Assembly: GCA_017499595.2 (NCBI GenBank) | Contig: CM039009.1 | Coordinates: 1-64,000, forward strand | Direction: 5' to 3' | Source: Psilocybe cubensis | Taxonomy: Eukaryota | Length of the DNA: 64,000 nt | Shown here: positions 1 through 64,000 of the stretch, in pieces | Numbering within the stretch: the first letter of the stretch is position 1 | Layout of the letters: every line of letters starts with the position of its first letter | Notes under the pieces: generated by a model | What the model saw: only the letters and a program-made list of their open reading frames with translations | Database searches by the model: none | Told to the model about the DNA's origin: nothing | Position numbers and translations under genes: made by a program

Positions 1-130
1 CCCTAAACCCTAAACCCTAAACCCTAAACCCTAAACCCTAAACCCTAAACCCTAAACCCTAAACCCTAAACCCTAAACCCTAAACCCTAAACCCTAAACC
101 CTAAACCCTAAACCCTAACCCTAAACCCTA
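1..130 (+). repeat. Terminal telomere (CCCTAAA)n = (TTTAGGG)n on the minus strand
   Basis: About 17 near-perfect CCCTAAA units from base 1, C-rich strand 5'->3', as expected at a left chromosome end. Confidence 0.97.
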
Positions 131-723
131 AACCTAAACCTAAACCCTAAACCCTAAACCCTAAGCCCTAACCTAACCCCAACCCTAAGCTAACTAAGTC
201 TAACCTTAGTAGGAAGTAAGGTAGGCGTGTGAACTTCCGAAAGGCATGTGATTGTGAAGGGCCGGATCTAATTTAGTACATGGGAAAAGTTACTTAGTAC
301 CTCGGGAAAAGTTCCTTAGTACCGTGGAAACATTTTTGATGGACCGGATCATGAACTGTCCAATTAAGATTCACAACAATCAATCAATTGATTGTTAGGT
401 AAGGACCCAGGTAAGCTATTTATACTCTTGACATGAGAATATTCCCATGTCACGGTTACTCGGAGCCACGTAACCAGAGTATTTTATATCCATGTGATTC
501 ACATCACAGTCAATAACCCACGATGTCAAAGAACAAAAGTGTTGGATCCACTTTTGACAGGTTACCATGTGCCACATCGACCCGTGACACTCTGTTCATC
601 AGAGATCTGTCTAACTTGACAATAAACATTGACAGATTTGTGATAGTCGGTAAGATACATGACAGCTGCGCAGCATCACTTCACGCGCTGTCATCGGATG
701 TTCCAGAACATTCCTTCTAAGAA

Positions 724-1719
724 TAGCCACTGAAGAGTCTATAAAGACGAAAGGGCTGGCTGCTGATAACAATCAACAGCCCTCAAGTACTCGTCCTCTC
801 CCAAACTCCTGCCGCTTGTGCCTTCCCAACTCATCCGGGAGCCCTTTCGTCACTGATCTTGCCCTTGACTCGGGGACGTTTCATCGACATGTTGGCTGCC
901 TCACGGCAAGCGGGGCCCTTTTTCTTTCACTCGCTCACGCCTTCTATGTTGGGTTACGGAGGTCATACAAACTCGTTTTAGTCTAGCTGCGGGGTTATCC
1001 AGCTATGATGACTTTGTAATTCGAGGGCGCGCAGTTCTTCAATGGGTATGGACATCAGGTGAGAGTACACTGGGGGTTGTCAGGACCAGCTCTGCTGGAT
1101 ACGCTCCTGGCAAGTCGGTTGCAGCCGGCGACACTACCGAATTGCTGGGACGTCCTAAAGCTTGTGGGTACCGCCGACCGCTGGAAACAGCCTAGGCACC
1201 GGTGGCGACCGGGTATGGTAACAATCCCCAAGATTCAGCGAAAGCTGGAATGGATAATCAGCAGCGAATCCGTAACGGTCACGCCGACGGAAGCGTTCAA
1301 CGACTAGGTGGTAGTGGGGTCTTCGGATCTTAAGATATAGTCTTGGGAGTGGGGAAACCCACATCTGGTATCTAAACCGCGCCTCGCTGCTTACGAGGAC
1401 GGCCCGAAGTCCAGAACCGCTTAAAACGCGGGTGACCCGGCCTCCCCTTAGTAAAGGGAGTTAACACAAGGATGGACAAATAGTTCGTCGCCGGAAATGA
1501 ACCTGTGGCTGTAATGGCTGATGTGGCGCCCCTTGGTAAAGGGCTTAAAGGGTATTAGCCTGCCATGTCCAATGGCATGAGAGTGTCCCTTGGTAAAGGA
1601 CTTAATAGGCAATAGCCTGTTCTTTTGTCATGAGCGGTATGTAGTGATCGTTTGCCTGTACGGTAGCGCCCATTGCTTGCACTGGTCCACGCCCGTAAAA
1701 AATCACGAGCCGCTGGCCT
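724..1719 (+). ncRNA. Hammerhead ribozyme split by a group I intron (exon parts 724-783 and 1713-1719)
   Basis: tagcca-CTGAAGA-gtct(ataa)agac-GAAA-gggctg...cagcccT | 929-nt insert | Ctggc. Joining the exons gives the same sequence as the intact copy at 6064-6130. Confidence 0.9.
784..1712 (+). ncRNA. Group I self-splicing intron, IC1-like, 929 nt
   Basis: 5' exon ends in U783 and the intron ends in G1712. P1: acagcccU-ca (776-785) pairs tgGgggttgt (1071-1080) with a U783.G1073 wobble, extended by gtactc/gagtac. P aattgctggg 1140-1149; Q aatcagcagc 1256-1265; R gttcaacgacta 1295-1306; S aagatatagtc 1332-1342. P3 cactacc/ggtagtg; P7 gacta/tagtc; P8 with UUCG loop; P9 gtggg-GAAA-cccac; P5abc with a GAAA loop. 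Confidence 0.93.
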
Positions 1720-1824
1720 TCTTTCCATTTAACTCACAGTTTAAACAAGTCGCTCGCACCTCGCTTCGCTCGGTGCTCGCTCCCCCCCTAAACCCAACGA
1801 CTTTGCTATTACCCAACAGCTACT

Positions 1825-2980
1825 ATGTCTTCCACTTACTCTGCTGCCTTCTCTCGTGCCATGTCCCCCACCCTGGACGCACTCACCCAGGCTGTCGTCA
1901 ACAACACAGTTTTTGGCGTCAACGACGAAGCTGGCCGCCACAACGCCCTCATCGACGAGTTGGCCACTGTCGTCATCAAGAAAATAGCTGAGTGCCGCTC
2001 CATTGACCAGATTGTAGACTGCGTCTTTTTTGACTATCGTGCTGCCCTTAGGGAGTTTCTCCTCAACCTCGCATCGTGGTGCGATAAGAGGGAAACAGTC
2101 AAGGCTAGCCTCGAGCGCCTTGAACTTGCCGTTAGCGCAGGCAACACCCCCAATCGCCTTCGGGTGAAGGCTCCCGAGTTCCAACTTACGAAGGAATTCG
2201 CGGATGCCGGGTCAGCGGAAGCTCTTCGAGTTTCCTCTACGTTCTCCACCGCTCGTGATGTCTTCCAAAAGGCAATCAACGACGGCGCCATTCAGGCGAA
2301 AAAGGACGAACTGGCCTTTTGGGATGATAAATGCGCACTCAATAACTGTTATGAAGCTGCTGCCCTCATCGTTAAGACAACTTACGATGATCGCAAATCC
2401 AGCTATAAGCTCCCCGTTTTCTCTACAGACAACAAGGGAGTTCGTCGAATAACAGATTGGGTAGTGTCACCGCAGAAGAAGGCTGAATGCAGCGCATTGC
2501 AAACCATTTTGCCAGCCATCTTCTCTCATATCAAACAGATTGTCAACTTGCGCCACCGCGCTTTGGCAATCAAGATTGAGAAAAAGCGGTCGACTGCGGC
2601 AACAGCCGATGTCGAGATGGCCGATGCGACCAAACCAGGTCCATCGATTCAATCCCTTATTGATAAGGGCTTGAATGCACGTCTCAAGAAGCTCAACCTT
2701 GGATCTGTGGGCAAGAAGGCAAGTTCTCGTAACCCTTCACCCATAATTCTGGATACTAATTACTATTCTAACTACCCAGACTTTGTCTGGCCAGAATTCG
2801 TCCAAGGCTCCTCAACCTCAGGCCAAGAAAGCTGGCCCTTCGAAATTCAAACCCTCGTCGACGCCTTCGCAGAAGAAGCCCCAAACCAAGGCTTCCAACA
2901 AGGTCGACAACAAGAAGAAAGGGAAGGGGAGAGCTCCCGTCAAGAACGATCCAAAGGGAAAGGGAAAGGCAAGAGCCTAG
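1825..2980 (+). CDS. Predicted spliced ORF1 (join 1825-2718, 2780-2980), ~364 aa with a Lys-rich C-terminus
   Basis: Removing the 61-nt GC-AG intron joins codon 298 in frame to TLSGQNSSKAPQPQAKK...KGKGKARA*. Confidence 0.7.
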
Positions 2981-5355
2981 ACGCGCGGTCTAATGTAGTA
3001 CCTTTTACGTCGGTAAGACCCGCCTTCCCCAACTCTATTCCTGACGATATACTCACCATGACTAAAACAGACGCAGTTTCTTTTGTACACTTACATACGC
3101 CGATCTCATTCTTGTTGGCTGGCCAGTATCGTAGTAGTGTACACTGTAGTCCTGGTGTGGTGGTCCCTGTAGATATAGCAAATGATTTGTCACTCGGACT
3201 CAATTATATGTTTTTTACTCTACCTTCTCAAAGTCTGATCATGCAAGCATGGAATGATTTTCAACGAAGAATAAGATGGCGTATCTATTTTTTGTTTAAG
3301 GAAGGCATGAACAAACCTTTTGATCCAGATTACGGAGTAAGCTCAAAAAAGAAAGAGAAACCTCCAGTATTACCGCAATACATGGAACTTGGCCTTTCGA
3401 TGGGACGTCGGTACGTGCAACGCACGATCGCAAGTATCCCGGAAGAAGCCCTTACGGAGATGCGAAAGCACGCGTTCTCTCCTAAAAGGGACAAGATCCG
3501 TAAGTTTCTTATCGATAACAACTATGTTATTACGATGACAGATAAGAATCTTGGCCTCGCGGTGTCTGAACGCGACTGGATATTAAGGAATGAGCTCAAT
3601 CTTCTTGAAGATGAACGTAACTATGAAGAGTTAGAATTCGAAGTTGCGCAAGAAGTAATGAAGAGCAAAATGATCCAGATGCAAACTCTTGCACGTACCG
3701 TCGAAGATGAACATCTGTTTCTATTTGAACTTGGGTTGTCTCGATTCTTTCTATCGAATGTACCGGAAGACGGATCATCGTTCAAGTATCCTCAATTTCA
3801 TGGTATACCTAAAATCCACAAAAAACCTACTGGATTTAGGCCCATAATTCCGTGTCACTCTGTAGTATTTAATCCTGCAGCCAAGTTTGTATCAAAAGAG
3901 CTTAAGCCGATTATTAAATCGACTCCTTCAATCATTCACGGAACGAAGGATCTCTTTACGAGATTAAGCCAATTGCGTATAGACCCCAAACGACAATGGT
4001 ATTTTGTCACCGGGGATGTAGTTGCTTTCTATCCCAATATTCCGTTGGACTTGTGCATCGAAATCGTTTGTAATATGTACGAGGAATGGTTACTCAACGC
4101 TTCGGAAGAAAACACTGCATTAGCCCATATTAATCCAAATTCGTTAGAGAATAACTTGGTTAAATTGGGCATCTTTAAACGTGCTATCGAGATTGGCAAT
4201 ACGCAATTGATAACACAACATGGGTCTAGATATTTTAGACAAAAAAATGGCCTCGCAATGGGCGTCGCGGATTCTCCGGACCTTGCTAACCTCTTTGGAG
4301 CCCATTTTGAAATAAAATCAAAAATCTTAGACCACCCAAACGTGGCCTTCTATGGAAGGTACATCGACGATTGTTTCGCAATTGTTTACGCCGAGTCCGA
4401 AGCACTTGCACTTAATCTTATTAAAGAAACAATAAAGTTCGATGGTTGTGTTATCGAATGGGCTGTTTCCTCGTCGGGATGTCAATTTCTCGATGCTTTC
4501 ATATTCAAGGAGTCTGGAAAACTTCATTGGAAGCCATTTGTCAAGACAGGAAACAACCGAGAACGAGTTCCATGGGTATCACATCATCCTTTGGACGTCA
4601 AACGTGGCGTCTACATTGGAGAGTTATCCAGGTTAGCCGTGCTATGTAGTACCAAGGAAATCTACATCGGAGCAATTAGAGACCTTAACGCTCTCTATTT
4701 GATGCGCGGTTATCCCGAAAACCTAGTCATGTCTTGGTGTAAGAAGAATATACAAGAACGTTGGGAAAAGCGATTCGCTTTACGAGTCGCAGAGCACGAC
4801 GAATCCATTCTTGTACTTAAAACCAGATTTGATCAGGTATGGAATTGGTTTTCAGCTGCTGAACTTGGAAAAACTGTTACCGAGTACTGGTCGGCATGGT
4901 ATGAACATGCCGAGAAAGGTTTGTATAGTGCAGACTCGTCCAGACCCCTTATCAAACCAGATCCAAATTACGTTCACGACCTCGATGATGTTCGCCCGGA
5001 GCTGTTCACACAGATCCTCGTGGACGGAGAAACTGAGTTCGTACCGGATTTGAGGAAGATAGGACTACTCGGAAGTCGTTGGATAGTATCGCGAAAACGC
5101 AATACTAATCTTTTCGACCTTGCAAATGTGTGGAAGAAAACAGTCTTTCGTAAACTGGATGAAGACATCGCTGAAAAAGGTGGTGTTGTTCCCGAAACTC
5201 AAAACGTTAATGAAACTTATCATTCTGCTTTAGTTGAAGCTGCTGAACAGATAAGTATCGAAAGTGATAACGAGATAATACTTCATAGACGTTCAATCTC
5301 ACAAGAGAGGGAACATCCAGAATTCGGCAGAATATCCAAATCTTACAACCGATGA
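1825..5355 (+). CDS. Penelope-like reverse transcriptase polyprotein (ORF1 region plus RT, no endonuclease), 1176 aa
   Basis: Motifs TDKNLG, GIPKIHK..FRPII, VTGDVVAFYPNIP, QKNGLAMG..SP.LANLF, YGRYIDD, QFLD and the thumb SHHP..VKRG..GELSRL. No GIY-YIG motif follows. Confidence 0.95.
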   Translation: MSSTYSAAFSRAMSPTLDALTQAVVNNTVFGVNDEAGRHNALIDELATVVIKKIAECRSIDQIVDCVFFDYRAALREFLLNLASWCDKRETVKASLERLELAVSAGNTPNRLRVKAPEFQLTKEFADAGSAEALRVSSTFSTARDVFQKAINDGAIQAKKDELAFWDDKCALNNCYEAAALIVKTTYDDRKSSYKLPVFSTDNKGVRRITDWVVSPQKKAECSALQTILPAIFSHIKQIVNLRHRALAIKIEKKRSTAATADVEMADATKPGPSIQSLIDKGLNARLKKLNLGSVGKKASSRNPSPIILDTNYYSNYPDFVWPEFVQGSSTSGQESWPFEIQTLVDAFAEEAPNQGFQQGRQQEEREGESSRQERSKGKGKGKSLDARSNVVPFTSVRPAFPNSIPDDILTMTKTDAVSFVHLHTPISFLLAGQYRSSVHCSPGVVVPVDIANDLSLGLNYMFFTLPSQSLIMQAWNDFQRRIRWRIYFLFKEGMNKPFDPDYGVSSKKKEKPPVLPQYMELGLSMGRRYVQRTIASIPEEALTEMRKHAFSPKRDKIRKFLIDNNYVITMTDKNLGLAVSERDWILRNELNLLEDERNYEELEFEVAQEVMKSKMIQMQTLARTVEDEHLFLFELGLSRFFLSNVPEDGSSFKYPQFHGIPKIHKKPTGFRPIIPCHSVVFNPAAKFVSKELKPIIKSTPSIIHGTKDLFTRLSQLRIDPKRQWYFVTGDVVAFYPNIPLDLCIEIVCNMYEEWLLNASEENTALAHINPNSLENNLVKLGIFKRAIEIGNTQLITQHGSRYFRQKNGLAMGVADSPDLANLFGAHFEIKSKILDHPNVAFYGRYIDDCFAIVYAESEALALNLIKETIKFDGCVIEWAVSSSGCQFLDAFIFKESGKLHWKPFVKTGNNRERVPWVSHHPLDVKRGVYIGELSRLAVLCSTKEIYIGAIRDLNALYLMRGYPENLVMSWCKKNIQERWEKRFALRVAEHDESILVLKTRFDQVWNWFSAAELGKTVTEYWSAWYEHAEKGLYSADSSRPLIKPDPNYVHDLDDVRPELFTQILVDGETEFVPDLRKIGLLGSRWIVSRKRNTNLFDLANVWKKTVFRKLDEDIAEKGGVVPETQNVNETYHSALVEAAEQISIESDNEIILHRRSISQEREHPEFGRISKSYNR
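2719..2779 (+). other. Putative spliceosomal GC-AG intron within the PLE ORF (also 7924-7984 and 17511-17571)
   Basis: AAG|GCAAGT donor, CTAAC/CTAAT branch-like motif, CCAG acceptor, 61 nt long. Conserved in all three full copies. Confidence 0.72.
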
Positions 5356-6063
5356 AAAGAATACTAGCGCGTAAGGCGTAAAGCATTAGAAAAAAACCCT
5401 AACCGTAAGTATTCCTTGCTACAAAGTAACAAACATCTACTTACAAGCAACACATTGGATTAAATAGCTAAACCTAAACCTAAACCCTAAACCCTAAACC
5501 CTAAGCCCTAACCTAACCCCAACCCTAAGCTAACTAAGTCTAACCTTAGTAGGAAGTAAGGTAGGCGTGTGAACTTCCGAAAGGCATGTGATTGTGAAGG
5601 GCCGGATCTAATTTAGTACATGGGAAAAGTTACTTAGTACCTCGGGAAAAGTTCCTTAGTACCGTGGAAACATTTTTGATGGACCGGATCATGAACTGTC
5701 CAATTAAGATTCACAACAATCAATCAATTGATTGTTAGGTAAGGACCCAGGTAAGCTATTTATACTCTTGACATGAGAATATTCCCATGTCACGGTTACT
5801 CGGAGCCACGTAACCAGAGTATTTTATATCCATGTGATTCACATCACAGTCAATAACCCACGATGTCAAAGAACAAAAGTGTTGGATCCACTTTTGACAG
5901 GTTACCATGTGCCACATCGACCCGTGACACTCTGTTCATCAGAGATCTGTCTAACTTGACAATAAACATTGACAGATTTGTGATAGTCGGTAAGATACAT
6001 GACAGCTGCGCAGCATCACTTCACGCGCTGTCATCGGATGTTCCAGAACATTCCTTCTAAGAA

Positions 6064-6130
6064 TAGCCACTGAAGAGTCTATAAAGACGAAAGGGCTGGC
6101 TGCTGATAACAATCAACAGCCCTCTGGCCT
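6064..6130 (+). ncRNA. Type I hammerhead ribozyme, intact; predicted cleavage after C6124
   Basis: Stem I gcca/tggc, core CTGAAGA, stem II gtct/agac, GAAA, stem III gggctg/cagccc, CUC cleavage triplet. Confidence 0.92.
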
Positions 6131-6196
6131 TCTTTCCATTTAACTCACAGTTTAAACAAGTCGCTCGCACCTCGCTTCGCTCGGTGCTCGCTCCCA

Positions 6197-6283
6197 CCCT
6201 AACCCTAAACCCTAAACCCTAAACCCTAAACCCTAAACCCTAAACCCCCTAAAAACCCTAAACCCTAAACCCTAAACCCTAAC
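6197..6283 (+). repeat. Interstitial telomeric tract between PLE units
   Basis: CCCTAAA repeats with irregular units (ccccctaaaaa). Confidence 0.9.
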
Positions 6284-6858
6284 CTAACCCCAACCCTAAC
6301 CTAACCCCAACCCTAAGCTAACTAAGTCTAACCTTAGTAGGAAGTAAGGTAGGCGTGTGAACTTCCGAACGGCATGTGATTGTGAAGGGCCGGATCTAAT
6401 TTAGTACATGGGAAAAGTTACTTAGTACTTCGGGAAAAGTTCCTTAGTACCGTGGAAACATTTTTGATGGACCGGATCATGAACTGTCCAATTAAGATTC
6501 ACAACAATCAATCATTCTATTGTTTGATTGTTAGGTAAGGACCCAGGTAAGTTATTTATACTCTAGACATGTGAATATTCCCATGTCGCGGTTACTCGGA
6601 GCCACGTAACCAGAGTAATCTATATCCATGTGATTCACATCACAGTCAATAACCCACGATGTCAAAGAACAAAAGTGTTGGATCCACTTTTGACAGGTTA
6701 CCATGTGCCACATCGACCCGTGACACTCTGTTCATCAGAGACCTGTCTAACTTGACAATAAACATTGACAGATTTGTGATAGTCGGTAAGATACATGACA
6801 GCTGCGCAGCATCACTTCACGCGCTGTCATCGGATGTCTAGAACATTCCTTCTAAGAA

Positions 6859-6925
6859 TAGCCACTGAAGAGTCTATAAAGACGAAAGGGCTGGTTGTTG
6901 GGATCCCCCAACAGCCCTCTGGCTA
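6859..6925 (+). ncRNA. Type I hammerhead ribozyme, intact; cleavage after C6919
   Basis: 6-bp stem I tagcca/tggcta with the full core. Confidence 0.93.
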
Positions 6926-7029
6926 CTTTCCATTTAACTCCCAGTTTAAACTAGTCGCTCGCACCTCGCTTCGCTCGGTGCTCGCTCCCCCCCTAAACCC
7001 AACGACTTTGCTATTATCCATCAGCCACT

Positions 7030-10000
7030 ATGTCATCTCAATACTCTGCTGCTTTCTCTCGTGCCATGTCCCCCACCCTGGACGCACTCACCCAGGCCGT
7101 CGTCAACAACACCGTTTTCGGCGTCAACGATGAAGCAGGCCGCCATAACGCTCTGATCGACGAGCTGGCCACTGTGGTCATCAAAAAAATAGCTGAGTGC
7201 CGCTCCGTTGACCAAGTCATAGACTGCGTCTTTTTTGACTATCGTGCTGCCCTTAGGGAGTTTCTCCTCAACCTCGCATCGTGGTGCGATAAGAGGGAAA
7301 CAGTCAAGGCTAGCCTCGAGCGCCTTGAATCTGCCGTTAGCGCAGGCAACACGCCCAATCGCCTTAAGGTGAAGGCACCCGAGTTCCAACTTACGAAGGA
7401 ATTCGCGGATGCCGGGTCAGCGGAGGCTCTTCGAGTCTCCACTACGTTCTCTACCGCTCGTGACGCCTTCCAAAAGGCAATTAACGACGGCGCCATTCAG
7501 GCGAAAAAGGACGAGCTGACTTTTTGGGATGATAAATGCGCACTCAACTCTTGCTACGAAGCTGCTGCCCTCATCGTTAAGGCAACTTACGATGATCGCA
7601 AATCCAGCTACAAGCTCCCTGTTTTCTCTACAGATAACAAGGGAGTTCGACGTATAGCAGAGTGGGTAGTGTCTCCGCAAAAGAAAGCCGAATGCAGTGC
7701 GCTGCAAACCATACTGCCGGCGATCTTTTCTCACATCAAACAAATTGTCAACATGCGCCACCGCGCTTTGGCAATTAAGATTGAGAAAAAGCGGACGACT
7801 GCGGCAACAGCCGATGTCGAGATGGCCGACGCGACCAAACCAGGTCCGTCGATTCAATCCCTTATTGATAAGGGCTTGAATGCACGTCTCAAGAAGCTCA
7901 ACCTTGGATCTGTGGGCAAGAAGGCAAGTTTTCGTAACCCTTCACCCATAATTCTGGATACTAATTACTACTCTAATTACCCAGACTTTGTCTGGCCAGA
8001 ATTCGTCCAAGGCTCCTCAACCTCAGGCCAAGAAAGCTGGCCCTTCGAAACCCAAGTCGTCGTCGACGCCTTCGCAACGCAAGCCTCAAACCAAGGCTTC
8101 CAACAAGGTCGACAACAAGAAGAAAGGGAAGGGGAGAGCTCCCGTCAAGAACGATCCAAAGGGAAAGGGAAAGGCAAGAGCCTAGATGCGCGGTCTAATG
8201 TAGTACCTTTTACGTCGGTGAGACCCGCCTTCCCCAACTCTATTCCTGACGATATACTCACCATGACTAAAACAGACGCAGTTTCTTTCGTACACTTACA
8301 TACTCCAATATCATTCTTGTTGGCTGGCCAGTATCGTAGTAGTGTACATTGTAGTCCTGGTGTTTCTGTCCCTGTTGATGTAGCAAACGATCTCTCTCTC
8401 GGACTTAATTATATGTTTTTCACTCTGCCTTCTAAAAGTCTGATCATGCAAGCATGGAATGATTTCCAACGAAGAATAAGATGGCGTATCTATTTTTTGT
8501 TTAAGGAAGGCATGAATAAACCTTTTGATCCAGATTATGGAGTAAGCTCAAAAAAGAAAGAGAAACCTCCTGTATTACCGCAATATATGGAACTTGGCCT
8601 TTCGATGGGACGTCGGTACGTGCAACGCACGATCGCAAGTATCCCGGAAGAAGCCCTTACGGAGATGCGAAAGCACGCGTTCTCTCCTAAAAGGGACAAG
8701 ATCCGTAAGTTTCTTATCGATAACAACTATGTTATTACGATGACAGATAAGAATCTTGGCCTCGCGGTGTCTGAACGCGACTGGATATTAAGGAATGAGC
8801 TCAATCTTCTTGAAGATGAACGTAATTACGAAGAGTTAGAATTCGAAGTTGCGCAAGAAGTTATGAAGAGCAAAATGATTCAGATGCAAACGCTCGCACG
8901 TACTGTCGAAGATGAACATCTGTTTCTATTTGAACTTGGGTTGTCTCGATTCTTTCTATCGAATGTACCGGAAGACGGATCATCGTTCAAGTATCCTCAA
9001 TTTCATGGTATACCTAAAATCCACAAGAAACCTACTGGATTTAGGCCCATAATTCCGTGTCACTCTGTAGTATTTAATCCTGCAGCCAAGTTTGTATCAA
9101 AAGAGCTTAAGCCGATTATTAAATCGACTCCTTCAATCATACACGGAACGAAGGATCTCTTTACGAGATTAAGCCAATTGCGTATAGACTCCAAAAGACA
9201 ATGGTATTTTGTCACTGGAGATGTAGTTGCTTTCTATCCCAATATTCCGTTGGACTTGTGCATCGAAATCGTTTGTAGTATGTACGAGGAATGGTTACTC
9301 AACGCTTCGGAAGAAAACACTGCATTAGCCCATATTAATCCAAATTCGTTAGAGAATAACTTGGTTAAATTGGGCATCTTTAAACGTGCTATCGAGATTG
9401 GCAATACGCAATTGATAACACAACATGGGTCTAGATATTTTAGACAAAAAAATGGCCTCGCAATGGGCGTCGCGGATTCTCCGGACCTTGCTAACCTCTT
9501 TGGAGCCCATTTTGAAATAAAGTCAAAAATCTTAGACCACCCAAACGTGGCCTTCTATGGAAGGTACATCGACGATTGTTTCGCAATTGTTTACGCCGAG
9601 TCCGAAGCACTTGCACTTAATCTTATTAAAGAAACAATAAAGTTCGATGGTTGTGTTATCGAATGGGCTGTTTCCTCGTCGGGATGTCAATTTCTCGATG
9701 CTTTCATATTCAAGGAGTCTGGAAAACTTCATTGGAAGCCTTTTGTCAAGACAGGAAACAACCGAGAACGAGTTCCATGGGTATCACATCATCCTTTGGA
9801 CGTCAAACGTGGCGTCTACATTGGAGAGTTATCCAGGTTAGCCGTGCTATGTAGTACCAAGGAAATCTACATCGGAGCAATTAGAGACCTTAACGCTCTC
9901 TATTTGATGCACGGTTATCCCGAAAACCTAGTCATATCTTGGTGTAAGAAGAATATACAAGAACGTTGGGAAAAGCGATTCGCTTTACGAGTCGCAGAGC

Positions 10001-10560
10001 ACGACGAATCCATTCTTGTACTTAAAACCAGATTTGATCAGGTATGGAATTGGTTTTCAGCTGCTGAACTTGGAAAAACTGTTACCGAGTACTGGTCGGC
10101 ATGGTATGAACATGCCGAGAAAGGTTTGTATAGTGCAGACTCGTCCAGACCCCTTATCAAACCAGATCCAAATTACGTTCACGACCTCGATGATGTTCGC
10201 CCGGAGCTGTTCACACAGATCCTCGTGGACGGAGAAACTGAGTTCGTACCGGATTTGAGGAAGATAGGACTACTCGGAAGTCGTTGGATAGTATCGCGAA
10301 AACGCAATACTAATCTTTTCGACCTTGCAAATGTGTGGAAGAAAACAGTCTTTCGTAAACTGGATGAAGACATCGCTGAAAAAGGTGGTGTTGTTCCCGA
10401 AACTCAAAACGTTAATGAAACTTATCATTCTGCTTTAGTTGAAGCTGCTGAGCAGATAAGTATCGAAAGTGATAACGAGATAATACTTCATAGACGTTCA
10501 ATCTCACAAGAGAGGGAACATCCAGAATTTGGCAGAATATCCAAATCTTACAACCGATGA
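7030..10560 (+). CDS. Penelope-like RT polyprotein, copy B, 1176 aa
   Basis: Same RT motifs as copy A; uninterrupted ORF. Confidence 0.95.
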   Translation: MSSQYSAAFSRAMSPTLDALTQAVVNNTVFGVNDEAGRHNALIDELATVVIKKIAECRSVDQVIDCVFFDYRAALREFLLNLASWCDKRETVKASLERLESAVSAGNTPNRLKVKAPEFQLTKEFADAGSAEALRVSTTFSTARDAFQKAINDGAIQAKKDELTFWDDKCALNSCYEAAALIVKATYDDRKSSYKLPVFSTDNKGVRRIAEWVVSPQKKAECSALQTILPAIFSHIKQIVNMRHRALAIKIEKKRTTAATADVEMADATKPGPSIQSLIDKGLNARLKKLNLGSVGKKASFRNPSPIILDTNYYSNYPDFVWPEFVQGSSTSGQESWPFETQVVVDAFATQASNQGFQQGRQQEEREGESSRQERSKGKGKGKSLDARSNVVPFTSVRPAFPNSIPDDILTMTKTDAVSFVHLHTPISFLLAGQYRSSVHCSPGVSVPVDVANDLSLGLNYMFFTLPSKSLIMQAWNDFQRRIRWRIYFLFKEGMNKPFDPDYGVSSKKKEKPPVLPQYMELGLSMGRRYVQRTIASIPEEALTEMRKHAFSPKRDKIRKFLIDNNYVITMTDKNLGLAVSERDWILRNELNLLEDERNYEELEFEVAQEVMKSKMIQMQTLARTVEDEHLFLFELGLSRFFLSNVPEDGSSFKYPQFHGIPKIHKKPTGFRPIIPCHSVVFNPAAKFVSKELKPIIKSTPSIIHGTKDLFTRLSQLRIDSKRQWYFVTGDVVAFYPNIPLDLCIEIVCSMYEEWLLNASEENTALAHINPNSLENNLVKLGIFKRAIEIGNTQLITQHGSRYFRQKNGLAMGVADSPDLANLFGAHFEIKSKILDHPNVAFYGRYIDDCFAIVYAESEALALNLIKETIKFDGCVIEWAVSSSGCQFLDAFIFKESGKLHWKPFVKTGNNRERVPWVSHHPLDVKRGVYIGELSRLAVLCSTKEIYIGAIRDLNALYLMHGYPENLVISWCKKNIQERWEKRFALRVAEHDESILVLKTRFDQVWNWFSAAELGKTVTEYWSAWYEHAEKGLYSADSSRPLIKPDPNYVHDLDDVRPELFTQILVDGETEFVPDLRKIGLLGSRWIVSRKRNTNLFDLANVWKKTVFRKLDEDIAEKGGVVPETQNVNETYHSALVEAAEQISIESDNEIILHRRSISQEREHPEFGRISKSYNR

Positions 10561-11276
10561 AAAGAATACTAGCGCTTAAGGCGTAAAGCATTAGAAAAAA
10601 AACCCTAACCGTAAGTATTCCTTGCTATAAAGTAACAAACATCTACTTACAAGCAACACATTGGATTGAATAGCTAAACCTAAACCTAAACCCTAAACCC
10701 TAAACCCTAAACCCTAACCTAACCCCAACCCTAAGCTAACTAAGTCTAACCTTAGTAGGAAGTAAGGTAGGCGTGTGAACTTCCGAACGGCATGTGATTG
10801 TGAAGGGCCGGATCTAATTTAGTACATGGGAAAAGTTACTTAGTACTTCGGGAAAAGTTCCTTAGTACCGTGGAAACATTTTTGATGGACCGGATCATGA
10901 ACTGTCCAATTAAGATTCACAACAATCAATCATTCTATTGTTTGATTGTTAGGTAAGGACCCAGGTAAGTTATTTATACTCTAGACATGTGAATATTCCC
11001 ATGTCGCGGTTACTCGGAGCCACGTAACCAGAGTAATCTATATCCATGTGATTCACATCACAGTCAATAACCCACGATGTCAAAGAACAAAAGTGTTGGA
11101 TCCACTTTTGACAGGTTACCATGTGCCACATCGACCCGTGACACTCTGTTCATCAGAGACCTGTCTAACTTGACAATAAACATTGACAGATTTGTGATAG
11201 TCGGTAAGATACATGACAGCTGCGCAGCATCACTTCACGCGCTGTCATCGGATGTCTAGAACATTCCTTCTAAGAA

Positions 11277-11343
11277 TAGCCACTGAAGAGTCTATAAAGA
11301 CGAAAGGGCTGGTTGTTGGGATCCCCCAACAGCCCTCTGGCTA
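11277..11343 (+). ncRNA. Type I hammerhead ribozyme, intact
   Basis: Matches 6859-6925. Confidence 0.92.
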
Positions 11344-11408
11344 CTTTCCATTTAACTCCCAGTTTAAACTAGTCGCTCGCACCTCGCTTCGCTCGGTGCT
11401 CGCTCCCC

Positions 11409-11446
11409 CCCTAAACCCTAAACCCTAAACCCTAAACCCTAAACCC
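11409..11446 (+). repeat. Interstitial telomeric tract capping the 5'-truncated copy C
   Basis: About 5 CCCTAAA units joined directly to mid-ORF sequence cgcgactgg. Confidence 0.9.
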
Positions 11447-14073
11447 GCGACTGGATATTAAGGAATGAGCTCAATCTTCTTGAAGATGAACGTAACTATG
11501 AAGAGTTAGAATTCGAAGTTGCGCAAGAAGTAATGAAGAGCAAAATGATCCAGATGCAAACTCTTGCACGTACCGTCGAAGATGAACATCTGTTTCTATT
11601 TGAACTTGGGTTGTCTCGATTCTTTCTATCGAATGTACCGGAAGACGGATCATCGTTCAAGTATCCTCAATTTCATGGTATACCTAAAATCCACAAGAAA
11701 CCTACTGGATTTAGGCCCATAATTCCGTGTCACTCTGTAGTATTTAATCCTGCAGCCAAGTTTGTATCAAAAGAGCTTAAGCCGATTATTAAATCGACTC
11801 CTTCAATCATTCACGGAACGAAGGATCTCTTTACGAGATTAAGCCAATTGCGTATAGACCCCAAACGACAATGGTATTTTGTCACCGGGGATGTAGTTGC
11901 TTTCTATCCCAATATTCCGTTGGACTTGTGCATCGAAATCGTTTGTAGTATGTACGAGGAATGGTTACTCAATGCTTCGGAAGAAAACACTGCATTAGCC
12001 CATATTAATCCAAATTCGTTAGAGAATAACTTGGTTAAATTGGGCATCTTTAAACGTGCTATCGAGATTGGCAATACGCAATTGATAACACAACATGGGT
12101 CTAGATATTTTAGACAAAAAAATGGCCTCGCAATGGGCGTCGCGGATTCTCCGGACCTTGCTAACCTCTTTGGAGCCCATTTTGAAATAAAGTCAAAAAT
12201 CTTAGACCACCCTAATGTGGCCTTCTATGGAAGGTACATCGACGATTGTTTTGCAATTGTTTACGCCGAGTCCGAAGCACTTGCACTTAATTTAATTAAA
12301 GAAACAATAAAGTTCGATGGTTGTGTTATCGAATGGGCTGTTTCCTCGTCGGGATGTCAATTTCTCGATGCTTTCATATTCAAGGAGTCTGGAAAACTTC
12401 ATTGGAAGCCTTTTGTCAAGACAGGAAACAACCGAGAACGAGTTCCATGGGTATCACATCATCCTTTAGACGTCAAACGTGGCGTTTACATTGGAGAGTT
12501 ATCCAGGTTAGCCGTGCTATGTAGTACCAAGGAAATCTACATTGGAGCAATTAGAGACCTTAACGCTCTCTATTTGATGCGCGGTTATCCCGAAAACCTA
12601 GTCATGTCTTGGTGTAAGAAGAATATACAAGAACGTTGGGAAAAGCGATTCGCTTTACGAATCGCAGAGCACGACGAATCCATTCTTGTACTTAAAACCA
12701 GGTTTGATCAGGTATGGAATTGGTTTTCAGCTGCTGAACTTGGAAAAACTGTTACCGAGTACTGGTCGGCATGGTATGAACATGCCGAGAAAGGTCTGTA
12801 TAGTGTAGACTCGTCCAGACCCCTTATCAAACCAGATCCAAATTACGTTCACGACCTCGATGATGTTCGCCCGGAGCTGTTCACACAGATCCTCGTGGAC
12901 GGAGAAACTGAGTTCGTACCGGATTTGAGGAAGATAGGACTACTCGGAAGTCGTTGGATAGTATCGCGAAAGCGCAATACTAATCTTTTCGACCTTGCAA
13001 ATGTGTGGAAGAAAACAGTTTTTCGTAAACTGGATGAAGACATTGCCGAAAAAGGTGGTGTTGTTCCCGAAACTCAAAACGTTAATGAAACTTATCATTC
13101 TGCTCTAGTTGAAGCTGCTGAACAGATAAGTATCGAAAGCGATAACGAGATAATACTTCATAGACGTTCAATCTCACAAGAGAGGGAACATCCAGAATTC
13201 GGCAGAATATCCAAATCTTACAACCGATGAAAAGAATACTAGCGCTTAAGGCGTAAAGCATTAGAAAAAAACCCTAACCGTAAGTATTCATTGCTATAAA
13301 GTAACAAACATCTACTTACAAGCAACACATTGGATTAAATAGCTAAACCTAAACCTAAACCCTAAACCCTAAGCCCTAACCTAACCCCAACCCTAAGCTA
13401 ACTAAGTCTAACCTTAGTAGGAAGTAAGGTAGGCGTGTGAACTTCCGAACGGCATGTGATTGTGAAGGGCCGGATCTAATTTAGTACATGGGAAAAGTTA
13501 CTTAGTACTTCGGGAAAAGTTCCTTAGTACCGTGGAAACATTTTTGATGGACCGGATCATGAACTGTCCAATTAAGATTCACAACAATCAATCAATTGAT
13601 TGTTAGGTAAGGACCCAGGTAAGCTATTTATACTCTTGACATGTGAATATTCCCATGTCGCGGTTACTCGGAGCCACGTAACCAGAGTAATCTATATCCA
13701 TGTGATTCACATCACAGTCAATAACCCACGATGTCAAAGAACAAAAGTGTTGGATCCACTTTTGACAGGTTACCATGTGCCACATTGACCCGTGACACTC
13801 TGTTCATCAGAGACCTGTCTAACTTGACAATAAACATTGACAGATTTGTGATAGTCGGTAAGATACATGACAGCTGCACAGCATCACTTCACGCGCTGTC
13901 ATCGGATGTCTAGAACATTCCTTCTAAGAATAGCCACTGAAGAGTCTATAAAGACGAAAGGGCTGGTTGTTGGTACCCCCCAACAGCCCTCTGGCCTTCT
14001 TTCCATTTAACTCACAGTTTAAACAAGTCGCTCGCACCTCGCTTCGCTCGGTGCTCGCTCCCCCCCTAAACCC
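11446..14073 (+). mobile_element. PLE copy C, 5'-truncated (RT core to 13230, 3' UTR, terminal repeat)
   Basis: Starts within the ORF at the RDWILRN codons. The residual ORF 11533-13230 keeps YIDD. Confidence 0.9.
13931..13997 (+). ncRNA. Type I hammerhead ribozyme, intact
   Basis: Same core; distal stem III variant ttgg/ccaa. Confidence 0.9.
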
Positions 14074-14105
14074 TAAACCCTAAACCCTAAACCCTAAACC
14101 CTAAA

Positions 14106-14200
14106 CCCCCCAACAGCCCTCTGGCTTCTTTCCATTTTAACTCCCAGTTTAAACTAGTCGCTCGCACCTCGCTTCGCTCGGTGCTCGCTCCCCCCCTAAA
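14106..14200 (+). mobile_element. Mini PLE 3'-end fragment (~95 bp) between telomeric tracts
   Basis: cccccaacagccctc^tggc...gctcgctccccccctaaa only. Confidence 0.85.
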
Positions 14201-14925
14201 CCTAAACCCTAAACCCTAAACCCTAAGCCCTAACCTAACCCCAACCCTAAGCTAACTAAGTCTAACCTTAGTAGGAAGTAAGGTAGGCGTGTGAACTTCC
14301 GAACGGCATGTGATTGTGAAGGGCCGGATCTAATTTAGTACATGGGAAAAGTTACTTAGTACCTCGGGAAAAGTTCCTTAGTACCGTGGAAACATTTTTG
14401 ATGGACCAGATCATGAACTGTCCAATTAAGATTCACAACAATCAATCAATTGATTGTTAGGTAAAGACCCAGGTAAGCTATTTATACTCTAGACATGTGA
14501 ATATTCCCATGTCGCAGTTACTTGGAGCCACGTAACCAGAGTACTCTATATCCATGTGATTCACATCACAGTCAATAACCCACGATGTCAAAGAACAAAA
14601 GTGTTGGATCCATTTTTGACAGGTTACCATGTGCCACACTGACCCGTGACACTCTGTTCATCAGAGACCTGTCTAACTTGACAATAAACATTGACAGATT
14701 TGTGATAGTCGGTAAGATACATGACAGCTGCGCAGCATCACTTCACGCGCTGTCATCGGATGTCTAGAACATTCCTTCTAAGAATAGCCACTGAAGAGTC
14801 TATAAAGACGAAAGGGCTGGTTGTTGGGATCCCCCAACAGCCCTCTGGCTTCTTTCCATTTTAACTCCCAGTTTAAACTAGTCGCTCGCACCTCGCTTCG
14901 CTCGGTGCTCGCTCCCCCCCTAAAC
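14197..14925 (+). mobile_element. Solo terminal repeat (5'-truncated PLE) with an intact hammerhead at 14785-14851
   Basis: Repeat unit without ORF; begins at the element's internal telomere-like tract. Confidence 0.87.
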
Positions 14926-15576
14926 CTAAACCCTAAACCCTAAACCCTAAGCCCTAACCTAACCCCAACCCTAAGCTAACTAAGTCTAACCTTAGTAGGA
15001 AGTAAGGTAGGCGTGTGAACTTCCGAACGGCATGTGATTGTGAAGGGCCGGATCTAATTTAGTACATGGGAAAAGTTACTTAGTACCTCGGGAAAAGTTC
15101 CTTAGTACCGTGGAAACATTTTTGATGGACCGGATCATGAACTGTCCAATTAAGATTCACAACAATCAATCATTCTATTTTTTGATTGTTAGGTAAGGAC
15201 CCAGGTAAGCTATTTATACTCTTGACATGAGAATATTCCCATGTCGCGGTTACTCGGAGCCATGTAACCAGAGTATTCTATATCCATGTGATTCACATCA
15301 CAGTCAATAACCCACGATGTCAAAGAACAAAAGTGTTGGATCCACTTTTGACAGGTTACCATGTGCCACATCGACCCGTGACACTCTGTTCATCAGAAAC
15401 CTGTCTAACTTGACAATAAACATTGACAGATTTGTGATAGTCGGTAAGATACATGACAGCTGCGCAGCATCACTTCACGCGCTGTCATCGGATGTCTAGA
15501 ACATTCCTTCTAAGAATAGCCACTGAAGAGTCTATAAAGACGAAAGGGCTGGCCGTTTGTACCCCCAAACAGCCCT

Positions 15577-16505
15577 CAAGTACTCGTCCTCTCCCAAACT
15601 CCTGCCGCTTGTGCCTTCCCAACTCATCCGGGAGCCCTTTCGTCACTGATCTTGCCCTTGACTCGGGGACGTTTCATCGACATGTTGGCTGCCTCACGGC
15701 AAGCGGGGCCCTTTTTCTTTCACTCGCTCACGCCTTCTATGTTGGGTTACGGAGGTCATACAAACTCGTTTTAGTCTAGCTGCGGGGATATCCAGCTATG
15801 ATGACTTTGTAATTCGAGGGCGCGCAGTTCTTCAATGGGTATGGACATCAGGTGAGAGTACACTGGGGGTTGTCAGGACCAGCTCTGCTGGATACGCTCC
15901 TGGCAAGTCGGTTGCAGCCGGCGACACTACCGAATTGCTGGGACGTCCTAAAGCTTGTGGGTACCGCCGACCGCTGGAAACAGCCTAGGCACCGGTGGCG
16001 ACCGGGTATGGTAACAATCCCCAAGATTCAGCGAAAGCTGGAATGGATAATCAGCAGCGAATCCGTAACGGTCACGCCGACGGAAGCGTTCAACGACTAG
16101 GTGGTAGTGGGGTCTTCGGATCTTAAGATATAGTCTTGGGAGTGGGGAAACCCACATCTGGTATCTAAACCGCGCCTCGCTGCTTACGAGGACGGCCCGA
16201 AGTCCAGAACCGCTTAAAACGCGGGTGACCCGGCCTCCCCTTAGTAAAGGGAGTTAACACAAGGATGGACAAATAGTTCGTCGCCGGAAATGAACCTGTG
16301 GCTGTAATGGCTGATGTGGCGCCCCTTGGTAAAGGGCTTAAAGGGTATTAGCCTGCCATGTCCAATGGCATGAGAGTGTCCCTTGGTAAAGGACTTAATA
16401 GGCAATAGCCTGCTCTTTTGTCATGAGCGGTATGTAGTGATCGTTTGCCTGTACGGTAGCGCCCATTGCTTGCACTGGTCCACGCCCGTAAAAAATCACG
16501 AGCCG
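15577..16505 (+). ncRNA. Group I intron, second copy, 929 nt, splitting the hammerhead that starts at 15517
   Basis: cagcccT|caagtac...gagccG|ctggc. Nearly identical to 784-1712 (two substitutions noticed by eye). Confidence 0.93.
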
Positions 16506-16616
16506 CTGGCTTCTTTCCATTTAACTCACAGTTTAAACAAGTCGCTCGCACCTCGCTTCGCTCGGTGCTCGCTCCCACCCTAAACCACTCGACTTTGCTA
16601 TTACCCAACAGCTACT

Positions 16617-19600
16617 ATGTCTTCCACTTACTCTGCTGCCTTCTCTCGTGCCATGTCCCCCACCCTGGACGCACTCACCCAGGCTGTCGTCAACAATACA
16701 GTCTTTGGCGTCAACGACGAAGCTGGCCGCCACAACGCCCTCATCGACGAGTTGGCCACTGTCGTCATCAAAAAAATAGCTGAGTGCCGCTCCATTGACC
16801 AGATCGTAGACTGCGTCTTTTTTGACTATCGTGCTGCCCTTAGGGAGTTTCTCCTCAACCTCGCATCGTGGTGCGACAAGAGGGAAACAGTCAAGGCTAG
16901 CCTTGAGCGCCTTGAACTTGCCGTTAGCGCAGGCAACACCCCCAATCGCCTTCGGGTGAAGGCTCCCGAGTTCCAACTCACGAAGGAATTCACGGATGCC
17001 GGGTCAGCGGAGGCTCTTCGAGTCTCCTCTACGTTCTCCACCGCTCGTGACGTCTTCCAAAAGGCGATTAACGACGGCGCCATCCAGGCGAAAAAGGACG
17101 AACTGGCCTTTTGGGATGATAAATGCGCACTCAATAACTGTTATGAAGCTGCTGCCCTCATCGTTAAGACAACTTACGATGATCGCAAATCCAGCTATAA
17201 GCTCCCCGTTTTCTCTACAGACAACAAGGGAGTTCGTCGAATAACAGATTGGATAGTGTCACCGCAGAAGAAGGCTGAATGCAGCGCATTGCAAACCATT
17301 TTGCCAGCCATCTTCTCTCATATCAAACAGATTGTCAACTTGCGCCACCGCGCTTTGGCAATCAAGATTGAGAAAAAGCGGTCGACTGCGGCAACAGCCG
17401 ATGTCGAGATGGCCGATGCGACCAAACCAGGTCCATCGATTCAATCCCTTATTGATAAGGGCTTGAATGCACGTCTCAAGAAGCTCAACCTTGGATCTGT
17501 GGGCAAGAAGGCAAGTTCTCGTAACCCTTCACCCATAATTTTGGATACTAATTACTATTCTAATTACCCAGACTTTGTCTGGCCAGAATTCGTCCAAGGC
17601 TCCTCAACCTCAGGCCAAGAAAGCTGGCCCTTCGAAACCCAAGTCCTCGTCGACGCCTTCGCAGAGGAAGCCCCAAACCAAGGCTTCCAACAAGGTCGAC
17701 AACAAGAAGAAAGGGAAGGGGAGAGCTCCCGTCAAGAACAATCCAAAGGGAAAGGGAAAGGCAAGAGCCTAGACGCGCGGTCTAATGTAGTACCTTTTAC
17801 GTCGGTAAGACCCGCCTTCCCCAACTCTATTCCTGACGATATACTCACCATGACTAAAACAGACGCAGTTTCTTTTGTACACTTACATACGCCGATCTCA
17901 TTCTTGTTGGCTGGCCAGTATCGTAGTAGTGTACATTGTAGTCCTGGTGTGGTGGTCCCTGTAGATATAGCAAATGATTTGTCGCTCGGACTCAATTATA
18001 TGTTTTTTACTCTGCCTTCTCAAAGTCTGATCATGCAAGCATGGAACGATTTTCAACGAAGAATAAGATGGCGTATCTATTTTTTGTTTAAGGAAGGCAT
18101 GAACAAACCTTTTGATCCAGATTATGGAGTAAGCTCTAAGAAAAAGGAGAAACCTCCAGTATTACCGCAATATATGGAACTTGGCCTTTCGATGGGACGT
18201 CGGTACGTGCAACGCACGATCGCAAGTATCCCGGAAGAAGCCCTTACGGAGATGCGAAAGCACGCGTTCTCTCCTAAAAGGGACAAGATCCGTAAGTTTC
18301 TTATCGATAACAACTATGTTATTACGATGACAGATAAGAATCTTGGCCTCGCGGTGTCTGAACGCGACTGGATATTAAGGAATGAGCTCAATCTTCTTGA
18401 AGATGAACGTAACTACGAAGAGTTAGAATTTGAAGTTGCGCAAGAAGTTATGAAGAGCAAAATGATCCAGATGCAAACTCTCGCACATACCGTCGAAGAT
18501 GAACATCTGTTTCTTTATGAACTTGGGTTGTCTCGATTCTTTCTATCGAATATACCGGAAGACGGATCATCGTTCAAGTATCCTCAATTTCATGGTATAC
18601 CTAAAATCCACAAGAAACCTACTGGATTTAGGCCCATAATTCCGTGTCACTCTGTAGTATTTAATCCTGCAGCCAAGTTCGTATCAAAAGAGCTTAAGCC
18701 GATTATTAAATCGACTCCTTCAATCATACACGGAACGAAGGATCTCTTTACGAGATTAAGCCAATTGCGTATAGACTCCAAAAGACAATGGTATTTTGTC
18801 ACTGGAGATGTAGTTGCTTTCTATCCCAATATCCCGTTGGACTCGTGCATCGAAATCGTTTGTAGTATGTACGAGGAATGGTTACTCAACACTTCGGAAG
18901 AAAACACTGCATTAGCCCATATTAAGCCAAATTCGTTAGAGAATAACTTGATTAAATTGGGCATCTTTAAACGTGCTATCGAGATTGGCAATACGCAATT
19001 GATAACACAACATGGGTCTAGATATTTTAGACAAAAAAATGGCCTCGCAATGGGCGTCGCGGATTCTCCGGACCTTGCTAACCTCTTTGGAGCCCATTTT
19101 GAAATAAAGTCAAAAATCTTAGACCACCCAAACGTGGCCTTCTACGGAAGGTACATCGACGATTGTTTCGCAATTGTTTACGCCGAGTCCGAAACACTTG
19201 CACTTAATCTTATTAAAGAAACAATAAAGTTCGATGGTTGTGTTATCGAATGGGCTGTTTCCTCGTCGGGATGTCAATTTCTCGATGCTTTCATATTCAA
19301 GGAGTCTGGAAAACTTCATTGGAAGCCATTTGTCAAGACAGGAAACAACCGAGAACGAGTTCCATGGGTATCACATCATCCTTTGGACGTCAAACGTGGC
19401 GTTTACATTGGAGAGTTATCCAGGTTAGCCGTGCTATGTAGTACCAAGGAAATCTACATCGGAGCAATTAGAGACCTTAACGCTCTCTATTTGATGCGCG
19501 GTTATCCCGAAAACCTAGTCATGTCTTGGTGTAAGAAGAATATACAAGAACGTTGGGAAAAGCGATTTGCTTTACGAGTCGCAGAGCACGACGAATCCAT

Positions 19601-20147
19601 TCTTGTACTTAAAACCAGGTTTGATCAGGTATGGAATTGGTTTTCAGCTGCTGAACTTGGAAAAACTGTTACCGAGTACTGGTCGGCATGGTATGAACAT
19701 GCCGAGAAAGGTCTGTATAGTGCAGACTCGTCCAGACCCCTTATCAAACCAGATCCAAATTACGTTCACGACCTCGATGATGTTCGCCCGGAACTGTTCA
19801 CACAGATCCTCGTGGACGGAGAAACTGAGTTCGTACCGGATTTGAGGAAGATAGGACTACTCGGAAGTCGTTGGATAGTATCGCGAAAGCGCAATACTAA
19901 TCTTTTCGACCTTGCAAATGTGTGGAAGAAAACAGTCTTTCGTAAACTGGATGAAGACATCGCTGAAAAAGGTGGTGTTGTTCCCGAAACTCAAAACGTT
20001 AATGAAACTTATCATTCTGCTTTAGTTGAAGCTGCTGAACAGATAAGTATCGAAAGCGATAACGAGATAATACTTCATAGACGTTCAATCTCACAAGAGA
20101 GGGAACATCCAGAATTCGGCAGAATATCCAAATCTTACAACCGATGA
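16617..20147 (+). CDS. Penelope-like RT polyprotein, copy F, 1176 aa
   Basis: Same RT motifs; uninterrupted ORF. Confidence 0.95.
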   Translation: MSSTYSAAFSRAMSPTLDALTQAVVNNTVFGVNDEAGRHNALIDELATVVIKKIAECRSIDQIVDCVFFDYRAALREFLLNLASWCDKRETVKASLERLELAVSAGNTPNRLRVKAPEFQLTKEFTDAGSAEALRVSSTFSTARDVFQKAINDGAIQAKKDELAFWDDKCALNNCYEAAALIVKTTYDDRKSSYKLPVFSTDNKGVRRITDWIVSPQKKAECSALQTILPAIFSHIKQIVNLRHRALAIKIEKKRSTAATADVEMADATKPGPSIQSLIDKGLNARLKKLNLGSVGKKASSRNPSPIILDTNYYSNYPDFVWPEFVQGSSTSGQESWPFETQVLVDAFAEEAPNQGFQQGRQQEEREGESSRQEQSKGKGKGKSLDARSNVVPFTSVRPAFPNSIPDDILTMTKTDAVSFVHLHTPISFLLAGQYRSSVHCSPGVVVPVDIANDLSLGLNYMFFTLPSQSLIMQAWNDFQRRIRWRIYFLFKEGMNKPFDPDYGVSSKKKEKPPVLPQYMELGLSMGRRYVQRTIASIPEEALTEMRKHAFSPKRDKIRKFLIDNNYVITMTDKNLGLAVSERDWILRNELNLLEDERNYEELEFEVAQEVMKSKMIQMQTLAHTVEDEHLFLYELGLSRFFLSNIPEDGSSFKYPQFHGIPKIHKKPTGFRPIIPCHSVVFNPAAKFVSKELKPIIKSTPSIIHGTKDLFTRLSQLRIDSKRQWYFVTGDVVAFYPNIPLDSCIEIVCSMYEEWLLNTSEENTALAHIKPNSLENNLIKLGIFKRAIEIGNTQLITQHGSRYFRQKNGLAMGVADSPDLANLFGAHFEIKSKILDHPNVAFYGRYIDDCFAIVYAESETLALNLIKETIKFDGCVIEWAVSSSGCQFLDAFIFKESGKLHWKPFVKTGNNRERVPWVSHHPLDVKRGVYIGELSRLAVLCSTKEIYIGAIRDLNALYLMRGYPENLVMSWCKKNIQERWEKRFALRVAEHDESILVLKTRFDQVWNWFSAAELGKTVTEYWSAWYEHAEKGLYSADSSRPLIKPDPNYVHDLDDVRPELFTQILVDGETEFVPDLRKIGLLGSRWIVSRKRNTNLFDLANVWKKTVFRKLDEDIAEKGGVVPETQNVNETYHSALVEAAEQISIESDNEIILHRRSISQEREHPEFGRISKSYNR

Positions 20148-20856
20148 AAAGAATACTAGCGCGTAAGGCGTAAAGCATTAGAAAAAAACCCTAACCGTAA
20201 GTATTCCTTGCTATAAAGTAACAAACATCTACTTACAAGCAACACATTGGATTGAATAGCTAAACCTAAACCCTAAACCCTAAACCCTAAGCCCTAACCT
20301 AACCCCAACCCTAAGCTAACTAAGTCTAACCTTAGTAGGAAGTAAGGTAGGCGTGTGAACTTCCGAACGGCATGTGATTGTGAAGGGCCGGATCTAATTT
20401 AGTACATGGGAAAAGTTACTTAGTACCTCGGGAAAAGTTCCTTAGTACCGTGGAAACATTTTTGATGGACCGGATCATGAACTGTCCAATTAAGATTCAC
20501 AACAATCAATCATTCTATTTTTTGATTGTTAGGTAAGGACCCAGGTAAGCTATTTATACTCTTGACATGAGAATATTCCCATGTCGCGGTTACTCGGAGC
20601 CATGTAACCAGAGTATTCTATATCCATGTGATTCACATCACAGTCAATAACCCACGATGTCAAAGAACAAAAGTGTTGGATCCACTTTTGACAGGTTACC
20701 ATGTGCCACATCGACCCGTGACACTCTGTTCATCAGAAACCTGTCTAACTTGACAATAAACATTGACAGATTTGTGATAGTCGGTAAGATACATGACAGC
20801 TGCGCAGCATCACTTCACGCGCTGTCATCGGATGTCTAGAACATTCCTTCTAAGAA

Positions 20857-20923
20857 TAGCCACTGAAGAGTCTATAAAGACGAAAGGGCTGGCCGTTTGT
20901 ACCCCCAAACAGCCCTCTGGCTT
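20857..20923 (+). ncRNA. Type I hammerhead ribozyme, intact
   Basis: Full core; distal stem III tttg/caaa. Confidence 0.9.
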
Positions 20924-21017
20924 CTTTCCATTTAACTCACAGTTTAAACAAGTCGCTCGCACCTCGCTTCGCTCGGTGCTCGCTCCCACCCTAAACCCTA
21001 AAACCCTAAACCCTAAA

Positions 21018-22043
21018 CCCGAAACTCAAAACGTTAATGAAACTTATCATTCTGCTCTAGTTGAAGCTGCTGAACAGATAAGTATCGAAAGCGATAACGA
21101 GATAATACTTCATAGACGTTCAATCTCACAAGAGAGGGAACATCCAGAATTCGGCAGAATATCCAAATCTTACAACCGATGAAAAGAATACTAGCGCTTA
21201 AGGCGTAAAGCATTAGAAAAAAACCCTAACCGTAAGTATTCATTGCTATAAAGTAACAAACATCTACTTACAAGCAACACATTGGATTGAATAGCTAAAC
21301 CTAAACCTAAACCCTAAACCCTAAACCCTAAGCCCTAACCTAACCCCAACCCTAAGCTAACTAAGTCTAACCTTAGTAGGAAATAAGGTAGGCGTGTGAA
21401 CTTCCGAACGGCATGTGATTGTGAAGGGCCGGATCTAATTTAGTACATGGGAAAAGTTACTTAGTACTTCGGGAAAAGTTCCTTAGTACCGTGGAAACAT
21501 TTTTGATGGACCGGATCATGAATTGTCCAATTAAGATTCACAACAATCAATCATTCTATTTTTTGATTGTTAGGTAAGGACCCAGGTAAGCTATTTATAC
21601 TCTAGACATGTGAATATTCCCATGTCGCGGTTACTCGGAGCCACGTAACCAGAGTAATCTATATCCATGTGATTCACATCACAGTCAATAACCCACGATG
21701 TCAAAGAACAAAAGTGTTGGATCCACTTTTGACAGGTTACCATGTGCCACATTGACCCGTGACACTCTGTTCATCAGAGACCTGTCTAACTTGACAATAA
21801 ACATTGACAGATTTGTGATAGTCGGTAAGATACATGACAGCTGCGCAGCATCACTTCACGCGCTGTCATCGGATGTTCCAGAACATTCCTTCTAAGAATA
21901 GCCACTGAAGAGTCTATAAAGACGAAAGGGCTGGCCGTTTGTACCCCCAAACAGCCCTCTGGCCTTCTTTCTATTTCAAACTCACAGTTTAAACTAGTCG
22001 CTCGCACCTCGCTTCGCTCGGTGCTCGCTCCCCCCCTAAACCC
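21018..22043 (+). mobile_element. PLE copy G, heavily 5'-truncated (last ~54 codons, 3' UTR, repeat with hammerhead 21899-21965)
   Basis: Telomeric tract joins at ccc|gaaactcaaaacg through CCC microhomology with the ORF sequence gttcccgaaact. Confidence 0.88.
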
Positions 22044-22065
22044 TAAACCCTAAACCCTAAAAACT

Positions 22066-22188
22066 AACAGCCCTCTGGCTTCTTTCCATTTTAACTCCCA
22101 GTTTAAACTAGTCGCTCGCACCTCGCTTCGCTCGGTGCTCGCTCCCCCCCTAAACCCTAAACCCTAAACCCTAAACCCTAAACCCTAA
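22066..22188 (+). mobile_element. Most proximal mini PLE 3' fragment plus the last telomeric tract (22148-22188)
   Basis: aacagccctctggc...gctccccccctaaa(ccctaaa)n, followed by unique DNA. Confidence 0.85.
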
Positions 22189-23548
22189 TGAGTTAGGGGG
22201 AAAGTGCGGCGGACCAAGTCACATTGACTAACAACCCACTTGTCCAATATTTTGCTGCGGACCGATAAGAAGAGCGCCGAGCTGCGGCATCTGCATGCGC
22301 CCCTACCGCGGGAGTAGGACTTCGAAAAGAAAGCCTAGCGTGAGAGAATCAGACACTTAGCATGGACACTTCAGACAGAGACAAAGAAGAGTGGTCTGAA
22401 GGTAGAGTAGGGGCACAGCATCAGGCAGCGTCGAGAGAGAAGGGGACGTATGAGCAATAGGGAACCCCTAGTAAAAAGGGAATATGGCTTACTCCTTTGG
22501 CGCCAGATTCGAGAATAATAAGACCACATGAGCATGGCGCGATGACATGTTCAACATCAAAATTTCCTGGGGACAGGGGTGAGCAGTGGATAAAATTGAG
22601 GTGAGATCAGCTGGAAAAGAAAGTAATCTCCTAAAAACTTCTAGATAAAAGTAGTAGAGAATTGAAGTTGATTTTTGCGCCCTCTCACCTTAGTACACGT
22701 GCCAGTGGAAACCACAAGCCACAAGGGAAGTTGTTGAAATAATATATAAAAATATTAACTACACTACCTACAATGAACTAAGTTACTTGATAATTTATTG
22801 CTGGAGAACTTGGTTAATTATCAATAAAGCAAGTAAATTACCCAGATAAACCAACTAACGTAAGGAGTTATTTGTGTGCGTATGTATGCAGTTCCGAGCT
22901 CATCCCATGAACAAGCTTTCACATGGATATATATATTACATCTCATCACTCAATGCACGGCCAGTGTGAAAAAAAAACCTTGCATAAGGATGATAGTTAT
23001 CTATTTGTTACAGCGTAGTGATAAAAATCATTGTGCAACTTACTTAGATATAAGCCAAATTCATACGATTATATTTTTTTACTCAGACGAAGTCGTCATT
23101 CTCACGGTACGATTATTCATCAAATGGCGGTGGGTGCACCATATGCACCGACTAATGTATGTTTTCCATGCAGCGGTTAACATACACATCTCATGTATAG
23201 TTTTTGCATGCCAGAAAAAAATGAAGACTATAACACTCAACTAGTATGTAAAACATACGGCAGTCGGCTCACGCCGCAGTAGCCATACAATTTTAGGCAA
23301 CGGGTAATCAAGCTCAAGTTGATGCAACCCGTATGAAGCTAACGAACACTGGGAATATCATTCAATAATATCCACTTTTCACAAAGACCAGAATCCATAA
23401 TGGTCAACTGCTGCGAGTGGCTTAAAATTAGTGCGCCATAGACTTGGTATAACTTCAAAGTAAACAAGAACGATGACTATAAAGAGTGCCCCATGGATTA
23501 TAATGACAGCAGGCTTTCAGGAAACAACTTTCAAGAAGCTTGTTTTCA

Positions 23549-24048
23549 ATGCACTTCAATTCTCTCGTAGCGTTCACCGTAGCTGCAGCAGCCGTTTTTG
23601 CTGGCGCAGTTCCTGCACCGGTGAGGTAGCCTTCTTTACCTTACCACCCATCATCTCATAATATCTGCAGACCAACAATGGCGGCATCATGTCCCTTGAA
23701 GAAATGAAAGCCTGGGTCAGTGCATTACCACCCGACGAAGTTACTCTAGTCGGGGACCCCTTCGCTGCCCTCTCTTCGCGCGCTGCATTGTCGGTTACTG
23801 TCACATTCTGCAGCACCCAATCTAGCACCATATGCACCGGTCCGTGCACCGTCAAGACAGTCGCTGGTGGCACCTGTATCGCAGCGCCGGACACCAACTG
23901 CCTCAGTGCGACTAGCCAAGTCACATTCTGCGATCGTAGTGGATGCGGCGGAAGCTGCAACGAGCTTAATTCCTGCGGAACGCGCTTGGAAAACAATTTC
24001 TGCTTCACTCCAGGAACCGAGTCAATTGGTGTCCCCGCTGGATCGTAA
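23549..24048 (+). CDS. Small secreted cysteine-rich protein (join 23549-23620, 23671-24048), ~149 aa
   Basis: Signal-peptide-like MHFNSLVAFTVAAAAVFAGAVPAP, a 50-nt GT-AG intron that keeps frame, and 10 Cys in the C-terminal domain. Confidence 0.85.
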
Positions 24049-27000
24049 ATAACGGTGTAGTGAGTACAAATTTTCAACACCGCGGATATTCTCATGCTGT
24101 TTTTATAGTGGCAAGAACAGTATCCCACTAAGAAATTACTTACAATAAAAAGAAACAAAAAAAGACAAGCATTGAGGAAATGGAGAGTCATTGATGTCAA
24201 AGATAATGTTGTGTCACAGAACCGAGATATATAAAAAGAAAAAGAAATAATAAATTAACCAAATCGTTGTGCTCCGTTTATCTGGTAGGCCCTGACCGCA
24301 CCAAACCAGTCACTGTGTTCACGCCCCGATGCCCATGGGCTTCAAATACGCTCTCGAATTGGTCTAGAGTAGCGCGAGCTCGGGTGTTGATATGCGCGTG
24401 CACTACGTCTTTGCCTCCTATGTGATAGATGGCGATGGGATCGCTCGGCAAGCGGGATTGAGAGAAACACGCAGGATGAGACAAAAGTGGCTAACCCAGT
24501 GCACAGGATTGCTTACATGCACTGTGAAGGTAATAAGCATGAAAAAATGCGGACGGTTGTGAACAAAAACCGCACACAGGTGGCGAATAACCCCGACGCT
24601 AATGTGAGATCCTCACTAAGCACTGGAACGAGCGAATGAGGCATTATCTTTCCACAACATCATGCGGATCTCAGGACTTGCAGCACCGATGCGCATGGAC
24701 AGTATGCATCCCCTCTTAAATCCCGCCATTTCCCCTCCAAAGACAGGCTAGGCCAGTGACATGGCACGTAAGTATGCGATCACCCAAAGCGGTCTGATAT
24801 CCAACCTGCCCACCACTGATCCTCTCGCTCTGAATAGTCCATATGCAATGTTTCGTTTGCTCGACGGATGGGTTGAAAGGGACTCAATGCGCCTATTCCA
24901 GGTGGTAAAAGGGTAGTCTGGGTTTCATGAATGGATTTATATTTGTGCTTTAATTTGGACTGATGTAGAGACGGGAAGGAGTGCGCGTGTGGAGGGGTTG
25001 GTACAAGAGGTGAACGGGTAAAAGGGTTGGACGAGAGTGTTTTAAGCCATCCTTAATCGCTGACCGTTGTGAGATCTAAGTGAAGCAATGGAGATAGAGA
25101 CGATGGATTCGTTCGAGTTTATAATGCGCAGGTCGAGGTGTACGCAGTCCATGGCGACAGCGCAACTGATGAACTCACTTCTCTACTCACACTGTTGGCC
25201 ATATGGTGCGCGGCTCCCGTTCCTTCCCTCCCAATGGCCTTCCAAGTACATATCTGAATCATTATCCCGCACCTTCTCATTCTCCCTCCGTCTCCCTTAC
25301 GCGTAAAATTGTCGGCGATAGTGGTGAATATCGAGATGTGTGGACGGGAGCGGTAAGCGAAACCTCGGTGGTGCATTTGTTTGCGCTTATTGTTTACAAG
25401 CACAGGGGCGTGAGAAGTCGAAGTTGTACACGCAAAACCACAAAACACAGGGGTGTCAATTCAGCTAGATCATCCATCTGCTCTACCTCCGCCTGCTGTA
25501 AACACATTTGCTCTGACAGAATTCTTTCCTAAAGATACGGTGATTACACCAAAAAGTGACGAAGAATCTGGCGTCATGATTCCCAGTGTCCATATCGAGT
25601 TCGTATTTCATCATCTTCGTCAACTTCCGCATACATTCTTCCTCCCGCTGCATAGTGCGTTCTCCTCCCCCTTGTTTCTTCCCGCATTATTGCACTAACC
25701 ATGTCACACATTCTCGCATTTTCTTGAACTCTCAGCGCCTCGAGTCATCAGCTGGTACTGTCCTAGATTTCCCTACACACAAGCCTCACCAGCTCCCCCC
25801 TCTTCTACAAATTCCGCAGTCGACAATTCGACCACCAACAATTCCAGACGATCAAGACGCAATGAAAGCAAAATAACGATGGATGTAAATGACGGGCGCT
25901 GTGACGAGGTTTCTTCTCTGTTGCTGGAAGAGCATGAATTATGCGGCATCTTAATTGCCAGAGACGCGCAAACGAGAACGATGGTGAGAAGTGAAAGATC
26001 TTGCCTATTTCATATCTCACACCCTCCGGACGTCGATCCACTCCACCAACACCCCAAATTCTCGCAGTTTATTGCTTCTATACTACTTCCGCACCACCAT
26101 CACTCAAATTGACCACCCAAAGCACACGCAGTCTACGTGTGCCGCCTCAAAGGCCTCAACCCCCATCTCTCTCCTCAATCACATCATCAACCTCAACACC
26201 ATTACACCACCTGAAACCTCACGTACACCGGCAACCTATGTCGCAACCAATCCTCCCACACATGACTCAAAGCACCCTGTGCTCATCTTTATGCTTGACC
26301 TGACACTGCCGCGCGGGGTTCTGCGTGGAGTGTGTTGATACGGGTTTACATTGTGCCGTCCATGGAATTGACGGTTCTGATGAGTTTCTCGACAAACGGC
26401 TTCAATTATACGTCGACGAGTGGTGACTTTTGGATGAACTTGGGTGTGCGAATGCGTGTGGGTGAGTTGATGTGCGGATGGGGGAAGACAAACGACAACG
26501 GAAACACACTACAGCTTCGGCACGGCGTGTACACGTCAACAACAGAGATGGTATAGTATCCACCCAGAATACGCAGGAAGAGAAGTGACAGCCAGAGGAT
26601 TGCGGAGAAACAGATAGACGCGCATCGTGTGTTTCTGCAATGTGTACAGCCAGGACACATACCCCTAACCTCAAATTCGTGTTTTGTGTCGAACACGCAT
26701 CCTGTCGACGTTGTGATACATGTAATCGACTCAAAAACGAGATTTCAAGCACTGGGCGAATGCATTTCGGAGGTTTTTGACGACGGGAGCATGGAAACGT
26801 GAGGAAGGGAGCAAGACCGAGGGTACTTCGTATATGCGCCATAGCACGCTGGCTGACGTATCTCAACAGATGGACATGCTCGGAGGAGAATGCACTGACG
26901 CCTTACAAAATGTCCAGAGGAGCTGCGCACAGTATACGGAGAGTCGGTGATTGACTTGGTGTAGCTGCTGCGGCGTCCATGTTTCGCGTGCGGCGGTTCC

Positions 27001-27852
27001 GGGTGCGAACGATAGTAAAGGGTTGGGAGAGGGGGGGGGGCGTGGTGGTGGTTGAGGTATGCGAGACGGTTGGAGAGTATGTCAAGCACTCACCGAACTT
27101 GTCAATGATTTCTCAATCCATCGTCCCCTCCCCTGACCAAAGTCATCCTGCTTCACAATCCACCACGTCCCCTGCATTTTTTGACTGCATTTCGAGCTTC
27201 TCTTCGTTTCTAATCGTCGTTTGAGTGGCTGGTATAGTACTGAATGGGGACGGCAATGGAAAAAAAGGTAAAAGCACAGAGCAGCCCGGCGAGTTGTTTG
27301 GCCTTGCTGTTGTCAAGCGTATTCAATTTCAAACTCCGCTTTCACGCGTCCACAGCGCCGCACGGCCGCGGTTACCACGACGGTATCATTCACCTCGATT
27401 ACCCTTCTCTACTTTTTTTTATCGAGCTAATAAAATGATGTCGTTTGTGTTTTAGGATTTACATTACAAATTGTACACCATGAATAGGTCTGCCCTGTTG
27501 GTCAAAGTTGCACTTGAAAGTCGACTGTTCATGTTCTCACGCTCATCACTCAAAATAAAGGAGACAAAATAAAAACAATATATATAATCTAATCAGCCTC
27601 CATCGACTGGATCGATGGACTGATAAGATACTAATGTTAATTATACAATACTCTGCAACTTCAATCACCGCTTTTGCCTCTTCCTTTTCCCTACACCCGC
27701 CTTGCCCTGGGAGCAAATCTCCTCCCGGGTTCTGAAGCAAGGGTCTCTATCACTTCTATGACCCTGCATTTTTCGCGGCTGCTGTTCAGTCTCCCCACTA
27801 TCCCCATCTCCAGTTGACCCCCTCATCTCCGACTCCCTGTATAACAGAACTG

Positions 27853-28635
27853 TCAGTGCCATAATATCGAGAGATAGAAATCCACAAAATACCTTCCATC
27901 TTCATTTGGGCTCGGTGCCGGTCGAGGCATCTGCTCAACGGGAATGTTATACCCGGAGCAGTCCCCGCGGTGTTGTTCCCGGTGCTGGGAAGTCCTAAAT
28001 TGTGTGTTTTCTGTCTCTCCGGATGGACGACAGAAAGCGCTTGCATCTTCGTTACCACTGTTTCTCGGTACAGCTACCCTGGACGGCCTATTCGCCACGT
28101 TGTACGGATGATGTCTGTCTGACGCCGCCTGGCTCCGCATCACGCCCTGTGAACGCTTCTCTCGGGAGCGGCGTGACGTGCGAATGAGAACGGCTGGGTC
28201 TACCGTTCCAGTAGCTAGGCTTGCCACGACAAGATGGTCCACAATTAATGACTCGGACTCATTGGCGATATTATTGTGATCTTGGGACTCGTCTCTGACT
28301 TGTGCAAGTCCGCGTATCACTACAACATCCGCTGACGAACGGAAGAGTCTTGTGGAATCCACGTTTGGTGTTGCGTTTCCAACGTCGACGGTATGACTTG
28401 AAAACTTTGCATAGTATATCTCCAAGATGTCTTGTGGGGTAGGTCCCACCAACGACAAAATATCAGTCCAAGGTTGGGGGTCGTATTTTGACGACGATGT
28501 CGCCTGTGGCGCCACTACATATGTTGTGGCACCAGCACTGGAAGAGTTTCCAGCAGATTGAGGTAATCTGGGCGTGCTAACAGGAATACTTTGGGAGGAG
28601 TGAACGTGAACGATGTTAACGTTGAATGTAGACAT
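27853..28635 (-). CDS. Hypothetical Ser/Thr-rich protein, 260-aa ORF
   Basis: Longest ATG ORF in the region; no motif recognised. Confidence 0.35.
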   Translation of the reverse strand: MSTFNVNIVHVHSSQSIPVSTPRLPQSAGNSSSAGATTYVVAPQATSSSKYDPQPWTDILSLVGPTPQDILEIYYAKFSSHTVDVGNATPNVDSTRLFRSSADVVVIRGLAQVRDESQDHNNIANESESLIVDHLVVASLATGTVDPAVLIRTSRRSREKRSQGVMRSQAASDRHHPYNVANRPSRVAVPRNSGNEDASAFCRPSGETENTQFRTSQHREQHRGDCSGYNIPVEQMPRPAPSPNEDGRYFVDFYLSILWH

Positions 28636-30434
28636 TGCTGAGTGCTTGAAAGTGAAAGGACGAAGTGTAAGAAAGAGGTAAGATTATGGGTGTTTGGGAA
28701 TCAGATACGATTGCTCATTCCGTATTATAGGTATAGAAGCTACTTCTCAGCACGTTCCTTCCATGAAGGGGAAGTGGCGGGTGTGAATTGTAACCTGCCT
28801 GAGGTCGCATGTCTAAAACTAACCTCAAGGCGCGGAATTCCAGTTCCGTGGAAAAAAATATACATTGTTTTAGTCGCCGCATGTTATCCGGTCATCAGTT
28901 ACCATCCTAATCCTTCCGATTGGATGCTGCGCTCGACGGAGGAGTGACTGAGCATGTTCAAGCCACGATGTGTAGAGTTAAATGAAAGGTATGAGGTTCA
29001 CGTCACCTCGCAAGCGATCCGCAGTACAAACTCACTGCTCATATGTGTATTTGAGGTGTGAACAAGGCATACAGGGACCGGATGGATGATATGCTTGGTG
29101 CAATGTGTCTCGAATGATTGGAATATTTTGTACCTTGAAACCAAACAAGTGAGAGCGTCTAAAGCGTTACAACACGTTTTCCCACTTACGCTCAGATCTA
29201 CTTGCATGCTAAAAACCCCACATTAACGTTAAAGCTCAAGATAGCAGGCTTAAAACTTGACTTGACCCATTGGTGGGTCCGTGTGCACCTTTACATCGAT
29301 GCAAAAGCGTCACAGCTAACACGGGAAACGTGTCAAGAAGTGAGTAACGAATAAATATCTTCAACAATGAGTATTAGAGATGTACAGAAGATACGCTAGA
29401 TTAAATGATACTGCCGTTTGCATGACATATAGAAGGTAGGGCGGCCCGCTACGAAGGATGCCAGCTTGGTCTAAGCCTGCGTATGTATCGCATCGACTGC
29501 ACCCAAATCAGTTGCCGGGGTTGAACCCATTTTCCAACTTTCAGTTTAGACACTGTTCCATCCTTCAGAGTAAGCATTAGGGAGGGGAACCACCATAGGG
29601 AAATGAATTGCATGTGACATTAAACGACAAGGAGAGATAATTTACCTTGAAAAGACACACAGCATCCCTTGCTCATCAATAAAAACCCAGAGTGTAGTCA
29701 ATCCAGGTGTCTATATGCATTATACTAACGCTACTCGCGTACGATATTCACCTCAAAGTTATTGAACCAAGGAAGGATTAATCCGACCATCGTCAATCTC
29801 TGCCGCCATGCAACTCCCAGCCTGACAACCACGTTGAGAAGAGGCAAAAATAATTAAGCGTCTCTGAGAAGCGCTTACCCCTGCTCGATAGAGCCCACAT
29901 TCAAGCGCGCATCATCTCCACGGCGTACATGATCCGTCCTAAGATGAATTAAGATACCAATCATGATACACATGGTTCATTCACCTATTGTGTTTATATT
30001 TTTTGAGACCAAGTTACGATACGGTGGCGTCAACGTACATTTCCCTGCCATTCCTGAGCTACTCTGAGGTCCATGGAATGGTACAAAAACGGCTAGGCCT
30101 CAGAATGATGTGAATGAATGAGAAACAATGGGCGCTTATATGCGGGTGTGAACACACTTCTGGGGCGATAATGATGGGATAATAGAGCGTCTCGATGCCA
30201 GGAAACAAATTTCATTGCTAAATTGTGAGCTTGTGCAATAGAAAACGGGTGGAAGTGATATCGAGGAAAGGTTCCTGAGAAACCATTTCATTTACAGAGA
30301 ATATAATACGTACTGAGAGGTTATTATCTCGTTCCGCTTTTTGATCAAACGCCTTACACCCGTTGCCTGCTGCCTTTCGGACGGTGGAACATTATTGATT
30401 TGTTCTCAGCTTCCATTATCTTTGTGTTGACGTG

Positions 30435-32147
30435 GGTTGAGCAGACAGAAGGGTGGATGATATTGGATTTCGATGGGGACTGAACGGGGAAATTGGTGAC
30501 AGAATCCGAATCATTATGAGTCCGAGGTCCAAACAGAGTAGCATTTACGTGCCTATAACTATTCCGTCATGCAACACCAGCTTTTTGTCTGTTTTCGTCA
30601 CGTTCTATACGTTGAGTGTGTGAGTTTAAGATACATTGTCTAGGCGCAAGCGTGCATGAACGTAGGAGAATGGTTGATATTGTAAGCAAGGATTCAAACG
30701 AGAGGAAAAGCAAAAAGAATCAGATTTTTGTGAGAGACTTACTACAACCTCCAAATGCCCGTGTGTTCCATCCTTCGCTCGACCTATATCCAAAGCAGGA
30801 GCATACATTCAATGTTGTTTGAGAACGTGGTCATGTCCTATAGCCCCTGCGGAGTCTTCTCCAATTCTCAGAGTCAACGGTAACAGTGCCGTAGATTCGA
30901 CCTCGTGCGCCCAGGATTTCGAATAGTAAGGCTGTTTCCAGGATGATGCGAAGGTAATCAAAAGGTCTGGAGCCTTGGAGGCGGAGGTTGATATATTGGT
31001 GTGAAGGCGGCATTGATGACGGGATGTTGAGATAGAAGAGAACGGATCAATGAGAAGTGTGGTCAGTGACAACGAGGGTAACGCGGTGTGAAGGGACATA
31101 CCGTTGCTGTGTATGAGCTACCTCGGATGTTAACAGTACGGGGGAACGGATAGTAAACCACTTACCAGTAAACCACTTACCAAGGGCGTGTTCCCCTGGT
31201 CCCATCTAACTCCTGACCGTGTTTCGCTGCCCGCGTCGAGATGAGTAAAGGCCCGTCAGCTATTTGTAAGCGCCAATACGTTTGAGTTGTTGTCCGACGA
31301 ACACGATCGATGAATTTTCAGGCGCTTTGATCTTTATATTGACTTAGGTTGAGCAGAAAGAGGGGTGGATGACGGTGGATGTCAATCAGGAATGAGAGGC
31401 GAAATTGGCGACAAAATTTGAATCGTTAGGAGTCAGACATACACATAGAGTATCAATTACGCACATATAACCATTCTGCAATGCACCACCGGTTTATTGT
31501 CTGTTTTCGTCATGCTCGTTACGTTGAGAGTGTGAGTTTGAGGTACGTCGGCCAGACACTAGCGTGCATGAACGTCAAGGAAGGGTTGAGGGCGTATGAA
31601 AGGATTCGAACATAAGTAGAGGCTTACCATCACCTTTAACAGCCCATATCCCATCCTTCGTTGAACTGGGATGCAATCCCAAGACACATTACTTCACGTG
31701 CGGCATACCTTCGATGTCGGTTGAAATGTCGACGCGTCCAGTAACTTTTGCAGGGTTTCTAAGGCTTTCAGAGCTAACAAAAAGGGTGTCATAGAGCCAA
31801 ACTCATTCCCGGAACCTTGAATACGGAGGCTGGTTCCAGGGCAATATGAAGGTACCCGAATGTTTGGAGGTGGGGGTTGGTATAGTGGAGTGAAGGCATC
31901 ATTGACAATGCGATGACTAAAAGGTGGAGAAGCGATGTGGGTCTTCATGACGAGGGAAAGGGGATGTAAAGGAGGACTCCATCTCTGTGCGCGCATGTTA
32001 ATAGCACGGAGGGACTGAAAGCAAACCACTGACGAGGAGTGTGTTCCCGGGCCCTCTCTAACTTCCGACAATTTTCAGCTTCCTGTGTCGAGATGGGGGA
32101 AGACGTGTCAGCTATTTGTAAGCGCCAACGCGTTTGGGTTGTTGTCC
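30435..32147. repeat. Diverged tandem duplication, unit ~0.9 kb
   Basis: ggttgagcaga..gggtggatga at ~30436 and ~31347; gtcagctatttgtaagcgccaa at ~31255 and ~32107. Confidence 0.75.
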
Positions 32148-33284
32148 ATCGATCAGCAAGAGTAATCGATGACGGTCAAAGGGGACCAAGGGGCAGAAAG
32201 CAAACTCGAATCATTGGGTGGGGACGAAACTGAGATGTTGATGCACGTACCCGTAACTATGCCATGAGGTGTCACCATATTCCCTTTCTACTTCTGCAAA
32301 GATGTTCCTCTAGCGAATGCGAGTCTCAGATAAAGTAACCAATCGAGAATGCCCATGGAATTTGGAGAACACGAAGGGACGAGAGCGTGAGAAAAGGAAG
32401 AACTAGCCATCAGCCGAAGACACGAAATACAGACTGAAAAAATCAAGCGTCCGCGGAACGACTCTAGGTATTGCCAAAGGATTGAACTGGAGTTGTAAAA
32501 TGGTGATTGGGGCATGTGCGTATGTGCACGGGACCCTGTGGGCTACAGGAAAGGGTGCAAAAGTAAGTTTTCTACAGTTTTGTCAAACTTTTTGTCAGTG
32601 TCGTTCGAGTCATTTACCACCCCTTCCGCTCACAGATTTATTCTGATTGGCTAACAACCCTCCCTGCTTCTTTGCTATATGTGCGCAAAATTTGTCATGC
32701 ATGTTGACAGTCCTGACACTGATGCAGGACGACCCATATTCATCTGCGGTCGTGTTCCTCACCTGATGCCATTCATGTAAAAAGGGAGGGGTTGTTTGGG
32801 TATGTAAACTACTGAGTAGCGCCGTGGATTCAGAAAGCGAGTACCCATGAGAGTGCGCGCAAAGACTGTACACCAGCTCTATACCGGATTGGTTGTTTGA
32901 TTCACATATATTGTGGTGGAATGCGCACGGATGGTATCCCCTATCACTTCTCTTTCGGGTGAATGGTTTAAGGTCCGACTAATTGGTTAAACGCGAGGTA
33001 GGAACATCAACCTCGATGTAACCAGTGACTATGTATTATAAATAGATCTATTAGTATGAGAAGTAACATATCAACCAATGACATCTTGTGTGGTGGAAAT
33101 AGGTGGATGACAGGTCATTTCTCTGGGCACGTCAGGGAAATGATGCGGCTATAAGATTAGAACCGCGTCGATTGTGTGTGTTCATGGGGAAACAGTTATT
33201 TTATTGCCTAAAAGGTTTGCAACATCATTTTATACACGAGGAATCGAGGAGTCATCCTGCACTAGCCCTGCAAGAGCCGGAAAC

Positions 33285-35283
33285 ATGAGAAATACTTCAT
33301 TGACCCGTACCATACCATTCTTCCCCCCCTCCTACTTTGGTACCCCTAGCCAGTATACTCAAACATGGATTCCAGCAATGTGTTTGACTACTCTTTCGTC
33401 GATTATTCTTTGGACTACAATCTTTCGTTCTCTGAGATGTTGGCTGGTGGGTAATCTCCCTATCATATTTGACTTGGATTTCTAATCAATATGTGATCTG
33501 CGCTCAGAAGATCCACAAGTGATACTTGAAGACCATCCCTCAACAGATGCTATTACCGACAGCATTACGGGCCCTCCAAGCGCCATGCCCTCATTGTCAA
33601 TACACTTGGAAATTCCCATAGAACATGGCATCGAACCGTATTTATCTCCTGATTCAACTTCAGCAGACATGAGCAGTAAGAAATGGGAACATTTGTTTTC
33701 ACAACAAAGTACTGACCATAATCTTTAAGAAGCAATGTTGAAATCGATACCAGATATGCGTACCACAACAAACGCAGCGTTAGCGTCAACTCAGGCTCCC
33801 AAATTACACACTCCATTCAACACCTCTCCAAAATCATCTTCGTTATGCCATCAAATTAACGAGGAGCCTGCCATGGCATCATCATCAATGTATCAATCTC
33901 AAGCCTTGGATGACCCGAGCTGTAAGAACCGAGATGCCCCATATTTGAGACTTCAGGCTAACAACGGCTTCCGTGTTGTTTTCATCAATAGATCTAGGCT
34001 TTTCGTCTGCTCCGGAGGGTTTCAACTTTGTCGATCCCGCTAACCAGCTTTCTATGTCAGGTGCAGGCATCATTCCGACTAGACCGCTTGTCTCAAGGAA
34101 CTCCTCACTGAATAAAATTATACCTCGTTCTGAGGGCATATTCCCTACGTCAACGCGCATCAATACCCCTCCTCAGGCATCGAGCAGTAATCAAGCTCCG
34201 TCTTTCAGAAATCCTGAGGCATGTCAATTTGTTGATCAGAATGAAAGGTATGTCTTGCATTGCAGGGCTCAGATTGGCCTCAGAACTCATTGTCCTCAGG
34301 TACTTGAGTGAGCCCTCCACCACCTCCACGAGTGCTGCGTCCAAACCTGGGAAGCAAAACCGCTATATTGACATCATTCATGGCGGAATCTGGTTCATTA
34401 ATCCAGAACTACCAGCACAGGCGACACACGCCCTCACTAGGGTGCACACCGAAGATGACAAACGAAGACAGCAGTTTCTTCCAACCCTTGAAAATGTTGA
34501 CCAACTGGTTTCCTATTATCAGCATGGAAGCCATGCCAACATCCCAAGGAGCGCTACCGACAGTTTCCACTCCAATATCGGAGAAACGGAAACAAATCAT
34601 CAATCAAGATCCATCAAGATGACATTGAACCGTGAAGAGGGCTCCGGGGGTAACCCCGTCGAGTCTCTTGCAAAGCTCAGACACGGCAATGGAGGGTATG
34701 ATATATTGTTTCCTTTTCTCATTGTCGGAGTGTGAAACCGTATCTGACACTTCTTTTCGATTATGTAGGATGACCAATCATTGCACAGAAACACAGAATG
34801 GTGACAGGTACGAGTCAACCCATTGTCTAGTCAACGAACACAACAAAAAACTGACCGTACCTTTTGAAATTAGTCAAGTCGCCACCGCTTCCAGATATAC
34901 ACGGAAGCGAAGACTGTCGACGGCAAACGGAGATAGGTATGTACAACACACCTTTTATTGATTTTCTCAGTATTTAATATTTCATCTCCTTGCTTCTTCT
35001 TTTACCCAGGGGCGAATCCGCCTCTGCCCTCAAACGTCCACGAGCAGGCTCACCACTGGTACGTGGGAGTGGAGCGAGCAGCTCGGCGCAGACCGAGGGG
35101 AGTGTGAGCAGGGTCGCAGCGACCCTGACGGCCGCACCGAGACCCCAGTTGCAGCCAGCACAACCGCGGTGTCTCGCTGAAGGGTTCTCGCAAGGGCGCT
35201 TGGTGATTGAGAAGCGTGAGCGCCACAGAAAAAAGGATGGAGGACTCACTTTCCAGGTGATGAGGCCCACACATGAACCATAG
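33285..35283 (+). pseudogene. Multi-exon hypothetical gene, paralog 1, probably degenerate
   Basis: RYIDIIHGGIWF...HTEDDKRRQQF...EGSGGNPVE aligns with the paralog at 40213-40600 (-). C-terminal exons encode RKRRLST and LTFQVM. Confidence 0.55.
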
Positions 35284-38200
35284 GAGGTATCCGGGCAGTA
35301 ATTTAGTTTGATGCTAGCCAAAATGCAGTTAGTATCTAATGAGAATAAAAAGAATTCAAATACCTTGGGAGCCACTGAATATCCTCATAAGTTTGAGTAC
35401 TTCTTAACACTGTCATGAAGGTGGGATAATTTAAACATTGTACATCAAAGGCGACGTCGCCCAGAGTGAGATAAGAAATCAGATAACACTGTTTTCCTTG
35501 AGCTAATATCTCCGAGATAATCATGACGCACAGTGACCGTGGGACATATTGCTGCGCACAACGTTTCGGCATTCGGCACTTCGTGTTCATGGCTTTTTCA
35601 TCGACGGTTGGACGGCAACAAGAGGGAGCAATGTGTTAGATATACATATTGCCGAGAACTTCAACTATTTCAATTGGAAACCATAGTATGGGGCTGGGAG
35701 AGTGAATGGTCACGGTGGACTTGAGCACCACCCTGACTCTACTCTCGCAAACGCAAACGCACCACCCCTTCACACCCCTTCAATCTGATTCGTGTCTTAA
35801 TCGACGTCAAAAATGGAGTGTACATTTTTGATGATGAGCGGGGATTGACATTGTCCTTGTATGAGCGACATGGATTTGCTTAATCTGGGAAGATAGTAAA
35901 GAAAACCACTCAGGTGGCAGTGGGCATGCCGTGTGGTGTGAAGGTCCAAGGCTTTGTCGCTGTATTCAAACATATGGCGTCAGGGATATTTGGATAGTGA
36001 AGACGCTGTGGGTATAGTGACTGGGTCTTGAAAGTGGTAAGACACTGGCAGCTGTGTGATGCATATATTCATGGTGTTGGCACGTAATTTCCCCGCCACG
36101 AAACAGCAAAGGAGAGTGTTGGGGAGAACAAGGGTCTATACGCACCCTGGAGCTAATTGGAGACGAACTACTGGCTATTGGTAGGCGATACACGGCAGCG
36201 GAGCATATGTGGACGATGTGGGGCCGCGGATATTTGATACGTAGCGAAATTGCTGGGTACGACATGAATAACGAAGAGGTTTTGTGGGACAGGGTGTTGG
36301 CCGACGGAAGCCCATCCATGCACGGCGCCAGAGTCCTGGGGCGCAGAATTAGGGAAATTGTGTGGAAATATGAAACATAGCGGACGCCTGCACATTGTCT
36401 TGGGGTTATAAAAGGCGCATAGAGTTGAGAACTGTAACAAAAGGGTTAGTATAGGTAAAGAACACAGCAGCGAGTACTAATTAGTACTGACCGAATATGC
36501 TTTCTAACGAACCCCACTGTACTGAACAGGGACACATATAGACAGTTGATTATCTCACTTAGCTTGGATTCCGTCCAGCCGATTGCATCCTCTACAGAGG
36601 GGCTCAGTGGATAAAGGATGCTGCTCGTGGTGGTGATTTGTTGAAGGCGATGAAAAAGGCCGGATTGTCGATATTGGACATAGCATCAGTAAATGAGAAT
36701 CGACAAAGTGGATGTACACGACCTTGGATTAACCGAGAGCAGACTCGTAATCTGAATCGACGATTTGCGCTGGATCTCGTGAGTTGTGAGTGAATGGCAC
36801 GTCTTCAGGACAGGCGGCATGGCACTAAGGTTCAGGGAATTCGCAATGAAACGCAATAACGAGGGACCGTACACGCAAGCTTCTAGTGAAGGAGACATCC
36901 ATGTATATACCGCATCACCATTCATCGATGATCCACAAAATAAGCAAATATATGCGCAATTTAATGAATGTTTTCAAGTGTTACAAGCAAGGGGGATGTC
37001 GGCACACTCATTGCAGCCAGCGCCGTCATTTAGCTTTGTGAGTGCGGGTAAAGGAGGTGTGGGTAGGAACAGTAACAGCGGGACACTCATTGAAACTACG
37101 GGGACACATCAAATAGAGATGCGTGGGGGTACTAGTGGCAGCACCTACTCGAAGAGAAGACAATGCCGGAAAAATACCATGTGTGCACGCACAGCCTGTT
37201 GACACCCCGAGTGCATATATGCGTCACGAATCGTTGAAGCGGTGCGAGCATTGTCATAAGCATGGGTGAAGGGTGTGTATGGGTAGGAACCTGTAGGAAC
37301 AGGGCAGTGGGATACACGTTGAGGCTATGGGGACACGTGAAGATAGAGATGCATAGGGGTTACTAGTGTCACCGCCTCCTCGAAGAGAGATGAAAGGTGG
37401 CAAAAGATGCGGCATGCATGATCTGCACCTCAGCCATGCTTATAAAGACAACCTGCATCTGCCAATCAACCACCTTCTACATCTTATCTTCAACCGAGCA
37501 TTCACCCGTTAACTTTGACGACGCCTTGTCTACCCATGCTTGAGGAAAATGAAGAAAGAAACCCAGATTCCATTTTTCAAAATCTGCACGGAGGAGTTGG
37601 AAGGTCATCGATGGAAACGGGAGTATGGAAATAGGAGGATGAAGCGGTGTAGGTTGGGCGGGATCCGAAAGGCGGATATACTTTGTGTATGCGCCATACG
37701 CACATGCGGGGTGGTGGATGGGGTGTATAAACAGATGGAGATATGCAAACAAGGGTATAGGGAAAGATAATACACCTGACATTCCACTGCACTGGTGCAT
37801 CACGCATTTGAGAGAATTTAAGTACGCTGCACACAGTATACCAGCGTCGTGATTATAGACCTGGTATAGCTGCCGCGGCGTCAATCTTTCGCGTGCGCCG
37901 GCGCAGTGGGAAGTCGACAGTGCGAGCCACGAAGAGGAAGGGGAGAAGTTGTTGGTGGTTCCGATTGTTCCGGTCGAGAACAGTGAAGAGGAAAGCACTC
38001 ACCGAAATCCTCCGAGTCCTCATCGTCATCCATTGACCCCGCCTAGAAGCCACGCTGCTGTGCGAGGCACAGGGTCCCTGCATTTCTCGACTTTATCCAG
38101 CTTCCCTTCCCTTCAAATCGTCGTCTTTGGGGTATTTGGAGTGGAGGTGGCAGTGGAAAAGAACGAAATTGTGAGCGGTTGTTTGTCCTTGCTATTGTCA

Positions 38201-39699
38201 AGCAAATTCAAACTCCGCCTTGACTGTTGAGTGGGGATGAGAGTGCGAGTGGTGAGAGAGAGGTTGTGGCTGAGGTGGGCGGGAACGTGAAGGGATGCGA
38301 GGACCCATCATAGTTCGCATTGCGTGTCGCGTTCGTGGGCATGTTGGTGGGAAGAACCTCACATTACTTCGTCTCAACGCGCGCAGGGGTCGAGGGAAGT
38401 TAGTGAGGTTTAAACGTGTAGGGGAATTGATGTTGGTGAGTGAGTTGTTTTTGGTCTCATGTTCTGGTAGATGGAATGGATGAACAGACGAGCGTGCCAT
38501 CACCCTTCGCTGGTATCCCCACTACCTCAGTCTTCCCTTCCATTGGCATATTGTGGTACGCACAACATAGTCATCGTGGCCCAGAATGGGGTCTATGTGC
38601 ACATTGTGCGCATTCCATACAGTTGATATGCCGCCTGCGTTGTTTATGCATTTAGGCTGCCAATTTTACCAGTGGATAGTGACGTGTGCACTACATTTCA
38701 TTCTTCTGCCATGCACCCGTGCTTGTTTCAATACATCCTGACTGGCCTGTCAATGGTGCTCCATACATTTGAAAGGCACTTCTCGCGGAGCACACACTGG
38801 CTGCCTATCGGTGTGTATATGTGTACTACATTATGATTAGCGAGATTCACAGTGAGTTTGGGTTATCCATGTTTACGAGCATCCACTCAAGGCCACGGCC
38901 ACGTCTAAGGTCCCTCTCAACATCCAGTCACTGTTATTATGGCTGGTATTTATTTTTTTTGTATTCCAATCGCCTCACACTTGGACTAGTGTTCTTGGAT
39001 ACATTGTCTAAATTTTCATTTCTCCGTGGTGATGTGTTTTTAGTGCGTCTCTGTCTCGGCGCATCTGTATCAAATGTTAGATAAAAATGTGTTTTACTGC
39101 CTAGTTGGGTTTAAATATTATATCTTCCATACAATTGAGAATAACACCCCTTTAAAAATGCAATGTGTCAACGTATGCGCAATGGTATGAATGCATCATG
39201 GGCTCATTATAGCTGGAAAAGAGAAGGACGAGATGATTTAACAAGAATTACCACAAGCCGAGGCAAACCAATTTCCTCACCCTACCCCCTACTGTTTTCC
39301 GGTTGTACTAATTGAAATTCCTCGTAGTACGTACGCAAATAGGTCTTATTATCATTCAATTCTCCTTCTTACTGCCCATCCATCGATATTGGTCAAAAGG
39401 CCTTAATTACGAAGTGCCAAAAGGCCGTTGGCAGAAAGATATCCCACGGTCACTGCACATCTTGATGATCTCGGTAGTACTAGCCCGACCGCAAAGTGTT
39501 ATCTGATCTCTTATCTCACTCTTCAGCATTGTACAATGTTGCTGCTCTCCCACCTACCCATTTCAAGACAAACAATGCTCAAACTTGGGAAAAAACTCTG
39601 TGACAACCAAGGTATTTCTACTGTGTTTCATTTTTATTAAATACTAACTAAATTTTCTTGGCTGTCGAAGTGTCGAGCGTGAGGTAACGCCCTGACCTC

Positions 39700-41428
39700 C
39701 TATGGCCTTTGTACGGCCGACATCACCTGGAAGGTGAGTTCCTTCCCCTTCTTTGAGTGGCGCTCACGGTCATGCACCACCACATGCCCCTCCGAGACCG
39801 CACCAGCCATGCATCGCGGTGTGGCCGGCTTGCGATGCGGCCTCCGAGTCGGTGCGGCCGTCAGGGCCCTCGCGACCCTGCCTTCTCCTGCCTTTTGGTC
39901 CCGAAGAGGGTCCCGTGGCGACCTCTTTCGTGGACGTTTTGCGGCAGGTGCGGATTTGCTGCTGGAACAGAGTGGGACGGGTATCAGTTGTTGAGAAGAG
40001 AAAAAATGGTGTGTTGTACATACCCATCGTTGTCCACCGTTGACAGCCTTCGCTTCCTAGTATATCTGGAAGCGGTTGACACTTGGCTAATTTTTTGCAG
40101 TCATTGTCAGTTCCGCTGTCGTGTTTATTGACTATATGAACGGAAACTCTTACCTGTCGCCGTTCCGTGTTGCAGAGAGATGGTTCGTCATCCTAAATTA
40201 CAATAGATGATATTAGCCGCAGTTCATACTCTGGGGGAGAAAAGGAAACATCATGTCATACCCTCCATCTCTGCATCTGAGCCGGGCGAAAGGCTCAACG
40301 GGGTCTCCCCCGGAGCCCTCTTTGCGGTTCAATGTCCACTGCGTGGATCTATTCACATGAAGTGTTTCCTTTTCTTCGATATGGGAGTGGAAACTGTTGC
40401 TAGAACTCCCTGGGAGGCTAGCATGACTCCCAGGGCGATAAGATGAAACCAGTTGCTCAACACTTTCCAGCGCTGAAAACAACTGCCATCTTCGCTCTTC
40501 ATCTTCCGTGTCTACCCTCGTATGGGTTTTCGCCACCTGTGTGGATGGGTCTGTGTCGGCGTACCAGATCCCACCGTGAACGATATCGATGTGTCGATCA
40601 CATTGCACATTTGTAGTGGCACCCCCCGTGGAAGACGTTGACGGATAGCTTAGATTCCTGAAGAAGGACATTAGTTTGGCTGAAAGTCTAGGCCAATAAA
40701 CATACCCATCAGTCACGTCCACGGATGTATATTCACCAAAGTTTTCGAGCGACTGTGATTGGCGCATGCTCGATGGCGCCTGACAAAAGGTCGGTGGATA
40801 AGTTGCAGATGTACATGAATCCTCAGGAAAGATTCTGCACGGATCCGGAGTTGACACACGTCCCGAAGTCAATGGGGGGGAAAAGTCAGGAGACAACCTA
40901 AACAAAGCTGTTGGCGGATGTGTGGTTAGCAGGCCGAAGTGAAAACATGGAGCATGCCAATTCTTACAGTTGATGGCCTCAAAGTTTTGAAAAGAATACA
41001 TGGTAGATGGCTCCATCGTAGGGTGCGGTGAGAGATCAATGGTGGATGCCGATGTTGATGCTTGTTGCGGGTGGTTGACTGGAAAAGATTGAGTGTATTT
41101 GTTGAAAAATGGTGCGTAAGAGTCGATAACAGGTATATGTCCTCCATCCGCCTCGTTGAAAGAGGAGTGTATTGACGGCTCTCTCTGTGGTAATATTGTT
41201 GTACTGGCTGCAAAGAGGTCAGTGATCGATAAGAAAGCCAACTTCATCACTGGGAAAGAGCATATTCACCGGTGGCGAGTCCGGAGTACAAAAAGTTAAA
41301 AGTGGAAAAATTCTCCATCTTGGATAGAGTCTGTGGATGGCCTGTGCTGTATGGAGTTGGGTTGGGGGCGACAATGTAGAAAGGAAGGAAGAATCAATTT
41401 TGATACAGTGTGAAGGGGTATTTCTCAT
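39700..41428 (-). CDS. Multi-exon hypothetical gene, paralog 2
   Basis: RHIDIVHGGIWY...DTEDEERRWQLF...EGSGGDPVE; shares upstream sequence with paralog 1. Confidence 0.5.
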
Positions 41429-44400
41429 GTTTTCGTCCCTTGTTGGGCTAGTGCAGGATGATTCGTCAACTCCTCGTGTATAAAATGATGTTTCACCCTT
41501 TAGGCAATAAAATACTGTGGTTCACCATAAACACACACAATCAACGTTTGTCTGTTCCTATGGCCGCACCATTTCCCTGACGTGCCGAGAAAAATGTCCC
41601 GTCATTCTCCACCTCGTGTCCTATTTCCACCACACAAATGCGATTGGTTAATGTGTTATTTCTCACAGGTCTATTTATAATACAGAATACAGCCACTGGT
41701 TACATCGAGGTTGATGTTCCTACCTCGGCGTACCTGTTATTCAGACCTCGATGTACTAGTACTGTTATTAAAAATCCCATACTAGAATCAGGGGAAGATG
41801 TCATACTATCCATATGTGACTCAGTGCAGCGGAAGACAACTCCAGACGAGCAGAGACGAGCGGTCTTCCCCCGCACCATTAGGAACACTTGCAGTAGTTT
41901 AAATTTGCATCTATGACCACGACGCACATGCACACCCGTTCAGAACTGGACAGGCAAGGAAACATGCAACAGGGATGTTCCGCCGTTGGGCCTTCAACAC
42001 AAACACGACCACAATGACTTACCGGAACGTACCTCAATCTCATACGTTCGCACAGTGGTTGATCTTGTTGAATATCCATATCAACGTATGTGTCATCTTA
42101 GACTTCAATTTACAGTTCACCCTGAACCATACCAATACCACATAGCGGGGAGTAAGTCGGCGCGCACCGGACGCGGCGACGCGCACACGCGGAGTTTAAA
42201 TTTCTTTGGAACCAGCAAGGACAAACAACCCGCCTTTCCATTGACAATGTGTCAATTATGATCGTCCTCCACAGCCATCTCCCACTTGTCACCGGCTCAA
42301 AGGAAGATTGTTCAAATGGAAGCACTTTTAAAATAGCTCGAATCACATTCTATGAGGAATAGAAGAAACATGCAGAAGTCATCGTGACGTGGAGTGTGGC
42401 TGGGGGTTGAGGGAAGCAATGGTAGGAGGTTCGAGGAGGAGGAAGATGCCGGTGAGTGCATTGCTTTTGGTTTTGCATGTTCTGGTGGATGGAATTGGAG
42501 AACACAGGTCCTTACCATTTCTTTGTGTCGCTAACCCCATCACCTTGATATTCGCATCGAACTGACAAACGATGGCATACATAACACAGTCACCGTGGCA
42601 GCTGCACTCTCAATCTTCATCATTTTCTTGACCACGGCTACCCGCGTTACTTGGGTTGTTACGTTTGTAACATGTCTTGCGCCGCCATCAAACCAATTCC
42701 CATCCAACAATATTTGCCGCCTCCAGATACTTTAAGACGACTGGTCAAGGGCAAGAGGCGCTACAAGATCACTGTGCTGAATGGACTGCGCATGTGGAAC
42801 CGTGTGAACGCGGTAGGTCGAGGGGACAAGGGTTATCGAGAAACATGGGTTGAGGAATCGTGGAGGAGGCAGAGGAGGAGGAACGTCTTGGTGAGTGATT
42901 TGGCTTTGCTGTTCACAGAGGTCTATAGAATCCTCCCATCCTCCCTCGCTATCTTCCCCCCGCACTGGGCGCTCGTGCATGTATAACGTTGACGCAGCGG
43001 CAACGACACCGAATTCACACGTATGATTCGCAGTGTACTGTATGCCCTGAGTCTGTCGCGCCTCGTTTTGAGTGGCGTCCAGTGCAGTGGAAAGGTAGTT
43101 CAACCGTCTCAGCGTTTCTTTCCTCTGTACCGACATGAGATTCGGTATCCTGCATATACTCCGTTTTCGCGTCTTGTTTCGGGCAGAGAAGTAGACTCGT
43201 TCTGTATCACTCCGGCTATCATCAGACTCTAGTAATATGATGCCCACTTCGATGTGACAGACCTATCGACCGTTTTCATCCTTGTGGTGCGTGATGTTGA
43301 GATACAAACGAAGCTAGGAGTTGAGTAGTGGACCGGATTGTTAGTGTGGCACAGTGCGGTGTCGGAGATGGGTGTTGAGAAAGATCGGCAGACGGTATGT
43401 GGAAGCAGAGGAAGAGTCAATGTCGTGTTTGTGTTTGGAGGATAGGTGAAACTTCAGTTCAATTACATGGCCATCCATAACCAGTGCTTTCTCCACAGTC
43501 TGAAGGTCAAGAGGAGACGAGGACGTTGAGTTGGTGACGAGATTCATTGGCCACGACCACGACGACAATGGGGGTGAGCGTACGCATGACATTGAAATGC
43601 GCCACTCGTTTTCTTCCGCAATGGTCCTTCTAACGACTCAGGCAATGTCATATTTCCCCCAGCCACTCTGACGACTACGGCTCACAGGACTGGCAAGACG
43701 AAGGCGGCGTGTTTAAGGAATTGCTTGAACACGTTTGGGAGCGAGGAGAGGGTTGTCATGAGATCGGTTGAAAGTTGTTAGAGGAGGATGATACTCTAGG
43801 CGAGTGGTTCGCCTTTTAATTTCTACGCTCCGCCGCATCAAATCCAGAAATCCACAAAACACCTCTCTCTTTCCCCTGCTATCTACACACCTCCCTGGCG
43901 CCGACTTGTGGTGCACTATACCCTTCGTCTTCCAAACGATTCATTTTGCTACGTTTCCAGTGCAGTAGAAAGTGTTATATAGTTTACACATGTTATCCGC
44001 TACTCAGTGTATGCCTATAACTTCTTTATTGTGTTTCCTGGCCTCTCTAACGAGGAGTTTCTCTTCACCACTCTTGTCCTCTCGTACATGCCAATCAGCA
44101 GACTCAGTGAATTCTCGCTCTACGTTTGTCGCACCAACATGACCACGAACGCGACATGCAATGTGAACTTTCGTGGATCCTCGCAACCTTTCACGTTCCT
44201 GCCCACCTCCACCACATTGACAACCTCTCCCTCACCACTCGCACTCTCATCCCCACCACTGTGTGCGCTTGCCATTTACATGATGCGCACTGACAGAACA
44301 TTGACCGCTCGCATAGTACGTCCCACAGTGTCGGCAGCCGTCCGCTGCACATATATAAGTCGATCCTATGTCTGGCGGTTGCAATTGGTAGTTCGATCGT

Positions 44401-44459
44401 AACGGGAGAGTAAGTCATAACATAGACCTTAGATCTTGATCGTTGTCTCAACATTGGTA

Positions 44460-45205
44460 GCTAGCATGACAGGACCAACGAAGACATTAGGCATACAACA
44501 AGAAATTACGAATCTTACTGTCACTTGTTTTATTATGGGCTTTGGAATTGGGTACGATATTTTCAATATCAAACCTCGCTTTTTATTTATGCTACATTTT
44601 AGTCTTCTGTTCATGGAACCTCTATCAGAAGTTGTCGGTCGTCGACCCATATACTGCGTCAGCATGTTTCTCCACTTCATCTTCACCTTGCCAAGTGCCC
44701 TGGCAAAGAATGCGGCCACTCTGGTCGTCGCGCGCATGATCGCCGGTTTGGCTGCTTCTGCACCTATGTGCAATGTCGGTGGAAGGTAACTTAACATTTC
44801 ACCAGCCTTTCGATATTCATCTAACTCTGAACCAGTATAGCAGATGTCTGGGCCATCGAAGAACGAGGAGTCCCCATGGCCGTTTTTTCTGGCACTCTAT
44901 TGTACGTCACTTACCTATTTGTCAACATGTCAACAGTTTTGTGATCTATCTCCTTCTGTAGCATCGGCCCCTGTGTAGGTTCTATGGTTGCTGGTTGGAT
45001 TGGCATGTATGCCGGTTGGCGATGGCTTTGTGCGTTTCTACCTAAGCTCGCACTGAACAGCAACTCACGTTGTTATAACAGATTGGGTCTTGTTCATCTT
45101 CCTCGGCGTCTCATTCGCCTTAACGCTCTTTATTCCTGAGTCTCTTTCCCCTGTTCTTTTGCGCCGAAAAGCTGAGGTGCTTAGAAAATCTAACAATGAC
45201 GACCT
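44460..45205 (+). pseudogene. MFS transporter fragment (DHA1 multidrug/polyamine-type), N-terminal half only
   Basis: Exons encode PLSEVVGRRPIY, ARMIAGLAASAP..VGG, IADVWAIEERG, IGPCVG..AGWRW and PESLSPVLLRRKA, separated by ~50-60 nt GT-AG introns. No C-terminal half follows. Confidence 0.8.
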
Positions 45206-45739
45206 CTCATTTTCCCCGAACTCGAACTCTCATCAAGCTTCAATCATTGGACTGGTCAATACCTACTAGTAATGTGCTCGTTTTTTACTTTTGCCGGTGT
45301 GGTTTTTGATTTGCTCAAAGTACTGCATGTAGTACTAATCACTTGCTTCGGTGTCTATTCTCCCATGGCCCAACAACAGTTTTTCAGCGGTCCCTGACGG
45401 AGGTAAAACAACATCTTTCAGAGCGACAATGATACAGCCTCATTTACTATAAAATATTGTGTTGGCTCCTCATGTTCAGTGTCAAACCCTGGTGTCCTGA
45501 TGCCAGCATCTGTGACTGAACGTTGCGTATGTTTATCACAGCCAAAGAGATCGACCTACGATCGGTTTTCTGTTTTTTGGGGGTTATCCAGAGGTGGCTG
45601 GCAAATCCTCCAAATAGTCCAAAATACAAAGGACAGATAAAAGGCGACCTCTCTCCCCTTCCCTTCTCTTCCTTATACCACAACTACCACAGCCAACTTC
45701 TCTCTCATATTTTTGAATAACAGCTAGCCTGCTCCTCAT

Positions 45740-45920
45740 CGCTCAAGTTAGTCAACATTATTGACAAATAACATCTCATCTACTCTCAACAAGGCCGTCA
45801 ACACTATTGAAGAATAACATCTCGCCTATTCTCAACAAGCTTGTGAACGCCATTGAAGAATAACATCTCGCCGACTCTCAACAAGCTCATTAACTATCTA
45901 CGAATAACAACACGCCTATC
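45740..45920. repeat. Minisatellite, ~46-bp unit, ~4 copies
   Basis: aataacatctc..ctcaacaag at ~45767, 45813 and 45859, degenerate at 45903. Confidence 0.75.
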
Positions 45921-46599
45921 CGCCCCGCCGCCAAAATTCTGTACGAATAACATCGCGCCAACCTTGGATGCATCCTTTGTATCCAAGGTCTATAGGGGTG
46001 GGGCCCTACATTAGTAGGTCCCCCACTCCCGACCCGGAGTTTAGTATAGCAATGACAGCGGTTTTCATGGGACATCAACCACCCGTCAGGGTCTACAGGG
46101 CATACCCTCGCCTGTCTAGCGCTGCTTTTAAACGTCTCGCCATTTTGTTTTTGGCGGGCTGGGCATTGAAGGCAACCCTCTCGAGCTACAGCGATGCTGT
46201 TTTCCCGAGCTCGCCTTTTGGATTTCGCTCTCCAGAGTCCGAAGCTGCTTCAACTGGTGGATTCGTTGTCGTTCATCCCAAATCAAGCGCTTCGAGCACC
46301 GTCAAATATGTGAAAGGCTTCAAAGGCGGCGAGCAGAATTCTTTAGTCAACATCTCTGGTAAGTTTTCTCGCCCTCGCCATGTTAATGAGCTCTTGTAGC
46401 TGACTACCGTTGATTAACAGGTCAACCCAACAACGCCTTGGCTAGTATGTCCCCTGGCATCGGCTCAATTATTTTCGGACCCCTCCTGGATATTTCTAGC
46501 AACAAAGAGTATAGCACCCAACTAGGTGAGTAGACAAGGGCGTCATCGTCTATGCTTTGTTGACATCGTCTCAAGGCACCAATGAGACTACCTCACTTG

Positions 46600-47900
46600 G
46601 CGCCCCTGACATCCCCATACATTTCACGGATATTACCCAAGCCTCTCTCGCTGATGTACACGTTGTCGACGCCACATTTACTACCAAAGATATCGCGAAG
46701 TATCTCACTTTCCGAACGGTTCTAGCCACACTTCAACGCCTCAACTATTTCTCTGTTGATGAGTCCACCATGCATGATAGACTCGGTGGGTGCTTCGTTT
46801 CTAAGATCTTCTTCCTTATCTAAAGTAACAACAGATCATGGTGTCGATTCCCTAAGTCATAGAGGAGATTACAAGTCATGGAGCGTCGTTGTCTTTGCCC
46901 AACCTAGTGAGTATCTCACCTTTTTACATACCCCAGAGCCTCTCTCGCTGATGTCCACGTTGTCGACGCCGCATTTGCTACCAAAGATATTGCGAAGTAT
47001 CTCAGTTTCAGAATGGTCCTAGCCACACTACAACGCCTCAACTTTTTCTCTGTTGACGAGTCCACCATGCACGATAGACTCGGTGGGTGCTTCGTTTCTA
47101 AGATTGTCATCCTGATCTAACGCAGCGACAGATCATGGTGTCGATTCCCTAATTCTCAGAGGAGATCCCAAGTCATGGAGTGTCGTTATTTTTGCCTATC
47201 CTAGTATGTATCTAACCTGTTCACATATCCCAAGCTCTTGAATTAACGATATCATTTTATAGCCTCTCCCTTTGTTAACACCTGCGATGAGGAACCTTAC
47301 TTTGGCCAGACCAACAACGTTGTGGTTGACGTATTCCCCGGCATCGGCTCAAACATTCTCGGACCCCTTCTAGATATCCCTGGTAACGAAATGAATGGCA
47401 TCCAACAATGTGAGTAGGAACAGACATATTCTTGTTAGTGTATTCTAATACTACCACCGCAAGTTTCCAGCTATGCAACCCCACTCTGCGCCGCTGCCAT
47501 CTCCAAAGCATCCTTGCTCTTGTCCAATCTCACCGAAGCACAGTATCTTGATATTTCCCAAGCCTCTCACGTCGATGAACACGTTGTTGCCCCCACTAGT
47601 CCTACCAACCATCCTGCAAATCTCATTCAATTCCAAATGACTTCCGCTACACAAAAGTGCCTCAACCACTTCACTGTTGACGAGTCCACCATGCACGATA
47701 ACCTCGGTTGGTGTTTCATTCATAATATTAACTCTCCTGATCTAATGTAGCAACAGATTATGGTGTCGATTCCCTTAGTCTCAGAGGAGATCCCAAGTCA
47801 TGGAGCGTTGTTGTCTTTGCCCATCCTAGTGTGTATTTCACCTATTTACATACCCCAATCTCGCATATTAACAACAATTCTATACAGCCTCTCCCTTTGT
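46600..47900 (+). repeat. Triplicated two-exon module (~300 bp) in a degenerate hypothetical gene
   Basis: FSVDESTMHD(R/N)L|DHGVDSL..RGD.KSWSVV.FA.P at ~46750, 47050 and 47680. Confidence 0.7.
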
Positions 47901-50900
47901 CTACCAAAGTAGCGCCTTCAGCGGGAACACCTTTCTATCAGTTCTCCTGCGCTGCCTGTGGGCTTTGGTTGAGATGAAATGAATGGATCAAGACAACTCA
48001 GCAACATTGACTGGAAGATTTGCATGGTATTTGAATTTGGACTCATCGCACTTCTAAGCCTATTCTTCAGACACTTCCAATACACCGTCGCAAACACGCT
48101 GGCGCCGACACCCCGGCCAACCTTGCAATACATACCATTCTCTTCCCAGCTTCGGTCGCATGCAGGAATAGAAGCTCGATACTCTATCCGAGTGTCGCTT
48201 CAGTGGATGCAAATGCGATCGCCACATCGAGGTCTGGGGCACATCCTGAACGACTCTATCTTTCCGACGTCTTCAAGATACACCCATCCGCACTCGGAAA
48301 GCAGTATCAACTTTGGCAGCGGTACAGGGGGTCAGGGGCTTAGGAACTTCTGGCATCTTCATTGCGTTCGGCGGGGGGCATTGTCTGACGAGATAACACG
48401 CTGTTGTGTTGCCATTTTGTCATGATAGTCACAAGCGCCGAGGTACGTTTCTGATTCCACAGTGACTGCTTAATTTTTATATTGACCTTCTCTGGCTCTT
48501 CTTCTCAGGTCACTCCTCGAACTATTCTTCTATCCCTTCTACAATGAACACTATTACCGACAACCATCATCATTATCACCAACACCGTTACCAGCAATGA
48601 CTATTAGCAACATCATTACCAGCAGCATCTTCTAGATTTAATTCTCCATCACATTCCCTATTCTCTGGTTACTAGTCTTTTCCCGGTTATGGATTTTCTC
48701 GATTCAGATTCCACTTCACCTCACGACAACCTATATATTTTAGCTCGAGTATGTGTTCCTTTATTTTATTTCTTTTTCTTTTTCTTTCCCATCTTCTTTA
48801 CCCATTACTATCTTCACATACACTTTTAATCTATTTCATTTCCATCTCCAGTACGCCTTTCACCACTATCTTCACATTTACATTTAATTTTTTTCTACAA
48901 CCATTTACAACATCTACAACGCCCATATCTATTTTTCATCACTACCTTCTTCATCTACTATACCTCCTATTCTATTCCTACTGTTACCATCTTCCACATA
49001 TACTACACCTTCTATTTGTCTGTTTATGACTACCTTCCACATCTACTAGACCTTCTTTTCATCTTTCCATGACTATCTTCTACAATTCTCTTTCTTTACA
49101 TCTTCATTCTATTTTTCTTCTTTTTACTTTTTTTCCTTAGAAAATTAATATGAAACCCGGTCTCCATACTTTGCCATTAGTGTACTATTATACCCATGTC
49201 CATTATATAGTACTCATGGCTATGAAAGAAGTGTGGCCACCATGAGCCAAAAAATTTATAATTTTTTTAAAATTCTATTGCTATGATTCCTGAGTTGAAC
49301 TGATATCGGTGAAATTTTTCTTATGTTATTTCATGCCCTCCTAGCACTTAGCGTGTTTCACAAGCTTCAAAGAGACAAAAAGATATGGTGTTCATATATA
49401 TATTGCAGATTCTCAAGATACATACATTGTAAATTCACTCGTTAAGCATGCCCATCATCTACGGTCAGGGGAAAGGATGTTCGCACAACGTAGTAACGAA
49501 AGACAGGTCTTTACTATTTTGACATTACTACACCATGTCTTGGTCGACTTTACGATGCTCAGCTTCGATTAGCAGCCATGATGCCCTAGACTGATGCACA
49601 GAAACTTGATATCCTAATCATGGTTGTAACGGTCAATGACGTGATTCGAAAAGCCTCGTTCCAAAGGTCTGTCGTCAGGTTCAAAGAAATAACTCGCAGT
49701 GCTTCCACACAAAGCTTTTGGGAAAACAATCAACGACGGTTGAGGTATTGTGTCGATCTGTAAATTCATCTTCAAGATAATTCCATTTTGTATGAATCCA
49801 TCGGCATAATAAGCTGGTCCAGTTGGCTATCGAGCTCCTTCATAACTTCGCCTGTAACTTCGGGATGCGGCTCAACATGTTGAAACACAGAGTACGGGGG
49901 CAAAGGGGGCGCTCTAGCCATCACGCAGAGCAATGTGCTTTGTGGTGGAAGCTAGGATCTGTCGAGCTGTAGGGCGTTGGAAATGTTTTCTATTGTGCCG
50001 TGCCGTCGAATGAGGTAGTATGCTTGGTCTGGCGTGAAGACAACGCGGTAGGGGAAGCTATTGCTACCAGGCCGAAGAAGTATCTCCAGGTCCATTAAAG
50101 TAATTTTGCTCATCCAGAGGGTACCGTAGATGCTCTTTTTCTTCGTTGAGTCGAGCTTTTGACTACTCAGATTTTTATTGGAATAATCTGGGACTTGGCC
50201 TGGCGACCTAGACCTAGCACTTGAATTTACACAGTCCGGGGAACATCAAGGCGAGAGTTGCGTCAGAATGTATATGATAATTGGTACATTTTCCCGCTTC
50301 TCCTACGTGTGTTCTGATATGGACGCATTGAGCGTAGGAACGCGCACAACCAACGCCGCACAACGCCGCTGTGTTCGCATCCGCTCCTTCTCTCGCACAA
50401 CAAGAACAAACATGGCAACACCTCTTACTTTGCCACCACCACCACCACCTCCACCACAAACCATTGGTGCTGAAGACTGACGACTCGCGGCGCAGGGAGA
50501 AGCAGTCAACGACGGAGGAAAAGGTCACTTCATTGCTGTTGGAAGGATTTAGCGTTCGATTGGTAGTGCGAGCAGCAAAAACATGTGCGTGAGTTCCTTT
50601 TCGAATAACCGCCGGTTCATCGTACTCTTACACCTCCATTCCCACCACCTCATTCACTAATCCATCCCTTTTTCACCCAAACCCCCAACATTCGCTCTCG
50701 CTCTCGCCATCGTACTCAATATCATCCTCCTAGATGGGCATACATACACGTCAGACCCTTCAACCGCCCCATATTCGACGCCCGTGCACCATCCGCAACC
50801 CACCACTCCCCCATTCGTTTCCTTCATGACCCAAAACACCCGCCTATTTATTTCTTGGAATCGGTCATCCGGTACTGTGCATGGTGAGCTGAGGCTCTCG

Positions 50901-53035
50901 TCGACTATGCCCTCGATGGGTTCCAAGCATTTTCTACGGGACATTTCGATAAACATCTCTATATTCAGGTTGATGCGGTGTTCAAGAACCCGACGCCTTC
51001 CATGCGCTATACGAGTTGATGCTCTTCATGCGGTTTTCGACAGACGGCTTCCAATCGGCGTTGATGTCGGTGTGGGCGTGGGCGCGTGGACAGGGGCAGA
51101 TATGATCGTGGGGATCACCGTGTGTAATAGGATGGTGAACGTGCAGAGAGACCCTAACCCGGTCTCGGATGTTGGATCAGGGTTCATTGAAGAGTTATGG
51201 TTTGACTCGACTGTGCCCGCGGTTCCCCTGGTTTTGGATTTGGTGCTGCCGTTGTTGCAGCCTCTATGGTATCTACCCCTTCACGGCCACCATCACACTG
51301 ACTATCCACCGTCTCTCCAGCATTCACACTTTAGCTCAATGTCAAGGATAGCACAGGCAGGGAGTCGATCCCAAGCGTGAGCTCGAGTGGGAGATAGGGT
51401 TCTGTGTGGCAGACATCACAGCCTCGATATCAACGCATACACGCACCTCTATGTAGAAGGGCAGTGCATATGCATTGATGTGCACGGGTTTGAAGCCGGG
51501 GTCTGGGGTGCAGATGGAGATGGAAATGTGATTGATCCCGGCGAGAGGTCGGGGTGTAAGTGCTAGGAGGTTGGAACGATGGTTTTGTAAGTGAATGTTT
51601 CGGGTCTCATACACATCACTAGCTGCCTATGGCTCGACATTCTCAATGTTCTGGGTTGTCGCTCGCCATCGCGTGCGGGGCAGAGCGCTATCCTTCTGTA
51701 CTCTATCTAGTAACCGAGCGCCGTGGGAGCATTAATGGGCTTGCTTTCTTTCAATTTCGTGCTCTTCTCCGTGTTCTACTGGCTCTGCGTGCTCCATTGT
51801 CCATTGTCCGCCTCTCCACGCTCAAACCTGAACCTGCCCACTAAATGCTCAATGCCAGATTGCCTGCAACGCCTCTCCATGACCAGGAACACGGTATATA
51901 CGTTCTCTGTGCAACTCTTACCTTTGAATAAATATCCAACTTGGAATCGGATGCAGCCCTTGCTTGGTGGTGGTCGTCGCCGAATCTCCTTGTTGTTGCT
52001 GTTTGGTTATGTGTACGGCTGGCTCGCTGGTTTGTTCTAGTACAAGTGGAAAATTCGTTTCGCAAATCGAGGCAGACACTGTATCGCTGTCTCGTCGTAG
52101 TCTGTATGGCTAGCTTTGAGTCGCTGCGTCTCTGGCCGCTGCATCTCTGGCTAGCTGGAAAAACCAGACCCTCGTGCATCTATGCATCTGGCTAGGCGTC
52201 TATGCACAGGACGCCGAACTTAAATTTCCTAACGCCGGCACCTAGACGCTGATCCGGGTACGCAGCGGGGTAAGCTAAACACGACGCGACACGCGTTGTC
52301 GGTGTTCTTCTGGATTGTATGTATTCACCTTTCATAACTTGTACTTGTTCTGGGTGAGTGGTTGTGTGTCCGTGTGTCTAGCCGGCTGTTCATTGCCTGT
52401 TTGTGCATCTGTCTGTTCGTCTGTTCGTCCGAATGATGTGTGACGTGTTATGCAGAAGCGTGTGGCAGATCCTCTTCGACTCATCCGTCATTTAAGTGGC
52501 TGGCCAGCTGTCTGGCTATGCTACTCAGGGACAGATTCACCCACGAACACGAATATGTAGAAGGTGAATATGTATTACATTGCACGTATAAGCAATAAAA
52601 ACACATTTAGATGGAATGTTAAGATTCAATGTAACAACATGAATTTTGTCCAAGGTGCGACGTCTACATTGTGGATACAATGTATTATAAAATTCGGAAC
52701 AAGGTGAACTCAAATCTTAGGCGCAGCCGCGGCAGCCGCCTGTCAATTTAGCGAATATTCTGAACAAATATATTCTCGCAGCTTGTCATATACCTGTCGC
52801 TTTTGTCAACCATCAAGCAACTTCGACAGGCCGTGTCAGTATGCAACAAAGCTTTCCAAATCGGGTGGCAAACGACACTACACTTGGACTATTTTTACAA
52901 CACCCACACGACTCAACAAGGGCGTTTAAATGAAGCATGGAATCAAGCAGGAGACCATCGCACCTCATAATATCTCTTAACAAACAATACAGACAATACC
53001 TCTACATTACCGTCGAATATCAAAGCACGCCATAA

Positions 53036-56000
53036 ATGAGCACTTTGAGTCGTTCGATGACTCCGACAGGTAGGGTGTCATGTCGAGGTTTTCACTTGTA
53101 GGTCGAGAAATCTTCTCACAGCGCCATTTACCATCGCAGGATTTCAAGCATTCACCAATGCAAAATTCAGCAATATCAACAACTCAACGGTTTTTGCAGG
53201 GGAAAATGTGTACTTGGGAAATGGAAATGTGTCTTGCCGCAATCAGGGTATTTATTAAACATAGCATTTGAACCCTTTTTTTCACGAATAATCTGATGAT
53301 TCTGTAGAAACTCGTGATATCGTGGAATGGCTAACGCCCGTTACATCAGAGGCAATTCACTATGATACCCTTGCGAAGCGCACACCAGGAACTGGACATT
53401 GGTTTTTATCTTCGACCCTTTTCAAGCAATGGATATCCGGACAAAGACGTATCATGTTGTTAGACGGAAAGCGTGAGTGCTACTTTTCTCTTCTGTTTGA
53501 TATAACTAATACTCTATTCAATAGCTGGCTCAGGAAAGACTGTTATCGCGTGAGTTCAGATTAACATAATTCAAATTTATATTCTTATCAAATACTAGAG
53601 CAATTGTCATCGAATACCTCATGAGTCTGTGCATCGCTGATATCACAGGTTGTGACACCATTCTCTTCCTGTACTGTCGACACAATGAGACCTGGACTAT
53701 TTCACATTACTTGGGCTCCTTGATTGAGCAGATGTTTACCGATTACAGGCACCTTACATCGGTTGAAGAGCATGTCCATAAACTATATGATGTGCATAAA
53801 ACACGACGAAGCTATCCTTCAAAAACAGTATTGATTACCGTACTTTCCAACATGATTCTGTGCTTCAGGAATGTTCGCATTGTTCTGGATGCTCTGGACG
53901 AGTTATCGGATCGTGACCAAGTCGAGCTCATTTCTATTCTCAGAGCCCTTCCGGTGTCATTATTCTTCACGTCACGAATCATTGGTTTAGAGATTTTCAA
54001 CCTTCCAGATGACACCATACACATGAGCATTGGAGAACAGAATCAGGTGGATATACGGCTGTTTTTACATGATACCATCCCACGGACAGCCAGTGTCGCT
54101 CGAACAGTTCGCCAAAATAAAGAGTATTTGGAGGAAATATGTGATAAGATATTGACTACCTCCAATGGGATGTATGTCTTGATTGCGTGAAATTTAGTTT
54201 ATTTTATTGACTCGTTTTTAGGTTCCTACTTGCGACGCTGAAGTCACAGTCCCTAGAGGGTTACACCACCATGACTAGTTTGACAAATAGCCTAGATGGA
54301 CTCCCCGACGATATACAATCAATGTATCTCTCCCTGATGGACAGTATTAATTCCCAAAAGGGGGAATACCCATCATTTGTAAAACGTGCCATGACTTGGA
54401 TCATGTATGCGCGTCGCCCCCTGACCGCCTCTGAGCTGCAGCACGCGCTTGCTATTCGGGATGGGGAGAACTCATTCAACACAAGAGACATTCCTACTCA
54501 AGATCTGTTTACCACTCTCTCCTGTGGTATTATTGAAATTCAACCAAGAAGTCAAACTGTTCGTCTCGTTCGTGAGTCACTCCAAATTTTCAGGTTTTAA
54601 TGGGCAGTTTTAATGATTCAAATTTCCTTTTTAGATCATACAGCTTACGAGTTCTTGGATGGTCACCCTGACACGCTGCTCCAAACTCCACATTTCTTTA
54701 TTGCAAAGAGTTGCATTACTTATCTCACAGCCTTCCGCTTCACCACTCTGGGAAAGATGTCATATGCTGCCTTTGAAGCTCTAGTAAAATCTCAAGACGC
54801 TCCTTTACTTGAGTATGCATACCAGAACTGGGTATTTCACGTTCGTGAATGTGGCGAGGACTCATATCCGACTGAGACAGTACACAATTTTATCCTCAAA
54901 GTTCCCAATTATCCACTTTTCGACTCTCGTATCGGTTTCAGTTGGATAAATCCCGGCCATGTCATTGCTTACTACAATTTACGGGTACAGGTTCCTTGGG
55001 ATATTTTTTGTGAATCACGGACAACGAAAAAACACACCGCCCTCACACTCGCTGCATTGAATGGGTGTACTAGTGTGGTCGCGTCAATTCTGGCGTGTAA
55101 GCAAATAGACGTCAACGCGCAGACAAAGAGCGGAGATACTGCACTCATTCTCGCCTGCAAGGAATTTAGGCCATCAATCCATCGTTGACATTATTCTTCT
55201 CCACAAGGACACTAACGTCAATGTATACAACAAAAGAGGTCTCACAGCGTTGATGTACTGTTCTATGCTTGGACACATCAGCATATTTCGGGCTCTTTTT
55301 TGAAACGGGCCATCCAGGCAAATATCCAGGACGTCAGAGGTACTACCGCGCTCATGTATGCATCACATATGGGTCATATTGACTCTGTACGTGCCCTGCT
55401 TGCGTGCCCAAAGATTGACATCAACGTCAAGGATCTAAATGGACGGACTGCCCTCATATATGCCTGCTTAAAGGACCGCACAGCTATCGCTTGTCTCTTG
55501 CTCCAACATCCTGGCATCAAGGTCAATTCCCAAGACAACAATGGACACACTGCACTGTTACTTGCTGCCACAAAGAACTCGCTACAGATATTCAAAGGCC
55601 TGCTACGCATTCCTGGACTTGATCCCGATTTGAAGGACAGAAGTGGACTTGCAGCATTATCCATCGCGGTACTTCGTGGCCACAACGACATTGTGAAGGC
55701 ACTTTTACCTATATCCAATATCAAGGTGGATATCTCAAGCCATCATAGTACCATGAGCCTTGCGCGTGCTACTGCGGAAAGTCATTTTTCAATTGTGGAT
55801 ATCCTCTTGACATCAGGCAACATCAATCCCAACATATACATAACAGGATCACAGCATTTGTACGACTTGATTCGCAATCAACTGGGATGTTCAGCAACAA
55901 ATCATCTCTATCACGCTGAAGGTATGACACCGCTGATTCTTGCTTCATCTGCAGGTCATACAGAGGTCGTCAAACGTCTTTTAACCATACCTGGAATTGA

Positions 56001-57519
56001 CGTCAATCTGGGAAATTGTCCCAGTTTCAACACCGGTGACGAGCCAATCATGGATTCCTTACTCACCGAGATGGACCTAAAACAGACATGTTTTGATTGC
56101 AATGGAATGACCGCGCTTATGTTTGCCGCTCGTCATGGTCATTTTCATGTTATAGAGTGCCTTTTGACAGTCCCAGGGATTAACGTCAACGGTCAGGATG
56201 GTTTTGGGTCCACGGCTCTCATCTATGCTTCAGCAAATGGTTATCACTCTGTAGTGGACATCCTCCTATGTTTTCCGGGTGTGGATGTGAACATGAAAAC
56301 AAAATCAAGCGACACAGCCCTTATATGGGCATCTTATAATGGACATCTCAATGTCGTCAAGCGCTTGTTGGCTGTCCCGGAAATCGACGTCAATGCACAA
56401 CAATTCAGTGGATCCACAGCTCTCATATGTGCTTCGTTGAGAGGTCATTGCTCTATTGTGGACACCCTCCTCGGTTTTCCGGGGGTGGATGTATGTATGC
56501 AAACCAATTCTGGCGACACGGCGCTTATATGGGCATCTTATAATGGACATCTCGATGTCGTCAAGCGCCTGTTGGCTGTCCCGGAGATCGACGTCAATGC
56601 ACAACAAATCAATGGATCCACAGCTCTCATATGTGCTTTGATGAGTGGTCATTGCTCTATTGTGGACACCCTCCTCGATTTTCCGGGGGTGGATGTACAT
56701 GTGCAAACCAATTCTAGCGACACAGCGCTTACATGGGCATCTGCTAATGGTCATCTCGATGTAGTGAAGCGCCTGTTGTCTGTCCCGGACATCAACATTA
56801 ATACACAACAAATCATTAGGTCCACGGCTCTTATCTGTGCTTCAGCAAATAACCAGTGCTCTATTTTGGACACCATCCTTCGTGTTCCGGAGGTAGACGT
56901 GAATATCCAAACCAAACAAGGGGACACAGCCCTTATGTGGGCAGCTTGTAATGGTCACACTGACGCTGTTAAACGTCTATTGGCTGTCCCGGAAATCAAA
57001 GTCAATAGACAGCAAAACAATGGATTCACGGCGCTCATATACGCTTGTCAAAGGGGATACTACTCTATCGTAGACGCCATCCTTTGTGTACCTGAGGTGG
57101 ACATAGACATACGGACCAACGATGGTGACACGGCGCTTATATGTGCAGCATATCGGGGACACCTCGACATTGTTAAGCGTCTTTTGTCCATCCCAGGTGT
57201 AATGGTCAATGCCCAAAACAATAATGGAGTGTCGGTTTTTATAAGTGCACGAGAGGGGAACTGTGCCGTTGTGGATGCCATCCTCTGTCACCCAGAGGCG
57301 GATGTTAATGTTCAAGACAAATATGGCGCTACAGCGCTTATTTGGGCGTCTCAAAATGGAGACATTGACGTAGTCAAACGCCTCTTGGCAGCCCCTGCAA
57401 TCGACATCAATTTGAAAAGCGTCGCTGGCTATACAGCACTATATTGGGCGCGGAAAAAAGGACACCAGTTTGTTGTCGATATGCTCCACTCCCATAACGA
57501 AGTCAGAACACTGCGCTAG
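53036..57519 (+). pseudogene. Fungal NLR-like NACHT-ankyrin gene, multi-exon, with two frameshifts near 55165 and 55299
   Basis: RTPGTGHWFL, Walker A GKPGSGKT across an intron, Walker B IVLDALDE, ARRPLTASELQHALAI, then many ankyrin repeats (TAL..A...GH..VV..LL). Confidence 0.85.
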
Positions 57520-58212
57520 TCCTATATCAGCCAATACATGAGCTACTGACTTTTCTCTTTTCCATTATTAAGATTTTACATCCCAACTCTGATTTGCATT
57601 TACGTTGTTCTAGACGTATATAGCCTACATATATACATATTAGATATCCATCGTACTATAGACGGTTTTCTTTTTATACCAATTACACCAGCCCACTCAT
57701 AATACCATTGCTCCAGGCCTCTGAAAAGCGTATATTGGAATGTGGAATTGAGGTCACCTCGAAGCCGGGAGGACCCCGGAATTCCGGATGTGGCGATGCC
57801 TATTTTGGGCGGAGATTCAAGGACCTTGGTGTGACACTGACGACTTGGAATTACCATCGCGGGTACTGAAGTCTAAGGATATATCACCGCACCATTCCTT
57901 CAGCAACCACGAGCGAGCAGGTGATTAATTTAGGCAGGAGAACCAGGGACACGGTCGTGCATCCAGTGAACTAAAGCCTCTGGCGCGTCCCACGCCGAGT
58001 TCTTCCTGCATTCCCAGTGTGTGAGTCTTTACTCTCTCCAGCTCATTTTCTCTATCTTCGGTGCACCTTTGCCAACTCACAGATCTGTCACGGCAGCAGC
58101 AAGTGGGTTCTCTCCTCCAGCGCGCACCCCCATCCCTCCAGCAAACGAAACCGCTGTTGCAGTCCATGTAAACAACTCATCCCTTTCCCATCCTTTACAA
58201 CTTGGCGCCAAT

Positions 58213-58259
58213 TCACCGCTCACCGCTCACCGCTCACCGCTCACCGCTCACCGCTCACC
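58213..58259. repeat. Microsatellite (TCACCGC) x ~6.7
   Basis: Perfect 7-bp tandem repeat. Confidence 0.9.
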
Positions 58260-60120
58260 ACCTATCCCGTTCTCGCTCCTCCTGCGGGTCAGTCCCTTTG
58301 CGTATATATGTCGAATCCTGTGAAGACTCGACGCAAGAATCCACGACATAGGAAGAGTCCTTCTACACATTGCCCTCATTGACGGCCTCCACTGTACTTG
58401 GATGTGTTGATGGTGAGCGCGGGCATTCGCGGATGCGATGAGCTTGAGATGCTCATATGTCGCGTCTCGTAGATCTTCCTCACGCACATCGCTCCGACAT
58501 AAAGGTGTAGCGTGTATCGTCGGTGATCCTTGCAGTGGGTAGTGGAGTTTATGAGGAACTCATGGTGCGTTACAATGTCTAGATACAATGACACCGTATT
58601 GATGGAATTCTTCAAACCCTGTCTCTATTCCAACTGTGTGTCTCCCGCCCCCCGTCCCCCAAACCAAGGCCTGCAAACAGCTCTAATCAACGCCAATGCA
58701 ACCTCCCCAACCTCTTCCACACCCGCAACATCTCCATGATCTGGACCACCGAGAGCCATGTTCACCTCTGGACATCACTTCCTCTTCCCCCAGCGCAACG
58801 CTGCTGCCGCTTCCGCCTTCCCTGTCCTTGTTCTTATCCGATCCACCCCCGCCGGCTCCTGCGAACAATCAACGCCAGGTTGGCATACTTCCCAAGCGAG
58901 CACCCGCTTGACTCCACGCTCACCATCACCTCTCCCTCACTCGAGGGACTCTGGGATATAGATTGGACTGAGATGTAGAGCGCTAGCAGGTGCGCGGGTG
59001 CGGGAGCGGGTGTGTTGGGCGGATGAGTTTGGACTTTGAAGGAACATATTTAGATAGGTGCGCGGGATATGTACAAGATGCGTTGCTCTTCCCGTTCTGC
59101 GGCCCGCTGTGCCTGCTCCGCGTGCTGTCCTGTCCATTCCATTCCATTCCCTTTGCTTACCTTTCTGATCTTTCATTCCTCATTCCCGTTTTGTGCGTGG
59201 ACCCCGTCATCGCAGATGTCTCTCACACTCTGGCCACGCTCTTGAAAGTGTACAACCACACAGTAACGATAGGGTCATCCTTGGACCCAACTCAATGTGA
59301 AACAGTTCACGAGTCCTGCTATCGCCTTCCATTGTGGTGAAGACCGCAATAATTTAATGTAACTGTACGCAAATTCTTCTCTCATTGTGCTGTTTGGTGT
59401 GTGAGAGTTGATTCCCGGACGTCTTCTAGAGAAGTTGATGTACGATGGAGAGTGTACCAATGTCGATATACTATGCAAAAATATACTACCCCGGGTATCT
59501 CCTCTGCAATGGGCGATAATCTGACGATATCTATGGCATCTGGAACGAGAATATGAGGGCATTTAAGTTGATGAGGGGCCATTCGATGCTTTGGAGAGCA
59601 CACGGAGGATAATCCAGAATCTTGACTCAACTGCTTCTGTTATAAACGTATGTGCAGCTTTCTGATAATGTCACATCGATCGTGCCATATGCATCAGAGT
59701 CAGATTTCCGCCATAATCGGGTGGAGTCCAACTATGTGTATGTATAGAACTTTGGGAGCGAGTGTGACTGTGGTAGAGATTTATGTTACCTTGATGTTCT
59801 AATCGTCTGAACAGATACTCCATGGAAGTTGATACATAATATCACCTTCATTTACAGATCAAACTGCTCTCTTAAAATCGGCAGCTTCATTCAGATGAAC
59901 TCCTAGAACCCTAGGTCCTCAGCTCCATCGCCATTGATACATCATCCTATTGGATATTTCAACGGCATCAATGTATTTGCCAGACTAGTGTGTCACTCTG
60001 ATTTGTAGATTTCAAAAGATATAAAAGGACATCCCTTCAGTTCTGCCCTCCTGGCCGTCCCGTCATCTTTTGCTTACTTTGTGATATTCCTAACTTGAGT
60101 AGACAGGTATACGCAACAAA

Positions 60121-61819
60121 ATGGATACATTATCACTTTCTCCAGCTTATAGTCAACTGGACATCGGTGAACTCGCGGATGTACTGAGAGTAATCCAATT
60201 TACCAAATATGCCAGGTGTACGTTTATGCAGTTTTCCCGTGTCTGCTTTTCTGATTGGTGTTATCAGTGTCTGGAATATGCCTTCTTGTATATGACTATT
60301 GTTAGTGGATAGTCTTCGGTGCCCATGTTATGTCAATCACTGAGGCTATCTGTGACCTGACCAGTGTTAACATTCGACCTAGAAGTATGGATCCGTTCAA
60401 CGTTGTATGAGAAATGCTGATGTTTTTTCTTAGGTAGCCTTTTTGTGGGTAAGATATTGTCGCCGAATAAGTGTTCCAGGACTTGCATATCACAACTTTG
60501 CGTTAAGAACAGGAAATTTAAATTAGCCAAGATTTTATTTCTCTTGGTAAGATTTCGATAACACAATCAGTGTGAGCACTAATTTTCTCACTTTGGATAG
60601 AATCGCTATTTCATTAATGGAGTGTCTCCGTACGTGACGTGTTTATCGATTTGTCTATGATTGAAAGTTCACTCCGAGGAAGTTTCCACTTATACAGTAT
60701 GTAACAATATTGATTTTATGAACCCGCTCTGACACCTTGCAACATATCAGCCTTCTTCTCTGGAAAAGTAAGCCAAGAAGTACGCATCGAACTGTAATGA
60801 GTGATAGAAAAATGTTAACCCGTTTTTTCAGTTGTAGGTCCATGCATATGCGCTGCAGTTTATTGCCGTTGATACCAATATTGATCCGTGGCCATAATCG
60901 TTGAGTTGTGAGTACCATAAATCAGTGAGGTCCTTAAGGTATGTAAAATGTAACAACTCTACAGGTGTGAAATTTTTGGATTTCGAGGTATGGACAGGTG
61001 CATTAGGGATTATCATACCTCAAGGTTGTCCACATCGCCATAATTTCCGCCCAGCATTGAGGCTGATGTTTGCTTAAAGTCATCCTACAGATTCGTTTAT
61101 ATGTGTTGTTTAACCGTAGTAAACGACTACTGGCATGCTTGATACCCCTGTTCATAATATGCAGCGCCGTGTCAGCAACCATACTGAATGTTACTTTCTA
61201 TCGTCAAAAAGGAGGTCAGTCGAGTACAATTTAGGGTTCGAATTTCACGATAACCTCATTTATTTGTGAAGAACACAACATGCAGGCATTTCAAACCCCT
61301 TCCGGGACATTTTGTATCATCGACAAGGTCGAATCTCACCTGTACACCTTTTGGATTCCATTTATATCCTTCGAGTGCCTCTTGTGCGCTTTGGCTATTA
61401 CAAACAGTATTCGGAACTACAAACTATACGGAGCTCAATATACACTCTATATGGAATTGCACATCATAATTGTGCGCAACTCGGTAATTTATTTTATAGT
61501 GTAAGTCATACTTGATCTTTCTAGATCTTAATAACATTTACGAGTTAAAACCTCAGAATGGGCGGTACATATCTCGCATGCATGCTAGTATTCATTGTAT
61601 CACCAGTGCGTCAATCTCTCCCTTCAATCCATTTCAGAAACAGACTGGGTTTAAAAAACTCTACTGCAGGAATATTTTGACGCCCCGTTAGGCTTTGCAG
61701 TGGGGCTGTCTACAGCTTTATGCAACCGGTTGCTACTCAAAGTAAATGATACGACTGGCACGAGCTTTGAAGACACCACGGAGATTAGTGGCATTCATTT
61801 CATTGATATCTCACCCTGA
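60121..61819 (+). pseudogene. DUF6533-like basidiomycete multi-pass membrane protein, probably degenerate
   Basis: C-terminal exons FWIPFISFECLLCALA..IIVRNSVIYFI|..TALCNRLLL match the family pattern from memory. The middle exons contain stops. Confidence 0.45.
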
Positions 61820-62159
61820 TGTATAGGTCAGCTGTTTGGTTAGCATTGTGCTAGACCGACAGCTCTAATCCAAGTTTATTTACAAAATGGTTACTCTGAC
61901 ATACACACAAACTCAGATCTTTTATTATACCTATTACATACTATGGAGTGGCAACAAGTGTATATTATCATGCTTCATAGGGAAATGACATTAACGAGGG
62001 GATATATGCAAAATCGGTTTTGCCTTTGCCCTCTCCCCCCTCTTCTTCTTGGCTAATAGGGGGGCAGAGCCTATGGCCTAGAAGAAAGATGGTTAGAAAA
62101 TGAAAAGAAGCAAAAACACAGGAAGTGGGGAGGAAAGGTTACAATAATACAAAATGGAT

Positions 62160-62612
62160 TAAGGCTCCAACCGTTTAGTTTCCGTTTAAATTTTATTACA
62201 AACTAAACGGAAACGGTAATAAACAGTTTACAAACGTTTATAAACGTTTGTAAACAGTAAGCTCGAGGGTGGCTACAAGGGCAGGCGTTCAACAACGTTC
62301 AACGCATCATTTGTCCTAATGCGGCCGATTTGCCAAGGAAGATAATAGTCGGCACCTAATTGGTACAAAAATGGGACCAAAACAAGAGTGCAAATGAGTT
62401 AGTTTGGTGTAAAGAATAAAAGATGAATCATTTGATGTAATACGCACCCAATATTGTCCAAAAAAGAGATATACTTTAGCACAAAAATCTGTTACCGTTT
62501 GAACCGTTTATAAACGTTTGTAAACTGTTTAGCAAGGCTCGTAAACTAAACGAAACGGTAAATGGTATATACCGTTTACAAACGATAAACAAACGAAACG
62601 GTTGGAGCCTTA
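62160..62612. mobile_element. Non-autonomous TIR DNA transposon (MITE), hAT-like
   Basis: TIR taaggctccaaccgttt / aaacggttggagcctta, flanking direct repeat aaatggat (8 bp; 10 bp if the ends are trimmed by 1 nt), many subterminal AAACG/CGTTT motifs. Confidence 0.88.
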
Positions 62613-64000
62613 AAATGGATTGTTGACAATGAAAGGAGTAAAGAAGTTTTAAAATTTGAAGAAAAAACTGCTCGCTCACCATATTGTCATCTTGGTCGCT
62701 CCCCTTCTGGGCCGGATCTCTGCTCTTGGTGCTGGAGACCTTTGCTTTTGCAGGGGGGCCCTTCACCCGCTGGGAAGGTTGGGGGTTGTTAGATTACAAC
62801 AACACTTGAGAGGACGTCAGCGAGGAGGTAGTTCAATTACCAGATGAATTGGGCATCCTTGGGGTGTAGCAATAGACAGATAAGCTTGAAGATGTGGAAT
62901 TCAAGCTGGTTATCACAATCTTCAATTCAATTGTCCTACAACGGAGCATAGGGCGTGTAGCTGAAACAGCAGTGATAAGGCGCAGATTGTGTAAATCTAT
63001 AGTAGGGAACCTTTATGAATCATCATCCATTGATATTTTCGTCTGCTTAGTGACCCCCGAGTGTATCTAATTACAGGTATAGAAATTTAATTTTCCTATT
63101 GTTCATGTGTCATAAGATACGAAGCTGCTGTGGTATAGCTCCGTAACGTCTCTCCCACCACATCCTTCTGAATTGTTGGCTAAGAATATACAAACCAATA
63201 CCGGCGCAGAACCACGAGTGTCATAGTAGGAATTCTTTTAATACTCCCAGTCGGAGCCCCAGACCACTCCTCTGGTTGATATGATACCTATATTTACTAA
63301 ATAATAAATACAGGTTCAACAAACCGGATAAAGTTGTCCGCTGGTAGATAGCATGTATCCGGGAATTGTCATTCACGGCAGAGGTGAGCCAAGATCAATC
63401 AGAGGGCATAACCAATGCATTCGACGGCCGATTAATCTTGATCTTCATGCCTGAGCGTGCATGGCATCCCCCTAAAATGTAACGCACCTGGACGATGTAA
63501 AGATCCATATTACACTCCAGCAGACCCCAATGCGTGCAAAAAGACCCATAGTGTAAAACCAGCGTATATGCGAGAGTAAATCCTCCACAAAGTAACAGGA
63601 CACACCAACCTGAAACATCGCGATAAGCATGTATGATGTCCCTCGGGAACGGAACTACTAAAGAGGCAGGGCGTAGGAGCGTTGCTGACAGAGGGTGACT
63701 TGGGCCGTCTTCATTCTCCGTAATACCTAACGAGAAAATTTAGTGCCTGCACAAAAGACTAGCAGGCGAGCTCAGTGAGAAAGTCTATACATGCGTCTAA
63801 AACGTGTGCATATGCGCATATGTGCCCCCCGGTCCCCTGCACCTTCGACAGAAAAATATTGATTAATAGAGACAACGATGAGCGCGTATGCGGTCGTAAC
63901 GGTACTCCCGTTCGTCATTCTCGTTGGACTGCACTGGACAAAAACGAGGTGTCAGCGACAACACAAATTCATGTGTCATGCAACATACCCTCTGCTGTTA

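Follow-up and report, generated by a model that had tools for sequence, protein, structure and literature searches.

A predicted group I intron within the 5′ hammerhead motif of telomeric Penelope-like retrotransposons of Psilocybe cubensis

How does a retrotransposon come to carry an insert in its 5′ terminal repeat and none in its otherwise identical 3′ repeat, and what is the insert? Both questions are raised by the left end of a 64,000-nt window of Psilocybe cubensis DNA (GCA_017499595.2, contig CM039009.1, positions 1 to 64,000), the whole stretch analyzed here. A first-pass annotation had noticed the asymmetry, called the insert an intron, and proposed that it renders one of two hammerhead ribozymes conditional.

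A telomeric array and its terminal repeats

Positions 1-22190 of the window form a chromosome end, in which (CCCTAA)n is followed by Penelope-like retrotransposons, apparently lacking an endonuclease, that are arrayed head to tail and whose proteins match Psilocybe cubensis proteins at 99-100% identity (Table 1). Every 3′ end in the array consists of R2, the downstream part of the terminal repeat, plus ccctaa(n)—a feature of telomeric members. RVT_1 matched the copy A protein at 28.2 bits (E 1.8e-6), slightly below the cut-off of 29.6; no Pfam family was returned for the whole element protein, while proteins 99% identical to it carry a precomputed PF00078. The C-terminal 251 aa gave no domain match, GIY-YIG endonuclease included. 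We class copies A and F as probable endonuclease-less Penelope-like elements of the Coprina type, a label taken from the literature and assigned by features rather than by a tree.

Table 1 Features of the telomeric array, in window coordinates
Feature	Position	Strand	Remark
Terminal telomere tract (CCCTAA)n	1-135	+	chromosome end on left side
Copy A, full length	128-6195	+	insert in 5′ repeat, none in 3′ repeat
Copy A 5′ repeat, upstream part R1	128-783	+	
Copy A group I intron (by family match), 929 nt	784-1712	+	783 = U (5′ exon end), 1712 = G (intron end)
Intron catalytic core P3-P9	987-1364	+	Rfam RF00028 match
Internal guide sequence GGGGTTGT	1073-1080	+	directly 5′ of P2
Copy A 5′ repeat, downstream part R2	1713-1795	+	
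Copy A ORF, 1176 aa	1825-5355	+	reverse transcriptase mid-protein
Copy A 3′ repeat	5468-6195	+	intron-less
Copy A 3′ hammerhead motif, whole	6065-6129	+	predicted cut between 6124 and 6125
Copy B, full length	6258-11407	+	ORF 7030-10560; both repeats intron-less
Copy C, 5′-truncated within ORF	11447-14067	+	3′ repeat intron-less
Fragment D1	14108-14192	+	last ~14 nt of R1 plus R2, intron-less
Solo repeat D	14195-14916	+	intron-less
Copy F, full length	14919-20987	+	ORF 16617-20147; 3′ repeat 20260-20987
Copy F group I intron (by family match)	15577-16505	+	5′ repeat only
Copy G, 5′-truncated	21022-22035	+	
Fragment H	22063-22146	+	
Innermost telomere tract	22148-22188	+	unique DNA beyond

Copies A and F are each bounded by a direct repeat of ~730 nt. 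R1 of copy A begins with degenerate telomere-like repeats and ends with the hammerhead strands up to U16.1 (helix I 5′ strand, core CUGAAGA, helix II, GAAA, and helix III as far as U16.1), while R2 runs from C17 through the helix I 3′ strand (TGGCC) and a leader with the conserved hairpin motif CTCGCTTCGCTCG to ccctaaaccc. The two repeats of a copy differ by 0 substitutions (A5 vs A3, B5 vs B3, F5 vs F3; 670-677 aligned nt each), as compared to 10-31 substitutions between repeats of different copies, so that in these three window elements the repeats pair by element, a check that the first-pass annotation had proposed. Those of A and F differ from each other at 17 sites, though each pair is internally identical.

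Coordinates and alignment likewise confirmed that copies A and F have the insert in the 5′ repeat and lack it in the matching 3′ repeat, and that copy B has two matching repeats without it. Two of nine full repeats in the window (A5, F5) are thus intron-bearing and seven intron-less (B5, A3, B3, C3, F3, G3, and solo D), the intron-less 3′ repeat being the exact ligated-exon form of the 5′ repeat. The variants described as private to the A and F repeats are so only in part: gatgttccagaac (A) and ggccgtttgtacc (F) are both shared with the truncated copy G. Taken by itself, the window gives the 5′-only pattern (2/3 vs 0/6) a Fisher p of 0.083, so data from outside were needed.

The insert and the hammerhead that it interrupts

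By family match, the 929-nt insert in copies A and F is a group I self-splicing intron: the Rfam model RF00028, with a gathering score of 50 bits, scores 73.0 and 70.9 bits for the two window introns. We rejected a spliceosomal identity on the strength of this match. Its group I ribozyme nature, absent from the first-pass annotation, is the main interest of the locus. Comparison with the intron-less repeat set the boundaries at ...AGCCCT/CAAG...GAGCCG/CTGGCC, i.e. U/C...G/C (slashes mark the junctions), with a 1-nt sliding ambiguity that also affects intron 1 of the related metagenome locus L072.

Within the intron, the guide sequence GGGGTTGT is complementary to the exon end ACAGCCCT (776-783), the two forming a P1 of 8 bp; this exon end also supplies the 3′ strand of helix III in the hammerhead. 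An 8-bp P1 arose by chance in 25 of 20000 shuffles within the 20 nt before P2, and in 489 of 20000 when allowed anywhere in the first 450 nt. RNAalifold applied to an alignment of five introns predicted 70 pairs, 30 of which still pair after changes on both sides, among them pairs in P3, P8, and P9; P3 has four such pairs out of six and none broken. An intron of this kind would be expected to splice. Splice joints in reads are not informative on this point because the intron-less form also exists as DNA.

No second ribozyme (e.g. GIR1) was matched within the intron at E up to 1, and no endonuclease ORF was found: no frame exceeds 108 codons, and the six scanned frames of 59-108 codons returned 0 Pfam matches. 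The lack of such an ORF and flanks that are not co-converted speak against DNA-level homing via an intron-encoded endonuclease. An assembly artefact is contradicted by the raw reads of run X22, which cover the intron at a depth of ~100 (5′ body, ~320; R1, ~1300), and by contigs of X1, X6, and X10 that also contain it. One X1 contig shows, in addition, a junction between the 3′ end of the intron and intron nt 15. Short reads do not bridge the 650-nt R1 and so do not tell whether an intron belongs to a 5′ or a 3′ repeat. No supporting point was found for either homing or artefact, and we regard this pair of explanations as very improbable.

A type-I hammerhead could be read directly in the 3′ repeat of copy A, with the CUGANGA...GAAA core, the A15.1-U16.1 pair, H17, and three helices, helix I being open. 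Its core (CUGAAGA...GAAA...U-C/) is invariant in 9/9 repeats, and the apical part of helix III varies among copies, yet always folds; the minimum-energy fold is a three-way junction in two of three hammerhead variants. Rfam hammerhead models scored below threshold (RAGATH-1-hammerhead, 23 bits against 56.3; Hammerhead_3, 19.5 bits against 48.5). Fungal variants of the long-helix-III kind have been described (PMC4209133). At the level of the sequence motif the hammerhead is real, and its cleavage activity is presumed.

In copies A and F, the intron sits between U16.1 and C17 of the 5′ hammerhead. With the intron present, the guide sequence would pair with the helix III 3′ strand and C17 and helix I would lie 929 nt off, so that the 5′ hammerhead would form only after splicing; the 3′ hammerhead would be whole throughout. 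The 5′ hammerhead of A and F would be only conditional because the intron splits the ribozyme, which suggests a switch in which the intron gates cleavage. The proposal of a conditional 5′ and an always active 3′ hammerhead thus agrees with the split and whole motifs of A and F, but does not carry over to the related loci L072, L064, and L079, whose intron sits downstream of an intact hammerhead. Because the intron spares the ribozyme there, such a switch would be specific to Psilocybe and perhaps a further locus, L052.

Related loci and the inheritance of the intron

Our comparison set comprised 80 related metagenome loci. Four of them (L072, L070, L052, and L064) have group I introns in the leader, at positions other than that in the window. 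RF00028 detected two introns in L072 (76.5 and 72.8 bits), and scored below gathering for L070, L052, and L064 (39.6, 34.2, and 31.6 bits; E 1e-6 to 2.6e-4). An nhmmer search of the 80 loci with a profile of five intron cores revealed no intron beyond these four loci; a fifth, L079, contains an intron remnant. The introns of the relatives lie on the same strand as the element, between the 5′ hammerhead and the ORF. At the same place, L067 has an insert of 1.1 kb for which neither Rfam, at gathering score, nor the intron-core profile gave a match. Hammerheads are followed by an intron at 5/33 5′ sites and 0/31 3′ sites (Fisher p = 0.031; p = 0.057 when 3′ sites are restricted to those followed by 400 nt or more of sequence), and in L072 and L079, where both ends are visible, the intron is on the 5′ side only.

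Intron positions range from -1 (window) through +4 (L052) and about +13 (L072, L079) to past the R2 hairpin (L064) and near the ORF start (L072 intron 2). Even L052 and L064, whose reverse transcriptase (RT) cores are 95% identical, differ in intron site. At the homologous place, the L052 guide sequence matches its own exon over 6 bp; L072 intron 1, with boundaries CTTCGT/C...CACG/CGCAAC, has no guide-sequence match reaching 6 bp at its boundary, and neither L064 (4 bp by eye) nor L072 intron 2 has a firm exon match.

To account for the asymmetry, we favor an explanation that we judge probable, albeit by no means assured: Penelope-like copies added at telomeres, a group I intron nested in the hammerhead, repeats from a single source, and inheritance of the intron through an unspliced template. 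Copies A and F would have been added head-to-tail onto the chromosome end, cDNA starting with the ccctaaaccc behind an intron-free R2. In Psilocybe, a single parental repeat would be the source of both repeats in a new copy, doubled through a second pass of the reverse transcriptase or a template jump at ribozyme-made RNA ends. The intron-leader-ORF stretch would be copied from RNA still unspliced, so the intron would be inherited on the 5′ side only. We infer the jump from processed to unspliced RNA and the order of template use; such a jump alone does not make the two R1 parts identical, and the explanation gives no reason for cDNA always starting on an intron-free repeat. We rejected the idea that an excised intron was captured in free form through end-to-end template jumps, since the 5′ junction should then carry an extra G and the 3′ junction should lack C17, unlike what the sequence shows.

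A single source of both repeats, as the first-pass annotation envisaged, is supported in 3/3 window elements but not in L072, whose repeats are 82.9% alike over 527 nt around an ORF open for 1260 codons, with the intron on the 5′ side only. Because of these and the L039 repeats (97.4% alike), regeneration from one source appears not to be universal, unless the contigs are chimeric. L072 thereby lends some weight to a scenario without regeneration, in which a full-length RNA is copied as is from 5′ repeat to 3′ repeat, the asymmetry is inherited, and the window repeats are identical because gene conversion was recent or the copies themselves are very young. D1 and H, which begin inside helix III, point the same way, as they imply that uncleaved repeat RNA does act as a template. 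Such a scenario would however have to explain why 17 sites separate the A repeats from the F repeats when each pair is identical over ~670 nt in all three elements, and conversion would have to operate on either side of a 929-nt heterology without deleting or copying the intron; we consider it improbable.

Copies A and F differ at 2/929 positions in the intron, 17/670 in the repeats, and 70/3740 in the body, making the intron ~ten times less diverged than its flanks (p about 2e-5 against the repeats and 4e-5 against the body). Such low divergence is equally compatible with constraint and with an independent spread of the intron. Copy-specific helix III variants sit within 10-30 nt of the intron, flanks not being co-converted. 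In the first 1500 nt, the 5′ ORF haplotype, 94 sites join A and F against B, as opposed to 15 and 13 for the other groupings—a common haplotype that would be expected had the intron descended vertically together with its flank.

The intron might alternatively be a hyperparasite, its free RNA reverse-splicing into transcripts of intron-less elements with already identical repeats and being fixed by the element's reverse transcriptase; in that case A and F would each have gained the intron recently and independently, and the 5′ bias would be a matter of site accessibility or survival. The reduced divergence next to unconverted flanks, the copy-specific variants so close to the intron, the lack of an endonuclease ORF or Pfam domain, the different sites of related introns (even between L052 and L064), and guide sequences that fit their own exon at a homologous place in the window intron and L052 all argue in its favor. 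Yet the adjacent 5′ ORF haplotype is common to A and F, purifying selection on the ribozyme can also reduce divergence, and the two target sites in one RNA are identical, so that the 5′ bias needs an extra assumption. On balance we think this origin unlikely, if worth serious consideration.

Comparison with known systems

The array resembles the endonuclease-less telomeric Penelope-like elements in its telomeric head-to-tail arrangement, the reverse-complement telomeric repeats at 3′ ends, the pseudo-LTRs with a type-I hammerhead of long helix III, and a reverse transcriptase without an endonuclease; it differs in the group I intron, which is absent from the descriptions found. The literature searched contained no report of a group I intron in a Penelope-like element; the co-mentions in it concern the GIY-YIG endonuclease, and its reports of nuclear group I introns are confined to rDNA. 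According to a review (PMC3679873), the nuclear group I introns known so far all lie within rRNA genes. Judged by these sources, the leader of a telomeric retrotransposon would be a genomic home in which group I introns are not known to occur.

A bolder reading, which we hold to be less likely than not, is that group I introns have colonized a nuclear non-ribosomal host, the leader of a fungal telomere-building retrotransposon, moving by reverse splicing, with a ribozyme-in-ribozyme switch in Psilocybe. Introns would move between sites and element lineages, and the element's reverse transcriptase would return them to DNA. If true, this would be the first natural case of a complete RNA-level mobility pathway; for the reverse-splicing route, reviews describe evidence as lacking for the step of reverse transcription and integration (PMC3679873; PMC8395846). 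A group I intron in a routinely reverse-transcribed RNA, found at several sites in relatives and devoid of an endonuclease, opens the long-standing reverse-splicing hypothesis to direct testing in a fungus that can be cultured. The locus may also be a natural instance in which one ribozyme gates another, and is relevant to terminal-repeat rebuilding and intron retention in Penelope-like elements.

With the nuclear group I introns of rDNA (Tetrahymena Tth.L1925, Didymium; PMC3679873), the window intron has in common the P3-P9 core, the exon-end U, the intron-terminal G, guide-exon pairing, and long peripheral extensions. Its host is a telomeric retrotransposon leader instead of an rRNA gene, ~290 nt separate the 5′ splice site from the guide, and an endonuclease gene is absent. 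Retrozymes and hammerhead circular RNAs (PMC4918200; 10.64898/2026.07.22.740005) likewise have RNAs of unit length delimited by hammerhead cleavage, from which their repeats are believed to be rebuilt, but retrozymes are non-coding and non-autonomous, unlike the coding element described here, which is known from DNA alone. Penelope itself keeps a 75-bp intron in its promoter/leader, produces spliced and unspliced RNAs, and requires the intron for expression (PMC2377424). In both cases an intron is retained in the 5′ leader inside the repeat of a retroelement; that of Penelope is spliceosomal, whereas the one here is of the autocatalytic group I type and sits inside a second ribozyme. Twin-ribozyme introns (GIR1 within GIR2; PMC3679873) are similar in having nested ribozymes, with processing by one governing the product of the other; there, a group I-like capping ribozyme lies inside a group I intron, whereas here a group I intron lies inside a hammerhead.

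Architecture of the array and its terminal repeats

A 22-kb array of one retroelement family, its copies lying head-to-tail with short telomere tracts between them, gives way to unique DNA from 22188 on. The nearest relatives of the encoded protein are Psilocybe cubensis proteins (98–100% identity), one of them encoded on a 4.19-Mb contig, which places the family in a nuclear setting. Pfam scans of the ORF protein detected no endonuclease domain; the one match, to RVT_1, fell just under threshold (28.2 bits against a cut-off of 29.6). Given the telomeric position, the 3′ ends running into ccctaa repeats and the hammerhead-bearing direct repeats at the termini, the architecture fits that of endonuclease-less Penelope-like elements as outlined in the available portions of PMC8557442 and PMC4209133; from these we borrow the clade name Coprina, by description rather than from a tree. 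Elsewhere in the window, one long open frame consists nearly entirely of ankyrin repeats, and three minus-strand frames gave no Pfam match.

Coordinates of features in the window and in related loci (L052, L070, L072; metagenome contigs)
Feature	Position	Remark
Terminal (CCCTAA)n tract	1–135	
Copy A, full length	128–6195	one 1176-codon ORF
Copy B, full length	6258–11407	one 1176-codon ORF
Copy F, full length	14919–20987	one 1176-codon ORF
929-nt insert, copy A 5′ repeat	784–1712	
929-nt insert, copy F 5′ repeat	15577–16505	
Hairpin with loop (A)CTCGCTTCGCTCG	window 1750–1784, 6160–6195; L052 1545–1575; L072 8080–8110; L070 745–775	
Fragments D1; H, upstream ends	14108–14122; 22063–22075	
Ankyrin-repeat frame (+)	55354–57519	721 codons; Ank_2, E 1.8e-145
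Frames without Pfam match (−)	23574–24191; 27853–28635; 40213–41247	205–344 codons
L072, region of intron 2	8170–9130	core 8344–8657, 76.5 bits

Each terminal repeat comprises an upstream part, R1 (~655 nt, opening with degenerate telomere-like repeats), and a downstream part, R2 (~72 nt, closing with ccctaaaccc), with a type-I hammerhead motif at their border. The motif runs AGCCA (helix I), CUGAAGA, G-UC-UAUAAA-GA-C (helix II), GAA, helix III from A15.1 to U16.1, then C17 and, across the cleavage site, UGGCC. Its core is invariant in 9 of 9 window repeats; the helix III tip varies by copy (A; B and solo repeat D; C; F and G), every variant folds, and the three-way junction is the minimum-energy fold in two of the three variants tried. 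Rfam hammerhead models score 23 and 19.5 bits, under threshold, so membership rests on the motif together with published fungal Penelope-like elements, which according to the accessible part of PMC4209133 carry hammerheads, including long-helix-III variants.

A hairpin kept just before the ccc/telomere-like priming site in all elements compared (window, L052, L072 and L070) is a candidate for the site that the reverse transcriptase recognises. Fragments D1 and H start 10–14 nt upstream of the hammerhead cut, within the 3′ strand of helix III, indicating that the template was uncleaved repeat RNA and that synthesis halted in the hairpin. At 14890–14935, two repeats stand in direct tandem without an intervening telomere tract, R2-ccctaaacc being followed at once by the telomere-like beginning of the next R1; the same joint occurs in 27 reads of sequencing run X22, joining 1789/1795 to 200.

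A group I intron nested within the 5′ hammerhead

The first-pass annotation placed an intron in the 5′ repeat of copies A and F, absent from their otherwise matching 3′ repeats, and described the two repeats of copy B as intron-less and matching. Both observations hold: the insert is absent from B, all five 3′ repeats and solo repeat D, and the 5′ and 3′ repeats of A, B and F show 0 substitutions within each pair (670–677 nt) vs 10–31 differing sites between repeats of any two different copies. Its expectation that paired repeats are alike by element is thus borne out in the window; two of the repeat variants it considered private to A and F, however, recur in truncated copy G. At the level of sequence, these comparisons show that both repeats of a Psilocybe element come from one source.

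Across the 64 kb, Rfam gave just two hits, each a group I intron (RF00028; 73.0 and 70.9 bits). Alignment to the intron-less repeat puts the upstream exon end at ACAGCCCU, the intron from CAAG to GAGCCG and the downstream exon at CUGGCC, U closing the exon and G the intron; the intron therefore lies between hammerhead U16.1 and C17, one nucleotide ahead of the cleavage site. Immediately 5′ of P2 and ~290 nt from the 5′ splice site, a guide sequence, GGGGUUGU (1073–1080), forms 8 bp with ACAGCCCU, a match arising in 25 of 20000 shuffles within 20 nt before P2 and in 489 of 20000 anywhere in the first 450 nt. Because this exon segment is also the 3′ strand of helix III, P1 and the hammerhead are mutually exclusive. 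As judged from these boundaries and pairings, the 5′ hammerhead of A and F is shown to harbor a nested group I intron, and the 3′ repeat to have the sequence of the ligated exons.

We found no second ribozyme inside the intron and no frame above 108 codons; the six frames scanned (59–108 codons) had no Pfam match. The exon end recurs inside the intron (GAGCCCT, 840–846), where it too can pair with the guide sequence, and intron 1 of L072 has a similar site, TTTTGCT, opposite the GGCAAAA preceding P2; such sites may serve as alternative or circularisation sites. A 933-nt contig from run X1 (presumed DNA) opens with the intron's last 13 nt (1700–1712, terminal G) joined to intron nucleotide 15 (798), the 14 skipped nucleotides ending in CCU. 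This junction resembles one from an intron circle that has been truncated, or from an intron copied head to tail; if real DNA, it would represent a reverse-transcribed circle.

Introns in related elements

With 16 related proteins aligned as the query, a scan of metagenome contigs yielded 80 loci. Four of them contain group I introns, each on the coding strand, downstream of the 5′ hammerhead and ahead of the ORF. L072 has two (76.5 and 72.8 bits), making it one element with two group I introns, the second right after its ATG; those of L070, L052 and L064 score 39.6, 34.2 and 31.6 bits, under the gathering score of 50 (E from 1e-6 to 2.6e-4). A profile search of the 80 loci added no further intron-bearing ones. 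L079 retains a 5′-truncated intron remnant; this copy is interstitial, broken off 5′ within the intron, has an intron-less 3′ repeat and is flanked by a ~47-bp direct duplication of host sequence (about 1000–1046 and 5395–5447).

Among 30 loci with both features, 5′ hammerhead motif and ORF start are 108–193 nt apart in 26 and >1000 nt apart in L052, L064, L072 and L067; the ~1.1-kb insert of L067 (340–1440, motif to ATG) matched neither Rfam at gathering score nor the intron profile. Introns followed none of 26 3′-end hammerheads in the relatives. Window and relatives combined, 5 of 33 5′ hammerheads vs 0 of 31 3′ hammerheads precede an intron (Fisher p = 0.031; p = 0.057 if 3′ sites are limited to those followed by 400 nt of sequence or more). 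Both element ends are visible in L072 and L079, with the intron on the 5′ side only.

Insertion points differ: −1 in the window, about +4 in L052 (inferred), about +13 for L072 intron 1 and L079, past the conserved hairpin motif of R2 in L064 and near the ORF start for L072 intron 2. L052 and L064 have 95% identical RT cores and carry their introns on opposite sides of the R2 hairpin. Across five aligned introns, compensatory changes preserve P3, P8 and P9 (30 of 70 predicted pairs changed this way), and by this covariation the introns look like ribozymes under selection rather than relics.

Origin of the asymmetry and comparison with known systems

The introns of A and F differ at 2 of 929 sites. 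Differences between the two copies are more frequent in the repeats (17 of 670; p = 2e-5), the body (70 of 3740; p = 4e-5) and the adjacent 5′ body (28 of 1500; p = 2e-4). The low divergence of the intron, the absence of an endonuclease and the many insertion sites favor the main rival explanation, namely that the intron repeatedly re-enters by reverse splicing. Copy-specific helix III variants 10–30 nt from the intron likewise imply that no flank arrived with it. Against re-entry in A and F themselves stands a shared 5′ ORF haplotype: within the first 1500 nt, 94 sites pair A with F (other groupings, 15 and 13). The 3′ half is not common to the two. By these site patterns, the elements are mosaics, and the intron goes along with their 5′ half.

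Among the sequencing runs listed as containing the element, none was of RNA. Summed depths in the raw X22 DNA reads were ~1120–1500 for R1, 87–116 for the intron, 260–390 for the 5′ body and 530–730 for the 3′ body, and most junctions were intron-less. From these depths, about one-third of full-length 5′ ends and fewer than one-tenth of repeats in that strain carry the intron, the reads being too short to link it to its 5′ or 3′ context. Among the 40 of 448 variants listed, those inside the intron were just the two A/F differences.

We propose that the intron self-splices and that the 5′ hammerhead would be unable to form beforehand. Reverse transcriptase would start where the telomere overhang primes it, at the ccctaaaccc that follows an R2 free of the intron, and would copy R1 and the body; from there it would read on along unspliced RNA, taking in the leader and the intron. 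A further pass, or a jump to an R1 end of the same type, would supply the upstream R1. Why initiation should always fall on an intron-free repeat is not accounted for by this scheme. In L072, an open frame of 1260 codons lies between repeats that are only 82.9% alike, which shows that some lineages also, or as a rule, use simple full-length copying that merely passes the asymmetry on. Regeneration of the repeats and re-entry by reverse splicing are compatible, not exclusive.

Internal initiation near the repeat–ORF junction, comparable to the start proposed here, has been shown for another Penelope-like element (PMC11167929, in the part available), and Penelope-like elements are described as retaining spliceosomal introns in the leader (PMC2377424, in excerpt). 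The reverse-transcription step of RNA-level group I intron mobility is stated as undemonstrated in the text available of PMC3679873. In the literature searched, as far as its accessible text goes, no Penelope-like element was described as carrying a group I intron. According to PMC3679873 and PMC8395846 (in the passages available), group I introns of the nucleus occur in rDNA only; in contrast to those rDNA-hosted introns, the intron described here has the repeat of a Penelope-like retroelement as its host.

Follow-up and report, generated by a model that had tools for sequence, protein, structure and literature searches.

The window analysed here is a stretch of 64,000 nucleotides of Psilocybe cubensis (contig CM039009.1, positions 1 to 64,000 of the forward strand). 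It opens with (CCCTAA)n repeats (1-190), and self-comparison of the window reveals that these repeats are followed by an array of copies of one retroelement. The features of the array, with the group I intron that it carries, are as follows.

128-784: a unit of about 650 nt, present in many copies, with telomere-type repeats at its start and a hammerhead-type motif at its end (self-comparison)
133-6238: full element copy (copy 1), carrying the intron (self-comparison)
6196-11446: element copy 2, matching 63-784 and then 1710-6233, with the stretch between missing (self-comparison)
11446-14108: 5'-truncated element copy (self-comparison)
14919-21032: full element copy (copy 3), carrying the intron (self-comparison)
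724..784, + strand: hammerhead-type motif belonging to the retroelement and immediately adjacent to the intron (read from the sequence)
784..1712, + strand: group I intron of 929 nt, 5' exon end U783, intron end G1712
15577..16505, + strand: second copy of the intron, in element copy 3

Copies 133-6238 and 14919-21032 are 97.8% identical over 6124 columns. The hammerhead-type motif consists of a 5' strand of helix I, UAGCCA (724-729), followed by CUGAAGA (730-736), helix II, GAAA, helix III (753-758 with 777-782), and then U783 and C784. Rfam gives a weak Hammerhead_3 match at this position (19.5 bits, E 0.59). The motif pattern is present in 21 of 32 related metagenomic loci, which were retrieved with a profile of the element protein; in L002 and L006 it uses the leader UGGCU as helix I.

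The element protein is encoded by a single frame of 1176 amino acids (1825-5355), which holds an N-terminal helical domain, a basic linker and a reverse transcriptase (RT) together. There is therefore no separate 'ORF1' protein, such as an earlier note on this DNA had assumed. The element protein shares 99% identity with a protein named from Psilocybe cubensis, and of the 7999 candidates that were scored 238 are relatives at E <= 0.001. Structure prediction (mean pLDDT 64) gives a helical N-terminal domain at 1-260, a disordered basic stretch at 260-440 and the RT at 440-1100. Neither the 1176-aa protein nor P0001 could be placed in a Pfam family, even at E up to 1; a sequence profile against the PDB was also without a match, and RVT_1 matches a truncated copy below threshold (27.1 bits, the cut-off being 29.6). 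In the fold search, Foldseek ranks 1-11 are TERT entries only (E 2.6e-7 to 1.1e-5), and in VIA 11 TERT entries reach Z of 15.1-17.3, followed by viral polymerases at 14.6. The VIA alignment places residues 442-991 of the model onto residues 452-1058 of human TERT. We take residue 452 of human TERT to lie inside the RNA-binding TRBD. Assignment as an RT is based on the name given to P0001 by its source, the sub-threshold RVT_1 match and the fold search, and on the predicted structure the RT is telomerase-like.

The host of the intron is a telomere-attaching, hammerhead-bearing retroelement with a telomerase-like RT, and the intron lies in its 5' leader. The combination of telomere-type repeats, hammerheads and a TERT-like RT with no endonuclease match would fit the endonuclease-deficient Penelope-like elements, as these are described in PMC8557442.

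The group I family RF00028 of Rfam scores 73 bits at 987-1364 and 70.9 bits at 15861-16157, its gathering score being 50. The borders of the intron are fixed because an intron-less copy exists within the window: element copy 2 lacks exactly 784-1712, with the junction ...CAGCCCT/CTGGC..., and the same intron-less junction occurs in DNA contigs of runs X9, X12 and X13. As judged from these DNA-level intron-less copies, the 5' exon ends in U, the window's intron ends in G and its excision is precise, as is characteristic of group I introns. An internal guide, GGGGUUGU at 1073-1080, pairs at 8/8 positions with the last bases of the 5' exon. The catalytic core P3-P9 is above the RF00028 threshold in both window copies and in one of the related loci, L028. 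The core contains a P5abc-like region with a GGUAAYAAUC stretch, as read from the Rfam alignments, and resembles what we take to be the IC1 subgroup. P9 occupies 1344-1362 in the Rfam alignment, and a tail of 350 nt runs on from there to G1712. Four DNA runs were compared, of which X11, X12 and X13 contain only small parts of the intron. The tail is covered by X9 alone, in separate gapped contigs across 867-1663; it differs at 1 position in 1459-1663, and the first of the hairpins described below falls partly in a gap (1440-1458). These runs added no further variation within the hairpins.

The earlier note had pointed out three hairpins with a bulged C in this tail, and they are present exactly as described. 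Hairpin 1 is CUC[C]CCUU-AGUA-AAGGGAG-UUAA (1442-1464), hairpin 2 is GCC[C]CUU-GGUA-AAGGGC-UUAA (1528-1548) and hairpin 3 is GUC[C]CUU-GGUA-AAGGAC-UUAA (1585-1605). All three have a CUU-RGUA-AAG top, a bulged C and a trailing UUAA. The bulge is one C of a run, and the choice among these Cs is not fixed by the sequence. The compensatory changes noted in the lower stem are also borne out: at pair 20/34 of the unit alignment units 1 and 2 have C-G and unit 3 has U-A, while at pair 19/35 unit 1 has U-A and the other two have G-C, so that both covary between units. All three hairpins lie between P9 and G1712, and thus outside the core, as had been said of the extension of about 350 nt. The 12-mer at the top, CCTTRGTAAAGG, has 6 matches with <=1 mismatch in the 64-kb window, compared to an expectation of 0.57 from shuffles (0/100 reach 6), and these represent 3 independent sites, each found in both of the element copies that are 97.8% identical.

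The hairpins are real RNA hairpins of the + strand, but taken as complete features they fall short, each being just one arm, here called hairpin A, of a larger three-way junction of about 48-58 nt. We refer to this junction as the module. The modules of the window are:

1437..1494, + strand: module U1, a three-way junction whose hairpin A (1442-1460) is hairpin 1
1521..1568, + strand: module U2, with P0 at 1521-1526 paired with 1563-1568, and hairpin A (1528-1544) being hairpin 2
1578..1625, + strand: module U3, with P0 at 1578-1583 paired with 1620-1625, and hairpin A (1585-1601) being hairpin 3
16230-16287, 16314-16361 and 16371-16418, + strand: the modules of the second intron copy (covariance model 66.5 and 69.4 bits, and a partial U1 match)

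Each module has a variable closing stem P0, hairpin A, a linker, and a short hairpin B with an A-N-U-A loop. The consensus of hairpin A is GYC[C]CUU-RGUA-AAGGRC, the linker has four bases (UUAA, once UUCA), and the stem of hairpin B is 4-5 bp long, with loops AUUA, AAUA and AGUA. The assignment of U2 and U3 is based on a gapless alignment, pair counts, RNAalifold and a covariance model, all described below. In U2 the UUAA linker is 1545-1548 and hairpin B is 1549-1562 with loop AUUA (covariance model 66.5 bits); in U3 they are 1602-1605 and 1606-1619, with loop AAUA (66.2 bits). The U3 P0 pair G1583-U1620 becomes G-C in window copy 3 and in the X9 contig (T>C at 1620). U1 is somewhat different. 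Its P0 is 1437-1441 with 1490-1494 (CCGGC/GCCGG), its linker has 10 nt (1461-1470), and its hairpin B (1471-1489) has 7 bp and loop AAAUA. Because the linker and hairpin B are longer than those of the other units, the covariance model matches the hairpin A of U1 alone, at 17 bits. The U1 junction is the minimum-energy result in both energy folds, with in-context pair probabilities of 0.99 for P0, 0.65 for A and 1.0 for B. The three units of the window together occupy 189 nt, with 26 nt between the first two and 9 nt between the last two. U2 and U3 resemble a tandem duplication of about 57 nt, with GCCUG...CAUGAG common after both modules.

The 10-mer CTTRGTAAAG occurs in 3 of the 32 related loci (twice in L027, three times in L028 and once in L029), always upstream of the ORF. 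A group I core above threshold is found in only one of the 32, L028, at 57 bits. L027 and L029 are 5'-truncated copies of the L028 kind, starting inside the intron. The proteins of L027-L029 are 25-32% identical to that of the window. The L028 intron runs from 452 to 1590 (...CAAGUU/ ... G1590/), its borders being set by an intron-less junction at the downstream end of the L029 element, and there are three 5-bp candidates for its internal guide. L028 is a decayed copy, with 7 stops in the frame tried and a longest ORF of 642 aa. Its modules are located as follows:

L028 726-773: 5' of the core
L028 1068-1115: inside a 45-nt insert in the loop of P6, where the window has 11 nt (Rfam alignment)
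L028 1517-1564: in the 3' tail, 26 nt before the 3' splice site

The modules are thus all in the 3' tail in the window, and in three different segments in L028.

A covariance model was made from the seven rows of the alignment described below, and run against the window plus the 32 loci (199,115 bases) at E up to 10. Ten full modules score 65-72 bits, and the two U1 copies are matched in part, at 17 bits. Every match is in intron sequence, being in the two introns of the window, the intron of L028 or the intron remnants of L027 and L029. No module was found at E up to 10 in the remaining 29 loci, which also have neither the motif nor any group I match. Some of these (L006, L010 and L020) bear hammerhead motifs on both sides of the ORF. 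Since the modules are absent from 29 of 32 loci, including hammerhead-bearing ones, the module belongs to the intron and not to the retroelement. Only two intron lineages were found to have it. Exact-pattern matches to the hairpin A motif from viral_contigs (29 loci) were rejected, their best module score being 29.1 bits compared to 65-72 for true modules. The best of them, L057, has no hairpin B and falls within an ORF of 285 aa on the opposite strand, and there is no group I match in the 14 of these 29 loci that were scanned with Rfam. In genome_contigs the exact pattern has at least 115 prokaryote matches, which by a rough estimate is about the number expected by chance.

The gapless alignment has 48 columns and seven modules: U2, U3 and the copy-3 U3 of the window, modules a, b and c of L028, and module b of L027. 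U1, with its longer linker and hairpin B, was left out, as were the identical rows L027 c, L029 c, and U1 and U2 of window copy 3. With the junction given, 94.1% of the 119 cells pair, compared to 76.7% in shuffles (0/500 reach it), and the covariation score is 0.571, compared to 0.224 in shuffles (again 0/500); these statistics overstate independence and are not probabilities, the seven rows being paralogues or close copies that count as about five independent rows from two lineages. Both sides change in 8 of the 17 pairs, and when the partners are slid by 1-3 columns the pairing falls to 36-56%. RNAalifold, run with no structure supplied, recovers the same junction with 16 pairs, 8 of them compensatory, departing from the drawn structure in its choice of bulged C and in one junction pair. 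The presence of G-U pairs implies that the structure belongs to the + strand RNA.

Covariation is seen in P0 and hairpin B. In P0 all 6 pairs vary, 5 of them with double changes, and in hairpin B all 5 pairs vary, 2 with double changes. Even between the close copies L028 b and L027 b, hairpin B has changed from C-G to U-A and from G-U to G-C. In hairpin A 5 of the 6 pairs are invariant; pair 9/23 alone varies, being C-G in four rows and U-A in three. This argues that it is the sequence that is read, and not the shape alone. Identity between the two introns (window and L028) amounts to 60% for the core (145/242) and 42-45% for the peripheries. No gapless 35-nt stretch of their whole alignment scores better than the module, with 30/35 identities, and by our own count only 3 of 35 positions differ between U2 and L028 c, and likewise between U3 and L028 a. 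The pattern of substitution shows a strong sequence-specific constraint on the loops, bulge, linker and upper stem, while P0 and hairpin B keep pairing alone.

Folding calculations are less clear. When whole introns are folded, hairpin A of units 1, 2 and 3 has mean pair probabilities of 0.65, 0.38 and 0.23, respectively, and other elements are lower still in context (P0 of L028 modules a and b 0.0; U2 hairpin B 0.10 and P0 0.16). Energy-only folding gives a z-score of about -1.2 and alternative pairings, so the structure is not decided by energy alone.

On the basis of these comparisons, we tentatively hypothesise that the modules are docking sites that recruit a conserved trans-acting partner, probably a protein. 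This is our leading reading, and we would put it close to, although below, an even chance. The module would act wherever it is grafted, be it the loop of P6, the 5' periphery or the 3' tail, and would bring its partner to the unspliced or excised intron RNA. Candidates for the partner would be a conserved host protein, or a TRBD-like part of the telomerase-like RT of the element. The proposal that the hairpins are repeated protein-binding sites, made in the earlier note, thus survives in part. It fits the differing positions, the near-invariant loops, bulge and linker, and the three copies in each intron; the 29 of 32 loci with no module count against a partner that the retroelement needs.

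The main alternative is that no protein is involved, and that the modules are peripheral domains for folding or tertiary contacts, like P5abc or P9.1-P9.2 of IC1 introns, which would stabilise the ribozyme core or tie peripheral arms together. We consider this possible but on the whole unlikely. The modules do cap peripheral helices of a group I intron with a presumably IC1-like core, in L028 they sit on three different peripheral arms, and forcing all three junctions of the window costs just 5.8 kcal/mol (-122.7 compared to -128.5 kcal/mol unconstrained, for 1341-1712). Peripheral RNA-RNA contact motifs such as tetraloop receptors can likewise be highly conserved in sequence, which counts against docking. 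However, a brace would need a fixed geometry, and the free position of the module therefore disfavours it: with one arm used in the window and three in L028, the same sites on the core cannot be contacted in both. Three near-identical copies would moreover compete for one receptor and promote misfolding. Near-identical repeats in one RNA invite mispairing, and alternative folds were indeed seen, which makes a role in folding alone less likely. GUACC in J4/5-P5, present once per intron, was the one conserved complement to the loops that was found. A module that is free in position and kept as three near-identical copies is thus likelier to be a docking site than a brace for the ribozyme fold.

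Within the docking reading, a narrower version holds that the modules bind the protein of the element itself, either its basic N-terminal part or its RT. The unspliced, intron-bearing RNA might then be chosen for reverse transcription, or splicing might be tuned to the level of the protein. We regard this version as doubtful. It draws on the structural prediction, for which the best PDB matches are telomerase RTs, in an alignment that presumably begins inside the TRBD. The L027 and L029 copies, which start inside the intron, show that unspliced RNA is reverse transcribed. Copying of spliced RNA loses the intron, as in window copy 2, and a signal favouring unspliced RNA would explain how the intron persists. 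TERT also binds a three-way junction in telomerase RNA (PMC3592445), and this junction has the topology and size of P0, A and B. It has been kept from vertebrates to fungi despite divergence of the protein, which removes one objection to the RT idea. On the other hand, the retroelement's protein does not need the module, given that 29 of 32 related loci do without it, the loops of hairpin B (AUUA, AAUA and AGUA) miss the P6.1 consensus NUNGN, and an Rfam scan of 200-1900 at E up to 1 contains no telomerase RNA family.

Extending the analogy, the module could be a functional look-alike of the P5-P6-P6.1 junction, by which a mobile group I intron captures a telomerase-type RT, that of the element or that of the host telomerase, so that intron-bearing RNA is preferentially copied onto chromosome ends. 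This is an improbable scenario, but if it were true the intron would bear its own 'copy me' signal, and would spread by reverse splicing and the RT of the element.

Finally, the modules might have no function and have been left behind by local duplications or by a small mobile insert, as suggested by the tandem resemblance of U2 and U3 (about 57 nt), by repeat arrays of no known role in myxomycete rDNA introns (PMC9223047) and by the P0 stem that an insert into a hairpin loop would gain automatically, but this has very little chance of being right, given that identity between lineages is 30-32/35 compared to 42-45% in the flanking peripheries, and that the changes which do occur are compensatory, as in hairpin B of L028 b and L027 b.

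According to PMC3679873, PMC8395846 and PMC9223047, group I introns in nuclear genomes are confined to rDNA. The intron studied here is outside rDNA, in the leader of a telomere-attaching retroelement with a predicted telomerase-like RT. Our literature search, which most subscription journals lay outside, did not turn up a paper describing this motif or a Penelope-like element with a group I intron. The modules are the best-conserved part of the intron, yet they are outside its catalytic core. Copying of spliced RNA removes the intron from its host each time, and the modules probably point to the feature by which it nevertheless persists. Identification of the partner would show how a predicted self-splicing intron and a retroelement cooperate and, should the partner be the RT, would provide a second natural class of RNA ligand for telomerase-type enzymes.

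It remains to compare the modules with known systems. The Rfam scan of 200-1900 at E up to 1 gave the group I intron and three weak matches upstream of 940, with nothing besides over the modules, and no family except group I reaches its gathering score there. Several simple identities were considered and rejected. A spliceosomal mini-intron in the module (GUAAAG...UUAAU...UAG) would span just 23 nt; the short stems do not suit an RNase III AGNN substrate, and two of the three loops are GGUA; and the tandem G-A pairs of a K-turn are absent. Operator hairpins of the MS2/PP7 type have a bulged purine below an A-N-Y-A-type loop and are found in the leader of a phage replicase. Here the bulge is C, the loop of hairpin A is GGUA in two of the three window units, and the host is a fungal retroelement. 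The L11-binding GTPase-associated centre was also dropped as a lead. We take its site to be 1310-1367 of L033, an E. coli 23S rRNA; the module model has no match at that site with filters off, and its best match in this rRNA is elsewhere, at 5.8 bits.

P5abc of Tetrahymena is, like the module, a peripheral self-folding three-way junction. It occurs once, at a fixed position, and touches the core by means of a tetraloop and an A-rich bulge, whereas the modules are triplicated and movable. Retroviral packaging signals lie downstream of the splice donor, and involve a spliceosomal intron and the Gag protein. If the modules bind the RT, the likeness would be that of a signal present in unspliced RNA alone.

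Arrays of hairpin-forming direct repeats are described in the peripheral P1, P2, P5, P6, P8 and P9 of myxomycete rDNA introns (PMC9223047). Like the modules, these consist of non-identical copies. The myxomycete arrays are lineage-specific, head-to-tail and variable in copy number in that account, and are in rDNA introns. The modules, by contrast, form a defined three-way junction that is nearly unchanged between two distant introns; there are three per intron, dispersed in L028, and the intron is in the leader of a retroelement.

A parallel in design is the CR4/5 junction of telomerase RNA. According to PMC3592445, it has a variable P5, a short P6 and a 4-bp P6.1, and is bound by the TRBD of TERT. 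The linked hairpins P6 and P6.1 (39 nt) suffice and work in trans, and the P6.1 loop has the consensus NUNGN, in which U and G are essential. The order of helices is the same in the module, namely a variable connector stem, a longer first hairpin, and a second hairpin of 4-5 bp with a loop of 4-5 nt. The three-way topology of P5-P6-P6.1 is thus found here, with P0 varying at all 6 pairs and hairpin B having 4-5 bp. The core of the module is 35 nt, compared to 39 nt for the telomerase junction, whose function is independent of context in the same account. The protein encoded beside the modules is likewise predicted to be TERT-like. The differences are that the module is present in three copies rather than one, that it is inside a group I intron, and that its loops depart from NUNGN. 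Since all the loops of hairpin B (AUUA, AAUA, AGUA and AAAUA) do so, the module lies outside the telomerase-junction family, and what the two have in common is a likeness of design only.

The group I intron at 784-1712 is judged from its sequence to be positioned within a hammerhead, with the two halves located as follows.

Hammerhead halves around the intron: window 724-784 with 1713-1719; intron-less counterpart at about 6855-6925 (assigned from sequence).

In the intron-less copy, helix I is predicted to consist of the leader sequence UGGCUA paired with UAGCCA, immediately 5' of CUGAAGA. The same pairing could form in L002 and L006, two metagenomic loci carrying relatives of the retroelement protein. 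In the unspliced RNA, C784 is followed by AAGUAC, and helix I should be unable to form. On the basis of these observations, we propose that splicing would restore a cleavable hammerhead, in which the C that is cleaved would come from the 3' exon. Pairing of CAGCCC with the intron guide sequence at 1073-1080 would compete with its use in hammerhead helix III.

The distance from the 5' splice site to the guide sequence is about 290 nt (784-1072), which makes for an unusually large insert in the P1 loop region. At 885-930 this insert has a hairpin rich in G+C with a run of U after it, where an Rfam scan gave a weak match to suhB (21.6 bits).

There is a second conserved RNA element, which belongs to the retroelement itself.

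Leader hairpin with conserved loop UCGCUUCGCUY and covarying stems: window 1756-1776; also in L005, L006, L018, L027 and L028.

This hairpin is placed 3' of the hammerhead or intron and 5' of the ORF. Its stem is GCACC/GGUGC in the window, as against CCCACCCACCC/GGGUGGGUGGG in L028, a locus of a distant lineage that has a homologous intron. In the downstream copy of L029, the loop appears as its reverse complement.

The protein encoded at 1825-5355 was not recognised by a Pfam search or by a sequence search of the PDB. The predicted structure has a confidently predicted N-terminal domain (residues 1-260), which is all-helical with long helices, followed by a basic, disordered region (260-440), and also contains a TERT-like RT.

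On self-comparison, the first full copy has two terminal units (128-784 and 5468-6124) that match at 100% identity across 657 nt. The remaining copies of the unit in the window differ by 2-6%, which suggests that these two were made in a single retrotransposition event. The hammerhead end at 6124 is followed directly by telomere-type repeats. Self-comparison also identified an inverted repeat pair elsewhere in the window (32991-33295 and 41731-41418; about 320 nt, 81% identity), and about 780 nt within 56205-57186 that match themselves at a 204-nt offset (79%).

Two copies of the L028 kind are truncated at the 5' end, and start inside the intron.

5'-truncated element copies: L027, from about 121 onward; L029, from about 1045 onward.

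Reverse transcription therefore acts on unspliced RNA. A direct repeat of the target of about 45-48 nt (L029 1005-1050 and 5397-5445) stands on either side of the L029 copy, which adjoins what looks like an interrupted gene. This insertion is internal rather than telomeric.

The location of the intron is not identical in the two lineages.

Intron site in the distant lineage: L028 395-452 and 1590; L029 5235-5290.

The homologous intron of L028 lies 9 nt downstream of the inferred hammerhead cut site, and the window intron 1 nt upstream of the cut. These different sites suggest movement of the intron from one retroelement RNA to another, and a possible route would be reverse splicing, followed by reverse transcription by the element itself.

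Follow-up and report, generated by a model that had tools for sequence, protein, structure and literature searches.

A group I intron within the hammerhead ribozyme of a telomeric retroelement in Psilocybe cubensis: a probable mobile intron lineage

Introduction

According to two reviews, every nuclear group I intron known so far lies in an rRNA gene (PMC3679873, PMC8395846). The window analyzed here, i.e., the whole stretch of 64,000 nucleotides at positions 1 to 64,000 of contig CM039009.1 (assembly GCA_017499595.2) of Psilocybe cubensis, holds an insert of the group I type in another place: within the hammerhead ribozyme of a retroelement at a chromosome end. This raises the question of how one ribozyme came to lie inside another, and whether the inner one serves the retroelement or exploits it. 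An earlier note on this DNA proposed that self-splicing of the insert gates self-cleavage of the hammerhead, so that the 5′ end of the retroelement RNA is processed only after intron removal. Every sequence element described in that note was found at its position. We consider it probable (roughly 0.7) that the insert belongs to a mobile group I intron lineage in telomeric retroelements, which is gained and lost precisely as RNA and fixed in DNA by the reverse transcriptase (RT) of the element.

Results

The retroelement array at the chromosome end

The window starts with a telomere tract, directly after which lies a 22-kb head-to-tail array of retroelements. The main features are as follows.

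1–180, + strand: telomere tract (CCCTAA)n at the chromosome end, by direct reading
128–180, + strand: degenerate telomere repeats (~53 nt), part of the terminal repeat unit of the element
181–725, + strand: distal (5′) terminal repeat (pLTR) of copy A, the portion 5′ of the hammerhead, from self-BLAST
1825–5355, + strand: ORF of the element, 1176 aa, RT with a YIDD motif
5468–6205, + strand: proximal (3′) terminal repeat of copy A; its hammerhead, at 6066–6128, is intact and has no intron
6258–22188, + strand: remaining array, with intron-free copy B, truncated copy C, a solo repeat, two short end fragments, copy D and one truncated copy

The array lies between the terminal telomere tract and an inner one, which ends at 22188 and gives way to unique DNA from 22189; its elements point outward with their 5′ ends. 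The units in 6258–22188 are set apart from each other by short telomere tracts. Every unit terminates in ...CCCTAAACC followed by (CCCTAA)n, and the 3′ ends of the elements thus bear the reverse complement of the telomere repeats. This mode of telomere attachment agrees with the part of the description in PMC8557442 that covers it. In self-BLAST, positions 128–784 matched 5468–6124 at 100% identity, and the distal repeat of copy A showed no difference from the proximal repeat at 5527–6195.

The host is a telomeric retroelement, as the earlier note had it. The Pfam match of the ORF to RVT_1 was made on a fragment and stayed under the cut-off (E = 2e-6; 28.1 against 29.6 bits); no other family, and hence no endonuclease domain, was found in the 1176-aa ORF. 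Residues 520–1000, the part searched, were 100% identical to Psilocybe cubensis proteins, and a PDB search with the ORF found no relative. We regard the element as Coprina-like, i.e., an endonuclease-lacking Penelope-like element (PLE), an assignment that rests on its architecture.

The hammerhead ribozyme of the terminal repeat

The hammerhead of the distal repeat of copy A is split into two parts, and that of copy D is split likewise.

726–783, + strand: 5′ portion of the hammerhead, parsed in the same way in 7 intact copies
726–729, 730–736 and 737–748, + strand: 5′ strand of helix I (GCCA), core CUGAAGA and helix II
749–751 and 752–783, + strand: G12–A14 and helix III, whose last base is U16.1 (U783)
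1713–1795, + strand: C17 (1713) and the 3′ strand of helix I (UGGC, 1714–1717), then the end of the terminal repeat (~80 nt), finishing in ...CCCTAAACC
15519–16510, + strand: second interrupted hammerhead, in copy D, with an intron of 929 nt at 15577–16505 that ends in G16505

The type I parse is complete: the CUGAAGA core, helix II, GAA, helix III closed by A15.1–U16.1, C17 and helix I. All seven intact copies in the window keep the conserved core (CUGAAGA, GAA, A–U and C), and both interrupted hammerheads have the same parts, divided between the two sides of the intron. Hammerheads were called with a motif-and-helix parser, with strand and shuffle controls. Applied to 80 related metagenome loci, the parser returned the same parse 44 times for the coding strand (39 loci), and both the opposite strand of these loci and five shuffles gave 0. 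Helix I varied among 26 different pairs, and the 3′ strand of helix III among 28 different sequences. Because the parser demands pairing, the weight of this covariation test rests on the control counts.

Of the covariance-model searches that the earlier note had called for, the one for Intron_gpI gave a score above threshold (see below) and those with the hammerhead models of Rfam did not. In the window, the best hammerhead match was RAGATH-1-hammerhead (29.1 bits against a threshold of 56.3, E = 0.92), and in a related locus, L072, Hammerhead_3 reached 24.5 bits against 48.5. Minimum free energy folding of an intact hammerhead region did not recover the hammerhead fold, as is expected when tertiary contacts are not modelled. 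A related PLE hammerhead, from Serpula lacrymans, self-cleaves in vitro according to the portion of PMC4209133 that reports it. From its sequence, the array element carries a type I hammerhead with predicted self-cleavage after position 17.

Identity and structure of the intron

The insert is a genuine group I intron. Rfam cmscan at the gathering threshold matched Intron_gpI (RF00028) at 987–1364 with 73.0 bits (threshold 50, E = 1.3e-16), and no further Rfam match lay inside the intron. Its structure was laid out as follows.

784–1712, + strand: group I intron of 929 nt with G1712 (omega G) as its last base, from Rfam and the intact junctions
776–792, + strand: P1 5′ strand: 8 nt from the exon end, the last being U783 at the splice site, plus 9 nt from the intron start
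793–1062, + strand: L1 insertion (~270 nt) in the P1 loop, both of whose ends are conserved in a related intron (L072 i1)
1063–1080, + strand: P1 3′ strand including the internal guide sequence, in which G1073 pairs with U783
1081–1362, + strand: catalytic core (including P6) and near periphery, from the Rfam alignment and RNAalifold
1081–1109, about 1113–1128, 1132–1138/1310–1316 and 1142–1148/1258–1264, + strand: P2, P2.1, P3 and P4
1153–1155/1252–1254, + strand: P5, with a P5 extension of ~95 nt
about 1302–1306/1338–1342, + strand: P7, placed by hand from the Rfam alignment
1317–1330 and 1349–1362, + strand: P8 (UUCG loop) and P9 (GAAA loop)
1363–1712, + strand: long P9 extension, in which hairpins of the form CCCUUGGUAAAGG recur, followed by the omega G

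The limits of the insert were set by comparison with the intact copies: the upstream exon ends in U783, so that the intron stands between U16.1 and C17 of the hammerhead, as had been claimed. A one-nucleotide ambiguity remains in this comparison; 785–1713 is equally consistent with the sequence and would let the insert coincide with the hammerhead cleavage site. The ligated junction CAGCCCT|CTGGC was found nine times in the window when up to one mismatch was allowed, and all nine occurrences were exact (expected count 0.19; 0 of 100 shuffles reached nine). A complete hammerhead 5′ part precedes seven of them, and the other two (14114 and 22068) are fragments after internal telomere repeats, which reproduces the count of seven hammerheads and two fragments in the earlier note.

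The ORF scan of the intron found no ORF of more than 108 codons and no homing endonuclease gene. Among five family members, RNAalifold showed compensatory changes in 28 of 67 predicted pairs; P3, P8 and P9 each had several pair types, and P7 is uninformative on covariation because it is invariant. In the P9 extension, a 39-nt stretch is 92% identical to two related loci (L070 and L079). By its architecture (P2, P2.1, the P5 extension and the long P9 extension), the intron appears IC1-like. It is probably still catalytically competent.

Guide pairing and competition between the two folds

The internal guide sequence at 1071–1080 pairs with A776–A785 and places U783 opposite G1073, and the helix is extended by G787–C792 with G1063–C1068. 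The resulting P1 has 16 bp (−24.4 kcal/mol, RNAduplex), contains the U783·G1073 splice pair and lies directly upstream of P2; together with G1712, fixed by the intact junctions, this agrees with the U·G pair and terminal G that had been reported. A scan of the first 500 intron positions gave a single 7-of-7 match to the guide target, at intron position 290. P1 must close over a loop of 270 nt. For P10, the pairing of the guide with the 3′ exon, the best duplex was weak (−3.1 kcal/mol), as P10 is in many natural introns.

The exon strand in P1 is the same one that forms hammerhead helix III, whose hairpin was calculated at −11.5 kcal/mol; the guide and helix III therefore do share one strand. 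Since the core is split and P1 holds the 3′ strand of helix III, self-cleavage would be possible only after exon ligation, and for intron-bearing copies an order of splicing before cleavage follows mechanically. In our reading, this dependence results from where the intron happens to sit and is not an evolved switch.

Divergence and distribution of the intron in the array

The intron of copy D, which was absent from the earlier note, scored 70.9 bits with Intron_gpI. It differs from that of copy A at 2 of 929 bases (0.22%), whereas the repeats flanking the two introns diverge by 4.6% and 4.5% (binomial P = 6e-9). The ORFs of the two copies diverge by 1.8%, with 47 synonymous and 15 non-synonymous codon changes. 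The flank differences closest to the intron are 9 nt upstream and 5 nt downstream (1717). From these comparisons, the intron looks recently spread. Gene conversion that was stopped on the left by the very divergent helix III loop is an unlikely source of the low intron divergence, because of the difference at 1717, only 5 nt to the right of the intron.

At the one chromosome end of the P. cubensis genome to which these counts refer, the intron occupies two of the nine complete terminal-repeat hammerheads. The two terminal repeats within each of copies A, B and D show no differences over ~670 nt, whereas repeats from different copies differ at 16–36 columns; the repeats must thus be regenerated from one template at each retrotransposition. 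In both full-length intron-bearing copies (A and D), the intron is limited to the distal repeat, and the other repeat has the exact ligated junction. Identical repeats can be explained by a jump to a second RNA as template, by rolling reverse transcription on an RNA circle or by LTR-like transfer; an intron confined to the distal repeat follows from none of these three schemes.

The intron was also present in DNA contigs from sequencing runs of three studies; all four runs compared consisted of DNA contigs. One contig spans both intron junctions, another spans the 3′ junction, and a contig of another run has a third combination of flank and intron. In other runs, the word depth of the intron was a few percent of that of the repeat, a rough figure given that word depths are not copy numbers. 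Variants of the intron in another run keep or strengthen pairs; for example, 1328 U>C turns a G·U of P8 into G–C. Mitochondrial contamination and an assembly chimera were rejected as sources, because the intron has the repeat on both sides, is found in two copies and is spanned by contigs of other runs.

Related introns in metagenome loci

Intron_gpI was also found in relatives of the element. L072 had two matches (72.8 and 76.5 bits); three of the four supporting metagenome loci with introns fall under the Rfam threshold, namely L070 (39.6 bits, truncated where its contig ends), L052 (34.2) and L064 (31.6). The related introns lie between the hammerhead and the ORF, or close to the start codon; counted from the cleavage site, the positions of the former are +4, +13 and about +60 nt. 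That of L052, at +4, is likewise inside the hammerhead, within the 3′ strand of helix I, and the first intron of L072 (L072 i1) is at +13. When these two were compared with intron-free sequence, each had a U just upstream of the intron (−1) and a 3′-terminal G. At the corresponding position in L072 i1, the guide forms pairs with only four of seven exon bases. For the second intron of L072, a candidate guide in the P2 hairpin was dropped in favor of the homologous guide, which implies another 5′ splice site.

The distance from hammerhead to ATG was 1171 nt in L052 and L064, and its median was 104 nt over the 24 loci in which a hammerhead is followed by a long ORF. A long hammerhead-to-ORF distance in L055 was discarded as an insertion, because match coordinates attributed it to a broken ORF. 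L079 is a copy of the element truncated on its 5′ side within the intron, as would be expected if an intron-bearing RNA had been reverse transcribed. Judged from these loci, the intron is a lineage occurring in distant relatives of the element, and not a one-off insertion.

Discussion

An intron probably carried by the element as RNA

In the reading that we prefer, an intron lineage inhabits the terminal repeat and 5′ leader of fungal telomere-attached, endonuclease-lacking PLEs of the Coprina type. The intron would be a mobile parasite of the element RNA that leaves by self-splicing and enters by reverse splicing at CAGCCCU|C, directed by its internal guide sequence, and the RT of the element would convert both intron-bearing and intron-free RNA into DNA at the chromosome end. 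Here we infer catalytic activity, mobility at the RNA level and use of the RT of the element. We put forward the full sequence of events more tentatively, at a little short of an even chance: group I introns would have settled in telomeric PLEs of fungal nuclei, an intron once excised would re-enter the element RNA by reverse splicing near the hammerhead, and the RT would copy the product into the chromosome end. Insertion into the hammerhead core may also protect the carrier RNA from self-cleavage.

Other explanations

The main rival is an evolved regulatory gate, in which self-splicing licenses hammerhead self-cleavage and thereby times the 5′-end processing of the retroelement RNA. The position of the intron speaks for it: the core is split exactly between U16.1 and C17, exact ligation restores it, P1 and helix III compete for one strand, and the intron of L052 is in a hammerhead too. 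The mechanical part of the earlier claim thus holds, in that the split core re-forms only after exact ligation, but the evolved gate is not supported by the distribution of the intron. Seven of the nine complete repeats lack it, including those of intron-free full-length copies with intact ORFs (e.g., copy B); related introns sit outside the hammerhead at +13, about +60 and near the start codon; and the intron appears recently spread rather than anciently fixed. In addition, two element fragments joined to telomere repeats start 8 nt upstream of the position at which the hammerhead would cleave, and these ends are accordingly not set by that cleavage. We therefore consider a gate improbable; the pattern of presence and absence is better explained by a mobile parasite of the element than by a regulatory device.

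Somewhat less probable again is a dead passenger, i.e., an intron that entered once, lost catalysis and has since been carried along, with the observed pattern produced by DNA recombination or gene conversion in the array. The weak P10 and the long L1 would suit such a history, and ectopic conversion is plausible between copies 15 kb apart in one array. Against this, the core is intact and scores well over threshold in both copies, the intron diverges by 0.22% next to a synonymous-site-like 4.5% in the flanks, and a conversion tract would have to stop no more than 9 nt upstream and 5 nt downstream of the intron. Moreover, in two lineages the exact ligated junction occurs in repeats otherwise without differences from the intron-bearing ones, and the variants seen in another run, such as 1328 U>C, preserve or strengthen pairs.

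Lastly, it is very improbable that the RT, of a class whose relatives are reported to switch templates (PMC11167929), jumped without reverse splicing from a hammerhead-cleaved RNA end to free intron RNA and on to another cleaved end: the insert can indeed be written as 785–1713, exactly at the C17|U1.1 cleavage site, but it would then start one base inside the intron and end one base past the omega G, the 8-bp pairing of guide and exon, the U at −1 and the terminal G would be left as coincidences, and the introns of L052 and L072 i1 have that U and terminal G although they lie 4 and 13 nt from the cleavage site.

Comparison with known systems

In the literature searched, no description of a group I intron inside a retroelement hammerhead was found, in line with the novelty suggested earlier. 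The intron shares its fold, the U·G pair in P1, the terminal G and peripheral extensions with the nuclear group I introns of rDNA (Tetrahymena LSU; IC1 and IE), for which PMC3679873 reports large non-coding insertions in the peripheral loops, that of P1 among them. It differs from them in lying in a telomeric retroelement, in having no homing endonuclease gene, and in that its host RNA is reverse transcribed in the life cycle of the host. The hammerhead resembles those of fungal and protist PLEs, which are also of type I, combine short helices I and II with a large helix III and are also located in the terminal repeat of an endonuclease-lacking, telomere-associated element; the type I terminal-repeat hammerhead of P. 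cubensis fits the fungal PLE descriptions as far as excerpts of PMC4209133 and PMC8557442 give them. What sets it apart is a core interrupted by a second ribozyme, an arrangement that we did not find in those excerpts.

Two nested ribozymes in one transcript, with one fold affecting the other, are also known from GIR1/GIR2 of Didymium and Naegleria (PMC4167309, in the portion available). In those cases the small ribozyme is the inner one: located in a group I intron of rDNA, it serves the mRNA of a homing endonuclease. The nesting in P. cubensis is the opposite, with a group I intron within a small self-cleaving ribozyme in a retroelement. With the proposed spread of group I introns by reverse splicing, our case has in common that the guide sequence directs the site, that the boundaries are exact, that ectopic sites show short complementarity and that the flanks are not co-converted during spread. 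Reverse splicing has been demonstrated in vitro and in cells, and the steps of reverse transcription and integration are described as being without experimental support for rDNA in the relevant part of PMC3679873. Here, an RT uses the target RNA as its template and would thereby supply the reverse-transcription step. Mobile group II introns are likewise self-splicing introns with RT-coupled spread, but they encode their own RT and insert into DNA, whereas the ORF-less group I intron of P. cubensis would borrow the RT of the element.

Implications

The intron of P. cubensis breaks the rule that nuclear group I introns occur only in rRNA genes. An intron in an RNA that is routinely reverse transcribed is a natural place to look for a full reverse-splicing cycle, and the patterns of divergence and of presence and absence found here are what such a cycle predicts. 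Two ribozyme folds that compete for one strand also provide a natural case for studies of RNA folding. For the biology of chromosome ends, an intron on a retroelement on a telomere is a new layer of parasitism. If our reading is true, these elements would be the first nuclear niche of group I introns outside rDNA, and the cycle would be a natural and complete case of "retro-mobility" for group I introns.

Structure of the telomeric array and its retroelement

The window starts with (CCCTAA)n repeats, followed by a head-to-tail array of one retroelement that continues to 22188. All elements are in the + orientation, with the 5' end facing the chromosome tip. An inner (CCCTAA)n tract at 22150–22188 closes the array and directly adjoins unique subtelomeric DNA, and therefore the 22-kb array is stacked on the original telomere. 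The subtelomeric region also contains a 721-aa ORF at 55354–57519, nearly the whole length of which is made up of ankyrin repeats (Ank_2, E 1.8e-145). The array includes three full-length copies:

Copy A: 128–6205, +, full-length, intact 1176-aa ORF
Copy B: 6258–11418, +, full-length, intact 1176-aa ORF
Copy D: 14927–20998, +, full-length, intact 1176-aa ORF

Besides these, there are two copies truncated at the 5' end, a solo terminal repeat, and a pair of ~95-nt end fragments, with short telomere tracts between the units. The ORF contains a reverse-transcriptase (RT) core with a YIDD motif; RVT_1 matched at E 2e-6, slightly below Pfam's cut-off, and no other Pfam domain was found in the ORF. 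Residues 520–1000, the part searched, are 100% identical to Psilocybe cubensis entries.

Direct repeats of ~740 nt bound every full copy, each composed, in order, of degenerate telomere-like repeats, ~550 nt, a hammerhead, ~80 nt, and the end ...CCCTAAACC. The telomere-like repeats (~50 nt; 128–180, 5468–5520, 13335–13390, and 21290–21350) are part of the element and open each terminal repeat, those at 5468–5520 and 128–180 being 100% identical. If copied last, they would give a new chromosome tip a telomere-like, G-rich 3' end. By architecture, we assigned the element to the Coprina-type Penelope-like elements, as it matches published descriptions: in the relevant passages of PMC8557442 and PMC4209133, these elements have the same telomeric position and orientation, a telomere-complementary 3' end, and no endonuclease, and fungal members likewise carry a hammerhead in the repeat.

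A group I intron interrupts the hammerhead in two copies

The earlier note, made from the sequence alone, had claimed a group I intron within the hammerhead of copy A, and the Rfam search it proposed confirmed the intron: Intron_gpI matched at 987–1364 with 73.0 bits (threshold, 50). Comparison with intact repeats set the insert to 784–1712 (929 nt); U783 precedes it, and G1712 is its last base. The exact ligated junction, CAGCCCT/CTGGC (slash, junction), occurred nine times against 0.19 expected, seven times in complete hammerheads and twice in fragments, as the earlier note had counted. A second interrupted hammerhead, absent from that note, lies in copy D (intron 15577–16505, 929 nt, 70.9 bits). 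The core nucleotides in copy A are as follows:

730–736, +: hammerhead C3–A9
749–751, +: hammerhead G12–A14
752 and 783, +: A15.1 paired with U16.1
1713, +: C17

No Rfam hammerhead model reached its threshold (29.1 vs 56.3 bits), but all core nucleotides are present, and a parser requiring the core and three helices recovered the motif 44 times on the coding strand in 39 of 80 related metagenome loci, with zero hits on the opposite strand and zero in five shuffles. Among these parsed hammerheads, 26 distinct helix I pairs occurred, and the window copies, read by hand, show covariation in distal helix III (UGAU/AUCA, UUGGG/CCCAA, and UUUG/CAAA).

The intron's guide sequence (1071–1080) pairs with A776–A785, placing G1073 opposite U783, and the guide helix extends as G787–C792 with G1063–C1068. 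The resulting P1 is predicted to have 16 bp (−24.4 kcal/mol) and closes a 270-nt loop directly upstream of P2. Helix III of the hammerhead (hairpin, −11.5 kcal/mol) uses the exon strand that also enters P1, in agreement with the strand sharing already noted. P10 is weak, and a scan of the intron found no ORF of >108 codons. The P9 extension carries a duplicated hairpin motif (CCCUUGGUAAAGG... then ...AUUAGCC) at 1523–1561 and 1587–1618.

Intron-bearing and intron-free repeats indicate one template sequence

In copies A, B, and D, the two repeats within each copy have 0 differences over ~670 nt, whereas repeats from different copies differ in 16–36 columns; therefore, both repeats are made from one template in each retrotransposition. 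LTR elements likewise regenerate their repeats from a single template, although the array element is not an LTR element. In copies A and D, one repeat contains the intron and the other the exact ligated junction. This pattern indicates that, when these copies were made, RNA of the same sequence would have existed with and without the intron, which would require precise splicing or precise reverse splicing. In both of these clean cases it is the distal repeat, which telomere-primed reverse transcription synthesizes last, that contains the intron. One metagenome locus (L072) also has an intron in its distal repeat, but its two repeats have diverged.

The two window introns differ at 2 of 929 positions (0.22%), whereas copies A and D differ by 4.6% in the terminal repeat upstream of the intron and by 4.5% downstream; the common ancestor of the introns is therefore much younger than that of the flanks. 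At the flank rate, the binomial probability of ≤2 intron differences is 6e-9. The first flank differences are 9 nt before the intron and 5 nt after it, and the limits of the young segment are those of the intron, give or take a few bases. The ORFs of A and D differ by 1.8%, with 47 synonymous and 15 non-synonymous codon changes, and thus both lineages evolved as working elements. Selection cannot account for the low intron divergence. Contigs of another sequencing run diverge by ~2% over 1195–1753, and two L1 variants occur within one genome.

The intron was present in contigs of all four other runs (three studies), together with contigs carrying the intron-free junction. One contig bridges both intron junctions and another the 3' junction. 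In two runs, the word depth of the intron, which is not equivalent to copy number, was a few percent of that of the repeat. The intron is thus real DNA carried by a minority of repeats. In one contig of another run (record 19), an A-type helix III loop occurs together with the intron variants of D and its deletion at 1717, with 4 differing letters and one gap across 755–1743, giving a third flank/intron combination.

Related introns in related elements

The 80 related loci were collected by scanning metagenome contigs with a 16-protein alignment. At the Rfam threshold, only L072 had group I introns (two, 72.8 and 76.5 bits). E-value reporting, applied to five loci, gave below-threshold introns in L070 (39.6 bits, E 7e-7; cut by the contig end), L052 (34.2 bits, E 2.8e-5), and L064 (31.6 bits, E 1.7e-4). 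In L079, an element copy at 1045–1400 is 5'-truncated within L070's intron type and continues into unrelated DNA, the product that incomplete reverse transcription of intron-containing RNA would give.

The window intron and its relatives share family-specific motifs (L1 ends and the P9-extension hairpin), and 28 of 67 predicted core pairs covary. The hairpin is 92% identical over 39 nt in L070 and L079, whereas the RT proteins are only ~31–32% identical; either strong constraint on the motif or its recent exchange explains this.

Insertion sites cluster around the hammerhead cleavage site. The L052 insert (444–1514, 1071 nt) lies inside the 3' strand of hammerhead helix I at +4 nt. A U stands at −1, the last base is G, and the guide matches over 6 bp. 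This is a second, independent intron inside a hammerhead, group-I-like at its below-threshold 34.2 bits. The first L072 intron, at +13, is preceded by U (−1) and ends in G when compared with the locus's own intron-free repeat, and its guide match is poor. The L064 intron is at about +60 (approximate boundaries). The second L072 intron, near the start codon (stretch 2844–3850, approximate boundaries; 76.5 bits at 3018–3331), apparently sits between the start codon and the resumption of ORF homology, in the coding region of a nuclear retroelement. Across the 24 loci in which a long ORF follows a hammerhead, the median hammerhead-to-ATG distance is 104 nt, versus 1171 nt in L052 and L064; the flanks of these two loci are 93% identical, their introns 68–75% identical, and their sites different. 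These sequences indicate that the window intron is not a one-off.

Origin of the intron and its relation to self-cleavage

Two other origins rank lower than a mobile intron. One is a dead passenger moved by DNA conversion. The other is a template jump that picks up intron RNA at the cleaved end. The 1-nt boundary ambiguity permits it, but it does not account for guide pairing, for U at −1, or for the terminal G.

The earlier note had further proposed that splicing gates self-cleavage. Because of the intron's insertion site, the interrupted hammerhead of the two copies cannot form before exon ligation, and this part stands as a structural consequence. Taken more broadly, the findings speak against an evolved gate: only a minority of copies have the intron, its spread is recent, related introns occupy other sites, and telomere-joined fragments start 8 nt upstream of the cleavage site. 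These two ~95-nt fragments (14107–14202 and 22055–22157) follow internal telomere repeats and both start at CAGCCC, a discrete end not explained by hammerhead cleavage. Transcription may start there, the RT may stop at helix III, or telomerase may have healed a TTGGGGG-like end.

Reviews confine nuclear group I introns to rDNA (PMC3679873; PMC8395846), as the earlier note had stated, and according to PMC3679873 two steps in the reverse-splicing pathway, reverse transcription and integration, lack experimental evidence. Our literature search likewise found no group I intron in a Penelope-like or Coprina element, although the search may have missed a mention. The DNA patterns suggest catalysis, mobility, and use of the element's RT. 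The best reading is that a mobile group I intron lineage parasitizes these retroelements at the RNA level, and that their RT would write the intron-bearing form into DNA and so fix it there.

Follow-up and report, generated by a model that had tools for sequence, protein, structure and literature searches.

A group I intron seems to spread through the RNA-copying cycle of a telomeric retroelement in Psilocybe cubensis, a niche that is undescribed for introns of this class. The window, which is the whole stretch of 64,000 nt analysed here, carries exactly two full-length copies of a 929-nt insert, one in each of the retroelement copies A and F (Table 1). By its sequence, this insert is a group I intron whose structure is intact and which encodes no homing endonuclease. 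It interrupts a putative hammerhead ribozyme between the same two nucleotides in both elements and its history appears, from sequence comparison, to differ from that of its carriers. Copies A and F most likely acquired it by reverse splicing into element RNA and subsequent reverse transcription.

The host element and its telomeric array

The terminal telomere tract is followed, as far as position ~22190, by a head-to-tail stack of retroelement blocks that are truncated at their 5' side to a varying extent; three of them are full length. Every block closes with a short leader (R; ...CCCTAAACC) and then (CCCTAA)n repeats. Intact ORFs of 1176 aa are found in the three full-length blocks (1825-5355, 7030-10560 and 16617-20147) and feature the YIDD reverse transcriptase (RT) motif. 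The encoded protein shows 99-100% identity to proteins named Psilocybe cubensis and has hundreds of relatives at 30-74%. Homologues carry PF00078, PF26215 and PF28514. Our Pfam scan of the ORF returned no GIY-YIG nuclease and 0 families of any kind, yet the database proteins nearly identical to the product of ORF 1825-5355 carry the same three families as precomputed assignments. The host matches, in the excerpts available from two publications, the description of fungal Penelope-like elements that lack an endonuclease and are attached to telomeres (PMC8557442, PMC4209133). The Coprina/Athena elements characterized there likewise have an RT ORF without nuclease, sense on the C-rich strand, telomere-like repeats at their ends and pLTRs; their type I hammerhead with a long helix III has a putative counterpart here. 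The present element differs from those described in these excerpts in that a group I intron has inserted into the hammerhead itself.

The hammerhead motif (CUGAAGA, stem II, GAAA, long stem III, UC before the cut and the stem I 3' strand UGGC) occurs nine times in the window, and seven of these copies have the complete core with its three stems. The intron-less form aligns end to end with the Rfam RAGATH-1 hammerhead model, at 29.1 bits, which lies below the gathering score of 56.3. In copy A the 3' pLTR, identical to the 5' one, contains an intact hammerhead (6070) and is followed by R and telomere repeats. The same identity between 5' and 3' pLTRs characterizes each full-length element (0 differences in 572, 579 and 579 nt), whereas pLTRs compared between elements differ by 7-23 substitutions, with 17 substitutions and 2 indels separating A from F. 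One template appears to regenerate both pLTRs at each transposition. Such a pattern, identity within and difference between elements, is not producible by inheriting both pLTRs through successive full-length RNAs, and it implies that each lineage formed its pLTR-intron junction recently. No single model explains the identical pLTR pairs.

Two mini-blocks located between telomere repeats (14106-14192 and 22064-22150) consist only of the R leader and ~11 nt of the hammerhead stem III 3' strand. They suggest stalling of the RT, or template jumping, at the hammerhead. Elsewhere in the window, an ORF of 739 aa with ankyrin repeats spans 55300-57519 and is built on a 204-nt unit repeated five times in tandem (56205-57224), and a 296-nt unit is found at 46640-47232 in two tandem copies that are 88% alike.

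Table 1. Coordinates in the window of the telomeric array, the two introns and the elements carrying them.
Feature	Position	Strand	Remarks
Telomere tract (CCCTAA)n	1-133	.	Terminal; degenerates into the repeats that open the first element
Copy A, most distal full-length block	134-6196	+	pLTR, interrupted hammerhead, intron, R leader, RT ORF, 3' pLTR
Group I intron, copy A	784-1712	+	929 nt
Intact hammerhead of intron-less copy C (empty-site reference)	6865-6923	+	...ACAGCCCTC then TGGCT; cut after C17
Copy F	14920-20990	+	Architecture and 5340-nt unit length as in copy A
Copy F hammerhead, 5' part	15518-15576	+	Stem I 5' strand, CUGAAGA, stem II, GAAA, stem III (F haplotype); last base U16.1
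P1 5' strand, copy F	15569-15578	+	Exon ACAGCCCU and intron CA; the exon bases double as hammerhead stem III 3' strand
Group I intron, copy F	15577-16505	+	929 nt; first base C, omega-G at 16505
Internal guide sequence UGGGGGUUGU, copy F	15864-15873	+	10 bp with the P1 5' strand, U.G at the splice site; directly 5' of P2
Ribozyme core, copy F	15907-16155	+	P2.1, P3 (15925-30/16104-09), P4, P5 with long extension, P6, P7 (16095-99/16131-35), P8 (UUCG loop), P9 (GAAA loop)
3' peripheral tail, copy F	16156-16505	+	~350 nt; duplicated CCUUGGUAAAGG...UUAGCCUG motif, conserved in L072, L070 and L079
Copy F 3' exon, R leader	16506-16587	+	C17 and stem I 3' strand (CUGGC) first; ends at the telomere-like CCCTAAACC motif
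Copy F RT ORF	16617-20147	+	Intact, 1176 aa
Copy F 3' pLTR hammerhead	20863-20921	+	Haplotype as in the copy F 5' hammerhead; intron-less
Identical pLTR pairs	212-783 and 5552-6123; 6340-6918 and 10758-11336; 14998-15576 and 20338-20916		

The insertion site and the ribozyme

The first-pass annotation of this DNA had reported one 929-nt intron at the same nucleotide of copies A and F, about two substitutions between its two exemplars and different stem III haplotypes in their hammerheads. All three statements hold. The inserts are 99.785% identical (blastn), with substitutions at 995 (T/A) and 1620 (T/C), they occupy the same hammerhead junction, and the two haplotypes are present as quoted. 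The range that had been assigned to copy F (15517-16512) corresponds to the 5' part of the hammerhead, the intron and 7 nt of the 3' exon. Both inserts split the hammerhead at ...ACAGCCCT/C...G/CTGGC (slashes mark the junctions). Comparison of occupied with empty sites yields ...ACAGCCCU/C...GAGCCG/CUGGC with a 1-nt ambiguity, and one of the two possible registers has the features expected of group I, namely a U as last exon base at the 5' splice site and a G as last intron base (omega-G).

In this register the intron separates U16.1 from C17, one nucleotide 5' of the hammerhead scissile bond. The stem I 3' strand is displaced by 929 nt in the unspliced RNA and the hammerhead core is broken. 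Unspliced RNA is therefore predicted to be unable to self-cleave at this position, and exact splicing would rebuild the hammerhead. The P1 and hammerhead folds compete, since the exon strand of P1 is also the 3' strand of stem III. The target sequence is kept in all nine hammerhead copies and occupied in two of them. In each case the intron occupies the 5' hammerhead of a full-length element, and the 3' hammerhead of that element, which has the same haplotype, is empty. The intron is flanked by retroelement pLTR and leader and lies outside rRNA genes; an rRNA origin of the flanks was rejected because Rfam gave no rRNA match in the window.

The assignment to group I, also made in the first-pass annotation, is borne out by Rfam model RF00028 (Intron_gpI), which scores 73 bits at 987-1364 in copy A and 70.9 bits (E 5.6e-16) at 15861-16157 in copy F, above the gathering score of 50. 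P1 comprises 8+2 bp, and its pairing score was reached by 24 of 3000 shuffles when a match anywhere in the 346 nt upstream of P3 was accepted. The first hairpin proposed by Rfam (991-1015) was rejected as a P1 with an internal splice site because the empty-site comparison puts the boundary at 783/784, where a better P1 is found. RNAalifold, applied to six sequences from four lineages, recovered P2.1, P3, P4, P5 with its long extension, P6 and P9, with a compensatory change in 26 of 62 predicted pairs; P7 (GACUA/UAGUC) and P8 (UUCG loop) are visible in the intron sequence. The P1 loop holds an insertion of ~285 nt and ~350 nt lie beyond P9. Minimum-free-energy folding of the whole intron, a pseudoknotted ribozyme, was uninformative. 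Subgroup IC1 is defined by P2, P2.1, a P5 extension and characteristic J8/7-P7 sequences. P2, P2.1 and the P5 extension are seen in the window intron, which looks IC1-like and is a candidate member of this subgroup.

In agreement with the annotation, no homing endonuclease was detected. Frames overlapping the intron do not exceed 108 aa from stop to stop (22 frames of at least 30 aa), and a Pfam scan of eight intron frames gave nothing below E 0.1; endonuclease remnants were rejected on the same grounds. Nor was a lariat-capping ribozyme found in an Rfam E-value scan of positions 600-1900, which returned Intron_gpI and weak unrelated matches only.

Divergence of the introns and of their carriers

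Blocks A and F differ at ~140 positions, ~138 of which are outside the intron. Their RT ORFs show 64 differences in 3531 nt (1.81%), with 14 of the 509 fourfold sites changed (2.75%), and the ORF of copy C is 3.7-3.9% away from both. The introns differ at 2 of 929 nt (0.22%), roughly ten times below the host divergence (1.8%). Some 17-25 differences would be expected in the intron, and the Poisson probability of two or fewer is ~4e-6 at a divergence of 1.9%. Outside the intron the least diverged 929-nt segment has 7 differences and the longest identical run is 288 nt, compared with 625 nt inside. This low-divergence tract stops almost at the intron borders. Nine haplotype differences lie at 761-774 and come as close as 9 nt to the junction, and an element-specific indel, common to the second R copy of each element, is located at 1717, 5 nt downstream of the intron. 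Host-specific markers at -9 and +5 nt thus show no co-conversion.

The tenfold lower divergence of the intron and the unconverted markers indicate that it reached the two element lineages separately and precisely. They favour separate precise insertion over co-inheritance from unspliced RNA since A and F split. The heading of the first-pass annotation, that the intron travels with the element, is not supported by these data for A and F. The annotation had offered two ways of propagation by the element RT, from unspliced RNA or after reverse splicing; the latter is now favoured and simple co-inheritance since the A/F split is not. Some observations point in the opposite direction. Of the three full-length copies, A and F have the most similar ORFs, which is compatible with a single gain, and their having the intron only in the 5' hammerhead counts against separate acquisition. 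Selection on the ribozyme, which could lower intron divergence somewhat, also counts against it.

Raw reads of an independent run (X16) were evaluated by mean summed depth over nine intron bins, together with ORF and pLTR bins. Depth is ~1370 for the pLTR, ~375 for the ORF and ~102 for the intron. The intron is hence present in about a quarter of ORF-bearing copies (~0.27 of the RT-ORF depth) and in ~7% of pLTRs, and this depth relative to the RT ORF identifies it as something other than a high-copy rDNA-like intron. At least three intron sites are variable among the X16 variants listed (995, 1328 and 1620), and dozens in the ORF. The reads have A at 995 in 72 of 97 cases, C at 1328 in 32 of 83 and C at 1620 in 98 of 98. 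The T to C change at 1328, in P8, is found in X16 reads and in contigs of two other organisms; it replaces a G.U by a G-C pair and preserves the structure. Exact 929-nt skips and empty junctions are abundant in X16 on A-, C- and F-type haplotypes. No intron outside the element context was found among the X16 loose ends listed. The intron was also identified, with 2-11 changes, in contigs of three other organisms, one of which crosses the 3' junction into the same exon.

Related introns and routes of spread

A metagenome scan with an RT alignment provided 80 loci, all of which were searched with a profile of the intron core. Rfam was run on 24 of them and the other 56 were scanned by regular expression and nhmmer only; an Rfam E-value scan of eight further loci gave nothing. 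The core is found in four of the 80 loci (L052, L064, L070 and L072, the last with two), and in every case its place is between hammerhead and RT ORF. Rfam scores are 72.8 and 76.5 bits for the L072 pair and 31.6-39.6 bits, below gathering, for the other three cores. In the 28 loci with a hammerhead upstream of the ORF start, the spacing between hammerhead and ATG is 108-193 nt in 25 and 1245-2003 nt in three.

Homology between the first L072 intron and the window intron extends over 630 nt and takes in some of the P1 loop and some of the tail (nhmmer, 162 bits). The borders of this L072 intron (...CUUCGU/C...CACG/CGCAAC), fixed by the empty 3' pLTR of the same element, are 13 nt downstream of the hammerhead cut. 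Homology and position together identify it as a member of the same intron lineage at a different site, where the U and G boundaries recur. The L052 and L064 introns occupy two further sites, at ~+4 and ~+50, with approximate borders deduced from relatives. P1 pairing at these sites, expressed as the number of 3000 shuffles that reach its score, is marginal for L052 (159); for L064 (776) and for the first and second L072 introns (2485 and 2383) it does not exceed chance. Guide-sequence covariation at the latter three sites was accordingly not taken as evidence. The second L072 core (7018-7331, 76.5 bits; within L072:6844-7830) lies just past an ATG that resembles the RT ORF start. A register U/CA...G/CUGGC would keep the reading frame, in which case a group I intron in a nuclear protein-coding sequence is possible there; its borders are approximate, as no empty allele came to light to define them. 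A leader motif that closely precedes the telomere-like 3' end, CTCGCTTCGCTCG (1758-1770 in the window, and equivalent positions), is conserved in L072, L070, L052, L064, L047, L037 and L032, whose RTs are only 31-45% identical.

L079, a relative of L070, contains an element copy truncated at its 5' side inside the group I intron tail. The truncated tail is joined (L079:1040-1500) to unrelated, gene-like DNA without telomere repeats. L070 and L079 are similarly diverged in the intron tail (6.5-12%) and in the ORF (mostly 5-14%). Incomplete reverse transcription of an unspliced RNA, followed by vertical carriage, would leave such a copy. Homologous introns in distant elements, the low copy number and the L079 truncation support the retroelement as a vector, as the first-pass annotation had proposed; the reverse transcription step in intron spread is one that we infer.

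In the account that we propose, the intron would be a parasite of a telomere-adding, endonuclease-lacking Penelope-like retroelement. The excised intron RNA would reverse-splice into intron-less element RNA at ACAGCCCU/C, guided by the 10-bp P1, and the element's own reverse transcriptase would copy the recombinant product onto the end of a chromosome. Copies A and F would each have gained the intron separately in this manner, and an intron already inside an element would also be carried vertically whenever unspliced RNA is copied. We give this scheme of separate acquisition with additional vertical carriage about an even chance of being correct.

Exclusively vertical co-propagation supposes one ancestral gain, with A and F descending from it by reverse transcription of unspliced RNA and the intron looking young through purifying selection or homogenisation. 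A and F being sister copies relative to C, and sharing architecture and the 5340-nt unit, agrees with this idea, and the co-divergence of L070 and L079 together with the truncation inside the intron argues that vertical carriage does occur. We nevertheless consider it unlikely as the sole process because of the deficit of intron differences, of a low-divergence tract that stops no more than 9 nt and 5 nt beyond the two intron borders, and of pLTR pairs that are identical in each element and different between A and F, which is incompatible with separate inheritance of both pLTRs. Transfer at the DNA level, by ectopic gene conversion or break-induced repair among subtelomeric copies into an empty hammerhead, possibly with a nuclease acting in trans, also accounts for the identical site and the low intron divergence, and long flanking homology (~97%) is available in subtelomeric arrays. 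The intron encodes no endonuclease, however, and in neither copy has co-conversion reached the markers that lie 9 nt before and 5 nt after it, so that very short tracts would be needed. Conversion tracts ending so near on both sides are unusual in homing. This route is in our view rather improbable.

A jump of the RT from hammerhead-processed element RNA to free intron RNA and then to another element RNA would make the intron a passenger captured by template switching. The insert does lie no more than 1 nt from the hammerhead cut, where the duplicated pLTR meets the R-ORF body, and the identical pLTR pairs and the mini-blocks of R with ~11 nt of stem III are in line with such jumps. Capture leaves the 10-bp match of the guide sequence to the 5' exon unexplained, the 5' junction shows no extra G from the splicing cofactor, and related introns are found away from the cut, at +13 in L072 and ~+50 in L064; we regard it as very improbable. 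That one copy is an assembly artefact or a recent segmental duplicate could be suspected in a repetitive, telomeric region, and the first-pass annotation had named this as a reading to be checked. With ~138 flank differences beyond the two in the intron, and an independent run in which both 995 alleles, a third variant (at 1328) and numerous flank alleles of F and A type occur, the two copies are not an assembly duplication and this suspicion is hardly credible.

Excerpts from reviews of nuclear group I introns locate all those known in rDNA (PMC3679873, PMC8395846). Introns of this type without homing endonuclease genes are thought there to spread by reverse splicing (PMC1299323, PMC3679873), and the complete pathway of reverse splicing, reverse transcription and integration is presented as lacking experimental evidence and never shown in vivo (PMC3679873). 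Our literature searches (supplementary files aside) returned no description of a retroelement that carries a group I intron. The excerpts from the Penelope papers leave group I introns unmentioned, the mentions they do contain concerning only the GIY-YIG nuclease (PMC8557442, PMC4209133).

As portrayed in those review excerpts, nuclear rDNA introns (IC1/IE) share with the window intron the RF00028 core, the U.G pair at the 5' splice site, the terminal G, the lack of an endonuclease, a guide matching a highly conserved RNA target and evidence of low-frequency moves to new sites. The window intron differs from them by its ~285-nt P1 loop insertion and ~350-nt 3' tail, and by its host, a telomeric retroelement leader in which it sits inside another ribozyme and which supplies both an RT and an integration route. 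Spliceosomal introns retained in Penelope elements offer, in the excerpt concerned, another case of an intron persisting in an element that replicates through RNA (PMC4209133); the window intron, unlike them, belongs by its sequence to a putatively self-splicing class, occurs in only some of the copies and is younger than the elements that carry it. Mobile group II introns are likewise reverse-splicing ribozymes fixed by reverse transcription, but here the RT comes from the host element, the target is RNA instead of DNA and the ribozyme class is unrelated. Twin-ribozyme group I introns (lariat-capping and splicing) also place two ribozymes in one transcript, one conditioning the RNA processing of the other. 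Their second ribozyme is group I-like and inside the intron, whereas here it is a hammerhead in the exon.

The system shows one ribozyme interrupting another. A bolder extension of the preferred reading, which we hold as tentative and more probably wrong than right, is that an endonuclease-free group I lineage is a dedicated hyperparasite of fungal telomeric Penelope-like elements, completing the cycle of reverse splicing, reverse transcription and integration with the RT of its host and making hammerhead cleavage conditional on splicing. If this were true, the ribozyme-in-ribozyme switch could sort element RNA into capped messenger and processed template. The proposed target RNA also serves here as the template from which an active reverse transcriptase adds DNA to chromosome ends. 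Intron-bearing and empty sites lie next to each other in one array, and relatives of the intron are found elsewhere in distant elements. The question of group I intron mobility by an RNA route thereby becomes directly testable in a culturable fungus.
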